Assembly: GCF_963676685.1 (NCBI RefSeq)
Contig: NC_092352.1
Location: 32,984,001 to 33,048,000, forward strand
Direction: 5' to 3'
Length of the DNA stretch: 64,000 bases
From: Mytilus edulis
Lineage: Eukaryota
Shown here: positions 1 through 64,000 of the stretch, one piece after another
Position numbering within the stretch: position 1 is the stretch's first letter
Layout of the letters: each line of letters starts with the position of its first letter
Position numbers and translations under genes: made by a program
Notes under the pieces: generated by a model
Told to the model about the DNA's origin: nothing
Database searches by the model: none
The model's input: only the letters and a program-made list of their open reading frames with translations

Positions 1-572
1 GATTCTGAAACGAATTTTGTTTAGATATGGATAACTTGTCAAAACTTATTTTATATTTTATGATCAAGAGAAAGTATCCACAGCAAAAAAAACTTTTCAT
101 TGTATTATGCTTAATTGATTAATGAATTTATTTTTTTCATTGACATTATTTTCATTTGAGTTTAAGTAGTATCTTTAGTAAAATCTTAATTTTAAAGACT
201 TTCAACATAAAATTAAAACATGATTATTAAAGCAGTCATTTCAGTGTATGCACTGTTGTTTTATCCAGTTTTATATTTGGTTAAAACATATTCTACAGAC
301 TGGGTTCACCAGACCATAACCTGATATCACGGATCAGTGTTCAACAAAACGTTTCTTATTGTTAGGTCCATTTCTCAAATACTGTAAGCAATAGGTTAAC
401 TGAATTTGATTTTTGGAATGATGTTAATGTGTACATGTTTGTCTGCTAGGATCCTTTGACCTTATGTCATTTTCATGGTCATCGTTTCGTTCATAATTAG
501 TTATTGTTTCTCAGATTCTATTAGCAACAGGTCAACTATATTTGGTGTGTGATTGATTGTAATGTGTACATG

Positions 573-924
573 TTTTTATGCCCCACCTATGATAGTAGTC
601 GTTTGTCCGTCCGTTCGTCTATCTGTGCGTCCGTTCAGGTTAAAGTTTTTGGTCTTTCTAATTTTAAAGCCAAATTAGACTTTTGACCCCAATTTCATGG
701 TCCACTGAACATAGAAAATGAAAGGGGGAGTTTCAGGTTAAAGTTTTTAGTCAAGGTAGTTTTTGATGAAATTGAAGTCCAATCAACTTGAAACTTAGTA
801 CATATGTTCCCTATAGTATAATCTTTCTAATTTTAATGCCAAATTAGATTATTACCCAATTCACGGTCCATGGAACATGTATAGTGCGAGTGGGGCATCC
901 ATGTACTTTGGACACATTCTTGTT
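573..924 (+). mobile_element. Non-autonomous Helentron-associated element (HINE/DINE-1-like), inserted into an older HINE
   Basis: 5' T-run + atgccccac, GTCY microsatellite, 3' gtggggcat subterminal inverted repeat, ends cttgtt. Same family as 17995-18301. Flanks resemble internal units of 25346-26426. Confidence 0.7.
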
Positions 925-1177
925 CTGGCAGGGTTCTTGTGACCTGACATCATAGTCACGAATCATTTAACAATGCCAAGATTATAATGTGATACCTGTA
1001 ATCAAACCATGATATTGTCTTTCAACATAAATTTCAATGATGATCAGTGTGCTCTGTATGTTTAGAAATTTGTGTTTATTTGTTATTGCAATATTTAACA
1101 ATTTGCCAAAATGCACGATTGATAATTTTGACAACAGGAATTTTGAAGAATATTTATGCTTTTAAATTTAAAATGGC

Positions 1178-2152
1178 TTTTTATACCCCCGCTTTGAAAA
1201 AAGGGAGGTATACTGTTTTACCTCTGTCTGTCCTTCCGTCAGTCAGTCCGTCCGTCCCATGAATATTTTTCGTCGCATTTTTCTCAGGAACTACAATATA
1301 AGGATTTCTGAAATTTGGTTTCAGGGTTTATATAAGTCTGCTACACTGTATGATGCCTTTTCAGATTCATCACTCAACAACTTCCTGTTTACCGAACACT
1401 AGTATTATTTTACACATGATAACCAAGTTGAAAATTTTCGTCACATTTTTCTCAGGAACTACAATACAAGGATTTCTGAAATTTTGTTTCAAGGTTTATA
1501 TAAGTATGCTATACCGTGTGATGCGTTTTCAGATTCATCACTCAACAACTTCCTGTTTACCGAACACTTGTACTATTTTACACATGATAACCAAGTTGAA
1601 AATTTCTGTCACATTTTTCTTAGGAACTACAATACAAGGATTTCTGAAATTTAGTTTCAGGATTTATACAAGTCAGCTATACGGTGTGATGCGTTTTCAG
1701 ATTCATCACTTGACAACTTCCTGTTTACCGAACACTTGTATTATTTTACACATGATAACCAAGTTGAACATTTTCGTCACATTTTTCTCAGGAACTACAA
1801 TCCAAGGATTTCTGAAATTTAGTTTCAAGGTTTATATAAGTATGCTATACCGTGTGATGCGTTTTCAGATTCATCACTCAACAACTTCCTGTTTACCGAA
1901 CACTTGTACTATTTTACACATGATAACCAAGTTGAAAATTTCTGTCACATTTTTCTTAGGAACTACAATACAAGGATTTCTGAAATTTGGTTTCAGGATT
2001 TATACAAGTCAGGTATACCGTGTGATGCGTTTTCAGATTCATCACTCAACAACTTCCTGTTTACCGAACACTTGCATATTTTTACACTATTAAAATTATC
2101 CACTTGCGGCGGGGGTATCATCAGTGAGCAGTAGCTCACAGTTTCACTTGTT
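1178..2152 (+). mobile_element. HINE-type non-autonomous Helentron with internal 168-bp tandem array (~5 units)
   Basis: 5' TTTTT-atacccccgc, GTCY microsatellite, 168-bp repeats (56-aa period in ORF 1350-2093), 3' gcgggggtat inverted repeat, stem-loop gtgagc-agta-gctcac, ends cttgtt; no TSD. Confidence 0.8.
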
Positions 2153-2261
2153 AATTTTGTTAAGTCTCTCCTGTCGCTATTTTCTTCGTAATAAAAGCCT
2201 TAAAAGTTAGAACAGTTGACTAAGCAATTGCTGCAATAAGATTTCTTCTTTCTGTTTTCAG

Positions 2262-5200
2262 AACACCATACACAACGGAGAAAGAATTCTTTTGTAGGAA
2301 CTGCCCAGTATGTGTCTCCAGAAGTTCTCACCAGTAAACAAGTCTGTAGCAGGTTAGTATAACTAGCAAAGTTTAAACTTTAAAACTCTGATAATATATA
2401 TAATATATGTATGTGGAGAAACAAGTTTGAATATATTATTCAATGTAGAGTCAATTGGTATAACATTTCTTATTTTATTGCATTTCTGATATTAGTACGA
2501 CTGTCATATATTTCTATCATGTTGTCGTTGTCTATTTTGTCTGCGTTGTTGTTGTCGTCCCAAGACACATTTAATAACAAGACAATAGGCAACAGCATAG
2601 TGCTTGCTCAAAAGCAAAAAAGGGTGGTAAACATATTATTTTTTATAGTATAGGTGGGTTAGGGCGGTGGTCAATTCGCAACATCATAGAGTATTGCAAA
2701 AAAGGGGAAGTTAACCTCTTTTTTTTGGGGGGGGGGGGGGGGAGTCAATTTGCAACAGCGTAGTGTTTTGCTCAACAGCAATAAATTTACAAATTCAAAT
2801 TATATAACCAATTTTAAGTTCTTTACAGTTCTTCTGTTTCAGAAACCTATTGTGTGTCAAATAATTAATTACAATCCAAATTCAGAACTGTATCAAGCAC
2901 AAATATTGCGTACATTATTGCCCAAACTGTTCAGGGTTGGACCTCTGCGATAGAATCCAGCTGCGATTGTATCCAGCTGCGCTCAGCGAAGCAATTTATT
3001 GACACATGTTATCTAATTTCTTTTATATGTCTTTTTTTTTCAGTTCAGACTTGTGGGCTTTAGGTTGTATTATTTATCAGTTATTGTCTGGACTACCACC
3101 ATTCAGAGGAGGGTGAGTACTATCATTTAATTGAAATGTACCAGTATATTTAGATGATTATTATAAGGTTTAACACCAATTTTTAGTCATATTAATAATC
3201 TTATCTTTTGTCTTCATCAAGGAGTAAGAGCAAATACTTGTCGGCCCGTAGTCAGAATATTGTTTCTTTGTATGATGACATGTCTTCCTGTGCACTGTTA
3301 CCATGTGAACTAGCACACTAAAAATCTGGCTCAGTGTGTTGATCTTGAACAAATTGTGTTAATATTCATATTACATGATCATGTTCTCGTTCTGAGTGTG
3401 TATTTAATTTGCTGCTGGACATGAACATCCATCTAGCATCATATCAAACAAAATGTTTTTTTCTTTACAATTCATTTAGTTTTTTTTGTAATTTCAATGA
3501 GTTAGATGAACTTTTAGGTTATATCATTTTATATCTATGACAGATATTATAATGTTATATAGTAATGAAAATATTACATAGAGAAATTTTTATTTGCAAA
3601 GTTTTCTTATTTCAAGTAAGTCTGTTAGAAATTTATGTGATGTTTGAAGCAAGATTGTACTTTTGATTGATTGTTTTTGTATTATTATTTATACATTACA
3701 GTCATGAATTTCAAATATTCCAAAAAATCCAGAAATTAGAATATGAATTTCCAGATGGCTTTGATCCACTAGCCAGAGATTTGGTAGAAAAATTACTGGT
3801 AAGTAGTTGAATAGTTAAGATGAATACATTATAATTTGTAATTACCATTATTCAGACACTCCAAAAGAAGTTGAAGAACATGCACACAATGTTAAATCTT
3901 GTAGTTGTTAGTCCTGATGTCCTGTTAATCCATTCATAAAACAAAACTTGGTTCAAAGGCTTTAACATCTTACACAATATTTATATATGCATAAAATTAA
4001 TAAACTATCAGTTGCATTAGATTAGAAAATTGAAGATTTTCACCCTCAAACTAGCTATTGATGCCCACAAATTTTTTAATATAATTTAAAGGATATTTCA
4101 GAGAAGTACACATCATTGATAAGGCAACTTAACAATAAGAAGCAACCAAAAATAAACACTTGCTAAAATACATTAATAATGCTTGTTTTGGAATTTATAG
4201 GTTATAGAACCTACACAACGACTTGGTTGTGAAGAATTGGGTGGAATGGAACAGCTTAAATCTCATCCCTTCTTTGAAGGAATAGATTGGGAACATTTAT
4301 CTGAACAAAAACCACCAGAACTACTTCCATATTTACCAGCAACAAAAGACAATCCAGATGAATTATGGAGTCGGGTTAGTATGTCTATATTAAGTTCAAT
4401 ATTCTTTTGATCTGTCACCTTATAATTTATGTCAAAAAGTGAACTCACTTATCCTAATTGTTTTAGAAGATGTACGAGCCCTGCAAGCAGTTTTTATACG
4501 ACCGCAAAAATTTTAATTTTTCGTCGTATATTGCTATCACGATGGCGTCGTCGTCTTCGTCGTCGTCCGAATACTTTTAGTTTTCGCACTCTAACTTTTG
4601 TAAAAGTGAATAGAAATCTTTGAAATTTTAACACAAGGTTTATTACCACAAAAGGAAGGTTGGGAATGATTTTGGGAGTTTTGGTCCCAACATTTTAGGA
4701 ATTAGGGGCCAAAAAGGGCCCAAATAAGCATTTTCTTGGTTTTCGCACTATAACTTTAGTTTAAGTAAATTGAAATCTATGAAATTTTGACACAAGGTTT
4801 ATGACCACAAAAGGAAGGTTGGGATTGATTTTGGGAGTTTTGGTTCCAACAGTTTAGGAATTAGGGGCCAAAAAAGGGCCCAAATAAGCATTATTCTTGG
4901 TTTTCGTACAATAACTTTAGTATAAGTGAATAGAAACCAATGAAATTTAAACACAAGTTTTATGAACACAAAAAGAAGGTTGGGATTGATTTTGGGAGTT
5001 TTGGTCCCAACAGTTTAGGAATTAGGGGCCAAAAAGGGCCCAAATAAGCATTTTCTTGGTTTTCGCACTATAACTTTAGTTTAAGTAAATAGAAATCTAT
5101 GAAATTTAAACACAAGATTTATGACCATAAAAGGAAGGTTGGGTTTCATTTTTGGAGGTTTGGTCCCAACAGTTTAGGAATAAGGGGCCCAAAGGGTCCA

Positions 5201-8200
5201 AAATTGAACTTTGTTTGATTTCATCAAAAATTGAATAATTGGGGTTCTTTGATATGCCGAATCTAACTGTGTATGTAGATTCTTAATTTTCGGTCCCGTT
5301 TTCAAATTGGTCTACATTAAGGTCCAAAGGGTCCAAAATTAAACTTAGTTTGATTTTAACAAAAATTGAATCCTTGGGCTTCTTTGATATGCTGAATCTA
5401 AAAATGTACTTAGATTTTTGATTATTGGCCCAGTTTTCAAGTTGGTCCAAATCAGGGTTCAAAATTAAACTTTGTTTGATTCATCAAAAATTGAATAATT
5501 GGGGTTCTTTGATATGCCAAATCTAACTGTGTATGTAGATTCTTAATTCTTGGTCCCGTTTTCAAATTGGTCTACATTAAAGTCCAAAGGGTCCAAAATT
5601 AAACTAAGTTTGATTTTAACAAAAATTGAATTCTTGGGCTTTTTTATATGCTTCAATCTAAACATATACTTAGATTTTTGATTATGGGCCCAGTTTTCAA
5701 GTTGGTTCAAATCAGGATCCAAAATTATTATATTAAGTATTGTGCAATAGCAAGAAATTTTCAATTGCACAGTATTCAGCAATAGCAAGAAATCTTCAAT
5801 TGCACAGTATTGCGCAATAGCAAGAAATCTTCAATTGCACAGTATTGTGCAATAGCAAATATTTTCAATTGCACAGTATTGCGCAATAGCAAGAAATATC
5901 TAATTGCACAATATTGTGCAATAGCAAGAAATTTTCAATTGATTGGAGTTATCTTTCTTTGTCCAGAATAGTAGTTGAATCAACTTAAATCATTGTTTTA
6001 TACAATATACAATGTATATTCACTTTTACTACCAACTGATAAATTAAAACAATCTTTACCATTCAGTGATAACAAGCACTTTATTTTACATTTTAATATT
6101 TTATGATGTATTTAAATGAGTAGTTATTGTTGCAAACTCCATTAGGAATTTGAATTGAGATCAGTTTTGGAAAAAGGGAAAGGGGGATGTGAAAAAAAAT
6201 GGCGGGGGGGGGAATTTTTCTCATTTCAGATTTCATAAATAAAAAGAAAATTTCTTCAAATATTTTTTTGAGAGGATTAATATTCAACAGCATAGTGAAT
6301 TGCTCAAAGGCAAAAAAAATATTTTAAGTTCATTAGACCACATTCATTCTGTGTCAGAAACCTATGCTGTGTCAACTATATAATCACAATCCAAATTTAG
6401 AGCTGAATCCAGCTTAAATGTTGTGTCCATACTTGCCCCAACTGTTCAGGGTTCAACCTCTGCGGTCGTATATAGCTGCGCCCTGCGGAGCATCTGGTTT
6501 CAAATGTAATTTTTTTAAATTTGAAATGTATGTAAATTGAATCAGAAAGTTTTTGTATATCATGTACTTATAATGTATAGAGAAATAAATTAGTGTTTTT
6601 ATGTGATTTGAAAAATACTATAAAATTATAATTGTAATAGAACATTTAAGCTTTGCTATCAAAATTTTACAAAGAAAATGTAGAAATGAAATAATTCATA
6701 AACCTATGGATTGATTGAGATCCTCTCAAATAAATGCACACTTGTGAACATTATATATTAATGTATTAGATGCAAATGATTTGATTTTTGTCAGCCACAG
6801 TATTGTCTCTTGATTAAAAAAGCCGATTCTTTATTTCAGCCTGGCTTTGATGATAAAAGAATTGTAGAACTTATAACCAATAATGTTAGTGATAATTTGT
6901 AAGTACACATTTTTGATGGAATAAAAGATACAAACTTGTTAAATCCAATAAGAATACAAACTTGCTGAATCCAATAAAAAAGACAAACTTGCTGAATCCA
7001 ATTAAACCATTTATCATGAGTTTTCCAAAAAGTTCTTGATATTGCCAGAATTTAAGAAATAATGAGATGATTTGGTGAATTTTCAGCAGTTATGTTTATA
7101 AGCAATATAATCATCCATATGTATTGAATACTAACTTATAATGTGATAAAAGAATTTAAAATTTTGGGTTTGCATTATTATAAGTCCCCATTTTTGTCCA
7201 ACAAAAGAGTAATATATATTTTTGAAACATCCTATTATACCTTGAGGCATTGCTAGAGTTCTAGACTCCACCAAACAAGATGCAGTTGGTTTTTATCAGG
7301 ATTAAGCATGTTTAAATTCAAGGTTTCTACTTAAAGACCAAACAGCCTATTCATTTCCATCAGTGATTTTTCCTTCAAATTTTCTGTGAAGGTGTTGCAT
7401 GATTTGAGGAACAAAATATGATGAAAAAAAACGGGGGTCACCGACTTAGTTTTGTCACTATAGCAACCTCAGTTTCGTGTTTTCCCGAATATTAACATAA
7501 TATTTGCTTGTTATCTAAACTCTCAAAAAAATGCTTTATATCAAACCTACAAGCATAATTCTTGTTTCACGTTAAACAGTAGATTTGTATCTTTCAAATA
7601 CAGGTTCAAGATTCATATTTATTTGATCTTTAAAAATATGATTTATTTCATTCCCGCCAAAAATTATGCGTAAAACTGAAAAACGTTTCCAGTATTAAAA
7701 AATATCTACCAGTGATTTTTTCATAAAAATTTTATGAAGGAAAGTGCCATATGTACTCTTCAAAATAAAGCAAAAAAAAGTGTATGTCACCGACCTTTCA
7801 AAAAAGATATGAGTAATTTTTATGTTCTTTTCTCGTTCGTTTTGAAGAAAAGAGTTGTCTTTCTTCAGAACATTGCATCTGACGTCATAGTACGAACTTT
7901 CCTTGCTGGCGCACTATTTGAAAAAAGAAATCGCAAATTGGACGCCGTTTGAAACCCACATTTAAATTTCCAAGAATAACAACTATATTCACCTACTTTA
8001 TTATCCGGTAATACAAGAGATTAAGCATGTATCAGTTTCAGATCTTTATGATTTTGTTGCCGCACAATATAAACCTTCAAAAACACCATCCTCCGGAATG
8101 GAAAATTGTTTCAAATAACCTTTCACGCCACTTTTGTATTGAAAGTCTGTTTTTGTCCTCTGTCCCACATAAGCAAAATTATTGAAATTAAAAAGAAATA

Positions 8201-11200
8201 AAAGATGGCACTGGTTAACTTACAGAGTATTTGAATATACCAGACTAGATGTGCTTGTTTCTTTTTCGCGTCAATTTCAGAAGTTTGCCGTAACGAACTC
8301 ATTCGGTACTGTTGATAGACGGACATACAAAAGCATGGACGGAGTTCTTTATACCATTATTTTTCCCGACTAAGACGAACGTTTAGAAATTATTGCATCG
8401 AGTTTGTGAATTCATTATTTTTTAATATTTTTAAGATATAAGAAAATTAAAATTATAGGTATAATATATCAATGAAAGTTTTGATTCTAAAACGTTATAC
8501 ATCTATCTTGAAATACAATCATTTTATTACTACCTCACATGTTTTCAATAAACGAGACAGTAAATATAAAATACAAAAAGTTTTTGATTCAAAAATTAAT
8601 ATTTAGAAATTATTTTCCGTTGAAAACTACAAAATAAGATTTCTCTAACAGGATAAAATATAATAAATCTAAATTGCTCATTTTGGAAATTAAAACAAAG
8701 AAAAGGTTGTTGCCGGCATTGAAAATCGAAATTTGTTTTCAATCTTTCTGGTCACAGTTGTAGCTAAATGAAAGGGAGCGATTTTATGTAAGATATTATT
8801 CTTGAAGCAATTGTTTTGTTATATTAAGTTAAATTTGCAACAATTTAGTTTTAAACACCAAAAATTTTGATTTTAATTCACATTCGCTGAGTATTAGTTT
8901 TATTAATATTTTTTGCATTACAGCTAATTTCCTAATGCATATAGGGTAAAACTTTGGTGGGCTTCCTTGCTTTGTTTGTATTAATGTTTACTCAAGCTCT
9001 GTAATTAAGATTGACATCTTTATATATAGGTATGTAAACCTGTATATATGCTATTCAACTGAATTGGACGTTATCAAAACATACTTATACAAAATATACA
9101 AACAAAGCAAGCAGGCAAACCAAACTGTTGATCTACATACAGTAGGAAATAAGCTGTAAGTTTCAGTGAGATTAGACGATATGTTTATCATTTCTCCTTA
9201 GGACAATTTGAAATGAAACAAATGACAAATAAAAATGACCCTTTGTCATCATTTTATTTTAACGATAAGAGTTTGTCAAATAAGCAGTATAAATAAATTT
9301 TAACTTCATTGCAAGATCGGACATTATTTTAAGAGAATCATCCAGACATTAGTTACATGCACATGTTGCTAGTATGTCAAAACTTTGCGGAATAATTGAT
9401 TATCGGCCTAACCTTGTGAATACTCAATTTTTGAATTTTTTGAAAAATTGACACTAACACTAGAAGGATCATTGTACAAGGAACATGTATACTAAGTTTT
9501 AAGTTGATAGGACTTCAACTTCGTCAAAAACTTACTACCTTGACCAAAAACTGTAACCAAAAACTTTAACTGGAAGCGGGACAGACGAACAAACGGACAC
9601 ACTGACCAGAAAACATAATGCCTATAAATCGGGCATAAAAATAACTTTCACCTAACCTGTACACAATCGGCGCAAACGAAAGACAAAATCTACGCAAGTG
9701 AAGAAGAAAAAAATGAAATGCAGATCGACGCAAATATAGGACAAAATCTATGAATGTGAAAGAATAAAAAAAAAAAATGAAATGCAGAACAGCGCAAATG
9801 CAAAAAGTCGAGATCAAAATTTATATTTAATAATTTTTATTAGAACGAAGGTTAAATATAGTGTAGTATCTTATGCGTCCATTTGTGTTCAATTTCCACA
9901 GGATATTAAAGTAGCGCACACATAATAGTTTCTATTTTCTTGGGAGACGTAGCGTACCTAAGTAGCATACACCATGTTGGAATCCGTGAAAAACGCGAAA
10001 TAGGACGTTATAATTTGACGTTTTTTCATTGCTAGAAACAACGTCATAGAGCTTTTATGTCACTACCAAGATGCGTTAGCTGATGCGCATAAACAATAGG
10101 CTGTTTGGTCTTTAAGGTCATCTAATAACATAATGGAAAAATGTCAATCAGTCAATCTTAGGTTAAGGTTTACTCCGTAGTACTTTGGGAAAAGCCTGTA
10201 GGCAGCACAGAACTTGCACTTTGCATTCACTTTTTATCAAAATTTTGTGACTCTATCAAAGGAAATGATTTTATGATACCATAATTAAAAAGAATCCTTT
10301 ACTTGATTTTTTGTATTATTGTACTTTTAAGTTTCTTTTTGATTCTCAAAATTACATTGATGTACTTACTTTTGATAGGAGTATAACTGAAGATGAAAGA
10401 AACAAAAGATTAGAGGATCAAAAGAAAAATAATGAATATCACAAATTTGTGGAAAACAACCTTATTCTGAAACAGGGTCTAGTGGATAAAAGAAAGGTAT
10501 TGTAGATAGAAGACAACCTTATTCTGAAACAGGGTCTAGTGGATAAAAGAAAGGTATTGTAGATAGAAGACAACCTTATTCTGAAACAGGGTCTAGTGGA
10601 TAAAAGAAAGGTATTGTAGATAGAAGACAACCTTATTCTGAAACAGGGTCTAGTGGATAAAAGAAAGGTATTGTAGATAGAAGACAACCTTATTCTGAAA
10701 CAGGGTCTAGTGGATAAAAGAAAGGTATTGTAGATAGATGACAACTTTATTATGAAACAGGGTCTAGTGGATAAAAGAAAGGTATTGTAGATAGAAGACA
10801 ACCTTATTCTAAAACAGGGTCTAGTGGATAAAAGAAAGGTATTGTAGATAGATGACAACCTTATTCTAAAACAGGGTCTAGTGGATAAAAGAAAGGTATT
10901 GTAGATAGAAGACAACCTTATTCTGAAACAGGGTCTAGTGGATAAAAGAAAGGTATTGTAGATAGAAGACAACCTTATTCTGAAACAGGGTCTAGTGGAT
11001 AAAAGAAAGGTATTGTAGATAGAAGACAACCTTATTCTAAAACAGGGTCTGGTGGATAAAAGAAAGGTATTGTAGATAGAAGACAACCTTATTCTGAAAC
11101 AGGGTCTAGTGGATAAAAGAAAGGTATTGTAGATAGAAGACAACCTTATTCTGAAACAGGGTCTAGTGGATAAAAGAAAGGTATTGTAGATAGAAGACAA

Positions 11201-13932
11201 TAATACACTTCAAATAAAATAAACAGCTCTTAATGGAATGTATTTTCCAAAAGCTTGAAAAATTATTGAATGAAAAATGTAAATCAATTGCCAGAGTGTA
11301 AAAACAGCATAAAAACACAATTTCTTTGCATTTTAAATTTACCCGGTAAGGTATATAAGATAGGGTCTAGTGGATAAAAGAAAGGTATTGTAGATAGAAG
11401 ACAACCTTATTCTGAAACAGGGTCTAGTGGATAAAAGAAAGGTATTGTAGATAGATGACAACTTTATTATGAAACAGGGTCTAGTGGAAAAAAGAAAGGT
11501 ATTGTAGATAGAAGACAACCTTATTCTAAAACAGGGTCTAGTGGATAAAAGAAAGGTATTGTAGATAGATGACAACCTTATTCTAAAACAGGGTCTAGTG
11601 GATAAAAGAAAGGTATTGTAGATAGAAGACAACCTTATTCTGAAACAGGGTCTAGTGGATAAAAGAAAGGTATTGTAGATAGAAGACAACCTTATTCTGA
11701 AACAGGGTCTAGTGGATAAAAGAAAGGTATTGTAGATAGAAGACAACCTTATTCTAAACAGGGTCTAGTGGATAAAAGAAAGGTATTGTAGATAGAAGAC
11801 AACCTTATTCTGAAACAGGGTCTAGTGGATAAAAGAAAGGTATTGTAGATAGAAGACAACCTTATTCTGAAACAGGGTCTAGTGGATAAAAGAAAGGTAT
11901 TGTAGATAGAAGACAACCTTATTCTGAAACAGGGTCTAGTGGATAAAAGAAAGGTATTGTAGATAGAAGACAACCTTATTCTAAACAGGGTCTAGTGGAT
12001 AAAAGAAAGGTATTGTAGATAGAAGACAACCTTATTCTGAAACAGGGTCTAGTGGATAAAAGAAAGGTATTGTAGATAGAAGACAACCTTATTCTGAAAC
12101 AGGGTCTAGTGGATAAAAGAAAGGTATTGTAGATAGAAGACAATAATACACTTCAAATAAAATAAACAGCTCTTAATGGAATGTATTTTCCAAAAGCTTG
12201 AAAAATTATTGAATGAAAAATGTAAATCAATTGCCAGAGTGTAAAAACAGCATAAAAACACAATTTCTTTGCATTTTAAATTTACCCGGTAAGGTATATA
12301 AGATAGTATTGATAAATTGTGTTGTATGTAAAAAAACAAATTTAACATGAGATAAAAATTAAATGTAATCATTTGATTTTGGATTAGCTTTGACTTTTGA
12401 CAGTTCGGTACATAGCAAATAAGATTGTCATGTGTTATTTATTTCTCTTCCAGGGTTTATTTGCAAGAAGACGTATGCTATTATTAACAGAAGGACCACA
12501 TTTATATTATGTTGATCCGGCTAATAAAGTTTTAAAGGGACAAATTCCATGGTTAGTATTTTCTATAAACTAACATGAATGTAAAGAACGCATAAACTTG
12601 TGTTTTGTTCACTGCAAGTTTATTCTAACATACAGCTCATGCTAAAACAATTTTAATTCTGTTTTCACTTAGGTCTATAATTAAGGTTTCCTTTGGAATA
12701 TATCAATAATTTGCTACAATTTATTTATAATGCATTGCAAAACAATTGTGGACTATTTCGGTTATCTGATGCTTGATTGACTTGAGGAAATTTATGCATT
12801 AGAGTCCATAACAAAGATTTTCCAATTGTTACTTTGAAATTTAGCATCCATTTTTAACAGAGACTAAAACATTTTTATATGTTATTTAGATCGGCAGCTT
12901 TCTATATAAAAAGAATTGACTACTTCAGTATACAAATATTTTCATGGAAATATGTTTAGTTTAAACAGTATTTGAGCTGTGTAAGTTAGAAATCTACATG
13001 AAGCAAGTGCATGTAAACATTTTAATGAATAGAATTTGATTGATTTTGGAAAGTATGAATACGAAATAAAAGAGGAATTTTGGTTTATTTTGTCGGGTTC
13101 TACTAAAATCAATTTACAAACAGTTACAAACTTTCTTTTAAGATTTTTTTCAACCCAAAATAGGTTATCAGATGTATTGGAAAATCATTTTAATAAAGTC
13201 CATTTCTATCCAATGCTGCTCGTTTATTGATGAAAATTTATAACAATGAAGCAGTACAATTTTACATAAAACTCTTATGTGAAAGATTATTTACTTTTAT
13301 TTATATAATTGTAGGTCAGAAGATCTTCGACCAGAGGCAAAGAATTTTAAAACTTTTTTCATTCACACAGTAAGTATAACTTGATTGTTTGGTTGTATTT
13401 CTTTAAAAGTTTAAAAAAAAAAATAAAAAACAAGAATATGTAGTAGTTATCAGTTTCCTGTGATGTACTTATCTGACGTATATTTATTTGATATAATTTA
13501 AAATGCTTTATTTCTTGTACATGTCTGAAAAAAGGTTTCCTTTGTATAAAATGAATTTTGTGCAGATAAAACTTTTAACTATTCTGGAATATTTGATTGT
13601 GTGCATGCGTTTAAACATTGCTTGTTGGACAGGGTCATGACACTCCCCTGGCTCAAACGAGGGCCCAGAAGGTGTTTTTGTATGTCAATGACATCAAGTA
13701 TAATTAAAAAAAATTGTAGGTGATGAAATACTATTATTTGCGACTAGATTTTTCCGCACTTGATTAGAAGTAAAAAGAGTAATTTGGACATTTGATATAT
13801 TTTCAGCCTAACAGAACATACTATTTAGAAGATAAAAAATTAGGATCTCAAGACTGGGTTCAAAAAGTTGATGAAGTGTGGAAGACTTATTATGGTGATA
13901 AAAAAACAAAAGATGGTTCAAAAAATGGATGA
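2262..13932 (+). CDS. PDPK1: 3-phosphoinositide-dependent protein kinase 1, 3' part (kinase C-lobe + PH domain); upstream exons lie outside the window
   Basis: GT-AG exons with consistent phases: 2262-2352 ([17 protein letters not shown]), 3044-3112 ([22 protein letters not shown]), 3702-3798 ([17 protein letters not shown]), 4201-4374 (RLGCEE..LKSHPFF), 6840-6898 (linker), 10379-10496 ([19 protein letters not shown]), 12454-12551 ([22 protein letters not shown]), 13315-13369 ([14 protein letters not shown]), 13807-13932 (PNRTYYL..TGA). These match the PDK1 activation loop and PH domain. Confidence 0.96.
2590..3010 (+). mobile_element. Degenerate 3' fragment related to the HINE at 4491-6500
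   Basis: Shares caacagcatagtg..gctcaaa, cagaaacctat..gtgtcaa and cccaa(a)ctgttcagggtt..acctctgcg with 6285-6470. Confidence 0.55.
4491..6500 (+). mobile_element. HINE-type non-autonomous Helentron with internal tandem repeats
   Basis: 5' TTTTT-atacgaccgca and 3' tgcggtcgtat subterminal inverted repeats, (CGT)n microsatellite, ~160-bp and ~250-bp internal repeats, 35-bp array at ~5737-5940, 3' stem-loop then T-run. Confidence 0.8.
7335..10111. mobile_element. Kolobok-like non-autonomous DNA transposon
   Basis: TTAA at 7331-7334 and 10112-10115 flanks perfect 17-bp TIRs agaccaaacagcctatt / aataggctgtttggtct with RR..YY termini. No transposase ORF; contains a minus-strand HINE fragment at ~9470-9641. 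Confidence 0.75.
10456..12139 (+). repeat. 57-bp minisatellite derived from a PDPK1 exon end + splice donor, in two blocks
   Basis: Unit acaaccttattctgaaacagggtctagtggataaaagaaag|gtattgtagatagaag. 13 units at 10456-11196, then a partial unit plus 13 units at 11362-12139. The ~165-bp 3' flank is also duplicated (11197-11363, 12140-12305). Confidence 0.97.
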
Positions 13933-15912
13933 CAGCTACAGTGAATTATAAAATATTCTGTGTTATTCCATGTAATGAATTCAGACCACTGGATCAGAAC
14001 AAAACATTTAGCATTCTGAATTAGTAACAGCAGCTTGATTAGAAATTTTTATTGGAAGTTTATACATAATTTCAATTCTTAAATATGCTAGTCTTTAGAG
14101 CTGACATTCTTCAAATATGTTTGTAGATAATTATGTCTTTATCATATGTGACCATGGTGAGCACCAGAAGTTTGAAAGCTGAATGGAAAGAAATAGTTTT
14201 ATGACATTGTTATTGTTTGTTTGTTTGTTTTTTTTTCAATTTAATTATCAGTATGAGATATAAGACAATTCTTTTACTTGAGATAACAATGATTTAGAGA
14301 ACTATGCATTCACAATTTGTTTTGATCCGCTGTTATCGACGTCTTGACAATGCCTATTGTTGTATGACGTCAGAGAGTGAAATAACATGTTTATTTCACA
14401 TGTGAAATTATTGGTTTTTATTTAACTGGGAAATCAATGTAATTCATTGCAACCAATGCAATAATTTTATTTATTTTGAGCTTGTCTCAAGTCATGTTGT
14501 CTCTGATATCATATCCACTTTGCATGACCTCCAGAGATTTAGATACAGTCGCTTAAGTTATTGTCATCTGTCTCTTTGTTTCTTGCTCTTACACCCTTTT
14601 TAGGTCCTTGTTGACTTTCTAGACTTTACTGCTAGTGTTCTAGTCCCCTGAGTCTGAGTAAGTGTCATCAAGTTTTGTTGATGTCTTTGTTTTAATGGCT
14701 TGTAGATTGCCTAATCAACTTACGATTCCATCTGATCATCTATTTTGTTTCACAATTTCTGGGGCTCTTTGTACATTTTCTCCAGTTCAACAGAAAAAAC
14801 TTCTGCATAACCATTTGTCATCAATATTCAGTTCTTGATTATCATTGGATATTCTCAAGCCCCTTATCAGACATTTTATTTTCACTTTCAAAGGGGGTAT
14901 TACCATTGTCAAATTTGTTTTTCTGTCTATTTTACTTTGTATATTATAATATTACTCACATTTTTCTGATTAATAGTGATTTGAACAGTAAACATATTTG
15001 ATACCTAATTAGCAATCTGTTTGTTTACATCACCCAACTCTGATATCTTCTTATGAAATGTTTTTTCATGGTATTGTCATTTCTGATTGACTTCTAATTA
15101 AATTCTTTATTTGTACTTAGTCTTGCTATATCAACAGCTCATTGAACAGGCTGTTATGGTGTTTTTCTGGTTTTCCAAGAATTCAGAAGATGAATTTCTT
15201 GAGTTCTTATAACTTCAATTATTTCCAGTTCTATTTTGTTGTTTAACTTTCGCAAAATCTTCTTAACTGAATTCAATGAATTCTTTGTTTTAAAAACATC
15301 AAAGTTTAAATTTCATTTCAAATGAAGCACTAATAGCTTCTGTATTAAGTTATCTTACTACTTTTTCGTTAAAATTTACAACACCTCGTATAAAAAAATA
15401 ACAGGTTCTGCTTTCGAGAATGACCAATGCTGCGAATTTGCTGAAATGATCTTTGGTAGTTTAATGTATTTAATTCAATTGTCTGATGGGAACTACTAGT
15501 AAGTCATTAATAGATCAATGAAATGAGGCATTCATGACTACATTATTGATAAACACATTGAAAACACAGATGATCATGGCTCTGAGCTTTTAGAGTTTAT
15601 TGATTTATCTATGTATTGAGGTGTAAACTGTTTCAGGATATTTGTATATCTTGTATCTGTGAAATGTCCACCAATAACTTTCTTATGAAAAATCATTAAT
15701 AATGCAATAAACTTATTCAATCCATAACCATGTCTTAAGCTTGCATTAAGATATTGAAATTGTAAAATATAATGGGGGATGACACAAATCTCAAGGTTTT
15801 TTTCTTCTTTTTTTTCTAAATATTTGAAGCCTTCTAAATAGTTTAACTAGACACTCATAAAGCTGCATTTCAGTTTAAAATGTTACATAACTATCTGCTC
15901 ATAGTTTTTTTT

Positions 15913-16190
15913 GGGTATAAATGATTGAATATTGAGTTATTATTTATAGTGTAATGGGTATAAATGATTGTCTACTGTCTTAATTGATAGTGTTATAGGT
16001 ATAAATGATTGTCTACTGTCTTAATTGATAGTGTTATAGGTATAAGTGATTGTGCATGTTCACACAATCTTAGTTTATTGATAGAGTTATGTTTATTAGT
16101 GATTGTTCACCCAGTCTTAATTGATAATGTAATAGCCTTTAGGTATAAGTGATTGTACATGTTCCATCTTAAAAGATAGAGTAATAGGTA
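15913..16190 (+). repeat. Degenerate ~42-bp tandem repeat
   Basis: Recurring ggtataa(a/g)tgattgt...ttaattgatagtgttata, about 5-6 copies. Confidence 0.7.
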
Positions 16191-16438
16191 AAAAGCAAAT
16201 ATTACTTAAGGCTTCAAATCTGAATTTACTAAATTAATTCCTGTGAATTGAATGAAACACTTGACACAATTGCAATGTTTTATCTTAATGTAAGGACTTT
16301 ATGAATGTATTTATTTAAGTAGTTTGTAAATTTGAATTTAAAGAAAGAAGTATGTTACAGAAACCATTAATGCTTTGTATAAATAATTTATAAGTGTAAC
16401 TGTGTTATTAAGAACACAGAAAAGTTATATTTTACTTA

Positions 16439-16635
16439 GGGCTGTTCCAGAATTGATTGGTATGGGGATGGGATATGGTCAAAAGGCATTTCTGTTTAAA
16501 TTTGACAAGCAATGGTTATTTTAGAAAGATAGCCTGAACAATAATTGGAGTATTTATTTAAACTTAATCATATAATGCATGGCAGGGTTAAACAATACGT
16601 GCCCAACCCCAACAAATTTATTTTTGGAACAGCCC
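16439..16635. mobile_element. PIF/Harbinger-like MITE
   Basis: TTA|gggctgttcca ... tggaacagccc|TTA. Confidence 0.65.
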
Positions 16636-17175
16636 TTATAAATGAGAAATCATTCATGTGACATTTTGATTAATCTTACTTGATATTTAAACAAAATAAT
16701 TATCTTGTCCAAACTTTCTGCTCGATAGTTTTGATAAATTCTCAAAAGAATATCTTTTATTTATAATATGACACAAAAATTGTAATATAAACATGGATAG
16801 TTATGAATGTAAAGTACATAAAATAATCATTTATAGATTATATGGCTTAAAAAACGCATTAAAATGATGTTATTTGTAGCTGAGAATTATTATATGTACA
16901 TAGAGTAATCATATCTTGAAGCTTTGATTCAGCATTGTTATACATATGTATGTATATAGAGTGATCATTTCATGATAGCAATGACTCAACGCATGAATTG
17001 TAATACACATGTAGAAATGTGTGTACATAGATTTATCTTTAATGATTAAAAGCTCTGACTCAATACATTTACTGTAATACAGATATATGTTCATTGGTTA
17101 TCATTGTTGATAACTAAGCACATGCATTGTAATATGTACATAAAAAGTAACCATGGTGCAGCAGTATTCTGTGAT

Positions 17176-17185
17176 AATAAATAAA
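17176..17185 (+). promoter_or_regulatory. Candidate PDPK1 polyadenylation signal (would imply a ~3.2 kb 3' UTR)
   Basis: Overlapping AATAAA hexamers followed by a T/GT-rich tract; weak evidence in AT-rich DNA. Confidence 0.3.
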
Positions 17186-17916
17186 GACTATTTCCATTTC
17201 ATTTTTTGTAGTTTGTTATTGAACCCTATGCCTTCTGTTCTATGTTTGTAAAACTGATCATGAACAGTTTGACAGAATTTGTAAAACTTTCACAGAACCC
17301 AACTCACATTATGTTCTTTTGCACCTTCTAATTAACTTTTTACCTGTTTGATTTTTGCTGTTATCATTGCTAGGACATGGACTTCATCCTTTATGCACTA
17401 AAATACACATTTGTATCAGTTTCTCTGATACCCATAAACATGGTTAAATGAATCATTCTCAGGCATGTACTTCATGTATATAATGCCATTGTGCAGGGTC
17501 AGTGCACCTCCAGTTTTCTTTTTTGGATTGTAATATTAACATGGAATGATCATTACTGGATAGTTATTACTCATGACTATAAAGCAAATAAGTTTTAGGT
17601 TCATTTTACTAAAGCATAGACTATCCAAAAACTTTATTTGATACATGTAGTACTCATTTTGAATCTGCAACTCTTTCAAAACCCCTTATTGCAATGTATT
17701 AATTAAGTCTTTCTCCAAATCTAATGTTCTTAACCATATAATGCTATTGTGCAACTCCTGTTTTCATTTTTGATCTGAATATTTTTTTCCTTCCCCTTAG
17801 AAATCATAAATATGAAAGGCTTAAAATCCCACTGAATAAAGATCTGCCAACTCGCCCCACTCATGAAAATATCTTGCTTCCTTTAAATATTTTAAATTAC
17901 TGAAATTTGGTATCCA

Positions 17917-17981
17917 GTGGTCCTGGTGTAGGGTAATGTGTTGTGACTTTATATGCTAAAGGGCTTGAGTTCGAATCCCAG
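17917..17981 (+). mobile_element. Possible tRNA-derived SINE head fragment
   Basis: A-box-like tggtgtagggtaa and B-box gagttcgaatccc at tRNA-like spacing; no intact cloverleaf. Confidence 0.35.
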
Positions 17982-17994
17982 ATTAGACAATGAA

Positions 17995-18301
17995 TTTTTA
18001 TGCCCCACCTACGATAGTAGAGGGGCATTATGTTTTCTGGTCTGTGCGTCCGTTCGTCCGTCCGTCCGTCCGTTCGTCCGTTCGTCCGTCTGTCCCGCTT
18101 CAGGTTAAAGTTTTTGGTCGAGGTAGTTTTTGATGAAATTGAAGTCCAATCGACTTCAAACTTGGTACACATGTTCCCTATGATATGATCTTTCTAATTT
18201 TAATGCCAAATTAGAGATTTTACCCCAATTTCACGGTCCACTGAACATAGAAAAATGATAGTGCGAGTGGGGCATTCGTGTACTGAGGACACATTCTTGT
18301 T
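17995..18301 (+). mobile_element. HINE-type non-autonomous Helentron
   Basis: TTTTT-atgccccac, (GTCC)n, 3' gtggggcat, ends cttgtt. Confidence 0.8.
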
Positions 18302-18399
18302 CAACATATTTTTTGTTTGTTAGTGTACATTTCTCAATAGATAATTCTAAGTTTTATTGTGGATTAGGCATTCCCGCCAAAATGATACAAAACAAAAGA

Positions 18400-19900
18400 A
18401 AGCATGAAAAACATAGACACTCGAGCTGGGATGGTCTGGTATGGATGATCCGGCTCAGATCACCCCTGGTAGAACAAAGGAGCTGGGATGTAAAGCATGT
18501 GCTAATACTGGAATTGCTCAATGCTTCATTTCGACAATACAAGCTCTTGGTATCCCTTGGATTCTGTTGTAAGTTGTCATTAACTTTTTTTTTAATTCCT
18601 TTTAAACCATACCTGGCCTGAATGATCCTTATGGTATCTTGTTTAAAGTTATTGATTTTTGTCTTCTACAACTGACCAACACATCTGCAGTGGCTGATAG
18701 AACCCACTTGTCTGAAGTGATCAGATTTGACTGATCAAGGAAGTGAATCAGTCTGCCCCCACTGGCATTTGAGGACAAGCAGTTGGCAAACGCTCCTCCG
18801 CTCCGCAATATAGTACTAAAGAAGAGGAAGAACATCATATTCTAGACTACTTCCTCTTAACCACCTTATCTTTTTTTTCACTATCAACTGATCTCTTGGG
18901 TTGATGTGGCGATTGAAAATAACCTTTATTTGTAGGGAAGGTAGCTGAAGGTGATTGAGAAGTTATGACTTTATTTTTCTAAATATTCATTTGTACATCA
19001 TCCTCTCAACAGGTTTACCAGTCCGGTAGCCTAACAGTATGAAAACTAGTAGAACAAAAAAAAATTATACTGGATGACACGCCGTCCAGGATAAAAAAGG
19101 TGTCAATCGGTTGTTATCAAGGACACAACAACACCGATTTTATCAGGTGTCCCCAGTATCACCCCGATTTTGTTTTTTGTGCATGGATTTACGAGTTTTG
19201 AACAGAGGTATACTACTGTTGCCTTTATTTACTAGCTTCATCTTGAAATGTTCAAAAGGGAGGCTGGATAACTTATCCTTTTACTAATAGAGAAAACAGA
19301 GTCTCATTAAGAGGCTTTAAAATAAGTGCATTTTCTCATGTGAGGTTGGAAAAGGTGCCCATAAAAGGAAGTTGTGTAAACCCAAAGGCCCGGTCCACCA
19401 GTTGAAGGATAGATTTTAGTTCATCGAACTCCTCTCCTTTGTCATTTAATAAAGATCAAACAGCACCTAAAGAAAAGAAAATTATCCCTCAGTTTCCCCA
19501 TTATCGCCCTCTTCACTGGATCTGGTGCTATAAATAATCGACGTTTTTTTCTTTTCCACAAGAAAAGGATGGTTACACTATTCCAGGTTATATCTGAATA
19601 GGGTCATGGTATTAGTCAATGGTCTTGAAGATCCTTACGGATTGACCTGATCAAAAAAGCCTTGCCTTCTTTGCCAATAAAGTGATGCCCTACAAGAGTT
19701 AAAATGTATGCCTGAGAAAGGTGAGTAGGAAAACGTCCACATAAGTGAAAAGCATCGCTCCTTGAACCTAAAGTTACTGCAAAACTACTTCAGTTTAATC
19801 TCAAAGCTGTCTACAGGCTTTCTAATGTCAATTGAGACCCAAATGCACAAAGACGTAGACGTAAACAACTAAAGGTCATCGTATGGCCTTCGGCAAAGAG
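18400..19900 (-). pseudogene. Decayed DIRS-like retrotransposon relic (gag end / pol start)
   Basis: Minus-strand GGRLIHFLDQSNLITSDKWVLS resembles the DIRS1 pol N-terminal motif (GGRL..F...W..ITSD.WVL). A KLSSLPFE gag-like remnant lies near 19245-19275. Many stops; boundaries approximate. Confidence 0.4.
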
Positions 19901-20158
19901 CAAAACTCATACTGTGTAGAATGTAGAACAAGAAATCCGTGACTACCGATATTTTGCATGTATCATGAACATTGATTACCTCAACTTTATTTTGTGGAAT
20001 GCCACTGAACAAAAATCGTCCAAATTTTAATCTAATTAATTTAAAAATGACGCGCAGTGATTGAAAGAGCTGAAATAACACTGTCTGACTATGATAATAA
20101 TGAAGAGGCTATTTAATTGGTTCCCAAGTAATACTGCAAGTTAAAATATTTGCCTTCT

Positions 20159-22177
20159 TTATTCTACATAAAACTGAAGCCATCCAGAAAACGATGTTCG
20201 TCCATCATTTCGGCTATAGACACTCCCACTAGGAGTATTGAATTTGCTTGTTCGAACAAAGCATACATCACCTGCAGTCATGCTGACGACAACAGTCGAA
20301 GAGGAGGTTGAAGTATAGTGATATCTATTATTCGAATAGGTTGCGCCAATGACTTCTTGATTCTTCACAATTTCAGTAGGAATATCTGAATTGCTGGACG
20401 GAATTGTTGAATACGAAAAAATATATACTCCTGGGGTTGGAGCTGTGAATCTTCCACTTGAATGATTGTATGAGTTACCAAAATTGACAATTACATTGTC
20501 GTATATCAGTGTGTGTCCAACTCCTGGATTATTTTCATCTTTTGTCATGTATGCATAAAAAGCTGGTGTCGCTCCATTCGGCCCTGGAATTTGAAACGGA
20601 TAAGAATGTATATTAATACTGGTTGTAGACAACAGTTAAGTATCATTTAAAAAAGTCTTCAGATTAAATACAGGCAATAGAAGATAAATTCGGTGTTTTA
20701 TACAGAGTGGACGTGGACGTCGACACAATGTTTTTATGTGATTTATTGATGATTTGCAGAGGAGATCGAACACGTGTATAATACTCCGTATGATAGGACA
20801 AACAAAAATCAATAGTAACTACTTTGGTAATAACAGAACTAGATGTCTTTCTATATCCTCATACCGGTATTTGCGAACATGTAAAATATAATTGACACTT
20901 ACACATTGATTCGTTTTTTCGAACTTTCATAGATTTACCTTCATTGTGTGTTATAATGCTAAAAACTAAAGCCAACGATGTGCAGGTGTCATACCACCAA
21001 TTAAAAGTCCCCATCTGTTCAACCAAATTTTACAATTTTCACAGCTTTCTAAATATTTTACCTTAAGTTTAACTTCATAGAAACCAGGTATATCCCGAAT
21101 CGTACATGTATCAGCTTTCTACATGCCAATTTTCAACAGGTGTTTAAAATCATATAAAAAAGAAAAGGTCTTCCGATTAGAGGTACCACTAAAAATAACC
21201 CCTGGTTTTCTGGAAATCTTAAATTAGTATACTATGGAGTGCATTAATCCTCAATGTTGAATGCAAACTCATAAACAAGTAAATTTTAGCTCAAAATGGT
21301 CTTAATATATTTCTCTTTCATCAAAAGTTTCATTTCTGCCAATTTGTTGGTTAGTATAAGTAAACAATGACATCAAATGCACTATTTTTTGTTCGAGTAG
21401 GCCTACTTTCACATACGTTCTAAATTTGAGGGAGTAATTGGTGGTATGACACCTGCAAATACTGAGGGAGTTATATTACTTAAAGTGATCGTATAATAAC
21501 AATCTATTTTTGTGTACGCTTTGCTCAAAGAAGTTTGAACATTAGTTTCTTGATATATTTATTTTTTTCGTCGGAAAATTATAATGTATATAATGCATTA
21601 ATAACTTGCCTATAAAGATTAGGTACCATATAACAAACTTCCGAACAATTGCAATCAATGTACGTTCGTGCTGATCCATAAAACCGATTCGATTATTTAC
21701 GACCAAATTTGTTCAACTGTTTAAGTATTCATCAAGAAATAGCTGTCAATCTGTCAACTAGACATTTACATGGTGAACAAGATACCTTTAAACGTACAAG
21801 TTCATTTGTTCTTCCATAGCTTTTAAAAATTTCAATGATATATGCAAAATAACGATGTAGGTGTACCAACCTATTCCCTTGAACTGTTGCAATATAGATT
21901 CCAGTATATGTATCCTTTCTTCTTGGTTATCCACTCTGTTGGTCAGAAATATATTTGCACTTTTTATCTCCCTCAACTGTTGCTGCGTTTCATACTTAAA
22001 ATCCTTCAATCGTGAGATTTCTTTTTGAACGTTAAATTGTTCTTTCTTTGCCTGGAATTCTAACTTATCCAAACTCTCGAACTTCTCTTTCTTTTCTTGT
22101 TTATTAGTTGAAATTCCATTAATGAAACTTAACAGTAAATATAAAATTTTTGTTATGCTTTTTCGTGTAAAAATCAT
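20159..22177 (-). CDS. C1q domain-containing protein (hydrophobic N-terminus, coiled coil, globular C1q domain)
   Basis: Exon 22177-21871 (phase-1 donor G|GTTGGT) joins in frame to exon 20583-20159 (acceptor attccag). C1q motifs PAFYAY, LIYDNVIVNFGNSY, GRFTAPTPGVYIFSY, GDVCFV, TSFSGW. Confidence 0.85.
20981..21457. mobile_element. MITE in the C1qDC intron
   Basis: Perfect 23-bp TIRs tgcaggtgtcataccaccaatta / taattggtggtatgacacctgca; TSD not evident. Confidence 0.75.
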
Positions 22178-24174
22178 TTAACTGATTGATTTTCGTTGTT
22201 TATATATAATATTTACAGTCTTCGGACAACTAGCTCAGCAAGAGTGTTGAAGAAATGTGTTTAAATAATGTTAACGTCATCATTCGTATTTTAAGTGATA
22301 AGAGAGTGTATGTTTACTTAAGTGTTTTCCAAACTTTACGATTAGTAAGGAAACAACTAGCCTGTCCTAAGTTAGCAACTTCGTCAGTTGTTGTCTCAGA
22401 TAATACAAATATTAATGGTTTTTTTTTTTGTTTGTTTTTGTCATTTAAAGAATTTGTTTTTTTTTTAAGGCAGATCTTTATGGGGCAGGTATTAACAAAG
22501 TTCAGAATTGAACCGCTTCACATATTGTAAAGATACCTGCCAGTTGAAGACTGTATGTTGACCTTTAGGTGTATTTCTTTTAGTTTTTGTCGTTTCGTTG
22601 CTATCTAATTAATACAAACCGTAAATCTGCTTTTATTCATGGTAAATAGATTAAGAAAAGGTATGTATTTTCTTTCAAATTACGTTATATATCAACTTCA
22701 AAAGAGAATCAAATTAATAAACTCATCATAGATACCGGGATTGAAATATATTTGCGTCAGATGCTCGTTTCGTTTACAAAAGATGCACGATTAAAAAAAT
22801 GTTAAAGTTGCATCGTCGTGTTGTCTTGTGAAGGGATGTTAAACCTGAAATCATTCTAGCAGTTATTGTGTTGAATGGTTGGTTCGCTGAACCAGATGAG
22901 AAAAATAAGAAAATGAGAAAATAGTGTTTTGTTAGTATGAAGACACAAAATAAAACAAACAATGATTTATATTGATATTAGTTGATGAATAATAAAAATA
23001 CATTCTATGAATTGTTCAACGAGAAACAAGAAACCTCTATATGTTCTTGAGAGTATCTTTTGTTGCAGTAGGGGTTAAATATCACGTATATTTTTAAAAT
23101 TCATGAACCGATAGTCCAAACATAATCATGTTTTTGTTACCTGGTTATAAGAATGTGAATGCTGATTATGCGTTAGTTAATTAAGACACCTTTGATTTGA
23201 AATAATGTTTAATAACATATAAACAGTAATGCATTAGCAATTATCAGTCCTGTCTATTGCGAGTGTGCAGAAAGTTATCGCTTGTGAAATGAACTTTTCG
23301 AAAAGAGATTTTTTTCAGATTTCCAATCGTAAACTTTCCGTTTCTGAAATAATCGAGAGGTAAAAATATAGTCAAACAACGAACGATATGGAGTATATGG
23401 GTCATCATAAAAAATAATATGCAAAACTATGTTATTTGGTATGTTTAAGTCAAAAGACATGAAAATATATAAAATGTATCAAAATAACACTAGCATATGT
23501 TAGATATGAATGTTTTGTGATACACTATACACAGTTTACAGTATGAAATGTTATAAAAAAACATCCTTAATGATTTCTTAAACCCTTGGATATAGCCAGA
23601 ATCAACTGTTAATTTTTACTACAAATACTTTAGACCTTAAGTAGGACTATTATTTATACCATTTGTTATTAGGATTTATCACTTTTTATTGCATTTTGAT
23701 ACATACAAAATTTTTAAAGATTTGGGAGGTGTATGTTGGTTTTATCATAAAAAAATTCACCAAAAGGAAAAGTCTCATTTTTAAAGTCAATGGTGTAACC
23801 AAAAGACAAATTGGTAGGATAAGAGTTATCTTTCTCAAGATTTCAGCAGTTGCAATAGTTTCTCCCTTAGCAATGTTACCTAGTGTAAGCATGTTATGCA
23901 AAAGAAAACAAACATTTATGTTGAAATTTAGTGAAAAAATCTTAAAAGTAAGTAAAAGCTATATCATAATTGAAAATAGTGTCTATGGTTTACCCTTACA
24001 TTTTTTTAAAACATTTCAGGGACTTTGAATATGAAATATATTGATTATAGAAACATGCAACAGTACCAACATATAAAATAGGGGAATGGAGCACTTATTT
24101 CGTAACTTAATCTTCAATCACACCTTAAATCATTGGTGTTACTGTAAATGGTGAGACCATTTTGATAAATTAAG

Positions 24175-24494
24175 AGCATGCGCTGTTTAACCCCGCCACA
24201 TTATTTAGGTATGTGCCTGTCCCAAGTCGGGAGCCTGTAATTCAGTGGTTGTTGTTTGTTTATGTGTTGCATATTTGTTTTTCGTTCATTTTTTTTTATA
24301 TAAATAAGGCCGTTTGTTTTCTCGTTTGAATTGTTGTACATTGTCTTATCGGGGCCTTTTATAGCTGACTATGCGGCATGGGCTTTGCACATTGTTGAAG
24401 GCCGTACGGTGACTTATAGTTGTTAATTTCTGTCATTTTGGTCTCTTTTGGACAGTTGTTTCATTGGCAATCATACCACATCTTCTTTTTTATA
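24175..24494 (+). repeat. Interspersed repeat (family uncertain)
   Basis: Ends in tcattggcaatcataccacatcttcttttttat; the same terminal motif recurs at ~35745-35775, ~38523-38550, ~50605-50635 and inverted at ~49730. Confidence 0.55.
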
Positions 24495-25345
24495 TCGAAC
24501 ATTTTAGTAACACCACTGAATAATTATGACAATCAGCATTGTTTTGTGCTTCTTTCATGCTTAACAAGCAAAACGTCATATTATTTATGAAAAAACAATA
24601 CTTATTTAACAATGTTTTATTTATAGCATGTATTACATATACAAAAAGTTTTCACAAACTGATGCATGCTAGTAACACCAATGACACTATTTAGTAACAC
24701 TATTGACATTTTTAGTGATTGATGTTATGTTATATAATTTGAGATATTTTAGCCTAAGAATTATTTTTTCATCTTTATCTCTTGCTCGGTGTTCTTGGCT
24801 TTGTGTTCAGTACTTAATAAAGGTAAAAATTTGAAATGTGATGTCAATGGTGATACTTTTGTGTCATTGGAGTTACTGAAGGGTCAGTGGTGTTACTATA
24901 TAAAAATGCGACATTTTTTATTTTAAATTTATAAATGAAAGTGTTTTTAGGTTGTGTACGAAGGATTAGGTATATTATTATTATTTTTAAGTGTATTTTT
25001 TAGTATTCACAACGGCCATAATTAGAACAGCCCAACTTTTTTACGACAATGTATTCTGAAATTCATGTCTGAATAGAATGCACAGCTATATGAGTAATGT
25101 CAATAAGTCGTAATTTAAACCTAAACAGAAAATTGGAACATTTGTTTGATGTTAAACAATAACATTTAGTACCTAAATGTATGCTTTAAATTGGTAACAC
25201 CATTGACACGATTCTATCAAAGGATGACCTAAAATTGTTAAGATTGAAGGAACTCTTCATTTTTCCCATTGCATATTTCTGAACATCGTTGCTACCATAC
25301 TATAGAATAACGGGACACATTTAAGTGTTTTAAACAATGACATCA

Positions 25346-26426
25346 TTTTTGTCGAGCCTGCAACTTTTGTTGCAGAAAGCTCGACATTGGGATAGTGATC
25401 CGGCGGCGGCGGCGGCGGCGTTAGCTCACTTCTTAAAAGCTTTATATTTTAGAAGGTGGAAGACCTGGATGCTTCATACTTTGTATATAGATGCTTCATG
25501 TTACGAAGTTTCCGTCAGTCACATGTCCAATGTCCTTGACCTCATTTTCATGGTTCAGTGACCACTTGAAAAAAAAGTTCAAATTTTTTGTAATGTTGAA
25601 TTCTCTCTTATTATAAGTAATAGGATAACTATATTTGATATGTGCGTACCTTGCAAGGTCATCATGTCTGTCAGACAGTTTTCACTTGACCTCGACCTCA
25701 TTTTATGGATCAGTGAACAAGGTTAAGTTTTGGTGGTCAAGTCCATATCTCAGATACTATAAGCAATAGGGCTAGTATATTCGGTGTATGGAAGGACTGT
25801 AAAGTGTACATGTCCAGCTGACAGGTGTCATCTGACCTTGACCTCATTTTCATGGTTCAGTGGTTATAGTTAAATTTTTGTGTTTTGGTCTGTTTTTCTC
25901 ATACTATATGCAATAGGTCTACTATATTTGTTGTATGGAATGATTGTAAGGTGTACACGTCTAGCGGGCAGATGTCATGTGACCTTGACCTCATTTTTAG
26001 GTTCAGTGGTCAAAGTTAAGTTTTTGAGTTTTGGTCTTTTTATCTAATACTATATGCCATAGGTCAACTGTATTTCGTGTATGGAAATATTTTATGATCT
26101 TTATGTCAGTCGTGCAGGTTTTATTTGACCGTGACCTCATTTTCATGGTTCATTGCACAGTGTTAAGTTTTTGTGTTTGGTCTATTTTTCTTAAACTATA
26201 AGTAATGGGTCAACTATATATGTTGCATATAAGCATTGTTAGCTTTACGTGTCTACCTGGCATGGTTCATCTGACCTTGACCTCAATTTCAAGGTTCGTT
26301 GGTCTTTGTTTAGTTATCTTGGTTAATGTTAAGTTTATGTGAAGCTTAGCTTTATACTTAGGACTATCAACATTATATCAATGATTAGTATAGAAGGCGA
26401 GACATTACAGCGTGTGCACTCTTGTT
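25346..26426 (+). mobile_element. HINE-type non-autonomous Helentron with ~150-bp internal tandem repeats
   Basis: TTTTT-gtcgagcct with 5' foldback (agctcgaca), (GGC)n, repeated tgaccttgacctcattttcatggttca units, 3' aggcgagaca inverted repeat, ends cttgtt. Confidence 0.8.
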
Positions 26427-27478
26427 CAAAATATTACCTTGTTGAAATTTGCACTTTTTTTTATAATGACCCATATAATATATCTCCCAGGTTACATGTA
26501 CGGTATCCGAGAACTTATGTCTTCTACCATAGTTCCTTTGATAGAAGTTTAATGTCCTTGAACCAACAGTTTCCAATGGTTAAATTAAAATCATTACTTC
26601 TAAAGTTTTCAAAGACACTAGGAGGAGGATTTTGTTGACAGCTATGTTGCCACAGTATTAGCACAATAATAGAACGTAAGTTACAATTTGACAATTCATC
26701 TGTTAACTACAGTGGTGTAGTGTTGTAGTACATTATTGTAAATGATTACTCTGTACGCGTTACTTGTGTTGGTATTAATTTGCATTTAGGATTTTGTGTA
26801 ATATATATATAACCTAATAATGAAAACAAATTAATATATATCAATCAATCAGTTACTTAAGGTAATTCTATCCCTTAATCGTGGAAGCTTCGACCAATAG
26901 ATATGTAATAGTTCCAGTCGACACTGAAAGCTGATTTTAGTTATCAAATCATGAAAAATGAACCACAGGTACATCCCGGAAGAATCTCTTTTATAAAACA
27001 TCATTTTAGATATAATAAAACTAACTCCTTTCTGAAATACTAAACCTTCGAATAAATACTAATACTAGCACTTCATTTTCTAAATGAAAGGGTGTAAACA
27101 ATACGTATATATGGTCCGCAGTAGAGGGTATTGTGTTTTCCAGTCAGTGTGTTCGTTCGTTATAGTTCCGTTTCAGGTAAACAAAAAATGTAATATTTTT
27201 GATTTGGTACACGAGTTGAGCGTTTTTGAAAATACTGTATGTATTTTAACTAGTTTTATATAGAAATTGTTTTACAGTCTCTCGTAATTCTTAATAGAAT
27301 GGTACTTGTATTTTATATTTGTGTATTGTCTGTTTAATATTGTGTATATACTCTGTATGTACTGTATATTTATGTATTGCAAGTAATGAGACTTTAATAA
27401 AATATTGAATCTGAATCTACTGTGGATTAGTGGTCCTCCAATTAAAAAAAATACGAAGTTCAAGAGTTACTCGAAACC

Positions 27479-27700
27479 CAATAGTTATCAAAGGTACCAG
27501 GATTATAATTTAGTACGCCAGACGCGCGTTTCGTCTTCATAAGGCTCATAAGACTCATCAGTGACGCTCATATCAACATATTTATAAAGCCAAACAAGTA
27601 CAAAGTTGAAGAGCATTGAGGATCCAAAATTCCAAAAAGTTGTGCCAAATACGGCTAAGGTAATCTATGCCTGGGATAAGAAAATCCTTAGTTTTACGAA
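27479..27700 (+). repeat. Interspersed repeat, family also at 22717-22790, 54155-54366 and (inverted) 33180-33266/52727-53057
   Basis: Shared taccagga...cgccagacgcgcgtttcgtc...agactcatcagtgacgct...aagttgaagagcattgag...gctaaggtaatctatgcctg. Confidence 0.75.
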
Positions 27701-28955
27701 ATTGTCCAAAATAAGGCAATTTATACATGTTGCTAGAAGTTGAAATGAATCTTTTTAAATGTTCAATAAATTAATTGTTATATTGCTTCGTTTTTATATC
27801 ATTCGACTGTTGACTTTGTCATTCTCCTCCTTTCATTCTTTCTTATACCACGGCATGACCATAACCATGGCATTTCCTAGAAACCTAAATCGGTTTTCAA
27901 ATTATATGCATGTTCTGCTAGTTTAATATGCCACTAGAACAGTTCAGAAGATGAAATCTGTTAAATGGGGTCTTTATATTATCAGATATATATATTAAAT
28001 AAAGAGGACAGAATTTAATACTTATGTAGATTATTTCTGGGACGGTTTTGAGGCTGTGTTTAAAATGTTTTTCGGTGTACAACTGCATGAATCATGTGTA
28101 TTTTCAAGCAGCATGATTGAGCATTGCCTGCAGACTAGAAAGTTTGGGCTAGGGCCAGGGAACCCGGCTCATTTTGATTTGTTATAGGGCTCAAAAGAGC
28201 CTTCAAGCATTTCAGAGCTCATTTACTCGACCATGCGGTTTCGGAGACTTAGTGGTTGTAACCTTAGGGCAACAGTAGTTTAACAATGTTCAAATAAATC
28301 CATAACCTAAAAGGGAAAAGACAGGGTACAACGTACGTACGACAGGATAAGAATATCCTAGTAGTAGTAGTACATGCACTAAATGGTTGAAAGAAGTAAA
28401 ATCACAAAAATACTGAACTCCGAGGAAAATTCAAAACGGAAAGTCCCTAATCAAATGTCAAATTTAAAAGCACAAACACTTCAAAAGAATGGATAACAAC
28501 ACAGATATTCAATAGATATTCAATGACCAGAAACTTCAATTATTAAAATACGTAGACAATCAATTCTAGTGTTGTTTTCAAACTTTTAATTACATAATTA
28601 AACGAAATTTTAATTGAAGTTTAATTAAAATTCCGTGAAACAATAGTGGTACATAGGTGTTACGTGAGATGAACAGCCTCGTCATGATGTCAGACTTCAG
28701 AGTAAATCGATGCAATATTAGGGTGGGAAGGGTGGGCACGTAACACCTATGTACCACTATTGTTTCACGGAATTTTAATTAAACTTCAATTAAAATTTCG
28801 TTTAATTATGTAATTCCATTTCACAAATATGGTACATAGCTGTCACGTGAGATGTTTAGAGATATTGCATCTATTTATCCGAAAATTACTAGAGATTATA
28901 ATCAGTAATAAATCTACAATAATAAAGTTCTCATACATTTATCTAATCAACATAT

Positions 28956-30071
28956 TTACATTGCATTACTGAGTATCGCATTACAGAAACTGGTGTCTAT
29001 TGTTACAGGTTTATTATAGAATTTCCGAAAAGTGCATTGATTTGTCCACCCTGCGGTGCGTAAAATTGTCGAAAGTGGTAAACCTTTACTACAAGCTTTA
29101 GAAACAGACGCTGATCTCACACTGTGAGGTTTAAATGCGGAGCAATCTATACCAGCTGCTATCATAACTGTTTTCATCCATCTGGATATAGTGTCTTTGC
29201 TTACACCTTTATACGGTGCTACATAACTTACAAAAAATTTCTTTTCTTTCCCGCGAAATTTTTCAGTCATTTTTATATATAATTTTAAACAAGTTACAAT
29301 ACACAAATTTGTATTTACAAATCTATCTAAAACAATTTCATTTAAATGTTTTCCTGGTTTAGTTTGCTTCAAAATGTCACCTATTCTTATCTTAACAATA
29401 TCATTCGAAAACTCTAAATTACGTATATCTAATAAATGAATAGACTGTAACCTTTGAGCTGTCAACAAAGACAATAAAGAAACACATTTCAAAGTAATTT
29501 GTTTTAACGTCAAACTGTTATTTTCTAACGTATCTAAATAATTAAGTAGATCGGACACGTTCCATGTAAAATTGTATCTTGGAAGTGAAGGTCTCAATTG
29601 GAATATTCCTCTCATAAATCGCTTGACCAAATTATGTTTGCCAATTGAATCGTGTCCATTAAGTGTCATAAATGAAGACAAAGCAGATCGCGCTGTATTA
29701 AGTCCACTATAACCTATCCCTGAATGGAAAAGTTTTGCTAAAAAATCTAAAACTAAATTTACAGTTGATGACATGGGATCAGCATGTTTTTCAATACAAA
29801 AACACACCCACTTTTTGATATAACTCCAATATTGTTGTTTTGTGGAGTCTCGCCATGAATGCATGATAATGTCGACAACTGATTTTGATAAACCTTGACT
29901 TTCAAATGATCCCCGGACAATTTGAACGCTGTCAGGTGAAGTTTGTTGAGGAGCGGATGAACTTTTGCTTTGTTGAACGAAAGTGTCACAAGTGATTTCT
30001 TCACTGGTAAAATTCTGGGACAATCCACAAGCAACTGTAGAATTTTTGGAAACCAAGGTTGAGTTGGCCAT
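28956..30071 (-). CDS. DIRS tyrosine recombinase
   Basis: SWRDSTKQQY, NTARSALS, LLTAQR, SKDTISRW, HSVRSAS, AGW...FRKFY (R-H-R-W-Y catalytic pattern). Confidence 0.93.
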   Translation of the reverse strand: MANSTLVSKNSTVACGLSQNFTSEEITCDTFVQQSKSSSAPQQTSPDSVQIVRGSFESQGLSKSVVDIIMHSWRDSTKQQYWSYIKKWVCFCIEKHADPMSSTVNLVLDFLAKLFHSGIGYSGLNTARSALSSFMTLNGHDSIGKHNLVKRFMRGIFQLRPSLPRYNFTWNVSDLLNYLDTLENNSLTLKQITLKCVSLLSLLTAQRLQSIHLLDIRNLEFSNDIVKIRIGDILKQTKPGKHLNEIVLDRFVNTNLCIVTCLKLYIKMTEKFRGKEKKFFVSYVAPYKGVSKDTISRWMKTVMIAAGIDCSAFKPHSVRSASVSKACSKGLPLSTILRTAGWTNQCTFRKFYNKPVTIDTSFCNAILSNAM

Positions 30072-31702
30072 AACGGGGCTATTACGATTGCATCTGCCTG
30101 ATCCTGTACAATCTTCCTCAATACTGCTCCTAGTATGCTGAAAGGAGGGAAAATATAATTAAAGTTTGTTCCCCAATTAAAAGTAAATGCATCAACAAGT
30201 TTTGCATTTGGATCTGGTCTATAAGAACAGTATGGCGTAACTTTGTAATTTAACCGTGAAGCAAATAAATCAATATCAGGGCTTCCAAATAATTGTTCAA
30301 TTTTTATATAAACTTCACTATCTAATTCCCATTCAGTGTCATCATTGCTATTACGCGATTCATAGTCAGCTTCGCAATTTTCACTCCCCGGTAAATGTGC
30401 AGCAGTTAACCAGATGTTTCTATTTATACACCATAACAAAATCTCCCTTGTCAAGTCATTGAGATTTTCTTTCATACCGCCCATTTTATTTATATACGTC
30501 ACAGCAGTTGTGTTATCTATCTGCGCGTGTATATGTACACATGACGCGTTGCTACAAAATGACTTCAGTGTTAAATACACAGCTAACAATTCTAGTTGAT
30601 TAATGTGATAAGAATTTTCTTCAGCCGACCATCTACCACCTGTAGATTGGCTCTCATAAACTCCGCCCCATCCCGTTAAAGACGCATCTGATCTAATTAT
30701 AATTTCGGGATTTCCAATACACACATATTTCTTGCAAATCTCTATATTATCGATCCACCAATTTATATCTTGCTTACACATTTCATTAAGACCGAATTTT
30801 GCGTCATAATTGCCTCGTTGTTTCCGTAACTGTTCGTTTTTAGTTATATGCAGTCTTTTGTGAAATAATTTTGCATACGGAACGCCGTATTCGCTTGCTA
30901 CCATTTTACCTATTAGTTCAGAAAATTCTCTGATAGAAACATATTCCTTGCGTAAAATTTGTTTACATAATTCCTTGAATTTTTGAGATTTTTCTTGAGT
31001 AAGACGCACTGACATTTCTCGTGAATTCAACACAAACCCAAGATGTTGAATTTCTTGTGTCGGAACGAAAACGGATTTATTTGGATGAATTGTAAGACCT
31101 AGTTTATCGAATAAAGTAACTGTGTCATTAATGTTATTAATGCAATCCTCATAAGATTGTCCAATTAAAAGAGAATCATCGATATAGGCTGAATTGCAAT
31201 GACCTTTCTTCCGTAATTCAGAAAACACACATTTCATTATCTTTGTAAAAACACGTGGGCAAGTACTTAGACCTTGAGCTAAACATGTAAATTGATATAA
31301 TTCCCCATTCCATGTGAATCGGAGAAATTTTCGATCAGACTCTCTGACTGAAATACTAAAAAATGCATCCTTCAAGTCTATACTACCAAAATAACAATTA
31401 CGGTTCATTAAATTAATTGCAGTGCCTAAACTATCCATCTTAAAATGATAATTCTCTATATATTCATTTAAAGATTTTAAATTTAAAATCACTCGATGTG
31501 TTCCATCTTTTTTAGGTCGTGTGAAAATATGTGTCACAAACTGATTCTTGCATGGTATAGCTTTTTGGATAATGCCTTTCTTTAAAAAAGTGCTCACTTC
31601 TAAAGTTATGGAAGTTTTTTCATCTTCATTAAACGAAGGATTATTACAACTGTTACGACTGGGCGGTAAAGTGTGAAATTGTAACCGATAACCAGTCAAC
31701 AT
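29759..31702 (-). CDS. DIRS reverse transcriptase / RNase H / adenine-methyltransferase-like polyprotein (frame stays open further upstream toward ~31850)
   Basis: DLKDAFF, QGLSTCPRVFTK, YIDD (RT); SDASLTGWG, HINQLEL, DNTTAV (RNase H); DLFAS and FPPF, PLWPTQPWF (MT-like domain). Confidence 0.95.
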   Translation of the reverse strand: MLTGYRLQFHTLPPSRNSCNNPSFNEDEKTSITLEVSTFLKKGIIQKAIPCKNQFVTHIFTRPKKDGTHRVILNLKSLNEYIENYHFKMDSLGTAINLMNRNCYFGSIDLKDAFFSISVRESDRKFLRFTWNGELYQFTCLAQGLSTCPRVFTKIMKCVFSELRKKGHCNSAYIDDSLLIGQSYEDCINNINDTVTLFDKLGLTIHPNKSVFVPTQEIQHLGFVLNSREMSVRLTQEKSQKFKELCKQILRKEYVSIREFSELIGKMVASEYGVPYAKLFHKRLHITKNEQLRKQRGNYDAKFGLNEMCKQDINWWIDNIEICKKYVCIGNPEIIIRSDASLTGWGGVYESQSTGGRWSAEENSYHINQLELLAVYLTLKSFCSNASCVHIHAQIDNTTAVTYINKMGGMKENLNDLTREILLWCINRNIWLTAAHLPGSENCEADYESRNSNDDTEWELDSEVYIKIEQLFGSPDIDLFASRLNYKVTPYCSYRPDPNAKLVDAFTFNWGTNFNYIFPPFSILGAVLRKIVQDQADAIVIAPLWPTQPWFPKILQLLVDCPRILPVKKSLVTLSFNKAKVHPLLNKLHLTAFKLSGDHLKVKVYQNQLSTLSCIHGETPQNNNIGVISKSGCVFVLKNMLIPCHQL

Positions 31703-31854
31703 TTCTAGAATTGATGTATCACTTGTTATTGATCTCCAACTTTCAAGATTGTTTTTTACTTTCCCAGCTCTAAAGTTTTCAGGAGTATTAACAAGATTTG
31801 AAAATTCACATTTACTTTTGTTATCTAATTGTTTAATCTGACTAACCTGTGGAC

Positions 31855-33101
31855 TTATCGATTGTTTGGTTTGTTGAACTGTCTCCCCCCTCTTCCTCGT
31901 TTGTTCGGGAAGGAGTTTCGCTGGTCTAAAAAACGACTTTTGCCATTCCCAGTTTTATTGTTATTATACCCTTCAGAAGAATTACGATGATAGTTATATC
32001 CACTTGTTGATGGTTTCTCGGTAAATCCGGTATTAAATCCCGTTACAGATATTTTCTTTGATTTTTGAATATCTTCAATTTTCTTCTGCAAATCATCCCC
32101 AAACAATTTATCAGATACGGAATTGTTTGTATAAGTAAGTTTCTTAAACTTTCCAATCATAATTGGTTTGAAATTTTTCTTTCCTATATTGGTTTAGTTG
32201 AGTATAAGAAGCCGCGAACATTCGGATGCCATCTGTCATTTTTCTAAGGTTTTTTGTTGGCTCAAATGTATTCTTCTTCAAAGCAGCTTTCAAGATGTCA
32301 TTTGTCGTTTCTATTGCCGGAATCATTCCCTTAATGACATACCCCATGATTTTTTGTAATTTTAGATCACGTGATCTTATTGCGTTGATCATAGAGTGTT
32401 TTTCTCCCCAAACTTCTTCATTTACTGAAGGGATCATAAGGTTTTGACAGTTTTCTGGTCTTTTGTACTTCGATTTAATTTCTTTGAATTTAGAATCTGG
32501 GATTTTAGATCTTAGAGAAGTATTGACTGATTTTGCTAAGCTTTCTTCAATAGCCGCACTAGTTTCCTCAGAATCATTATAAAATTCGCTCATTTCATCC
32601 ATTAATTCATTGACCTCGTTAAGATCCTCGTCATCAGTGACGTTATCTGATTTATCAAGGTTGTCGGTCTCAGCATTTTCAAAACTACACATAAGTTTAT
32701 CTAGGTCATCAACAGACTCTGTGTCATGCTGGGAATCATCTGCAACTTTTAAGTGTTTATTTGAAATGTTAGATTCCCCGTCATCACAATGGGATCTTTT
32801 TGTTCTACTTGCACTATCGTGTGGTGCTATTGTGTATTTATTTGCACTGTCCGACACATCATCGGATTTAGAACCTAAATGTTCTGTTAGTTTTTGCATA
32901 TATTTCATCTGCTTGTATTGTAAACGTATTAAAGTGTCAATCGACATCGATGACATATCGTCGTCATCATCAGATTCAGATTCATGGGTTTGAGAATCCC
33001 TAAAGTCTTTGGGTATTCTATTATCATCTACACCCTTTCCAGATTGCTGGCTAGTGTTAGGGTTATGGTCATCATCAGATAAGTCTAGTGTCCCACTTTC
33101 T
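31855..33101 (-). pseudogene. DIRS gag-like ORF, 5'-truncated, one frameshift
   Basis: KYKRPENC..L.IPSVNEEVW, DLKLQKI, LFGDDL and an RG-rich C-terminus. ORFs 32144-32956 and 31855-32160 join by removing one base from a 5-nt run near 32175. The frame is open without ATG up to ~33101. Confidence 0.8.
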
Positions 33102-33964
33102 CAGATTCTTCTCAGTCTTTCAAATATGGTATGTGTCAACTCCATATAGAAATAGCATTTGCTTCAGAGGCTTTTCCATCCTGGTATCTAGACTATGATG
33201 ATTTTACGACAAAATTAAATCCTGGTATATATCTATGATGATTTTATTTATTTTCAACCACTGGGTTAGTCTCGATCATCCAGCCGCTTTATTTTTCAAA
33301 GTAGAGCGTCTGGATGACAAGTGATATAAAAATGGTAATTTATGACATTCGGAATAGTATCGGCTTTTTTAGCTTGTTGTCAAAGATAATGTCCAAGACG
33401 AATAACCAAGAAGTTGGTTATTGACTTCGGAAGAAATGACATTACGATAATATTATTGAAAAGCCCGAGTGTACCGATTGTTGTTTAAAGCTATTTATAT
33501 ATTTTTGTGACGACATACAATTCATGGAAAACACCATACAGCATGGCTTACATGGAACTGGAGGCGAAGTAAAAACCAGCACATCCAACCTTGGTAAGAT
33601 GTTATAACAACACACACTGTAACATAAATTGCAAGTAGTAGTTATATTCTTTCATGCATGTCCGTGCAACGAAAACGAGTTTATAATTATACAATAAATG
33701 TCAATTGTTATGTTGACTGGGACCACTCGATCAGTCGTATACGTTATAAATACATTTTGGGTTGATGTGTAGTATCGTTAACTTTAATATGAGGCAGGCA
33801 AAACCTGTGAATGGGACGTAGTCGGCAAACCAGTTTACTTGGTAGCTGTGAACACCCGAAAATTAAAATTATGGCTACAGACTATCTTTTGCAAACAATC
33901 TTAAGATATTTTCTGCATGTGTCACAGTGTGTGCATAAATTATAATTATTTTTTACTTTTATGT

Positions 33965-34735
33965 AGTCAGGGGACTTACTTAAACAAGTGATTTTCTAAA
34001 TCACTGATTCAAGTAACATTATTTCCATAAAGGTTGGAAGTTAGAGTTGTCTTTCTTTAATAATCACCTATTTAAGTAGTACAAATTAATCACTAGAAGA
34101 AGTGATTTAATATTAGTGTAGCTTTAAATATAGAATACTAATGATCCAGGGACTAATTATGTTTCTAAACTTATCAGAACCAACATCTGTGTTGTCTAGG
34201 ATGACCAGGTCATTTCAGGTGATGACCTTGTACTGAATCTAGGATAATGACATAAAAATCACTTGTTTAAGTATCAGACCTCAATTTATTTCCCAAAAAT
34301 CACTTCTTTAAGTATCATTCTTTTAATAACCCCCACTAATTTCAACACCCCCGAACAGTGAAATTTTTATCGCGAACAGTAGAATTTTATTACATAATCT
34401 GAAAGATGAAACCTTGAACTTCACAGGAAAAATACTCCCACTGCTGTGAAAAATCTTTTAAGAAAGTATCAGTTCATTATGTAAAGCCATTATTATAGCA
34501 TTTTTTCAACTAAAATAAAATTTTCAGGTAAATGATAGCATTAAAGGCATAAACCTTGCTACTTAAAAGAAGCAAAAAGTTTATATTTTTTTATTTTACT
34601 AATTAAAAGATGTTATTTAAACCTATGTGTTTAAAATTTTGAAAAAACTACAAAATCCCAATTTGTGACAAAACCTCGAATTTGCTACTCAAATAAGTGA
34701 TTTAAAAATCACTTATTTCAGTAAGTCCCCTGACT
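33965..34735. mobile_element. MITE / non-autonomous TIR element
   Basis: ~40-bp imperfect TIRs agtcaggggacttact..aagtgattt / aaatcactt..agtaagtcccctgact, with internal aaatcactt motifs. Confidence 0.75.
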
Positions 34736-36739
34736 GGTGATATACATACATGTAAAAAAATGTAACTTACATTTGTTATTGATCCAAGTTGTTACCATGT
34801 ATATAAATCAGGTATAATCATGCAGATATTTCAGCATTCCAACGTGTGTGTGCAACTTTCATATGTAGTTAGTTCCCTGTTGATATACACAAAATAGAAA
34901 AGTTATTTCCTTTACTCAAATTGAAATATGTTTAAAAAGGAATGTCTCCTCATTGTAAATACAATCAAACAGGCCAATGACTTTAATAAAAGAATACCTA
35001 TGACACATTTATTTAACTAAAACTTAATAATACCCTATTGATTTTATTGATAATCAAATAATCATGATTAACAGTTTTATAACAAACAATTTTCACTGTT
35101 AAATTCGGCAATATAAATTCAGTTTGGAAAATATAAAAAACTTAAGTTATAATGGTTTCACCTTCAAAGTATATAACTTTCTGTTACCTTCTTGAGTATA
35201 AGACTTATTTACTGTTGTAAATGCACATGCAGAAAATAAAAACTTCAAAGACAATGAACAGATGAAAGAACAACAACATGTACAATTGCAAAGATTTAAG
35301 AACAAGCATACATTTCTCAATACAACAATCAACAGTCAACAAATTGTGTCTTACTCAGAGTGGACTGTAATTTCTTCGTTATACATGTACATAAACTTGA
35401 TCTGACATGGTTCATGATATTGTCACTGGTTGTACTGTCCTTTTGGAAACCCTTGGGCCTTATTTAACAAGGGGATTTACTTGAAATATTTTATAGTTTA
35501 TAGAACTTTTAAGAGGTGCACTACATTGTTGTGTATATATATATATATATATACCTTTAGATAGAAATCAATCTGCATGCAAAGTGCAGACATATAGGCA
35601 GCATTATAAATGAGCATTATGATTATTGCATAAAAGTAAAAAAAATTATTAGGAAATTATATAAATTTAACTTTACTATATGATGCTTTGGTAAAATTGG
35701 GCTAGTATGTTAAGTTTGATTGTGAACATTGGATAGTTGTTTAATTGGCAATCATACCACATCTTTTTATTTTTATAATGATATTAAGGTAACTTCTTTA
35801 TAATCTTCCAATGGTACAGAGTAATCTTACTATAATGTAAAAATGTATCATTGAAGTCAACAATTGTTTTAAATTTAATGTCTAACTCTTTACTCTTTAG
35901 CGAATGTTTAGTACATGTATGTATTGATGAAACAAATTAGTCATATGAACAGTACTAATTAATTAACTTAAAAAAAATAACAGCTTTCCATTTCTGATTA
36001 ATGCAAGTCATAAATAAGTTTACTGTATGTATAAAATTCATGTGAGAAAAAAATAATTTAAAGGTCAATTTTCTTTGTATACTTGTAAATAAACATTAAT
36101 CATTTGTTAATAGATATATATGACATATAAAATAGATGTGTACTTTGTTTACTAAATAAAGTTCATGGTACAATATATGTTCACTCAATGTTACAAATTT
36201 GTTTTATAGTAAGATTTTGCAACCCGCTAGAAACTAGTATGTCACCTGCAGGGTTACAATAGGTATATTTTAAAGAGAACAGCCAATAAATGTATTAATT
36301 GTACAATAAAGGTACACGACCAATGACTGTATAAAGTATACAATAAAAGTACCAGCTAGAGATTGGTATATCCCCTGCATGGTGATTGGGACATGATAAT
36401 AAAAAAATAAAAGTAAAACTTTAGGCAATACATGTACATATGTATTTCATCGTATTTCTCAATCCATACAGCATGACCTTATACAAAATATTTAAAGATA
36501 ATTTCAACCAGTCAAATATAAATATTATAATCATGTAAATCTTTGATATTTTATAAAATAAGCAGGTTTATTTTTTAATCTATTTTTGATATTCATTTAT
36601 AAGGACAAAATTATAATTCCACTTTGTAATCCATATATAAATGAAATGATTTTTATTAATTTCAATATTTATATAAATGCTGATCAAGAAGTATAATAAA
36701 AATATATTTGTGAAAATGTAGACACCAAGCTACCTTTAA

Positions 36740-37336
36740 GGTGGTATAGGAGTCTAAAATAAAAATGATAGAATTTGTTCATACTTTGCCAAACCGTATT
36801 TTCTATTGATACATTTTGAAAAATATAATAGAAATGATAGGTCACCGCGCATTTTCTCAAGCTACAGGACGGAACAAAATGACACATTTTGTATGGATTA
36901 TACAGGAAAAAACACCATTTTGTGATTAGAAACTAAACAAAATGATAGAATTGTTAAATACTTCAGGAAAAGATAGCTTTCAGACACTGCTTTGAGAATA
37001 TCAAAAGTAAAGATAAGGTCACCGTACGTTTTTTCCGGCTAAATTACAAAATAGGAAAATTCCATGTAGAATCCTTCAGAAAAAGCACTGTATTAGAGTT
37101 ATCTCCCCTTAAAATGCCAATGTAAAAAAAATTAAAAACAACCAAAAATAATTAACATAAATTTGCAAAAATATCAATATTTATAAGTTATTTTCTTATT
37201 AATTGGTTCTCATAAATGAAAATTCACATTAGATAACCTGCATTCCTGTATCAAATTTTGCTAACAAGATGGAAAATCTGGACCTTTGGTTCTCTTTTTT
37301 TTACAATCCAAGTTGGAGGAAGACACCCATACCACC
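36740..37336. mobile_element. Kolobok-like MITE
   Basis: TTAA|ggtggtataggagtct ... agacacccataccacc|TTAA. Confidence 0.75.
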
Positions 37337-37354
37337 TTAATTCCTATAAAAAAA

Positions 37355-38077
37355 TTATTGTTTTAAAATTTCATGCTGTATGGAGGTACACATATTTGTG
37401 TACCACTCTTCATATAACTCCTCTGTAGGATGTACTCCATCATACAGATTTTGATAGTTGTAACGGTAATATTTTTTGTTTCTTCTGATTTTCATTTTGA
37501 TCATTGTTTTGTCCCATCTAATGTTTGAAACCCCCCCATCTTTATTTAAATCCATAATTTCCTGGTTGATGTAATCAACATCCAATTCCAGCTCTTTTTG
37601 CATTTTGTCAATTTCTACATCAGAAAATATGCTTTGCCTCAGCCTATACTGCTGTTTTTTGAATTGATACCTGTTTAAGTTGAAATCCCTATATTTGTTT
37701 ATGCAGGCTGGGACAATTGACACAAATTGAACAGGTATATTATTTACTAATAAATGTGCTTGAATACTTCTCAACTCTGAGACAATATTAACAACATTGC
37801 TGTTGTCTCTTATATACCTTAACTCTGTACCATTTTCATGGCTGACCTTTTCTGTAAGGTTACACAGTCCTGCTGCTAATACAACCCTTATATTTTTATG
37901 ATCAATAGATACAATTTCATCTTTTATACCTTCATAAATTTGACCTATTGTCCCCCCTGGTCTCACAAGTACATGGGTATTGAAATGTGTCCCAAAGCAC
38001 ATGTTGCGCTCTATATAATCATATAAACGCGACCCCCTGGAAGTACAACCAAAAACTATGTGTCCAAGTGCACTCAT
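37355..38077 (-). CDS. SGNH/GDSL-hydrolase-like protein (240 aa)
   Basis: Block I-like VFGCTSRG, block II-like RPGG, block III AAGLCNL, block V YDGVHP. Intact single-exon ORF with a splice acceptor (ttacag) ending 11 nt upstream of the ATG. Confidence 0.75.
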   Translation of the reverse strand: MSALGHIVFGCTSRGSRLYDYIERNMCFGTHFNTHVLVRPGGTIGQIYEGIKDEIVSIDHKNIRVVLAAGLCNLTEKVSHENGTELRYIRDNSNVVNIVSELRSIQAHLLVNNIPVQFVSIVPACINKYRDFNLNRYQFKKQQYRLRQSIFSDVEIDKMQKELELDVDYINQEIMDLNKDGGVSNIRWDKTMIKMKIRRNKKYYRYNYQNLYDGVHPTEELYEEWYTNMCTSIQHEILKQ

Positions 38078-38191
38078 ATTTTAAAACCTGTAACAAATTA
38101 TAATAAATCATAACTAATACTGAAATGAAATAAAAGTTACAATAGTATATATATATGTTTACTCAAGCATTATTTTACTGTGTAATCATTA

Positions 38192-38373
38192 GGCAGCAAC
38201 CATTTGATTTTCAGGGGGGGGCTATGGTTTGTTTTCAGGTTTTGGTGAAAAAAATAATTTGTTTTGGAACCTGATAAAAAAATAGATTGTCCTTCGCCGA
38301 AGGCGAAAAGAAAAGTTTGCACTGTCAGAAAAAAAAACATAGCCCCCCCCCAGAAAATCAAATGGTTGCTGCC
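38192..38373. mobile_element. PIF/Harbinger-like MITE
   Basis: TTA|ggcagcaaccatttgattttc..gggggggctatg ... catagcccccccc..gaaaatcaaatggttgctgcc|TTA. Confidence 0.8.
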
Positions 38374-38575
38374 TTAGCCATCTCAAGCTACTAAGCTGAA
38401 GTGATTCATCTTAGTTGAGAAGATTCAGAACATTTGTGTAAGCCAAGGCTACATTTTGAAGGCTAAATACTTTGACCTAAAATGGTTAACTTTTACAAAT
38501 TCTGACTTGGATGAATGGTTGTGTCATTGGCACTCATACCATATCCTATATCTATATAGTATGACAAAAAAATAC

Positions 38576-41500
38576 GAGATTGGAATGTCCCATACCACAT
38601 GTACCACTGGCATGTCAGATGAGCTAGTATATTGGTTATTGGTTGGAGACTGGTATGTCCCCTAACATTGGCATGTAGGATGAGCAAAAATTGTGTTATT
38701 GGTTAGAAACTGGTATGTCCCCTACCATAGGCATGTTGGATGAGCAAAAATGTTTTTTGTCAGTTAGAGACTGGTATGTCCCCTACCACTGGAATGTTGG
38801 ATGAGCAAAAATGTTGTTATTGGTAAGAGACTGGTATGTCCCCTACCACAGGCATGTTGGATGAGCAAAAATGTTGTTATTGGTTAGAGACTGGTATGTC
38901 CCCTACCACAGGCATGTTGAATGAGCAAAAATGGTGTTATTGGTAAGAGACTGGTATGTCCCCTACCATTGGTTTGTTGGATGAGCAAAAATAGTGTTAT
39001 TGATTAGAGACTGGTATGTCCTCTACCATTGGCATGTTTGATGATCAAAAATGGTGTTATTGGTTAGACTGGTATGTCCCCTACCATTAGTTTGTTGGAT
39101 GAGCAAAAATGTTTTTTGTCAGTTAAAAACTGGTATGTCCCCTACCACTGGAATGTTGGATGAGCAAAATGTTGTTATTGGTTAGAGACTGGTATGTCCC
39201 CTACCACAGGCATGTTGGATGAGAAAAAATAGTGTTATTGGTTAGAGACTGGTATGTCCCCTACCATTTTCGTGTTAAATGAGCAAAATGTTGTTATTGG
39301 TTAGAGACTGGTATGTCCCATACCACAGTCATGTTGAAAGAGCAAAAATAGTGTTATTGGTTAGAGACTGGTATGTTCCCTACTATTGGCATGTTGGATG
39401 AGCAAAATATTGTTATTGGTTAGAGACTGGTATGTCCCCTACCACAGGCATGTTGGATGAGCAAAAATAGTGTTATTGGTTAGAGACTGGTATGTCCCCT
39501 ACCATTTTCGTGTTAAATGAGCAAAATGTTGTTATTGGTTAGAGACTGGTATGTCCCAGACCACAGGCATGTTGAAAGAGCAAAAATAGTGTTATTGGTT
39601 AGAGACTGGTATGTCCCCTACTATTGGTTTGTTGGATGAGCAAAAATAGTGTTATTGGTTAGAGACTGGTATGTCCTCTACCATTGGCATGTTTGATGAG
39701 CAAAAATGGTGTTATTGGTTAAAGGCTGACATGTTGGATGAGCAAAAATGTTAGTTATTGGTTAGAGTCTGGTATGTCTCCTACCATTGGCATGTTGAAT
39801 GAGCAAAATGTTGTAATTGGTTCGAGACAGGCATGTAGGATGAGCAAAAATAGTGTTATTGGTTAGAAACTGGTGTGTCCCCTACCACAGGCATGTTGAA
39901 TGATCAAAAATGGTGTTATAGGTAAGAGACTGGTATGTCCCCTACCATTGGTTTGTTGGATGAGAAAAATAGTTTTATTGATTAGAGACTGGTATGTCCT
40001 CTACCATTGGCATGTTTGATGATCAAAAATGGTGTTATTGGTTAGAGACTGGTATGTCCCCTACCATTGGTTTGTTGGATGAGCAAAAATGTTTTTTGTC
40101 AGTTAAAAACTGGTATGTCCCCTACCACTGGAATGTTGGATGAGCAAAATGTTGTTATTGGTTAGAGACTGGTATGTCCCCTACCACAGGCATGTTGGAT
40201 GAGCAAAAATAGTGTTATTGGTTAGAGACTGGTATGTCCCCTACCATTTTCGTGTTAAATGAGCAAAAATAGTATTATTGGTTAGAGACTAGTATGTCCC
40301 CTACTATTGGCATGTTGAATGAGCAAAATGTTGTAATTGGTTAGAGACAGGCATGTAGGATGAGCAAAAATAGTGTTATTGGTTAGAGACTGGTATGTCC
40401 CCTACCACTGGAATGTTGGATGAGCAAAAATGTTGTTATTGGTTAGAGACTGGTATGTCCCCTACCACAGGCATGTTGGATGAGCAAAAATAGTGTTATT
40501 GGTTAGAGACTGGTATGTCCCCTACCATTTTCGTGTTAAATGAGCAAAATGTTGTTATTGGTTAGAGACTGGTATGTCCCATACCACAGGCATGTTGAAA
40601 GAGCAAAAATAGTGTTATTGGTTAGAGACTGGTATGTCCCCTACTATTGGCATGTTGGATGAGCAAAATATTGTTATTATTGGTTAGAGACTGGTATGTC
40701 CCCTACCACAGGCATGTTGGATGAGCAAAAATAGTGTTATTGGTTAGAGACTGGTATGTCCCCTACCATTTTCGTGTTAAATGAGCAAAATGTTGTTATT
40801 AATTAGAGACTGGTATGTCCAATACCACAGGCATGTTGAAAGAGCAAAAAATAGTGTTATTGTATAGACTGGTATGTCCCCTACTATTGGCATGTTGGAT
40901 GAGCAAAATATTGTTATTGGTTAGAGACTGGTATGTCCCATACCACAGGCATGTTGAAAGAGCAAAAAAAGTGTTATTGGTTAGAGACTGGTATGTCTCC
41001 TACTACTGGCATGTTAGATGAGCAAAAATGTGGTTATTGGTTAGAGACTGGTATGTCCCCTACCACAGGCATGTTGGATGACTGAGCAAAAGTGGTGTTA
41101 TTGGTTAGAGACTGGTATGTCCCCTACCACAGGCATGTTCGATGAGCAAAAATGGTGTAATTGGTTAGAGACTGGTATGTCCCCTACCACAGGAATGTTG
41201 GATGACTGAGCAAAAGTGGTGTTATTTGTTAGAGACTGGTATGTCCGCTACCATTGGCATGTTGGATGAGCAAAAAAGTTGTTATTGGTTTAAGACTGGT
41301 ATGTCCCCTACCACAGGCATGTTGGATAAGCAAAAATAGTATTATTGGTTAGAGACTGGTATGTCCCCTACCATTTTCGTGTTAAATGAGCAAAATGTTG
41401 TTATTGGTTAGAGACTGGTATGTCCCATACCACAGGCATGTTGAAAGAGCAAAAATAGTGTTATTGGTTAGAGACTGGTATGTCCCCTACTATTGGCATG

Positions 41501-42235
41501 TTGGATGAGCAAAATATTGTTATTGGTTAGAGACTGGTATGTCCCATACCACAGGCATGTTGAAAGAGCAAAAATAGTGTTATTGGTTAGAGACTGGTAT
41601 GTCCCCTACTACTGGCATGTTAGATGAGCAAAAATGTGGTTATTGGTTAGAGACTGGTATGTCCCCTACCACAGGCATGTTGGATGACTGAGCAAAAGTG
41701 GTGTTATTGGTTAGAGACTGGTATGTCCCCTATCACAGGCATGTCCGATGAGCAAAAATGGTGTTATTGGTTAGAGACTGGTATGTCCCCTACCACAGGC
41801 ATGTTGGATGACTGAGCAAAAGTGGTGTTATTTGTTAGAGACTGGTATGTCCGCTACCATTGGCATGTTGGATGAGCAAAAAAGTTGTTATTGGTTAAAG
41901 ACTGGTATGTCCCCTACCACAGGCATGTTGGATAAGCAAAAATAGTATTATTGGTTAGAGACTGGTATGTCCCAGCTACCATTGGCATGTTGGATGAACT
42001 AAATGTTGTTATTGGTTAGAGACTGGTATGTCCCCTAATACAGGCATGTTGGATGAGAAAAATAGTGTTATTGGTTAGAGACTGGTATGTCCCCTACCAC
42101 AGTAATAATGGATGAGCAGAAATGTTGTTATTGGTTAGAGACTGGTATGTCCCCTACCATATAGGCTTAGGAAAAATAGTGTTATTGGTTGGAGACTGGT
42201 ATCTCCCTTACTACACAAATGTTGGATTAGCAAAA
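38576..42235. repeat. ~60-61-bp satellite array, about 60 units
   Basis: Consensus ttattggttagagactggtatgtcccctaccacaggcatgttggatgagcaaaaatagtg. Variant units recur in higher-order blocks; edges are degenerate. Confidence 0.97.
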
Positions 42236-42263
42236 AAAAATTAAAAAAAGTTTCATAATGCAT

Positions 42264-45200
42264 TTATTCTTCATGTCGAAGATCAGTTGTTTCCCTGAAT
42301 TTATGTAAAATTTTGCTATTACTTATAAATGAGTATTTAGAAAAAGTTGCATTGGATAAATTTTGAATTCTTTTAATTTCTAAGTCTCTAGCTCTAGTTG
42401 TAGGAGTATTAACTATGTGACATAATCTGTCTTGATTGACTAAGACTGCAGGGTGCCATGCAAAGTCTGGTGGTGTTCTATCATCACCTGCAGTCTTAGC
42501 GCGCGACAGTGCTACAAATAAAGCTCCAGGGGTAAGTGATTCAAACTTTCGTGTGCCTGGATTAATAACAATATATCTACTTGATTCTCCCTCTCCAATA
42601 GTCATACCTTGACATCTATGTATTGTAGTGCCCCAGCCCAGCCTGAGTGGTATTTGGGTTATAGAACATGAATAGCAAAAACAATCAATTTTTCGTTTAA
42701 TAGGTGTAATAGGTACAATTTTTACATCATGGTTTACAAAAGGTGGTCCAGTATATTTTTGAAATTTTACCATCACACAAACTGGTTGACAATCTTTTGG
42801 AGTTTTGCCTTCAGGGTAGATAATTTCGACAACCGTCCCAGTTGAACCATTGAACAGGCCAAATTTCACATGTAAGTTTGTTGTCAACATAACTTTACAA
42901 CCTATGCATAAATAAACGGTCGGAAGTAAGCCTTTAGCGTTTTCACTGGATACACCCTTTGCATGTGAACCATGAGAAATGGCATCTACTTTTGCTATTG
43001 GATTTCTTTCATTTGCTTTTAAAATTTTTGTTTTATTATGAAGCCATTCTTCGTTATGGGTAGGAAAAACAAAAAGACTATTTTCATCCATGTCATCTAT
43101 AAACGATTGACCATGTGACTTAAGGAGGTCTCCCCATTGAAATTTTTGCAGCCAGGTTGCATGGTCTTGAGTAAGTTTGTACTCTCTTAAAGCACCAAGG
43201 ACATTTTTAAAATAAGATTGATCCTCTGCTTGGCGGACTACAGTTTTTAATAATACTGCCTCGTTAAATTCTTTCCAAACAAGTGCACCATGCATACCTG
43301 CTGGGCTTTTTGAATTTGCTTTATATACAGGAGTATCTAAAACTGGGGGCAGTTGCACATCATCACCAAGAAAAATTACAACAGGGAGCCCCCCCCCCCC
43401 CAGGATTGAGAAGCATTTAAACCTTTTTGTACAGCACATCTACACATGTACTCCATCCAACCTAACGTTGTACATCCAATTAAAGAACGCTCATCCACTA
43501 TAAGTACTTTTAAACCTTCACAGTTTTTTTGTAAAATTTCACCGGTAGAGCCATCAGGAGCTTTCATTTCTTTTGACTTATATGTTGTGGGAATTTTTAA
43601 AAAGCTATGTATGGTTACACCATCTATTAAATTAGCACTGTTACCAGTAGGACAGAGAACTTGTACACACTTATTTGTATTAAAAAAACATTTCACTGCT
43701 TTTACCAAGCACTTAATTAGATATGTTTTGCCACATCCTGCACTGCCACCTACAATCAGTCTTAATGGAGTAAAATTAAGTGGGTTATTTTGAAAATCAA
43801 ATAATGCTTTCATAACTAAATTAAAGGCAAACATTTGGTCTTCATTTAAAGATGAAATATTTATATCTGTATTAAATGACAGTTCATCAACAGAAATGCT
43901 TTCTTCAATTTTCAAGTTCTCTATAAATTTTACTCCCAAGTCTGCAGGATAATTATAGTTTGTGACGGACCAGTTATAATCTGGTCCCCCATCATCAAAC
44001 TTAAATTCTGAATTGTCTGTGAATTCTGCATTTGGTTTAATAACTTGGATCCACTCTGGCTGAGACATGTTTTCAAATTCAGAATTATCATCGTCCGACT
44101 TATCATCCACAAGTCCATTTTGTGCTGCATTATTTGCTCGTTCAACGTCTGCCTTTACAAAGTTTGGACAATAGTCAGTTAATAAAAAATGCCTGAATAA
44201 ATCATTCCAACTTACATTATCATCTTTAATGTCTGAAAATTTTCTCCAGTCATGCCAATGAAGAATAAGGGTATTTTTACAATAATTTTCTGTAAGGGGA
44301 CATGTTGCTCTGAGACTTCCACCTGATATAACAGGGACTTTTCCACTTTTGCAAATATAATTGTACCACGAACAGTGATCATTTTCTGGACGGGATAAAT
44401 ACTTATCTAATGGGGTCAGTTTTGTAGCAGTGGATCCATTTTTTTCTAGTATTCGTGCACCAGTTAAACTTATATTTTGAAATGCATGGCTTGATCTATA
44501 TAGAGGTAAAGCAGACAGTTCAAAAGAGGTTTCAACAGCTGAAATATCTCTTTTAACAGTTCCCATTAATAATTTTGTACATAGTGATTTGGTATTAGAA
44601 CCGGTTGTTTCATCAGCACTATTTACCATATCATTAAATAAATCTGCCACAGCCCCTGTAGGTTCATTGCCTTTACATGCATAACCACTAACATATTTTT
44701 CTACTGCAATAATTTCATTAACAGAGGGATTTTCAGGCCCACTCTTTGAAAGAATTAGAGATATATCACCATTTGCTCGCCATGCCTGTGTGTGTATTTG
44801 AGAATGTTGGACCAGATTAGGGTGGTCCCTCTCCATCTCTAAACGTAAGGATCCATTTCTATCTTTTACTATTGCTGGATTATCTCTAACGGTTTTACCT
44901 GGGTTTAATGATGTGCCAAACTCCATACGACACTGTTTAACTGGATTAGAGGGGTTATTTCTAGGGGCACGAAGACAATAATCTGAGCACCTATGCAGAT
45001 TTATTCTGTTACATAGAAGTAAATGATCTTCCAAGATACTTTCTTGTGATTCACTTACATCCATAAGCAATTTATTTAGTGGATTTTTTTCATCAGGAGG
45101 GGCTGGGGCAGTGCCTTCTGGTGGAGGCCACAGATTTTTTTTGGGCTTATTGTTTTCATCTAGCCCTGCAGGATGGTTTGCAGTCATTTTGTATTCTAGT

Positions 45201-48200
45201 TTAGCCCAGTCAGAGAGAAGTTTTGCACATTCGTCATCTGTTTTTCCATCAACGTAAGCTTGGTGCATAAGATTGTGAGGTTCTTTGTCAAATCGCCAAC
45301 ACAAACCATGCCAATGTATCATACCTCTTGACTTTGAAAATTCTTGCCTATACCAATAACTATTAACCCCAAATACAGGTCCCATAATCTCTTTGAAATA
45401 GCTTTGAGTTCTTTTATCAAAATAATCTCCAACAATGTGTGTATTATCTTGTACAGCTTTGAACATTTTGTTGTGGTCATTTAAATCAATTTCGTTGCCA
45501 GTTGTTTCTTTAATGTAAAGGGAAAGGATTCGTTTCAGTGGTTTAAAGTAAAATTCTGCACAACTGCCAGTGGTAAAAAAAGATGGTAGACCCTGACCTT
45601 CATTAATTTTATACTGAATAAGGGCTCTTAATTCTTTTGATCTTTGATTCCAATATTGTGAAGTGCCTCTGAGGTTTGCACTGAAATAAAGAATTTTTTC
45701 AGCTACAGATTTATCTCCAGTTTGTAATTTAGCCTTCAAATCTGAAAGTGTTAACATATTTTCACCAAGTTTTTGTTGAACTATAAATGTACTATTATCT
45801 AGCACACGTTTTCTATTTATTATATTGTGAACAATGAATTTAAAAAATTTGTGCTTTGCAAAGCGGCCATCCTTATACCAAATTAAATGGTTTGCCCAGT
45901 CTGACATCGAAGAACATGTTAATGGGCGATTCATATGGAAGTCTGCACAAGCATGTGGAAATAAACATGGAAAAGCTAGTGTGAAAAAATGTCTTGTAGT
46001 AAACTCAGAAAGTGGAATCTTACCACGAGTTGGCCAAGGAATTGATACCTGACCTTTTTTATTAATAGAAATGTTAGTATTTTCTTCTGTAGCAATTTCA
46101 TCAACAGCATCTTGTATTTTTTGTTTAATATCAAAACATGGTTCTGGAAGCAAAACACTAGATATAGTTTCTCCTTCCACATTACCTGGATCAATTTGCT
46201 TTGGTGCTGGACCCTGATCATTTAAATGTCCAACATTAGAGTTATACTCTAATGTATGAATGTTTTGTATTTGCCCATCCTCTGGTAATAAATTTAAACG
46301 TTCTTCACTTATTTCTATGTCAGAATAAGCCGGATTATTTTTTTTTAACCATATAAGGGCTATTTGTACTTTTTGCCGCCTGACATTGAATTCTTTTGAT
46401 GTATCGTTTTTTCCTATTTTCCTAACTCTTATTATATTAACTTCTGAAGGAAGTTTAGGTAAAATTTTGCCAGGTTCATTTACCTCTTGTGGAAACGCCA
46501 CACAGTGGCCATTTGCAGCAATACCCCCATGTTTTAACATGTGTATATTTATGCAAGGTGAAATTCGGGAAATTAATTGCTCTTCAACAACAGATAAATT
46601 TGCTAGTTCTAGGGGTACTTCTCCAGGATTCATATTATTTTCAGTAGAAAACATCTTAATTACAACTTTATCTTTAAAACACCTTTCACATACACTGTTT
46701 TTTTTTCAAATTAATCTTTCTTTCAAAACAAACTGAACAAACATCAATTGTGTAAGACATTTCTTGTAGTTCAAAAGAACGAATGCAGTTAACTGCCTTG
46801 TTAAAATGCTCATCATCAGCAAATGGAGGTGGATCTGGTATTGTCTCAAAATTTATATTTAGTTTATTTAGTTTGTATTTAATTTTATTATAATTTTTCA
46901 AGCATCTTTTTTTATATTCATCTGGAGTTTCATTTTCAACAGGTGGGTCATATGTTAAACCCAGTTTTCTGCATTTAGTTTGCAGGTCTAAATCTTTTTC
47001 TGTTTGATTGTTAGTCATATTTGTTTTATTGTGAGTTTCAAGTACCGGATTGTCAGCAATTGTATTTGTTGACACACTGTTTTGGCTATAATTTAGAGAA
47101 TCTCCAGTATTGAAATGTTCATTGTTGACAGATGTATGTGATATTTGTGCTGTTTTTTTATTTTTCATGATCTTAATTCTTCTCTTTATTCTCAAGCATC
47201 TTTTTTGGTATTCTTTTGCAGACTCATTTATATTTGGAAGCTCATATTTGATACCTTGCTCTATACATTCAACCTGCAGTTCTTGATCTCGATTGATTTT
47301 TTTAAGTGACTTATTATCAATTGACTTTATAATTGGCATGTTTTTAAATTTTTCAGAAATATGATTTTCTGACATACATGTAACATTTGGAAGGTAAACA
47401 ATTTTTTGTTTTTTTTCAGGAACGGTTAAATGTTTAAAATTGAATTTTCTCTTAATACTGGCGTTACCATTTTTATTTGATATTGCATATTTATTTTCAT
47501 TTAATTGTGACAGTAAAATAATTGGTTGTTGTGGAATTTTTCTCAACAGTTGAAAATGGTTATGGCTAAGTAAAATATTTATTGTTCTACTCTGAGGTGA
47601 GTGGATGTATTGCTCTTTGGTAAAAACTGTTTTGTTTGCCAAGTTTGTTCCTTGTATCCAGATATTTATATTGCTTTGAGTAATTTTTGATGCCATTGAT
47701 ATCTCACAAGAGGTTGCCCATCCTCTTCCATTGACCATTGTTTGTAAATAAATATCCCTTGTGATATTGTTATAATGGGATAGTTTTAGAATATCCTCAT
47801 ATATATAAAAATTGTTGTAAATTTCTGAGCATGATAATGAGCGATAGACATGTGTCTGGGAGAAATCCCCATTTATAGCTAAACTAAGTGATGAGAAAAA
47901 GCAATTTCCATCTCCAGGAACATCATATATGAAAAAGTTATCGTTTTCTATAGCAATCACTCCATTGTGGGGCACATTTAAAAAAGATTGTTTCTGTGCT
48001 AAATGCTGTGTGTCTTTTTTGTTGTGTGATTCTGGAATACATTCCTCAGCTTCAGATTTAATAACAGTATCTAATTTAGAATAAATGGCTTTAGTTTTTG
48101 TATTTTGGGACTTGACTACATTTGCATATGTTTGCTCACTATTTAGTGGAGAACTTGAAGCATAAACCTGTGTAGAACTTGGAGTAACATTGAAGACTGG

Positions 48201-48300
48201 CATAATTTCATTCTTGTCTCCGGTTTTCTTGGGAACAAATTTAACAACATCAGCAAAAGTTAAATTGGGAACTAAATATGAAAAATCATCAGTTTTGCAA
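42264..48300 (-). CDS. Helitron-like Rep/helicase polyprotein (OTU protease, C4 zinc finger, HUH-Y2 endonuclease, PIF1-family helicase), ~2000 aa after correcting two homopolymer frameshifts
   Basis: OTU VPGDGNCFF..WATSCEI..HF; FFTTGSCAE; YWYRQEFSKSRGMIHWHG (HUH); KYVSGYACK (Y2); GSAGCGKT, DERS, GDDVQLPPV, TIHRCQGMT, VALSR (PIF1). Breaks fall at T9 (46698-46706) and C13 (43389-43401). Confidence 0.9.
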
Positions 48301-48538
48301 TATTATAATGATGATTTGAATGTTTGTCAAAAGAATGACCATTGACCGGTGTATCATTCATATTAGCATATGAATGGTCACTGGTTCTGTTCTGCATATT
48401 ATCAAAAGAATGGCCATTGACCAATGGCAATGCATAACGAGCATATGAATGGTCACTGCCACTATAACTTTTAATGTTCTGCATTTTATCTCTGTTTTCC
48501 TTCTTAAAATAGTATATAATTAAGATGGCAACTTTCAA
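48272..48538 (-). CDS. Probable N-terminal segment of the Helitron-like protein with duplicated SDHSYA..VNGHSFD motif
   Basis: Overlaps the upstream open extension of ORF 46686-48203 in another frame; contains an internal ~75-bp duplication. Confidence 0.4.
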   Translation of the reverse strand: MKVAILIIYYFKKENRDKMQNIKSYSGSDHSYARYALPLVNGHSFDNMQNRTSDHSYANMNDTPVNGHSFDKHSNHHYNIAKLMIFHI

Positions 48539-49291
48539 TTCAATTCACACTTACAAGTAGTTCTTTGGCAAATATATATAACGGGTTTTGATGGTCTTGA
48601 AAATTTAAGGGTTGTCAGCGAGCCGATAGTCGTCTGCTAACGAACGTGCAGACGATTTTTTTGTGACAAGGAGACATTATATATGGCAATCCTATGAATT
48701 TAATGGCAGTTACTATGCGGTAATGTACTTGTAGAATTGATATGTAAAAAAAATATACATTATAAAAGGTAAAAAAGGACTAAAACTTGATATTTTAATG
48801 TAAACAAGAAGCGTGTTGCTATGAAGCCACCGGCCATCTTTCCAGTTGTTAAGAAGCTGATGTGTATCAATACCGACAAGTGATAAAAACTAGCGATGAC
48901 AAATGAATAAATGTTGAATTACTTGATATAATTTTAATCTTTGTTCTATTTTTGTTACATATCAAACGAATAACAAATTGACACTAAACTAGTCGAACGT
49001 TAATCGTAAAAAGGGACACGAAAAGCATATGCATGGTAATGTTATTGTGTTGTAGTCCGTACTCTTTTTGGTATTCATATTTATTTTTTAAGATTGTTCG
49101 TCAGCAGAACCGGAATAGATTTTAAAAAGTCGATCTGCGCCGATGCTTCACTACCGGTAACTACTTCTGCGCCGGTCCGGGATTTCAAAACATGACATAA
49201 AAAAAAGTTAACGATTTTGAGTTCATTAGTACAATGAAAAATTCGGGAAATTTTCCCGTATTTTTTTTTTTATTGAATTTTCTACTGTTAT

Positions 49292-49321
49292 TGGGGACTC
49301 CGTCCCCATATAAATACTTGA
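49292..49321. other. Candidate terminus of the Helitron-like element (GC-rich hairpin)
   Basis: tggggac-tcc-gtcccca stem-loop followed by tataaatacttga|t; a second hairpin cgggaaattttcccg lies at ~49244-49258. Confidence 0.5.
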
Positions 49322-51195
49322 TGGAAAACTGCTAAGACGCCGAAATATCACCTTCATCCAAGATATGTTTGTTGTATCTATCTAAATCTTGATATGTGTA
49401 AAAAAAAAAAAAGGGGGGGAGGAGAGATACACAATGATGACTGATGTACACTTTCAAAGAAAAACAAACAAAGTGTATCTAGGAGATGCTAGAAGATTTT
49501 ATACCAAATGGTCAAAATGATTTGTACATTCAATTTTCTGCAAAACAAAAGACAGTTAAACAATATATTCAGCATCAATGAAAAGACGTGTAAATGAGGC
49601 AGCAACCAGTGAATCTAATGCCATAAAATACCAAAAGTAGTCTAGAAATCGTCATGATTAACAGTTTATCATGTAGACTAAAACAAAAAGTGAAGATAAA
49701 ATTGCCAAAAGCTCAATATTACACAAATAAGGAGATGTGGTATGAATACCAATGTGAACTATCCACTCAAGTTCAAATCAATTGGATGTGAGTAATTATA
49801 GGCAACTGTATGGCCTTCAAAAATTAGAAAAATCCATGCATGGTTTGGATAGAGAAAATAAACAGGGAATGTGTCAAAGAGACACTGGGAAACCCGACAA
49901 AAAAGCAGTAAACAGTTCGATGTCACCAATGGGTCGGGTCTTCAACGCAGCAATATAATCTTGCACCCTGATGCGGGATTCAGCTTGCCCAAGGACAATC
50001 ATTTATACAATATATTTCTATGATGGTTTTTTTAAACAATTATATGCTATGCTGGTGACTAAAAATTAATATGATTTTAATATTTACTTTCTCTTGTAGA
50101 CAAACCAAATTGAATGATGATTTATGGACACAGATTTTATGTGTAAAATGTGAAGAATTAAAAAACATGTAATATTCAGGATTTTCATTGTATCATAACC
50201 ATGCTTCAACTTTATAAGAACAAAGTTCAAACCGAAAGATTTTTTTTTTAATTACTGAAGCATCAATCAGTTTAAATAGATCACATTACCAAACATGTTA
50301 GGTATACCTTATTTAGACAGCCGCCACAAATCGAAAAAAATACACAGACGTATATTGATTAAATGAAACAAATATCAAGAAACACATTGTTGTCAGACAT
50401 GGTAGGGAAATTAGATTTGTATTAACAAATTAAAAATCATATGAACAATTAAAGAGTTAGTTTTTACGGTTGAATTGTATCTCATTTTCATGTGGGGTCT
50501 TTTTATAGTTGAATATATGATACGGAGTTTTCTTGATATTAAAGGTCATGCAGTGATCACATTTGCGTATATCCATGTCATTTGAACTCTGCTGGGTTGC
50601 TGCCTCGTTAGAAATCATACCAATTTCCTTATATTTATTTAAAAGGTTCACATGAGAAGTTTTTGTTCTTGTGAATCTATCCTTTATTGCATGCTAATAC
50701 ATGATGAATATTATAAGAGTTGGAGAATTAGAATACACAATAAAAGTTACTATGCAGTATGAGATAAATCCCATTCCATCTTTTCCATGTACATGATTCA
50801 AACATGCATTCAAAGAGTATTGGGTTTCATGACTGACTGTTTAAGTTCTATATTTCTCCATGGACACGGGCTACACTTGCAAAGTGGTTTTGTGTGAAGG
50901 TTGGTTCCTACATATTTTCTTCCTAAAAGGATTAGGCGATTATTGGTGAAACAGCTAAGAAACATTCAGACTATTCTGTCGTTTGCAGTTTAAAGATCAG
51001 TTAATTTTGTAAATAAAAATTGAGTTGGCTTATTGTGTGATTTCGCTGATCTGCCAGTTATACCTGTTTAGGAAGTTTTTCTACATACGCAATCTTATAG
51101 TATTTTTATGAGATGTTTTTCTTTACATAGATGTAACTTGATGTGTGCTTTTTGGTAAGGTGAGTGCATCAGATTTATAAAAAATGACATCATAA

Positions 51196-51409
51196 GGGAC
51201 GACATCAAAAGTTCAATGAAGGATACAAAATTTAATTCACATAGTTTTGTCACTGACCCCCCAGCCCCTCTTAACTTAATTTGGGAAAAATTGATTGACC
51301 CATATGGATATATGTAAAAATCAATGTCGGATAACCAAATCTTGCAGCAGTTCAACCCCCACCCCCAAACTATTTGAATTAAGTTTTTTTTATCTTTTGA
51401 TGTCGTCCC
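51196..51409. mobile_element. PIF/Harbinger-like MITE
   Basis: TAA|gggacgacatcaaaag ... cttttgatgtcgtccc|TAA. Confidence 0.8.
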
Positions 51410-51902
51410 TAAGTTATTACAGGAATTTACAGAAATGAGAATAATGAGACAAAACGAGGAAAAATGGATAAAAAATAAAGAATAGAGACTAACGGTGACA
51501 CAATATACTGATGGTTGGTCGCTTAACGTCCAGTGACAAATATTTCATGCATGTTTAGGATGATGTAATAAAATACAAAGAGAGAATAATGGTATTTTAT
51601 AGTATGAAGATAAGGGAATAAAGTGGACAGGTGTGCAATAAAATAAAAATAGTTTAATCTTTGGTAGCGTTTTTATCGTCTTGTGGTAAATGAGGGTAAT
51701 GTTCATGATGAAAAGAAATTAACAATAATTATATAAAGGAGGTCCTAATTTATAGCCCGTTCGGAATACATTGGTTGAAATTATGACTCACTAAAAAATA
51801 AGGGTATATTGTATTGAAGCAGAAATATAGATTTAAGTATAACGGTCAACCTACGGACCCCTTTTGAAGCGTACAGAGAGCGTGGTATCCTCTATACACG
51901 AA

Positions 51903-52022
51903 CAGTGGCGGATCCAGAACTTGTTATTAGAGAGGGGAACTACACACACTCGTGCTACAGTGTTTCCCTACATAATCAACCACATTTTTCCTACGAAAAA
52001 AAATGGGGTGGATCCGCCTATG
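51903..52022. mobile_element. Small hAT-like MITE remnant
   Basis: cagtggcggatcca ... tggatccgcctatg imperfect TIRs; TSD not clear. Confidence 0.5.
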
Positions 52023-55000
52023 ACGAGTGTTATAATATTCAGTTACACAGGGTCGTAACTAGGCCTCAGAATAAATCTAGGAGGGCGTTTGGGTGCCGCC
52101 GTCTGCGGTACCCAGGTAATGGGGAAACCAGCCTGAGGGGTAACACAACCAGCCAAAAACTAGAAAAGTAGTTAATGATCAAGTCGAAGATAAAAACCAT
52201 GACAAAAAATGAGTAAAACTTATATAAATTACTTTTAATCAACGAAAAAAAATATCTGAATATATTTAAGCACGGCCAATTAAAGCTTAATTTTGACTCT
52301 TAGATCTTTATTACATGTTTATAAATCACTCAGTTTCAGACACAGGCACTTGTCGCAGAAAAAAAATTCCTATGATACATTTTTGTACCTTAATATAACG
52401 CATTTAAGGCCTGTGGTTTCAGACAAGAACTCCGAGAACAGGAATACGTGTGAAATGTTTTTTTAAGCAGTTTTATTTATTTGACGTTTTACCACCAGCA
52501 AGTTAGTTGGCCAACATAGAGTGAGCTATAAGAATGTCATATACATGTACATATACTACACTGTTTTCTGCTGGTTTTTTTTTTAATTATGTTGGGGATA
52601 ACGGAAATGCTATTTATAGATATGTTCTATATTTAATTATTTGTTACGCCCCCTATAAATATTTGACCAGTCCGGTTAATCACCCCAGACGTTATATTTA
52701 AATATGCGTCTGGGTAATCGAGACTACCACTGGGTCGATGCCACTGCTGATGGAGTTTTAAATCCTCGAGGTTATCACCAGCCCTGTAGTCAGCACTTCT
52801 GTGATGACATGAATTATCATTGATATGGTCATATTTATAAATTAACTGTTTACAAAATTTTTGAATTTTTTTTTAATAGTAAGGCTTTTCTACCTCAGAA
52901 ATAGATTACCTTAGCTGTATTTGTCAAAACTTCATACTTTATTTGGCCTTTTTAACTTTTTTGGATTCATGCGTCACTGATGAGTCTTTTTTGAAGAAGA
53001 AACGTGTGTCTGCCGTACATACAAAATTTAATCCTGGTATCTATGATGAGTTTATTTGAGTCTAGTTTTGTTTTCAATCTTTTTTTTTTATGTGTTCTCA
53101 GTCTGTGAAATATGGTATGTGTCAAATCCATATATAAATAGCATTTAATACAAATTAATTTTTTTCCAAACAATTCATATTTTATTCGTAAATGAACAAA
53201 TTAAGACATTTAGTTCATAATTTGGTCATGTTTGACCTTTGAAGTTCTTAATTGTCTTGGTTATTGGTTGTGTGCATTTCTCTTGGTCTACTATATTATT
53301 CATTAAAATAGCCAAAATATGTAATAATTGGTTAAAAAAATTGACCCATTGACTAATTTACAAACAAATTTTAGCAAGTTACAGGCAATAAACCTTGCTT
53401 CAAGGAAGCTGAGTCAAATAATATAGAATAAGATTGATTCAGAAATGAAATATACAGATGTTAATACAACTGCATACCAAATATCATTGACCTACCATAA
53501 ATGAATCCTTTAAAACGGACCTAATCGCAAACTTAAACAAATTGTTGCTACCACTGCTACAAACAGCATGCATAAGTGTTGCCTTCCTCTTTCGTCAAGA
53601 CATGTCAAAATTCATCTTTAAAGGCAAAAAGGAGGCTGACAATTACAATCATTTTTAATTATTTGTACATTTTGTGTAGTTGATCCTCTTTTATTTTAAT
53701 TTTTGTTCTTTTCTTTATCTATTATATATTCAAGATAGCTGCCACATTTGAAAAATATGAGAAAAATCTTTATAAGAAAATAATTTGCTCAAGAAATTAT
53801 CCTACTATTTTGATACAGATGGACAGATGGTACATCTTGACATTCTGCAAACTTTTTTTCTATTGTGCTAGATTTTCTTTTTCTGTTATAATTTTCAAGA
53901 TATTAGACAATACTTCCATTTGACACCTTTCTTTCATTTTAAGCCATGGTGGCTTTGTTAGTTAGTAGCTGGGATCATCAGACATTGTCAACAAAAATAT
54001 TCTAAGGATAATTCAGGCTTATTTCTATCCTGACTTGCCAACTTGTTTCAGAAGCTGTAAGGGTTGATGACAAACATCAAGTGACAGCAGTTATTCTGGT
54101 GAGCTTTCAAATCAAAATGTGGTGTGTTTATGTCAATGGGACAGCAATACAATAAATAAACTCATCATAGATACCAGAACTAAATTTAGTATATACGCCA
54201 GACGCATGTTTCGTCTACAAAAGACTCACCAGTGACAGTGACGCTTGAATCCAAAAAAGTTAAAAAGGCCAAATAAAGTACGAAGTTGAAGAGCATTGAG
54301 AACCAAAATTCCTAAAAGTTTTGCCAAATACAGCTAAGGTTATCTATGCCTGAGGTAGAAAAGCCTCATAAAACCACATAGAAAATAAAACATAAGATGT
54401 AATCTTCAGTTTACTATTCCATATGTCAGGGTCTGAAGCGTCACGATTCAGGACAAACCGTATATAAATTTCAAGACTACAAAACTGAAATTAAAGAACA
54501 AATAACACTAGATGTTAAAACAGACAACCATTGATTAGGTTTTCAAGTTCATGCCGTCACTCTTACATATAGCAGTGTTTAATTATATTTTTTTTTAACT
54601 CAACACTCATTTTTATAAATCTATCATTGGAAAAATAAAAGATAGAGAATTTGGTGACATTAAAAACAGAGAGGAAAAACAATAAAATATATTTTAAACT
54701 TTTTGCTGTTCATTACAGGCCAACAATTAATTCTTTGAAAGATCTCAAGGAACTGAATACTTTTTATGCCATTCATTCATCTTTGACACATTCCCCATTT
54801 CCATTCTAAATTTTATAAAAAGAATATACATTCATTGAAATGCTGCTTGAACTTGAGATCCTCATACCCTGTTGTCTGTGACTTCCATCAATGATGTATG
54901 AATATTCCAGGAGCATTAATAGACTACTTGAAGAAGTATGTATACAAAAATATATTGTTTCATGTAATTTATTTGTTATAACAAATATAAAAAGTGTATT

Positions 55001-55304
55001 GTCTGTTAACAATTATAAATAAGATGGAATCACAATAAAGTAAAAACCACTAATGTTCAATAAATAATTATGTTCTTTATAAGGCTATTAATAACGTAGC
55101 ACATTTCATTTCCTGTAAATGCTTATAGTTTTTAAAAACATGGTTTCTCTTAAATTCATGAATGGCACTTCAAATTTGTGTTGTAATTACATATGATATT
55201 CAGCATCTAATCCAAAACGAAAACAAAACTAAATGCTATCGTAGTTGTCATAATGTCTAGGTCACTTTGTTTAGCCTCTTTTAAGATGTCTTATGTTAGA
55301 TAAA

Positions 55305-58300
55305 CTAATCTTTCTTTCCTTCTTCTTTTTCCTGTAATGAAAGAAACACACTCATTATCTATACAATAAAACATCATAAACTTGGGATTTTTTTTAAATC
55401 TAATAAAGCCAATAGATACTTCTCTTGATTAATTGATTAATTTTCAAATAAATGAGGTTTACTTGTTCATCAGTTAAAATTCATCTGTTTTGCCACTGTG
55501 TCAGCAAAGAAAGACCACTTTTTCACAGGTTACCATAAAAGAGGTGTCGAATTGATTAAAAAAACAACTAAAATTGATTATTGCGCATGTCCACAATGCT
55601 CTTTTCTTTATAAATGTTGACTAGTCTCACGTTTAAATTTTTTCAAATTGAAATGTCTTGATTGACAAAAAGATGTATGTCACTAGAGTTCAAGGTACAA
55701 TATAGTTTAAAGGGTAATAAATGCACGTAAAAAACTTAATCTATTCTATTCTAAAATTTCAAGATAAAACCATAAACATGCAAATCTATATGATGATCAT
55801 AATTTTCCAATTACAATACTTTGACAAAAGCAACCATTCAATTAAGGAATACTATTTTTACTCTTTTTTTTAATGATATATTGTAATTTATTTTGCCTGT
55901 ACAATCTACTAGTAGTGAAATCTAAAAAACATAAAGCAAACAAAATTTATTTATAAAACAGAAATTTCCTTGCAGATTTTTTTATTTTGCCACTGTGACA
56001 CCAAAGAAAAAACACATTTTTGACAATCACCATAAATAAAGCCCTTTCCTTATAGATAGTGCTAATGCATTGTTGTGTACCATGCTCCATACTAAAGTGC
56101 TTTTATATGAATGTTCATAAACACGATCTTACAGTTTAAGGGTATCCTTCATATTTTTGAGACCCTCCTGAACCATTAGTCTATTTAATAAATAAATCAT
56201 TGGAAGAATATTAAAATGCAGATAGTCATTTGTATGTCGTTGACTTGTAGTGTTCATATTCTATGATTATAATGTCAACATAAGATTTTTAATAACAGAC
56301 ATGTGTCTACAATACATCAATCCTAAAATTGCCTGGTGAGAGTCTTAACAAAATGTGATTAAATAATGATTATAAGACTACAAAAATCTGCCATGAATAC
56401 CAAAATCAAAACCAAAAAACAACATTTGACTTTTACTGAAAGGCACATAAACATGTGGCAGAGTTAAACTTGTACCTTCTCTCTTACTTTAAAAAGTATG
56501 CAATATAAATTATGTCAAAATTGTCTCCCCTTCAGGCACATAAAACTTACAGGTTGTCCATTTGCCTTTTCTTCACCCTCTTCTTCTTGGATTGGTGATT
56601 GCTAAAAGAAAAAAATAATTATATTAATTTAAGTATTAATTAAAACAATTATAAAAAATTTAAAAACTAAGGTCCTTTGTTTAATTTTTAAAAGTGGGGT
56701 TATAAAAAAACCAATAGTATCTGAATCTTGTTTTTTTTTACAAATCTCAAATTAACTAGGTACCAATCAAAAAAGGACATTTTTAAAATGAGAATCTTCA
56801 GGTATGAGAATAAACCAACCTTTCCCTTGTCTCCCTTGTCCATGTCGTCTTTTGTCGCTTGTCGTCTCTCATGTAATTTCTTTTCTTCTTCAATGATTTT
56901 ATAGAATTCTTTTTCTGCCTTTGTATACAAGTCCTCTTCATTATATTCTTCCCCTTCACCTTTAGGTTCACCTTCATCCTAAAATAGCAAATGATAATAA
57001 AAATACCAAGTTAATCCTTTTGATGATTTTTCTAATCTGAATTAGAACAACTGTTTCAATACATAAACCCAATCAGTAACACATATATGTATTTTCACAA
57101 TCTGGAACAGCTTTTGCATTTAAACTTCAATTATATAGATATGAAATTTGTAAAACAATTGTTAGTGTTGAGATACCTAAAGATCAACTACTTCAAAAGC
57201 ATTACCTTATCTTTGTCTGCTGAACTCTTTGATCTTTCTTTCAATTTCATTTCTCTGTGTCTTGCATCTAGGATCTTTTCTCTTCTTGTTTCTCTTTCAA
57301 ACATCTAGAAGAAAACAAAACAAAAAATAGTGAAAATCAAATTATTATATCAGGGTATAAGTCACAAAAAAAACATACAAAAGATCTATTATACACTGAA
57401 TCCCACCTCAGACATTTCCTATATTTTTTGTTTTATATCTATAAAATCTGCTGTCAGAGGAAAAGTTTTTCCAAAAACAATTATACCGACTTTAAAATAA
57501 TTTTATACCGACTTTGAAATAATATATTTGTCTTATGTTATCAATTGGTCAATTATTTTTCAGATGCTTTGCTGATAAATTTCATAACAAAATATAAGCA
57601 CCCCAACTTCAAAAATACTTTCCTGAAAATTGTGGTTCATCTAAGGATAATACCAAAATACATGGAATTAAAGTACCTCTTTTTTTCACAACGATAACTC
57701 ATGATATAATGTACATGAATAATATTAACAACTGCATCAAGAATTCATAATAAGAAAACTAAAAGTTTAACATTCAGAAATCAATTTGTATTTTAAATAA
57801 TGCATAAATTTAAACTTCAGTCTTTTAAATTCACAGCTTAAAGCTACTTATAATAATCTACATATTTTTTACTACCACATTTACAGGAACCACACTAATC
57901 ACACTTTCGCTCTTGTTATTGGTCTCAGTTATAAATGTTCCTAATTATGATAAAAAAAAATTATACTAACTGCAGTAACTAAATTCTTTTCATTTCTCTG
58001 TAATGAATATAAACTGTCTGATAGTTCTAACAATGTCGTTGTTCCTGAGTGTGATCCACACGACACCAATCTGCCTTGTTCTTGTACACGTATACTATGG
58101 AGAGGCTCATCACAAACCTGTAAAGAAAGATCATTATATTCAACTAAAACAAAAACTAAAATAGAAACACATAAATATTCAACTTTAATAAAAAGATTAA
58201 TTCAGATATAGGGTTTTCTATATTTATTCAAATCTTTTTCATTAAAGCACCCTCTTATTTTAGTTGCTTTTCAAAGTCATGCTATAATTTAAAATTGTAC

Positions 58301-61300
58301 AGTATAAAATTGAGGCTTTTCTTCATTTGATACTTACTTCCCAGTAGGCCCCTTGCGGAATTCTCATGGGAAATAGAACCCATAGTAAATGAAATTCATA
58401 GAAATCCCTTAGTTGTTTCAAGGGAGTTTTGATACCAGCTTGCTTAGAATAGAGGTATACAATGAATGTTTAATACACCCTCATTTTCATTATCACTAGT
58501 GAGGACATTAAGAAAAACTGAATACCTCTTTTGCTCTACATATATCAAAATGGATGTTTCAAATTCCTATCATTATTAACCTTGAAGTAGTTGAACAGAT
58601 AATGACCATTTAACTGTTATATGGTTGAGCCTATCTGCTTAATGAATGCTCACCTGTAAACTGAGTGTAGGATCATTCTGTTTAAAGATAATATCCCATA
58701 CATCCAATGTACCATCCATCTTAGTAATAAAGAACACAGAGGGTCTGACAGGACTCCAACAGCCGTCGGTAAGGTATGATTGGTATTGTCTGTAATGAAG
58801 AAATCAGTCAATGTTTTTGTTCTTATAAGTATTCCTCATTTCAATTAAAAATATGTCTACTTTAACATTAATTATGAACCAGTCAGAGTTATGACAGTTT
58901 TGCAAATGTTGCACTCAAGCTCAAGCATGTCTGGATCAATTTACTTAACAATTGTTAGGATTAATAACAGTTAGCTCCCTTGAGTTTTTGAAAGATTTGG
59001 AATGAACTTTTTCTAGAGTAACAGGATGTAAACCATAAAAATATAAGATGATTTTTTTGTGCACAAGATAATCTTCTACAAGATTTTATGCAAGCCCATA
59101 TTATTGACTTCTGTTAGTATTCCATAGTTTTTAAAACAATGTCAATATGTAATTAATTTTTCTGTTCTTTGGAGGATTTGTTGTCTCTTTGACACATTCC
59201 CTTTTCCATTCTCTATTCTATAATTGCAATCTAGGCACAGCCTATAATAAAAAAGTTATTTTTAAACTTGCACATTCTGGCATTATCTCTATAACACAAC
59301 TTTTAACAAAACAGAATGGATTAAAATATATCAATGAGTCCTATTATTTAAACATACTTTGTCCACATGATTGATGATTCTCTAATATCTTCTGACCAAA
59401 TCTATAATAACAACACAAAAACATGCAATTACAAATATGTCGATTTGCAATTTTATTAGAAACACTGAAATATATAGCTTGATTATTCTCATTACTTTAA
59501 GAATTCAACATCAAAATCATCAAATAAATTCAAAAGTAATTATAACAATAAAATTATATTAAAAGGAAAGAAAATATATAAAAGATAATCACAACTTTAC
59601 AAAGTTCTTTGACATTTTAAGGGCAACAACCCATCTCTACTGAACATATTTGCAATCAAAACAAAATTTAAATAATCATCTTATGGCTTTCTTAAGCACA
59701 ATCTGAAGTCATTAATGGGAACTATAACATACCCTTGCTTTCCAATCTCCAACACTGAGGAAGTTTTTAGGGAAGAATGGATTACGTTGTAATGAGTATA
59801 CTGGACCAAGATGACCGTTATATTGAGCTACTATTTTCTCTGCTGGTGTTTTGGCTTTTCTGTTACATGACATTATTGTTCCTTGTTCACATCCTACCAT
59901 AAATTTAGTTGGCTGTAAAATAAATAATGTATGAGTTATCTCCCATTTGTAAAACTACTGTTGTTATAATGGTAAAAAATGGTATATTTTCTTCTTTTGG
60001 TGTCAGAATCCTATTAAATACTAAAAATATTTATAACCGACAGAATATTACATTATAAAGAAACATGTATTTTATGCAACTGTCCTACAAGTGAGAGGTT
60101 TGTGATTTTAAATGTTATCCATCAGCAGGATAATTTTTTTTTTATGATCTCATTATTTCAGTAACCTTGATAAAACCAAATTTTTTGTCTATCAGGAAGA
60201 CAGAGGTATTATTCTTCACAACATGATGCACATACCATTGTAGGTTCATATTCTAATGACATAGCTCCCATTGCTTTTGTTGGATCTTGTTTCTTTGTAG
60301 GGTCTAAGTATAATTTTTCTGTTGGTTCTCCCATTTTCCTGATGTCCCACCATAACACTTGACCATCAGATGATGCTGAGAAGCACTCTGTTCCTGTTTT
60401 AGACTGGATCCAGATGGTTTTGTATGCAGGATCTCGATGACTTTGTTCAATAGGTGATATTTCTACTGGTTGTGATCCTTTCCTTGTATCCCAATAAGCT
60501 GAAAAAGTAAGTCTCAAAATGTATTCTTATTTCAAAGAAAAGAAAGGATATATATAGGTGTACATATGAAGTAAAATTAAGTAAATAAACAATAAAATAT
60601 AAGAATAATTTCATGCTTTCTATCTACAATGCTGATAAAATTCTACATTGTTTCTGATTGTTTCATTTATTTTATTGCGTCAGAGTTTCACAAGAATAGA
60701 TCTCATTTTTTCAAAAACTATGTATACATTTTTTTCCACCAATTAATAAAAATTGGAGATCCATAAATCAACTTACCTATCTGACCATTGTAACAACCAC
60801 CAAGTAATATATGAGAATCTTTTGGATTATATTCAAGACATACTAATGGTGAAACAGGCTTCAGTACCATTTCTGGTTTGTTTGGATTTTCTGAAATGAG
60901 AATATATAAGTGTGATATTTGAATAGAGAATAAGCCTATCGAAGAAGAGTTATGATACTTATTTATATAATGAACTTAATCATGTAAATACATATCTGGA
61001 GAATAGGGGGTAAAAGTTGATTACAGTATCTGGTTTTTTTTTAAATACATAAAAAGTCCAGAAAAATTGTAAATTAATGTCTGATTTGAAAACCAATTCA
61101 TTTGTAAATTGTATGTAAATATATATGAAATATAGATTAAATAATATTGAAGTTTTTCTTCAATTTGGCTTTGGTTCAGAATGCATAACAATAAATTGAT
61201 GATAACATTGGCAAAGTACCATTTTCAACAAACCAGTGCACTGCAGTAGACATGAGCTTAATTCTTTATATACTAAGTGACCCCTTTGATGTATTCTAAT

Positions 61301-62897
61301 TAATAATTAAAGGACAATTCTTTATCAACCTATTTCTGTGCAATGTAATGAAGCTCTACATCAGAGAATTCTGTTTTTCCATGTTTTCTGAACATCAGAT
61401 AAGCAACAATAGACATATATTTGTTCACACTTACCAACATCCCAGATATAAGACTCCATACTGGTATCTGGTGATGATCCTTGGAATTCCAAGTTACAGT
61501 AAGCCACAGCCAGTTTCTTTGGTCCATCAGGAAACCAGGACATATGTGTTGCTGTACGTTTGATTTCATTTGGATCTCTGAAGAAAAATCATCAAATACG
61601 GATTAACAAGATGTTTGATTTTTAGTTTACAGAGGTACTTTATAAAAAAACACAAAATTTGCAAAGTGGGTATTTTTTAAGTAATGAATAGCAAATGTAT
61701 TGTAAGATGTTTACCTGAATACATTGATAGTCTTTGCTGAGGGTGTTTCATCCACTAAATCTCCTTCTATATCTTCAAAATATTCTTCATATATATCTAT
61801 TGCATTATTCTGTTTGATTCTGCTTTCCATAATCTGAAAAAACAAAAATAAATTATCAGATTTTTCCTCATGACTTCATCTTGGTATGAATACGTACATA
61901 TAGTTTTTTTTCCAACATGTGATTGATTCAATCATTGGTTAATTAAAAGAAAATAAATGATATTGGGTATACAATAATACATTCATGTTTGTGTTTAGCA
62001 TCAAATATTCTAACATTCAATATATTTGAAGAGAATATATTTTTTTTTTCTCACATCTTTTTTCACATATAGAAGCTTTCCCATATTAGAACTTACACTT
62101 CCAAGTTGTTGAATTGTGTTGATATACATTTCATCTTTTTCCACTTTCTTTCTGTATCTGCTGACTTGTTCTACTTCAGCAGGATTAACATCTTTTGGCC
62201 AACCTCCTTCTGTGTGGTTTATACCCCGTGATCCTGTCTCAAATCTTTCTGTGTTAATCTACAATTTATGTGAAAACTTTCATAAGTACCTAAAAGAGAC
62301 TCCAGTCTATAAGTATAGAACATACAAGTTTCCTTTGGTGCACCAAAACTTATACTACACAATGTCCTGGATCCAACTCCTGTTATAAATTATTTCCAAC
62401 AAACATCTTTAAATCTAAAAATTGAACAATAAAATGTATTTTATTTTCTTCTCCTCTTTTGTTTAATATTTTTTTTTACTATATGTATTACATAAAAGCT
62501 TTTTTTCCAGGAAAAAAATGTTCCTTTAAAAGTTATGATTTATATAAGAAATAATGATACATTCTTTTCCCCAAAATTATATACATCCCAACTTTCAAAG
62601 ACCATTAGGCATCTATTATGGCCTTTATCCAAAGAAACCCATAAATTATGTGCCATTTGGAAATAAAAATTTTAAGTTTTTTAAATAACCTTAAATAACC
62701 TGAATAAATATTACCTCATGCTCTGACATTTCCTGGACACATTGTATTCCAATGTCAACAGGATTTCTTTCAATATATTCCTGTGCAATAGATGGATTTG
62801 GTGCAATATCAACATGAAGTTCTGCTGGTCTGTCGGAGAAGTTACATTGTCGGCCAAATTCAGACCTCTTCTTCGTGTATACATACTGTATCTCCAT
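55305..62897 (-). CDS. DNAI2: Dynein axonemal intermediate chain 2 (WD40)
   Basis: GT-AG exons 62897-62715 ([23 protein letters not shown]), 62258-62097 ([12 protein letters not shown]), 61833-61715, 61577-61435, 60890-60777, 60498-60236 ([21 protein letters not shown]), 59912-59733 ([16 protein letters not shown]), 59401-59358, 58789-58654, 58117-57971, 57304-57206 ([12 protein letters not shown]), 56978-56820, 56601-56551, 55331-55305 (EKEEGKKD*). The last two exons are less certain. Confidence 0.95.
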
Positions 62898-63657
62898 TTT
62901 GTTGTGTTATGCTCTGAAGAATAAAGTTTGCTTTAGAAAAAAAAATTTAATGCAATGTCTAACAAAGACTAAGACACAAATTGTTATTGGACATTGACAC
63001 AAACATTTCTTTTCAATCTGTACAATGTTTAATAAAAAAAAATATTACAATTAAATTACTGTTTATGTCAGTCACAGTCACCATCCTAATTGTGCAGTTG
63101 AATTCACCTCTAAGTCCTATCGATTTCATTCTTAGACTAATTCAACAGTTGGGAAGCAAAAGAAAACAATATGCTTAAGCATTTATATAAAATTGCAAGA
63201 AAAATACATTACATTGAAAGTTGTCTCATGAGCAACTTGTCCCACATTCTGGTTATTCACATCATGCAGAGACTGTGAGACATGTAAGGTGCATAATCAT
63301 CATGATCATATGCTTCCAAAATGAGCATTGATAGCAAAAGCTTTTGGTTTATACCACTAATGTACATAAGTAAGAGACCTTAAATAACGAAAAAAATCCT
63401 TCATGGGTTCTCATTCCTTTCTCTTGTTATTTTTCATTATATATTATGAAGCCGCATAAGATTTCTGTGAATTTTGAATATCTAATATTAACCAAAAAGC
63501 ATGTTGATGTGCTCATCAGATAAACATATACATGTATAGTCGCCGTCAGTTGAAATTCGTAGCGGTTATCGGTAAAAATAATCTAAACTATCAATCGCGT
63601 TCACTCGAGATATAGTTTTTCACATTCCATTCATAAATCGCAAAAAGAAAAATTCGT

Positions 63658-64000
63658 AAGGGTTCCACGGAACCCAATGTCTCGCCTACTTTTGCTGTTA
63701 ATTGCAGACTCAACAAAAATGAGGAAAAACATCAATAAAAATTTCCCTCTCGATACTGTCGTTTGATTGAAAGAAGCTTCCAAGTTTGGTAAAAAATCCA
63801 GGATAGTTTATGAATCTAATAAATGTTTTATAAACTTTAACTGCAGACTGTATGCAATGTTAACTGGAAGAAAAACTAAGTCCATTTATAAGTAAAATAC
63901 GGAAAAAGTGAATTTTTTTTCACAAAATTTACTTCTGAATAATATCTTATGATCAGAAACAAGCTTATGTCTAAGTTTGGTAGAAATCCAGGATAGTTTA
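63658..64000 (+). repeat. Start of an interspersed repeat with internal tandem units, cut by the window edge
   Basis: gggttccacggaaccc palindrome, then repeated ccaagtttggta(a/g)aaatccaggatagttta (~63780 and ~63970). Confidence 0.5.

What the first reader, a model, noticed from the sequence alone, without database searches (positions are those of the whole stretch)
33258..52735. 19.5 kb hairpin-ended, TSD-flanked unit carrying a rolling-circle transposase, satellite and hydrolase but no DDE transposase
Seen: a perfect 9-bp duplication ccactgggt flanks termini TAGTCTCGAT...ATCGAGACTA. Each terminus is itself a foldback (tcatccag.cgct/agcg.ctggatga at left; cccagacg/cgtctggg at right). Removing the unit rejoins the two halves of an interspersed repeat. 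The only long ORFs inside are OTU-HUH-PIF1 and SGNH. Known: Helitrons make no TSDs, while 8-9 bp TSDs point to DDE-type superfamilies (Mutator 9 bp; hAT and Zisupton 8 bp). Inference: either a non-autonomous cut-and-paste shell later invaded by a Helitron, or a composite that moves the whole Helitron/satellite/SGNH cassette as cargo. The second case would be an unusual two-mechanism element.
Basis: partly seen in the sequence, partly recalled or inferred. Interest (0 to 1): 0.8.

Follow-up and report, generated by a model that had tools for sequence, protein, structure and literature searches.

The report
Helitron nested inside a non-autonomous transposon
The 19.5-kb unit is one mobile element sitting inside another: a 15.5-kb rolling-circle (Helitron-type) transposon landed in one copy of a common, non-coding 3.6-kb cut-and-paste transposon of the mussel genome, and there is no sign that the pair ever moved as one.

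Summary
A perfect 9-bp duplication (33258-66 / 52727-35) flanks termini TAGTCTCGAT...ATCGAGACTA. Each terminus has a subterminal palindrome. Cutting the unit out restores an interspersed repeat.

The ends belong to a young family with 219 exact 21-nt termini in the genome. Eighteen full copies have 9-bp (15) or 10-bp (3) duplications. The usual length is 3.6-3.9 kb, with no coding capacity.

A sibling copy on another chromosome is 96-99% identical and runs straight across the point where the window copy holds 15.5 kb (33787-49310). Both shell/insert junctions are unique in the genome. The other four copies of the insert lie outside any shell. The "two-mechanism composite" is not supported.

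The insert is a low-copy Helitron/Helentron-like element. It has no target duplication, a 3' palindrome, and OTU plus Rep-PIF1 genes. It also has a private 3.6-kb satellite and an SGNH-fold gene. Three other copies share this layout. The SGNH gene is under purifying selection (dN/dS 0.11), which recalls the fish texim-Helitron association.

A 775-bp repeat sits inside the insert as a third layer.

The shell's transposase partner was not found, so "Mutator-like" rests on duplication length only.

The parts
33209..33266 (+). Left half of the interspersed repeat that was the insertion target. It ends with the left copy of the 9-bp target duplication (33258-33266).
   Evidence: other copies of the repeat run straight across the excised joint.
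33267..33317 (+). Left terminus of the shell: 10-bp perfect inverted repeat TAGTCTCGAT (21 nt at 18/21) plus a subterminal palindrome, CATCCAGCCGC..GCGTCTGGATG.
   Evidence: z -4.5. The first 80 bp are 100% identical in at least 40 other copies.
33267..33786 (+). Left arm of the non-autonomous shell element (520 bp).
   Evidence: 99.2% identity to sibling L062 and 91% to the canonical copy L061. Matches of other copies stop at 33786.
33787..49310 (+). Nested Helitron/Helentron-like element, 15,524 bp. The boundary is ambiguous by 2 bp (TA), so the target reads T|T, T|A or A|T. There is no target duplication.
   Evidence: Empty site in sibling L062. Other copies on C13, C11, C8 and C6.
33965..34739 (.). 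Third-level insertion: a 775-bp repeat with 31-nt inverted ends, absent from the sister Helitron copy on C13.
   Evidence: I3; more than 8000 first-look candidates at 96-99% identity, and the C13 copy joins query 179 directly to 954.
37355..38077 (-). 240-aa SGNH-fold hydrolase gene carried by the Helitron.
   Evidence: (motifs DSRG / PGAT / AGICNLT / DGVHP). Copies sit in the C11, C8 and C13 elements. dN/dS is 0.11 against the C11 copy.
38602..42236 (+). Central tandem-repeat array (60-nt unit, 179-nt higher-order unit, about 20 copies). It is private to this Helitron family.
   Evidence: found at only about 8 loci, including the C13 and C8 sister copies at the same position.
42264..46654 (-). 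Rep-helicase gene (DUF6570, Helitron_like_N, PIF1) in two overlapping frames. The frame break coincides with a run of 13 G at 43389-43402.
46686..48203 (-). OTU cysteine-protease ORF upstream of the Rep-helicase gene.
49165..49310 (+). Right terminal 144 bp of the Helitron, with the palindrome GGGGACTCCGTCCCC at 49293-49307. More than 1400 other loci share it, probably non-autonomous relatives.
   Evidence: z -3.9.
49311..52726 (+). Right arm of the shell, ending in the right terminus (palindrome at 52684-52713, inverted repeat at 52706-52726).
   Evidence: z -4.35.
52727..52870 (+). Right copy of the 9-bp target duplication (52727-52735) and the right half of the interrupted interspersed repeat.
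   Evidence: (about 2000 candidates at 90-94% identity).

Best explanation
Four layers of insertion are stacked at this locus.

(1) An old interspersed repeat with about 2000 copies was hit by one copy of a non-autonomous, TIR-bounded cut-and-paste transposon. That family has a 3.6-3.9 kb non-coding body, a 10-21 nt terminal inverted repeat followed by a palindrome at each end, and a 9-10 bp target duplication. The family is young: at least 40 copies share an identical 80-bp left end. It is most likely moved in trans by a Mutator-type DDE transposase. This is inferred from duplication length only.

(2) Later, a 15.5-kb Helitron/Helentron-like rolling-circle element inserted at position 520 of that copy, without a target duplication. 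Its own family layout is: left end, SGNH hydrolase gene, private satellite, antisense Rep-PIF1 and OTU genes, right end with palindrome.

(3) Later still, a 775-bp repeat inserted into the Helitron.

The composite is a one-off product of nesting. The shell's ends are intact, so it could in principle still be mobilised, but it has not been copied.
For: The shell is a family. There are 219 exact termini against 0 for the control. Seventeen other full copies carry 9/10-bp duplications, and a canonical copy has no ORF over 115 aa.

The empty site exists. Sibling L062 matches window unit 1-520 at 99.2% and continues directly at unit 16043 at 96.2%, with junction AACTTTA|TAAATAC.

The junctions are unique. 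In the searches spanning 33717-33856 and 49239-49378, only the window covers both sides. All other hits end at the junction. Contigs from public runs also carry shell copies reading ...TAAATACTTGATG straight after 33786.

The insert is an independent family with the same layout elsewhere. On C13:72079386-72091142 the order is left end, SGNH, satellite, RepHel with an internal deletion. On C8 the SGNH gene (49630764-49631460), the satellite (49631798-49637302) and RepHel (from 49637300) follow in that order. C11 holds an intact SGNH copy, plus a right part that is 100% identical over 6928 bp. None of these is next to a listed shell terminus.

Order of events: the 775-bp repeat is absent from the C13 copy.
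Against: No read or contig bridging the shell/Helitron junction at 33786/7 was shown. Only short contigs were available and most rows were hidden, so the junction rests on the assembly.

The search tool scores only the best 40 candidates, so a diverged second composite could be missed. A near-identical one would have ranked first.

No autonomous partner was found. No MULE (PF10551) or Merlin/IS1595 (PF12762) hit lies within 10 kb of any listed terminus. The superfamily assignment is therefore inference.
Confidence: 0.9

Rival explanations
1. The whole 19.5 kb is a functional composite. The TIR/hairpin ends and a DDE transposase supplied in trans move the Helitron, satellite and SGNH cassette as cargo. 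This would be a two-mechanism element.
For: The ends are intact and identical to those of a family that looks recently active. The 9-bp duplication is perfect. Nothing excludes future mobilisation.
Against: Both internal junctions are unique in the genome. A 96-99% identical sibling lacks the cassette. None of the 17 other full copies, nor the shell-end loci that could be oriented and read among the 60 fetched, carries it. The other Helitron copies lie outside shells (with the termini lists). The duplication is explained by the original 3.9-kb insertion.
Confidence: 0.03
2. The shell/Helitron join is an assembly artefact. A Helitron contig was stitched into a shell copy through shared repeats.
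For: No bridging contig across 33786/7 was listed in the only reads call. Both partners are repeats.
Against: The two breakpoints map to one and the same position of the shell, with a 2-bp overlap, against the sibling's empty site. This is what a real insertion gives and is unlikely for a mis-join. The Helitron ends there are its true family termini.
Confidence: 0.04
3. The shell family belongs to a superfamily other than Mutator: a hAT-like, P-like or Merlin-like element, or an undescribed transposase that reads the terminal palindromes.
For: No MULE-domain hit lies near any listed terminus. The TIR is short, 10-21 nt with a palindrome, and starts TAG like many hAT ends.
Against: Duplications are 9 bp in 15 copies and 10 bp in 3, never 8. 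From general knowledge of DNA transposon superfamilies, this fits Mutator/Foldback and not hAT or P. Merlin/IS1595 hits are not near termini either. Only 150 of 335 MULE candidates were scored, so a partner can have been missed.
Confidence: 0.3

Closest known systems
Non-autonomous Mutator-like elements (MULE / Foldback group)
   Same: It has terminal inverted repeats and a 9-10 bp target duplication whose length varies within the family. There are many non-coding copies with unrelated interiors behind the same ends. Very short deletion derivatives of 63-182 bp are still flanked by duplications.
   Different: The TIRs are short (10 perfect, 21 imperfect) and each is followed by a palindrome that repeats the motif CCAGnCGC in inverted order. 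No MULE transposase with these ends was found.
Helentron / Helitron2 elements and their HINE derivatives (Thomas et al. 2014, PMC4067079; Vojvoda Zeljko et al. 2020, PMC7492417)
   Same: Rep (Helitron_like_N) plus PIF1 helicase and an OTU protease ORF. No target duplication, and a palindrome a few bases from one end. A central tandem-repeat array lies between two flanking modules. The terminus is shared with a very abundant set of other loci. The Rep gene is antisense to the palindrome-bearing strand, as reported for Helentron-Da-40.
   Different: No AP-endonuclease domain was detected. The canonical 5'-TC...CTRR-3' ends are absent. The target can be read as T|T, T|A or A|T. The element carries an SGNH hydrolase gene, and its satellite is private to about 8 loci.
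texim SGNH-hydrolase genes associated with Helitrons in fish (Tomaszkiewicz et al. 2014, PMC4021074)
   Same: An SGNH-fold esterase-type gene travels with a Helitron in several copies and looks maintained (dN/dS 0.11).
   Different: That paper found the association in bony fish only, and not in amphioxus, sea urchin or Oikopleura. Here the host is a mollusc. Homology of the mussel protein to texim was not tested, because no texim sequence was on hand.
Ordinary nested transposon insertions
   Same: A younger element interrupts an older one, and a paralogous empty site proves the order.
   Different: Nothing essential.

Membership tests
Mutator-like (MULE) DNA transposon, non-autonomous | Target site duplication of about 9 bp (8-11), variable within a family | tested here: met
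   Fifteen copies with 9 bp and three with 10 bp. Mini-elements have 9 or 10 bp.
Mutator-like (MULE) DNA transposon, non-autonomous | Terminal inverted repeats shared by all copies | tested here: met
   10 bp perfect and 18/21 overall. There are 219 exact 21-mers against 0 for the control.
Mutator-like (MULE) DNA transposon, non-autonomous | An autonomous partner with the same ends encoding a MULE-type DDE transposase | tested here: inconclusive
   None of 142 PF10551 hits lies within 10 kb of a listed terminus. Only 150 of 335 candidates were scored, and not all 97 canonical left ends were listed.
hAT superfamily | 8-bp target site duplication | tested here: not met
   No copy has 8 bp. All have 9 or 10.
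Merlin (IS1595-like) superfamily | IS1595-type DDE transposase linked to the ends | tested here: not met
   All 51 candidates for PF12762 were scored, giving 47 hits. None is near a listed terminus.
Helitron (rolling-circle) superfamily, for the 15.5-kb insert | Rep/HUH domain fused to a PIF1-type helicase | tested here: met
   Helitron_like_N at E 1e-21, PIF1 at E 4e-10, and the PIF1 2B domain.
Helitron (rolling-circle) superfamily, for the 15.5-kb insert | Insertion without target duplication, shown by an empty site | tested here: met
   The sibling shell L062 has AACTTTATAAATAC. Only a 2-bp TA overlap remains.
Canonical Helitron (Helitron1) | Ends 5'-TC ... CTRR-3' | tested here: not met
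   The ends read (TA)ATATGAGG ... GTCCCCA(TA) on either strand.
Helentron sensu stricto | AP endonuclease domain C-terminal to the helicase | tested here: not met
   No endonuclease family among the Pfam hits of the three ORFs at E 0.01.
Helentron / HINE structural type | 3' palindrome, central tandem repeats between two flanking modules, OTU ORF | tested here: met
   Palindrome at 49293-49307 (z -3.9). Array at 38602-42236. OTU. The criteria come from PMC4067079 and PMC7492417. The subterminal inverted repeats are only approximate (11 of 13, read by eye).
SGNH/GDSL hydrolase | Flavodoxin-like SGNH fold with the Ser, Gly, Asn and His blocks | tested here: met
   AlphaFold pLDDT 96. The top Foldseek hits are GDSL-like lipases, E 2e-8, TM 0.58-0.68. 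S13, G41 and H216 are invariant and D213 nearly so in 56 relatives. The Asn of the CNLT block is in the consensus but not in the 90% list. There is no Pfam hit for the protein itself.
Composite (two-mechanism) transposon | The composite itself present at more than one site with the same internal junctions | tested here: not met
   Each junction occurs once in the genome.

The most novel reading that the evidence does not exclude
The SGNH hydrolase is not passive cargo but a selected accessory gene of this mussel Helitron lineage, homologous to the fish texim genes. If so, the Helitron-SGNH partnership is far older or more recurrent than the 'captured in bony fish' view. Separately, the shell family may be driven by a transposase not yet recognisable as MULE, one that reads the paired CCAGnCGC palindromes.
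Probability: 0.25. Interest if true: 0.45.

Novelty: new member of a known kind. Interest (0 to 1): 0.2.

Why it matters
The exciting reading was a cut-and-paste shell that ferries a whole rolling-circle transposon. It can be set aside, because this is ordinary nesting.

What remains useful is annotation. There is a young, probably still mobile non-autonomous TIR family with hairpin-like ends, and at least two unrelated interiors sit behind the same ends. There is also a low-copy Helentron-like family in the mussel. Its satellite and SGNH gene are part of the element, and the SGNH gene is under purifying selection. That is a lead on why Helitrons repeatedly carry SGNH esterases.

Tried and rejected
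(1) Autonomous partner.
- I looked in the larger copies: 5.3, 5.6, 10 and 14.5 kb, and the 8-kb second family (L080). They hold other insertions, including a reverse transcriptase in the 14.5-kb copy, or no ORF at all.
- The longest frames of shell copies have no Pfam family.
- MULE and IS1595 domain hits genome-wide do not fall near the listed termini.

(2) The SGNH protein.
- Pfam, PDB sequence search and the word-based protein search gave nothing useful.
- Only the exhaustive HMMER search plus a structure model settled the fold.

(3) Reads.
- The single read-laying run had only short Logan contigs. It shows shell copies without the Helitron, and in run X16 a 570-nt contig bridging flank to shell.
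- It cannot show whether this locus is polymorphic, nor bridge 33786/7.

(4) Earlier notes of the scan gave no terminus information for mussel Mutator elements.

(5) I considered an HUH/hairpin (IS200-like) mechanism for the shell because of its palindromic ends. I rejected it because every copy has a 9-10 bp duplication.
Full report
**Observation**

The string ccactgggt stands at 33258-33266 and again at 52727-52735. It directly abuts TAGTCTCGAT (33267-33276) on the left and ATCGAGACTA (52717-52726) on the right.

The repeat finder extends the inverted repeat to 21 nt with 18 matches: TAGTCTCGATCATCCAGCCGC against GCGTCTGGGTAATCGAGACTA. Each end carries a palindrome just inside the 10-bp core. 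As single-stranded DNA, the terminal 60 nt fold at -10.7 kcal/mol (left) and -11.5 kcal/mol (right). Shuffles average -3.4 and -4.1, giving z -4.5 and -4.35, and no shuffle out of 200 folds as well.

ORFs of 120 aa or more inside the unit are four, all on the minus strand:
- an OTU protease ORF (46686-48203);
- an ORF with DUF6570, Helitron_like_N and the first half of PIF1 (43376-46654);
- an ORF with the rest of PIF1 (42264-43439);
- a 240-aa ORF with no Pfam hit (37355-38077).

A tandem array with a 60-nt unit and a 179-nt higher-order unit fills 38602-42236.

**The ends belong to a real, young family**

The first 80 nt of the unit recur at 100% identity in at least 40 places, out of 128 first-look candidates. 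The last 80 nt recur at 96-99% identity. The degenerate 21-mer TAGTCTCGATYAYCCAGMCGC has 219 exact hits against 0 for the reversed control.

Seventeen left/right pairs were fetched whole. All have a target duplication: 9 bp in 14 and 10 bp in 3. With the window copy this makes 15 and 3. Most copies are 3.6-3.9 kb.

A canonical copy has no open frame above 115 aa, and the longest frames of several copies hit no Pfam family. The larger copies hold other insertions, for example a reverse transcriptase in the 14.5-kb copy.

A second family of 20 copies, 6-10 kb long (example L080, with the 9-bp duplication GCACTTGTC), shares only the roughly 50-nt ends with their palindromes. It has no interior similarity to the first family and no ORF.

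Mini-elements of 63, 69, 72, 81 and 182 bp consist of little more than the two ends. They still carry 9- or 10-bp duplications at unrelated sites.

Together these are the marks of a cut-and-paste family moved in trans.

**The target**

The right flank belongs to an interspersed repeat with about 2000 first-look candidates, and matches begin exactly at the duplication. Inside a script only, I joined the left flank (with one copy of the duplication) to the right flank and aligned the result with five other copies of that repeat. They run across the joint without a gap...TTTATTTACAACCACTGGGTCGATGCCACTG....

**The interior is a later insertion**

The canonical copy L061 maps to 33267-33786, and then to 49500-52726 in three blocks. 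The decisive copy is L062 (C8:25780610-25786197):
- it matches unit positions 1-520 at 99.2%;
- it continues without a break at unit position 16043 at 96.2%;
- it matches the last 840 nt at 98.1%.

Its sequence at the joint is GTTAACTTTATAAATACTTG. The window has GTTAACTTTA-ATATGAGG... on one side and ...GTCCCCATA-TAAATACTTG on the other. The window copy therefore holds an extra 15,524 bp (33787-49310). The boundary is ambiguous by the dinucleotide TA, so the target may be read T|T, T|A or A|T. There is no target duplication.

**The composite has not been copied**

I searched 140-nt probes centred on each junction. Only the window matches both sides. On the left, shell copies stop at probe position 70 and Helitron copies start at positions 66-69. 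On the right, the many relatives of the Helitron end stop a few bases after the junction. A near-identical second composite would have been the top-ranked candidate.

The other copies of the insert lie at C13:72.08 Mb, C11:32.71-32.75 Mb, C8:49.61-49.65 Mb and C6:34.55 Mb. No listed shell terminus is near any of them.

**What the insert is**

It is a low-copy rolling-circle element with Rep (Helitron_like_N, E 1e-21) and PIF1 helicase, an upstream OTU ORF, and no AP endonuclease domain.

Its right end carries the palindrome GGGGACTCCGTCCCC, one to three bases from the terminus (z -3.9). The last 144 nt recur at about 97% identity in more than 1400 first-look candidates. Contig depth and loose ends suggest that the first ~29 nt of the left end are also widely shared. 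This fits an autonomous element with abundant non-autonomous relatives.

The features listed for Helentrons and HINEs are a 3' palindrome, central tandem repeats between two flanking modules, an OTU ORF, no duplication, T-rich targets and occasional antisense Rep (PMC4067079; PMC7492417). These fit, except for the missing endonuclease and only approximate subterminal repeats. Canonical TC...CTRR ends are absent. I file it as Helitron-superfamily, Helentron/Helitron2-like in structure.

That the palindrome marks the 3' end, so that the genes are antisense to the transposed strand, is inference.

The Rep-helicase reading frame changes once. The change coincides with a run of 13 G (43389-43402), where profile positions 127 and 140 of PIF1 lie about 16 codons apart. 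I cannot tell a true frameshift from a homopolymer length error.

**The layout is the family's own**

The C13 copy has the same left end (98%) and the same 3.9 kb up to the array (97%). It has the same satellite, then the RepHel region with a 1.5-kb internal deletion.

On C8 the order is SGNH (49630764-49631460), satellite (49631798-49637302), then RepHel from 49637300.

The satellite is found at only about eight loci, so it is private to this family.

The C13 copy lacks window 33965-34739. That stretch is a 775-bp repeat with 31-nt inverted ends and more than 8000 first-look candidates. It is therefore a third-level insertion in the window copy.

**The 240-aa gene**

It has no Pfam or PDB sequence hit, and the word-based search found only two Mytilus edulis entries. 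The exhaustive HMMER search found 295 relatives, mostly 230-300 aa.

In an alignment of 56 relatives the conserved blocks read DSRG, PGAT, AGICNLT and DGVHP. S13, G41 and H216 are invariant. Six members touch Lipase_GDSL weakly.

The AlphaFold model has pLDDT 96 and pTM 0.92. Its best structural matches are GDSL-like lipases and acylhydrolases (E 2e-8, TM 0.58-0.68).

The C11 element holds an intact copy. It differs from the window copy by 27.7 synonymous and 14.3 non-synonymous changes (dS 0.23, dN 0.025, dN/dS 0.11). The gene has therefore been kept by selection while travelling with the element.

A precedent exists. The texim SGNH hydrolase genes are associated with Helitrons in several fish, and that paper reports no such association in amphioxus, sea urchin or Oikopleura (PMC4021074). 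Whether the mussel protein is a texim homologue was not tested.

**Superfamily of the shell**

From general knowledge of DNA transposon superfamilies, a 9-bp duplication that sometimes reaches 10 bp points to Mutator/Foldback and argues against hAT or P (8 bp). This is the only positive evidence.

None of 142 MULE-domain hits (150 of 335 candidates scored) and none of 47 IS1595 hits lies within 10 kb of a listed terminus. The partner is missing, diverged at its ends, or unscored.

**Reads**

Only short Logan contigs were available. They show:
- shell copies that read TAAATACTTGATG directly after 33786, that is, shells without the Helitron;
- a 570-nt contig in run X16 that bridges the left flank into the shell (33098-33500, 2 differences);
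- no listed contig across 33786/7.

The Helitron/shell junction thus rests on the assembly. It also rests on the fact that both breakpoints map to one position of the sibling's empty site.

**Limits**
- Earlier notes of the scan name the genome as blue mussel and had already flagged the RepHel-satellite-SGNH cassette.

**Verdict**

This is ordinary nesting of known kinds of elements, with two modest leads: the SGNH gene under selection in a mollusc Helitron, and a hairpin-ended non-autonomous family without a visible partner.

Noticed in passing
window 33965-34739: A 775-bp repeat with 31-nt inverted ends (AGTCAGGGGACTTAC...). It has more than 8000 first-look candidates at 96-99% identity, so it is very abundant and young. 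No obvious target duplication is visible at this copy.
   Followed up: partly
L086 (C4:76847139-207), L087 (C9:73986798-869), L088 (C10:22756886-948), L089 (C3:34845181-261), L091 (C4:6897200-381): Mini-elements of 63-182 bp made of just the two TIR + palindrome ends. Each has its own 9- or 10-bp duplication. They either moved as such or are in-place deletion remnants.
   Followed up: partly
L090 (C3:61736062-61736268): A 207-bp element with the same 10-bp ends but no duplication. Its flanks are reverse complements of each other (cgaccgtttcca / tggaaacggtcg), as if it sat at the centre of a larger palindrome.
   Followed up: no
L080 (C1:95197305-95205364) and 19 further loci: A second non-coding family, 6-10 kb long, shares only the roughly 50-nt ends with the window's shell and has no interior similarity.
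   Followed up: partly
G000 C11:32713294-32752251: Mosaic Helitron locus. The right 6928 bp are 100% identical to the window copy, but the SGNH gene 25 kb away differs at dS 0.23 and the left end is only 86% identical. The family satellite was not detected between them. This could be recombination between lineages or two adjacent elements.
   Followed up: partly
window 43389-43402 (minus strand): A run of 13 G inside the PIF1 helicase coding region coincides with the only frame change of the Rep-helicase gene. The C11 copy is reported 100% identical over this stretch, so it presumably carries the same run.
   Followed up: partly
window 33209-33266 + 52727-52870: The host of the shell is an interspersed repeat of about 190 bp with about 2000 first-look candidates at 82-94% identity. 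It was not classified.
   Followed up: no
window 33098/33099: Contigs of three public runs diverge from the window at this point, with loose ends of 167-255 nt. This suggests another insertion/deletion difference between individuals or species just left of the unit.
   Followed up: no
window 53108-53146: A 39-nt stretch 95% identical to 33122-33160 of the left flank lies just right of the unit.
   Followed up: no

Follow-up and report, generated by a model that had tools for sequence, protein, structure and literature searches.

An endonuclease-less HLE2 transposon clade in Mytilus edulis and beyond carries an SGNH-fold gene and a hairpin motif, amplified into a tandem array in one mussel family

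The window analysed here is a stretch of 64,000 nucleotides of the Mytilus edulis genome (GCF_963676685.1, contig NC_092352.1, positions 32,984,001 to 33,048,000 of the forward strand), and all coordinates below are counted from its first letter. It contains, on the minus strand at 33787..49311, a whole rolling-circle transposon of the endonuclease-less HLE2 (Helitron2-type) kind, about 15.5 kb long including three nested insertions. An earlier sequence-only reading had placed this cassette at 37355..48538, and the element in fact extends past both coordinates. Both boundaries are marked by a sharp loss of homology to three other full copies in the genome, and the ends at 33787 and 49311 recur on non-autonomous copies of about 490 bp. 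The 5' end (49292..49311, minus strand) has a subterminal inverted repeat with a nested hairpin, TGGGGAC-GGA-GTCCCCA, and the 3' end (33787..33823, minus strand) has a subterminal inverted repeat, a short hairpin CAGG-TTTTG-CCTG and a CATAT terminus followed by TA. Among the ends listed, a T lies two bases ahead of the invariant 5' start in 14 of 14 and TA follows the 3' terminus in 15 of 15, while the insertion-site flanks are otherwise unrelated, a pattern that may reflect insertion between T and T with no target duplication. The ends are of the HLE2 type, with short asymmetric subterminal inverted repeats and hairpins at both 5' and 3' sides, and without TC...CTRR ends. A genome search with the 5' end gave 1694 first-look candidates; among the eight fetched, seven are elements of about 490 bp with both ends and the eighth is a 319-bp element.

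All four full copies in the genome have the order RepHel, 60-bp array and SGNH gene between common HLE2 ends. The nested insertions are a MITE that has terminal inverted repeats together with a TTA duplication (38192..38373, missing from the C11 and C8 copies), a non-autonomous Kolobok-type element with a TTAA duplication and GG...CC ends (36740..37336), and a 775-bp TIR element (33965..34739, missing from the C13 copy and found solitary elsewhere at 93%). In addition, two of the copies hold a third ORF inside the element ends, for which Pfam and PDB searches gave no match.

The RepHel gene occupies 42264..48484 on the minus strand. Pfam and motifs give it the layout OTU (E 8e-5 in Pfam), a zinc finger of the form CxxC..CxxC where P0001 and P0002 meet, DUF6570, an HUH Rep domain (Helitron_like_N, E 1e-21, with an HWH motif) and a PIF1 helicase (E 4e-10, with Walker A and Walker B motifs), so that the co-oriented OTU-ZnF-HUH-PIF1 series described before is borne out, all on the minus strand from 48484 to 42264. 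The AP endonuclease that was said to be missing after the helicase is indeed absent from the window protein and, as far as a length-limited Pfam search reaches, from 91 of 91 relatives listed, and 21 aligned RepHel relatives terminate within 5 residues of the end of the window protein. Without an AP endonuclease fused to the helicase, the element is not a Helentron in the strict sense; the closest label appears to be Helitron2 (endonuclease-less HLE2). A RepHel tree separates this clade from four other families of the same genome. As assembled, RepHel in the window is broken by three frameshifts (close to 48300, 46705 and 43392), of which two fall within homopolymer runs, and frameshifts or deletions are present in all four full copies. 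Two signals around the gene are read from sequence only. GTAAGT at 48549..48554 (minus strand), the same in all four aligned 5' arms, resembles a splice donor and is predicted to end a non-coding first exon, and AATAAA at 42263..42268 (minus strand), which overlaps the RepHel stop and precedes a T-rich tract, is predicted to be a poly(A) site just ahead of the array, in which case the array would be excluded from the mature RepHel mRNA. On the RepHel side, the contigs of four runs yield one short piece of about 90% identity and otherwise cover nothing, which speaks neither way.

The second gene lies at 37355..38077 on the minus strand and encodes 240 aa. Its frame, open from 38080 to 37355 (241 aa), had been called an SGNH ORF before, and the predicted structure supports the fold. 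Searched by sequence, the ORF has no match in Pfam or PDB, and no Pfam model reaches its cut-off for the family; the fold was assigned through structure prediction: the model has a pLDDT of 89.7, and its top PDB matches in Foldseek are GDSL/SGNH enzymes (E 3e-8, TM 0.58/0.68), by which the window protein is modelled as an SGNH fold. For a homologue that it contains, the Atlas yields only unnamed clusters and clusters with a minority Lipase_GDSL label. The SGNH residues are Ser14, Gly42/43, Asp214 and His217, with a basic insertion ahead of DGVH, and Cys73 aligns with the oxyanion Asn (block III, the Asn of GIND). Among 31 element-type relatives the catalytic positions are S in 30 and G, D and H in all 31, and the block III position is Cys in 29 and Asn in two. 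The gene has a dN/dS of 0.11 (p 5e-12), which shows that it is kept by purifying selection; for the comparison of 3' haplotypes the value is 0.19. Its same-genome relatives are located in Gypsy elements and LINEs, and these SGNH relatives have the basic insertion as well.

Ten nucleotides ahead of the SGNH start codon there is a splice-acceptor-like AG (38088..38089, minus strand), and contigs from two putative RNA runs end at 38090 and 38091, a weak hint of an acceptor. Raw RNA reads over the exon amount to about 0-1.5-fold, too thin for junctions, and no upstream exon of the gene was found. Between the array and this acceptor lie about 500 bp, including the nested MITE, which corrects the earlier description of an array that almost fills the gap between the two genes. 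Among the roles once offered for the array, that of an intron is only hinted at by the acceptor, and that of a binding platform receives the indirect support given below.

The array itself, on the minus strand at 38602..42236, begins 28 bp past the RepHel stop and has 60.5 copies of a 60-bp unit, in agreement with the approximately 60 copies first noticed. Each unit consists of a 28-nt hairpin and a 32-nt spacer. On the sense strand the hairpin has a 4-bp stem, an A.A mismatch, a 6-bp stem with two G.U pairs and a 6-nt loop. The hairpin half is less variable than the spacer, weakly (p 0.01-0.36, by an unanchored count). Over 33700-49400 Rfam gives nothing above gathering score, and none of three sub-threshold matches is in the array. 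Among the four full copies the array ranges, as assembled, from 47 to 413 units between otherwise near-identical arms, and its origin as a replication product, also proposed before, is plausible as the cause of these length changes. A crossover within the array was considered and ruled out; the switch from C11-type to C13-type sequence falls between 43389 and 42242, ahead of the array.

The hairpin is not confined to the array. Two single copies lie 3' of the SGNH gene on the minus strand, one with a stem altered yet paired (36350..36389) and one with a long paired outer stem (36221..36260, RNA z -2.7). Hairpins with compensatory changes also occur, scattered past the stop of RepHel, in one sister family and six outside contigs, and the relatives have 1-11 such scattered copies and no array. 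A hairpin model built from this genome alone and run on 37 outside loci gives 16 matches, of which 14 lie past the RepHel stop in sense orientation; neither the SGNH loci of retroelements nor four other Helitron families have a match at E<0.5. In the alignment, 96.7% of cells are paired with 19 two-sided changes, a level reached by 0 of 500 shuffles, these pair counts resting on model-fitted alignments of related sequences. The pairing is kept across families that are only 45-60% identical in RepHel. By these sequence comparisons, the 60-bp array arose when a hairpin that belongs to the clade was amplified in tandem, and is not an inserted satellite.

The distribution of the array leads to the same conclusion about an independently inserted satellite, which had been named as a way to refute the proposed family. 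At least eight first-look places were found in the genome, of which seven were scored, a lower bound. The known arrays, including that of the C11 copy, comprise four in the Helitron element, three in KolobokD and one 130-bp scrap. On this count an independent widespread satellite is rejected, and so are free stand-alone satellites, as three of the arrays lie in KolobokD. KolobokD elements are recognised by a DDE transposase with a DEDDh exonuclease, a TTAA duplication and RR..YY ends; the carrier here, a putative KolobokD, has a Mutator-like Pfam match (E 1e-43), RNase_T (E 2e-7) and a CACC-TTAA 3' end, the ends being read at the 3' side only. The array has moved from the Helitron into this cut-and-paste transposon.

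The linkage of the two genes can be followed beyond the four copies. In the diverged family C14 of the same genome the SGNH gene again lies 3' of RepHel, and so it does in three of the four outside contigs that have at least 2 kb of downstream sequence and fall outside the branch with named coral proteins. Termini were recovered neither for C14 nor for the outside contigs. In the SGNH tree the seven RepHel-linked rows are together on one side of a branch (93/84), adjoining the Gypsy SGNH proteins. The supports of 93/84 and 90/89 do not attain the starred level, and for RepHel the tree is a quick version. The branch with the named coral proteins has neither hairpin nor SGNH gene, and neither was seen in three diverged remnants with a truncated or interrupted RepHel (C1b, C8b and C1c). 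Locus L122 has the SGNH gene and no hairpin past the RepHel stop, and L131 has no hairpin within about 650 nt. The linkage of RepHel and SGNH is thus real and characterises a clade, and the suggested distinct family stands for the linkage, but not for the array, which the relatives lack. Because the short partners and a 5-kb derivative carry neither hairpins nor SGNH gene, neither is apparently needed in cis for movement. In the literature searched, no earlier description of the hairpin or of the clade layout was found.

The best reading of the clade is an endonuclease-less HLE2 with a retroelement-type esterase as cargo and a repeated cis-acting hairpin. We hold with moderate confidence that this HLE2 clade stably carries a retroelement-related SGNH gene and that the array is an amplified sense-strand hairpin, likely a protein-docking site on the element RNA. 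What the analysis gives directly for it are the element ends and copies, the linkage found in more than one family, the selection and fold of the SGNH protein and the conserved base-pairing of the hairpin. By established Helitron biology, RepHel nicks the ends and mobilises the element together with its short partners. The SGNH protein would be made from a separately spliced message, and the hairpins past the stop codons would be recognised in RNA, the likeliest reader being the basic insertion of the SGNH protein and RepHel the second candidate. The array length would drift by slippage or unequal exchange, and the number of docking sites would then vary between copies. The hairpin is probably, from its sequence and predicted folding, an RNA docking site for a candidate binder. 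Its folding is better as RNA than as DNA: as RNA the sense strand gives folding z of -2.4 and -2.7 against +0.8 for the antisense strand, and the sense strand folds better as RNA in 33 of 34 motif copies. The loci without hairpin, the predicted poly(A) site ahead of the array and the near-equal G.T and A.C changes given below count against this reading. In addition, the Gypsy and LINE relatives have the basic insertion yet no hairpin, and the ZfL2-1 esterase binds lipids and not oligo-A RNA. A bolder version, tentative and with a modest chance of being right, gives the clade its own RNA operator and reader, in which a G.U-rich hairpin past each stop is bound by the retroelement-derived SGNH protein, the satellite is an amplified, exportable operator array tuning the element, and the clade is widespread in animals.

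Among the alternatives, the one that survives best, although we consider it rather unlikely, keeps the same element and cargo and lets the hairpins act on the single DNA strand displaced as the element transposes by rolling circle, either where RepHel loads or pauses or in second-strand priming. HUH enzymes read DNA hairpins, the motif is specific to one strand, the coding one, with an inner arm GGGGAC...GTC similar to the terminal hairpin of the element, and as DNA the sense strand outfolds the antisense in 30 of 34 motif copies. However, DNA folding is no better than that of shuffles (z +0.2, -1.3 and -0.2; mean -3.5 kcal/mol), the arm is GGTGAY in most relatives, and the short partners spread without the hairpin. 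The choice between RNA and single-stranded DNA rests on folding energies and G.U pairs. We consider quite improbable a neutral array, in which replication slippage amplified a hairpin that was once useful or arose by chance, with the SGNH gene as passive cargo that has no role for the element. The wide range of unit numbers between near-identical arms, the persistence of the array in the unrelated KolobokD element, the frequency of arrays in HLE2 elements and the clade branch without SGNH all fit such a view, and the array copies beyond a few may well be neutral; but the purifying selection that SGNH shows when element lineages are compared, the Ser/Asp/His kept by 30-31 of 31 related proteins and the pairing conserved across families so diverged in RepHel oppose it. 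Most doubtful is that the motif works as a palindrome in double-stranded DNA to which a protein of the host or of the element binds, an SGNH enhancer or promoter with its sites multiplied by the array. In its favour, the inverted repeat, though imperfect, has a constant spacing of 6 bp and precedes the SGNH exon, and changes away from G-C go about equally to G.T (6) and A.C (5). Against it, the outer stem varies freely in sequence with its pairing kept and T-A/C-G swaps are coupled (24 vs 10), which a protein that reads DNA does not need, and hairpin copies also lie 3' of SGNH.

These results bear on the origin of Helitron central repeats and satellites, as a satellite monomer is traced here to a conserved structured motif and not to random sequence, and one array is caught passing from a Helitron to a cut-and-paste transposon. 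In addition, selection maintains a retroelement-type SGNH accessory gene in a clade of DNA transposons, by which the question why mobile elements retain this fold becomes testable without reverse transcription, and the 28-nt hairpin offers a defined ligand candidate for an SGNH-fold protein.

SGNH cargo in Helitrons (fish texim) and central repeats in HLE2 are already known. As described, Helitron2/HLE2 elements share with the mussel element subterminal inverted repeats that are asymmetric, a hairpin at each end, a RepHel with OTU and DUF6570 and many short non-autonomous partners, and their T/T insertion context is probably shared as well (PMC11417382, PMC4067079). Helitron2 is described there with a single RepHel ORF, whereas the mussel element adds a selected SGNH gene, a third ORF (in two copies) and a repeated internal hairpin; under strict Helitron2 criteria, it has no endonuclease and more than a single ORF. 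The main text and one supplementary file of HELIANO mention SGNH and GDSL 0 times. In teleosts an SGNH-hydrolase gene, texim, likewise travels with a Helitron in several species; with as many as 15 exons, it either precedes the Helitron ORF or has that ORF within an intron, and is read as a captured host gene (PMC4021074). Compared by description, the coding part of the mussel SGNH gene differs in being one exon 3' of RepHel with retroelement ORFs as its relatives. Retroelements have SGNH/GDSL esterases in the ORF1 of CR1/L2/RTEX (ZfL2-1; PMC3905857) and in ORFs of Vesta and Athena (PMC5408684), so the fold with its catalytic triad is accessory cargo common to element classes; the mussel carrier differs as a DNA transposon, with Cys for Asn in block III and no passing Pfam model. 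The OSK domain of Oskar is a precedent for an RNA-binding SGNH fold, although its catalytic triad is lost and that of the mussel protein, whose RNA binding is hypothetical, is kept (PMC10792757). As for the array, central tandem repeats are reported in the HLE2 element Cg_HINE of oyster (PMC7492417) and satellites within Helitrons of Paramecium (PMC13085455), and these too are variable-length arrays in rolling-circle elements, among them ORF-bearing ones in Paramecium. The mussel case is set apart from them by short partners without the array, by a unit that traces to a conserved structured motif scattered in the relatives, and by the move of the array into a KolobokD element.

The element extends on the minus strand from 49311 to 33787, where homology with its other copies stops, and its ends are subterminal inverted repeats with one 5' hairpin and one 3' hairpin, T preceding the 5' end in 14 of 14 listed cases and TA following the 3' end in 15 of 15. 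Such repeats, end hairpins and T context are as in the published HLE2 description. On the whole, the gene order seen from the sequence alone is borne out, with co-oriented OTU, zinc finger, DUF6570, HUH Rep and PIF1 domains on the minus strand of the window (RepHel start codon ATG 48484), then the expected ~60 units of 60 bp (60.5 copies, 38602-42236, minus strand), and then a 241-aa open frame, SGNH, on the same strand. RepHel in the window is interrupted by three frameshifts. At these positions the C11 copy is open, and it is broken at two other A-runs, so part of the frameshifts may be assembly errors. The window lies at C9:32984001-33048000 in a genome of 1.37 Gb, and named protein relatives with 92-100% identity are from Mytilus. 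The RepHel N-terminus (48484-48350, minus strand) has two repeats, SDHSY and SDHLY, which we take to resemble the HCF-1-binding D/E-H-x-Y motif, and a self-complementary stretch of ~36 nt (~48615-48650, minus strand), directly before a donor-like site, is identical between 5' arms otherwise 70-80% identical. The lack of an endonuclease after the helicase extends to the relatives searched: none of 91 listed (length-limited to 609-1941 aa, bivalve and coral names included) has an endonuclease family, and the C-termini of 21 aligned coincide with the end of the window protein. Its ends and proteins together make the element Helitron2-like, and a strict Helentron is rejected. RepHel drives rolling-circle movement, and would move this element likewise. 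A first look genome-wide gives 1694 candidates for the 5' end, 40 of them scored; of eight fetched, seven have both ends and are ~490 bp long, the eighth has 319 bp and matches the 5' end of the Helitron over its first 275 bp, and none has an array.

Directly beyond the 3' end lies a tyrosine-recombinase retrotransposon (28956-33100, minus strand) with gag-like, RT-RNase H-Dam-like and recombinase ORFs, and a C1q-domain exon is found at 20159-20635 (minus strand, Pfam E 2e-23); Helitron and retrotransposon could be inside or upstream of a C1q gene. The window also has a 57-bp array in two blocks (10452-12143, 97% identical, ~27 units) with long minus-strand open frames, and short arrays at 1267-2087, 4580-5941 and 25687-26304 with units of 168, 159, 135, 35 and 146 bp, among which the 159-, 135- and 35-bp units are also present at other fetched loci.

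The order RepHel-array-SGNH is kept in all four full copies, with arrays of about 61, 413, 92 and 47 units. In the C14 family, a diverged family of this genome (RepHel identity 43-61%), a decayed SGNH lies ~3.6 kb after the stop and the spacer has no array. Three further diverged RepHel remnants of this genome are truncated and uninformative on linkage. Four Helitron families that are distant from this one and have long ORFs show no SGNH in 20 kb fetched per family. Our outside survey covers 80 loci, counted by downstream length and branch, with SGNH 3' of RepHel in L122, L134 and L136: outside the branch with named coral proteins, this holds for 3/4 loci having at least 2 kb downstream, and inside it for 0/4 having at least 3 kb. 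Linkage of SGNH to this RepHel, which the sequence-only reading had proposed to check elsewhere, is therefore upheld by the four copies, the C14 family and these three loci; the intervening array fails as a clade-wide feature, since the C14 family has both genes without it. Two 5' arms and two 3' arms occur in all four combinations among the copies; the window 5' arm is 99.6% like C11, its 3' arm 99% like C13, and the switch falls before the array, so that array plus SGNH are, on this comparison, exchanged as one module. In their 3' arms, the C11 and C8 copies hold a third ORF, 189 aa or longer and without match in Pfam and PDB (in C11 at L034:5338-5904, or G000 C11:32750338-32750904, G000 being this genome). 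In the C8 copy it is interrupted at a TTAA site by 12.5 kb of inserted sequence (G000 C8:49614187-49626654), and from the window and C13 copies it is deleted.

SGNH is a stable cargo under selection, with dN/dS of 0.11 and 0.19 between 3' haplotypes (comparable RepHel values 0.12-0.37). Its structure model is confident, with GDSL/SGNH enzymes as best matches. A profile search gives 2108 clusters at E<=0.001, and 31 of 143 classified clusters are nearest to the Helitron type. An alignment of 31 rows, three references and 28 Helitron-type clusters, is near-invariant at Ser, Gly, Asp and His and has Cys at the oxyanion Asn position in 29; a basic insertion stands upstream of DGxH. Distant relatives are found in this genome in Gypsy-like elements, upstream of gag or 3' of integrase, and in LINE-like elements, upstream of ORF1, both labels being from translations. 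In a 34-row tree, which has no true root, the seven Helitron rows alone make up one side of a branch (support 93/84) and adjoin gag-upstream ORFs (90/89), both values short of strong support. In these Gypsy-like and LINE-like elements the same unannotated SGNH family is a separate ORF, seen at L012, L014, L018, L027, L029 and L030, and at L017, L019, L020-L025 and L028. An acceptor-like AG lies 10 nt upstream of the SGNH ATG. In two putative RNA runs, each from a different study, contigs span the exon and end at 38090 and 38091, which hints weakly at splicing here.

The source of the array is a conserved, strand-specific hairpin. On the coding strand each 60-bp unit holds one predicted hairpin, with an outer stem, a purine-A mismatch, a 6-bp stem with two G.U pairs and a 6-nt loop; SGNH is followed by two further copies, and some ten are scattered in the C14 spacer. 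A tight pattern has eight matches in the whole genome versus 0 for the reversed control, and three new ones are C14-family pieces, one adjoining another decayed SGNH. A covariance model, built from 11 copies of this genome only, matches over 530 kb only these elements, bar one match at E 0.67. In 37 outside loci it has 16 matches, 14 of them on the sense strand 3' of the RepHel stop, across six loci; there 96.7% of cells are paired, in an alignment fitted to the model, with 19 two-sided changes. The first hairpin comes 20-90 nt past the stop in 7/8 families. An acceptor-like pyrimidine tract plus AG is seen directly before it at L134:1325, L136:2515, L137:1210 and L128:1398.

The 60-bp unit also forms three arrays outside the Helitron, all in copies of a KolobokD-like cut-and-paste transposon, where they directly follow its exonuclease gene (G000 C12:79.07 Mb, C12:79.26 Mb and C4:93.31 Mb; four other copies are without). 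KolobokD is a type described previously (PMC9587614). The junctions of these arrays are abrupt and mid-unit, and the arrays replace ~0.5 kb still present in 4/7 copies; the covariance model has no match in 8/11 KolobokD loci fetched. We infer a transfer from Helitron to KolobokD, since it is in the Helitron that the units at the array edges are decayed and that homologues of the motif exist. The branch with the coral proteins has another unit, of 65 bp, in tandem right after the RepHel stop (L127:3039-3479), also visible in L138 and L141; this distinct array suggests repeated amplification at the position.

As to function, the hairpin would act in RNA and the SGNH protein would be its reader. 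RNA folding is better than shuffles on the sense strand only, and DNA folding is no better. Three observations count against the RNA hairpin: G-C changes yield G.T and A.C about equally, L122 carries SGNH without the hairpin, and within the unit the half with the hairpin is only modestly less variable than the rest. As rival readings, the hairpin may be a signal in ssDNA or a dsDNA site, or the array may be neutral. We favour a candidate RNA hairpin read by SGNH, for which co-occurrence, the basic insertion and the precedent of Oskar (PMC10792757) argue; the ZfL2-1 precedent is lipid binding and counts against it (PMC3905857). Neither SGNH 3' of RepHel nor the array hairpin turned up in the literature searched or in HELIANO (main text with one supplementary file), and the layout may already be in Repbase, the Thomas and Pritham 2015 review or possibly HELIANO Table S11. 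SGNH is known with fish Helitrons (PMC4021074) and as retroelement cargo (PMC5408684, PMC3905857), and HLE2 elements hold internal arrays (PMC7492417, PMC4067079, PMC13085455). The cassette, proposed earlier as a possible distinct family, is a real observation, and the element is a variant of HLE2.
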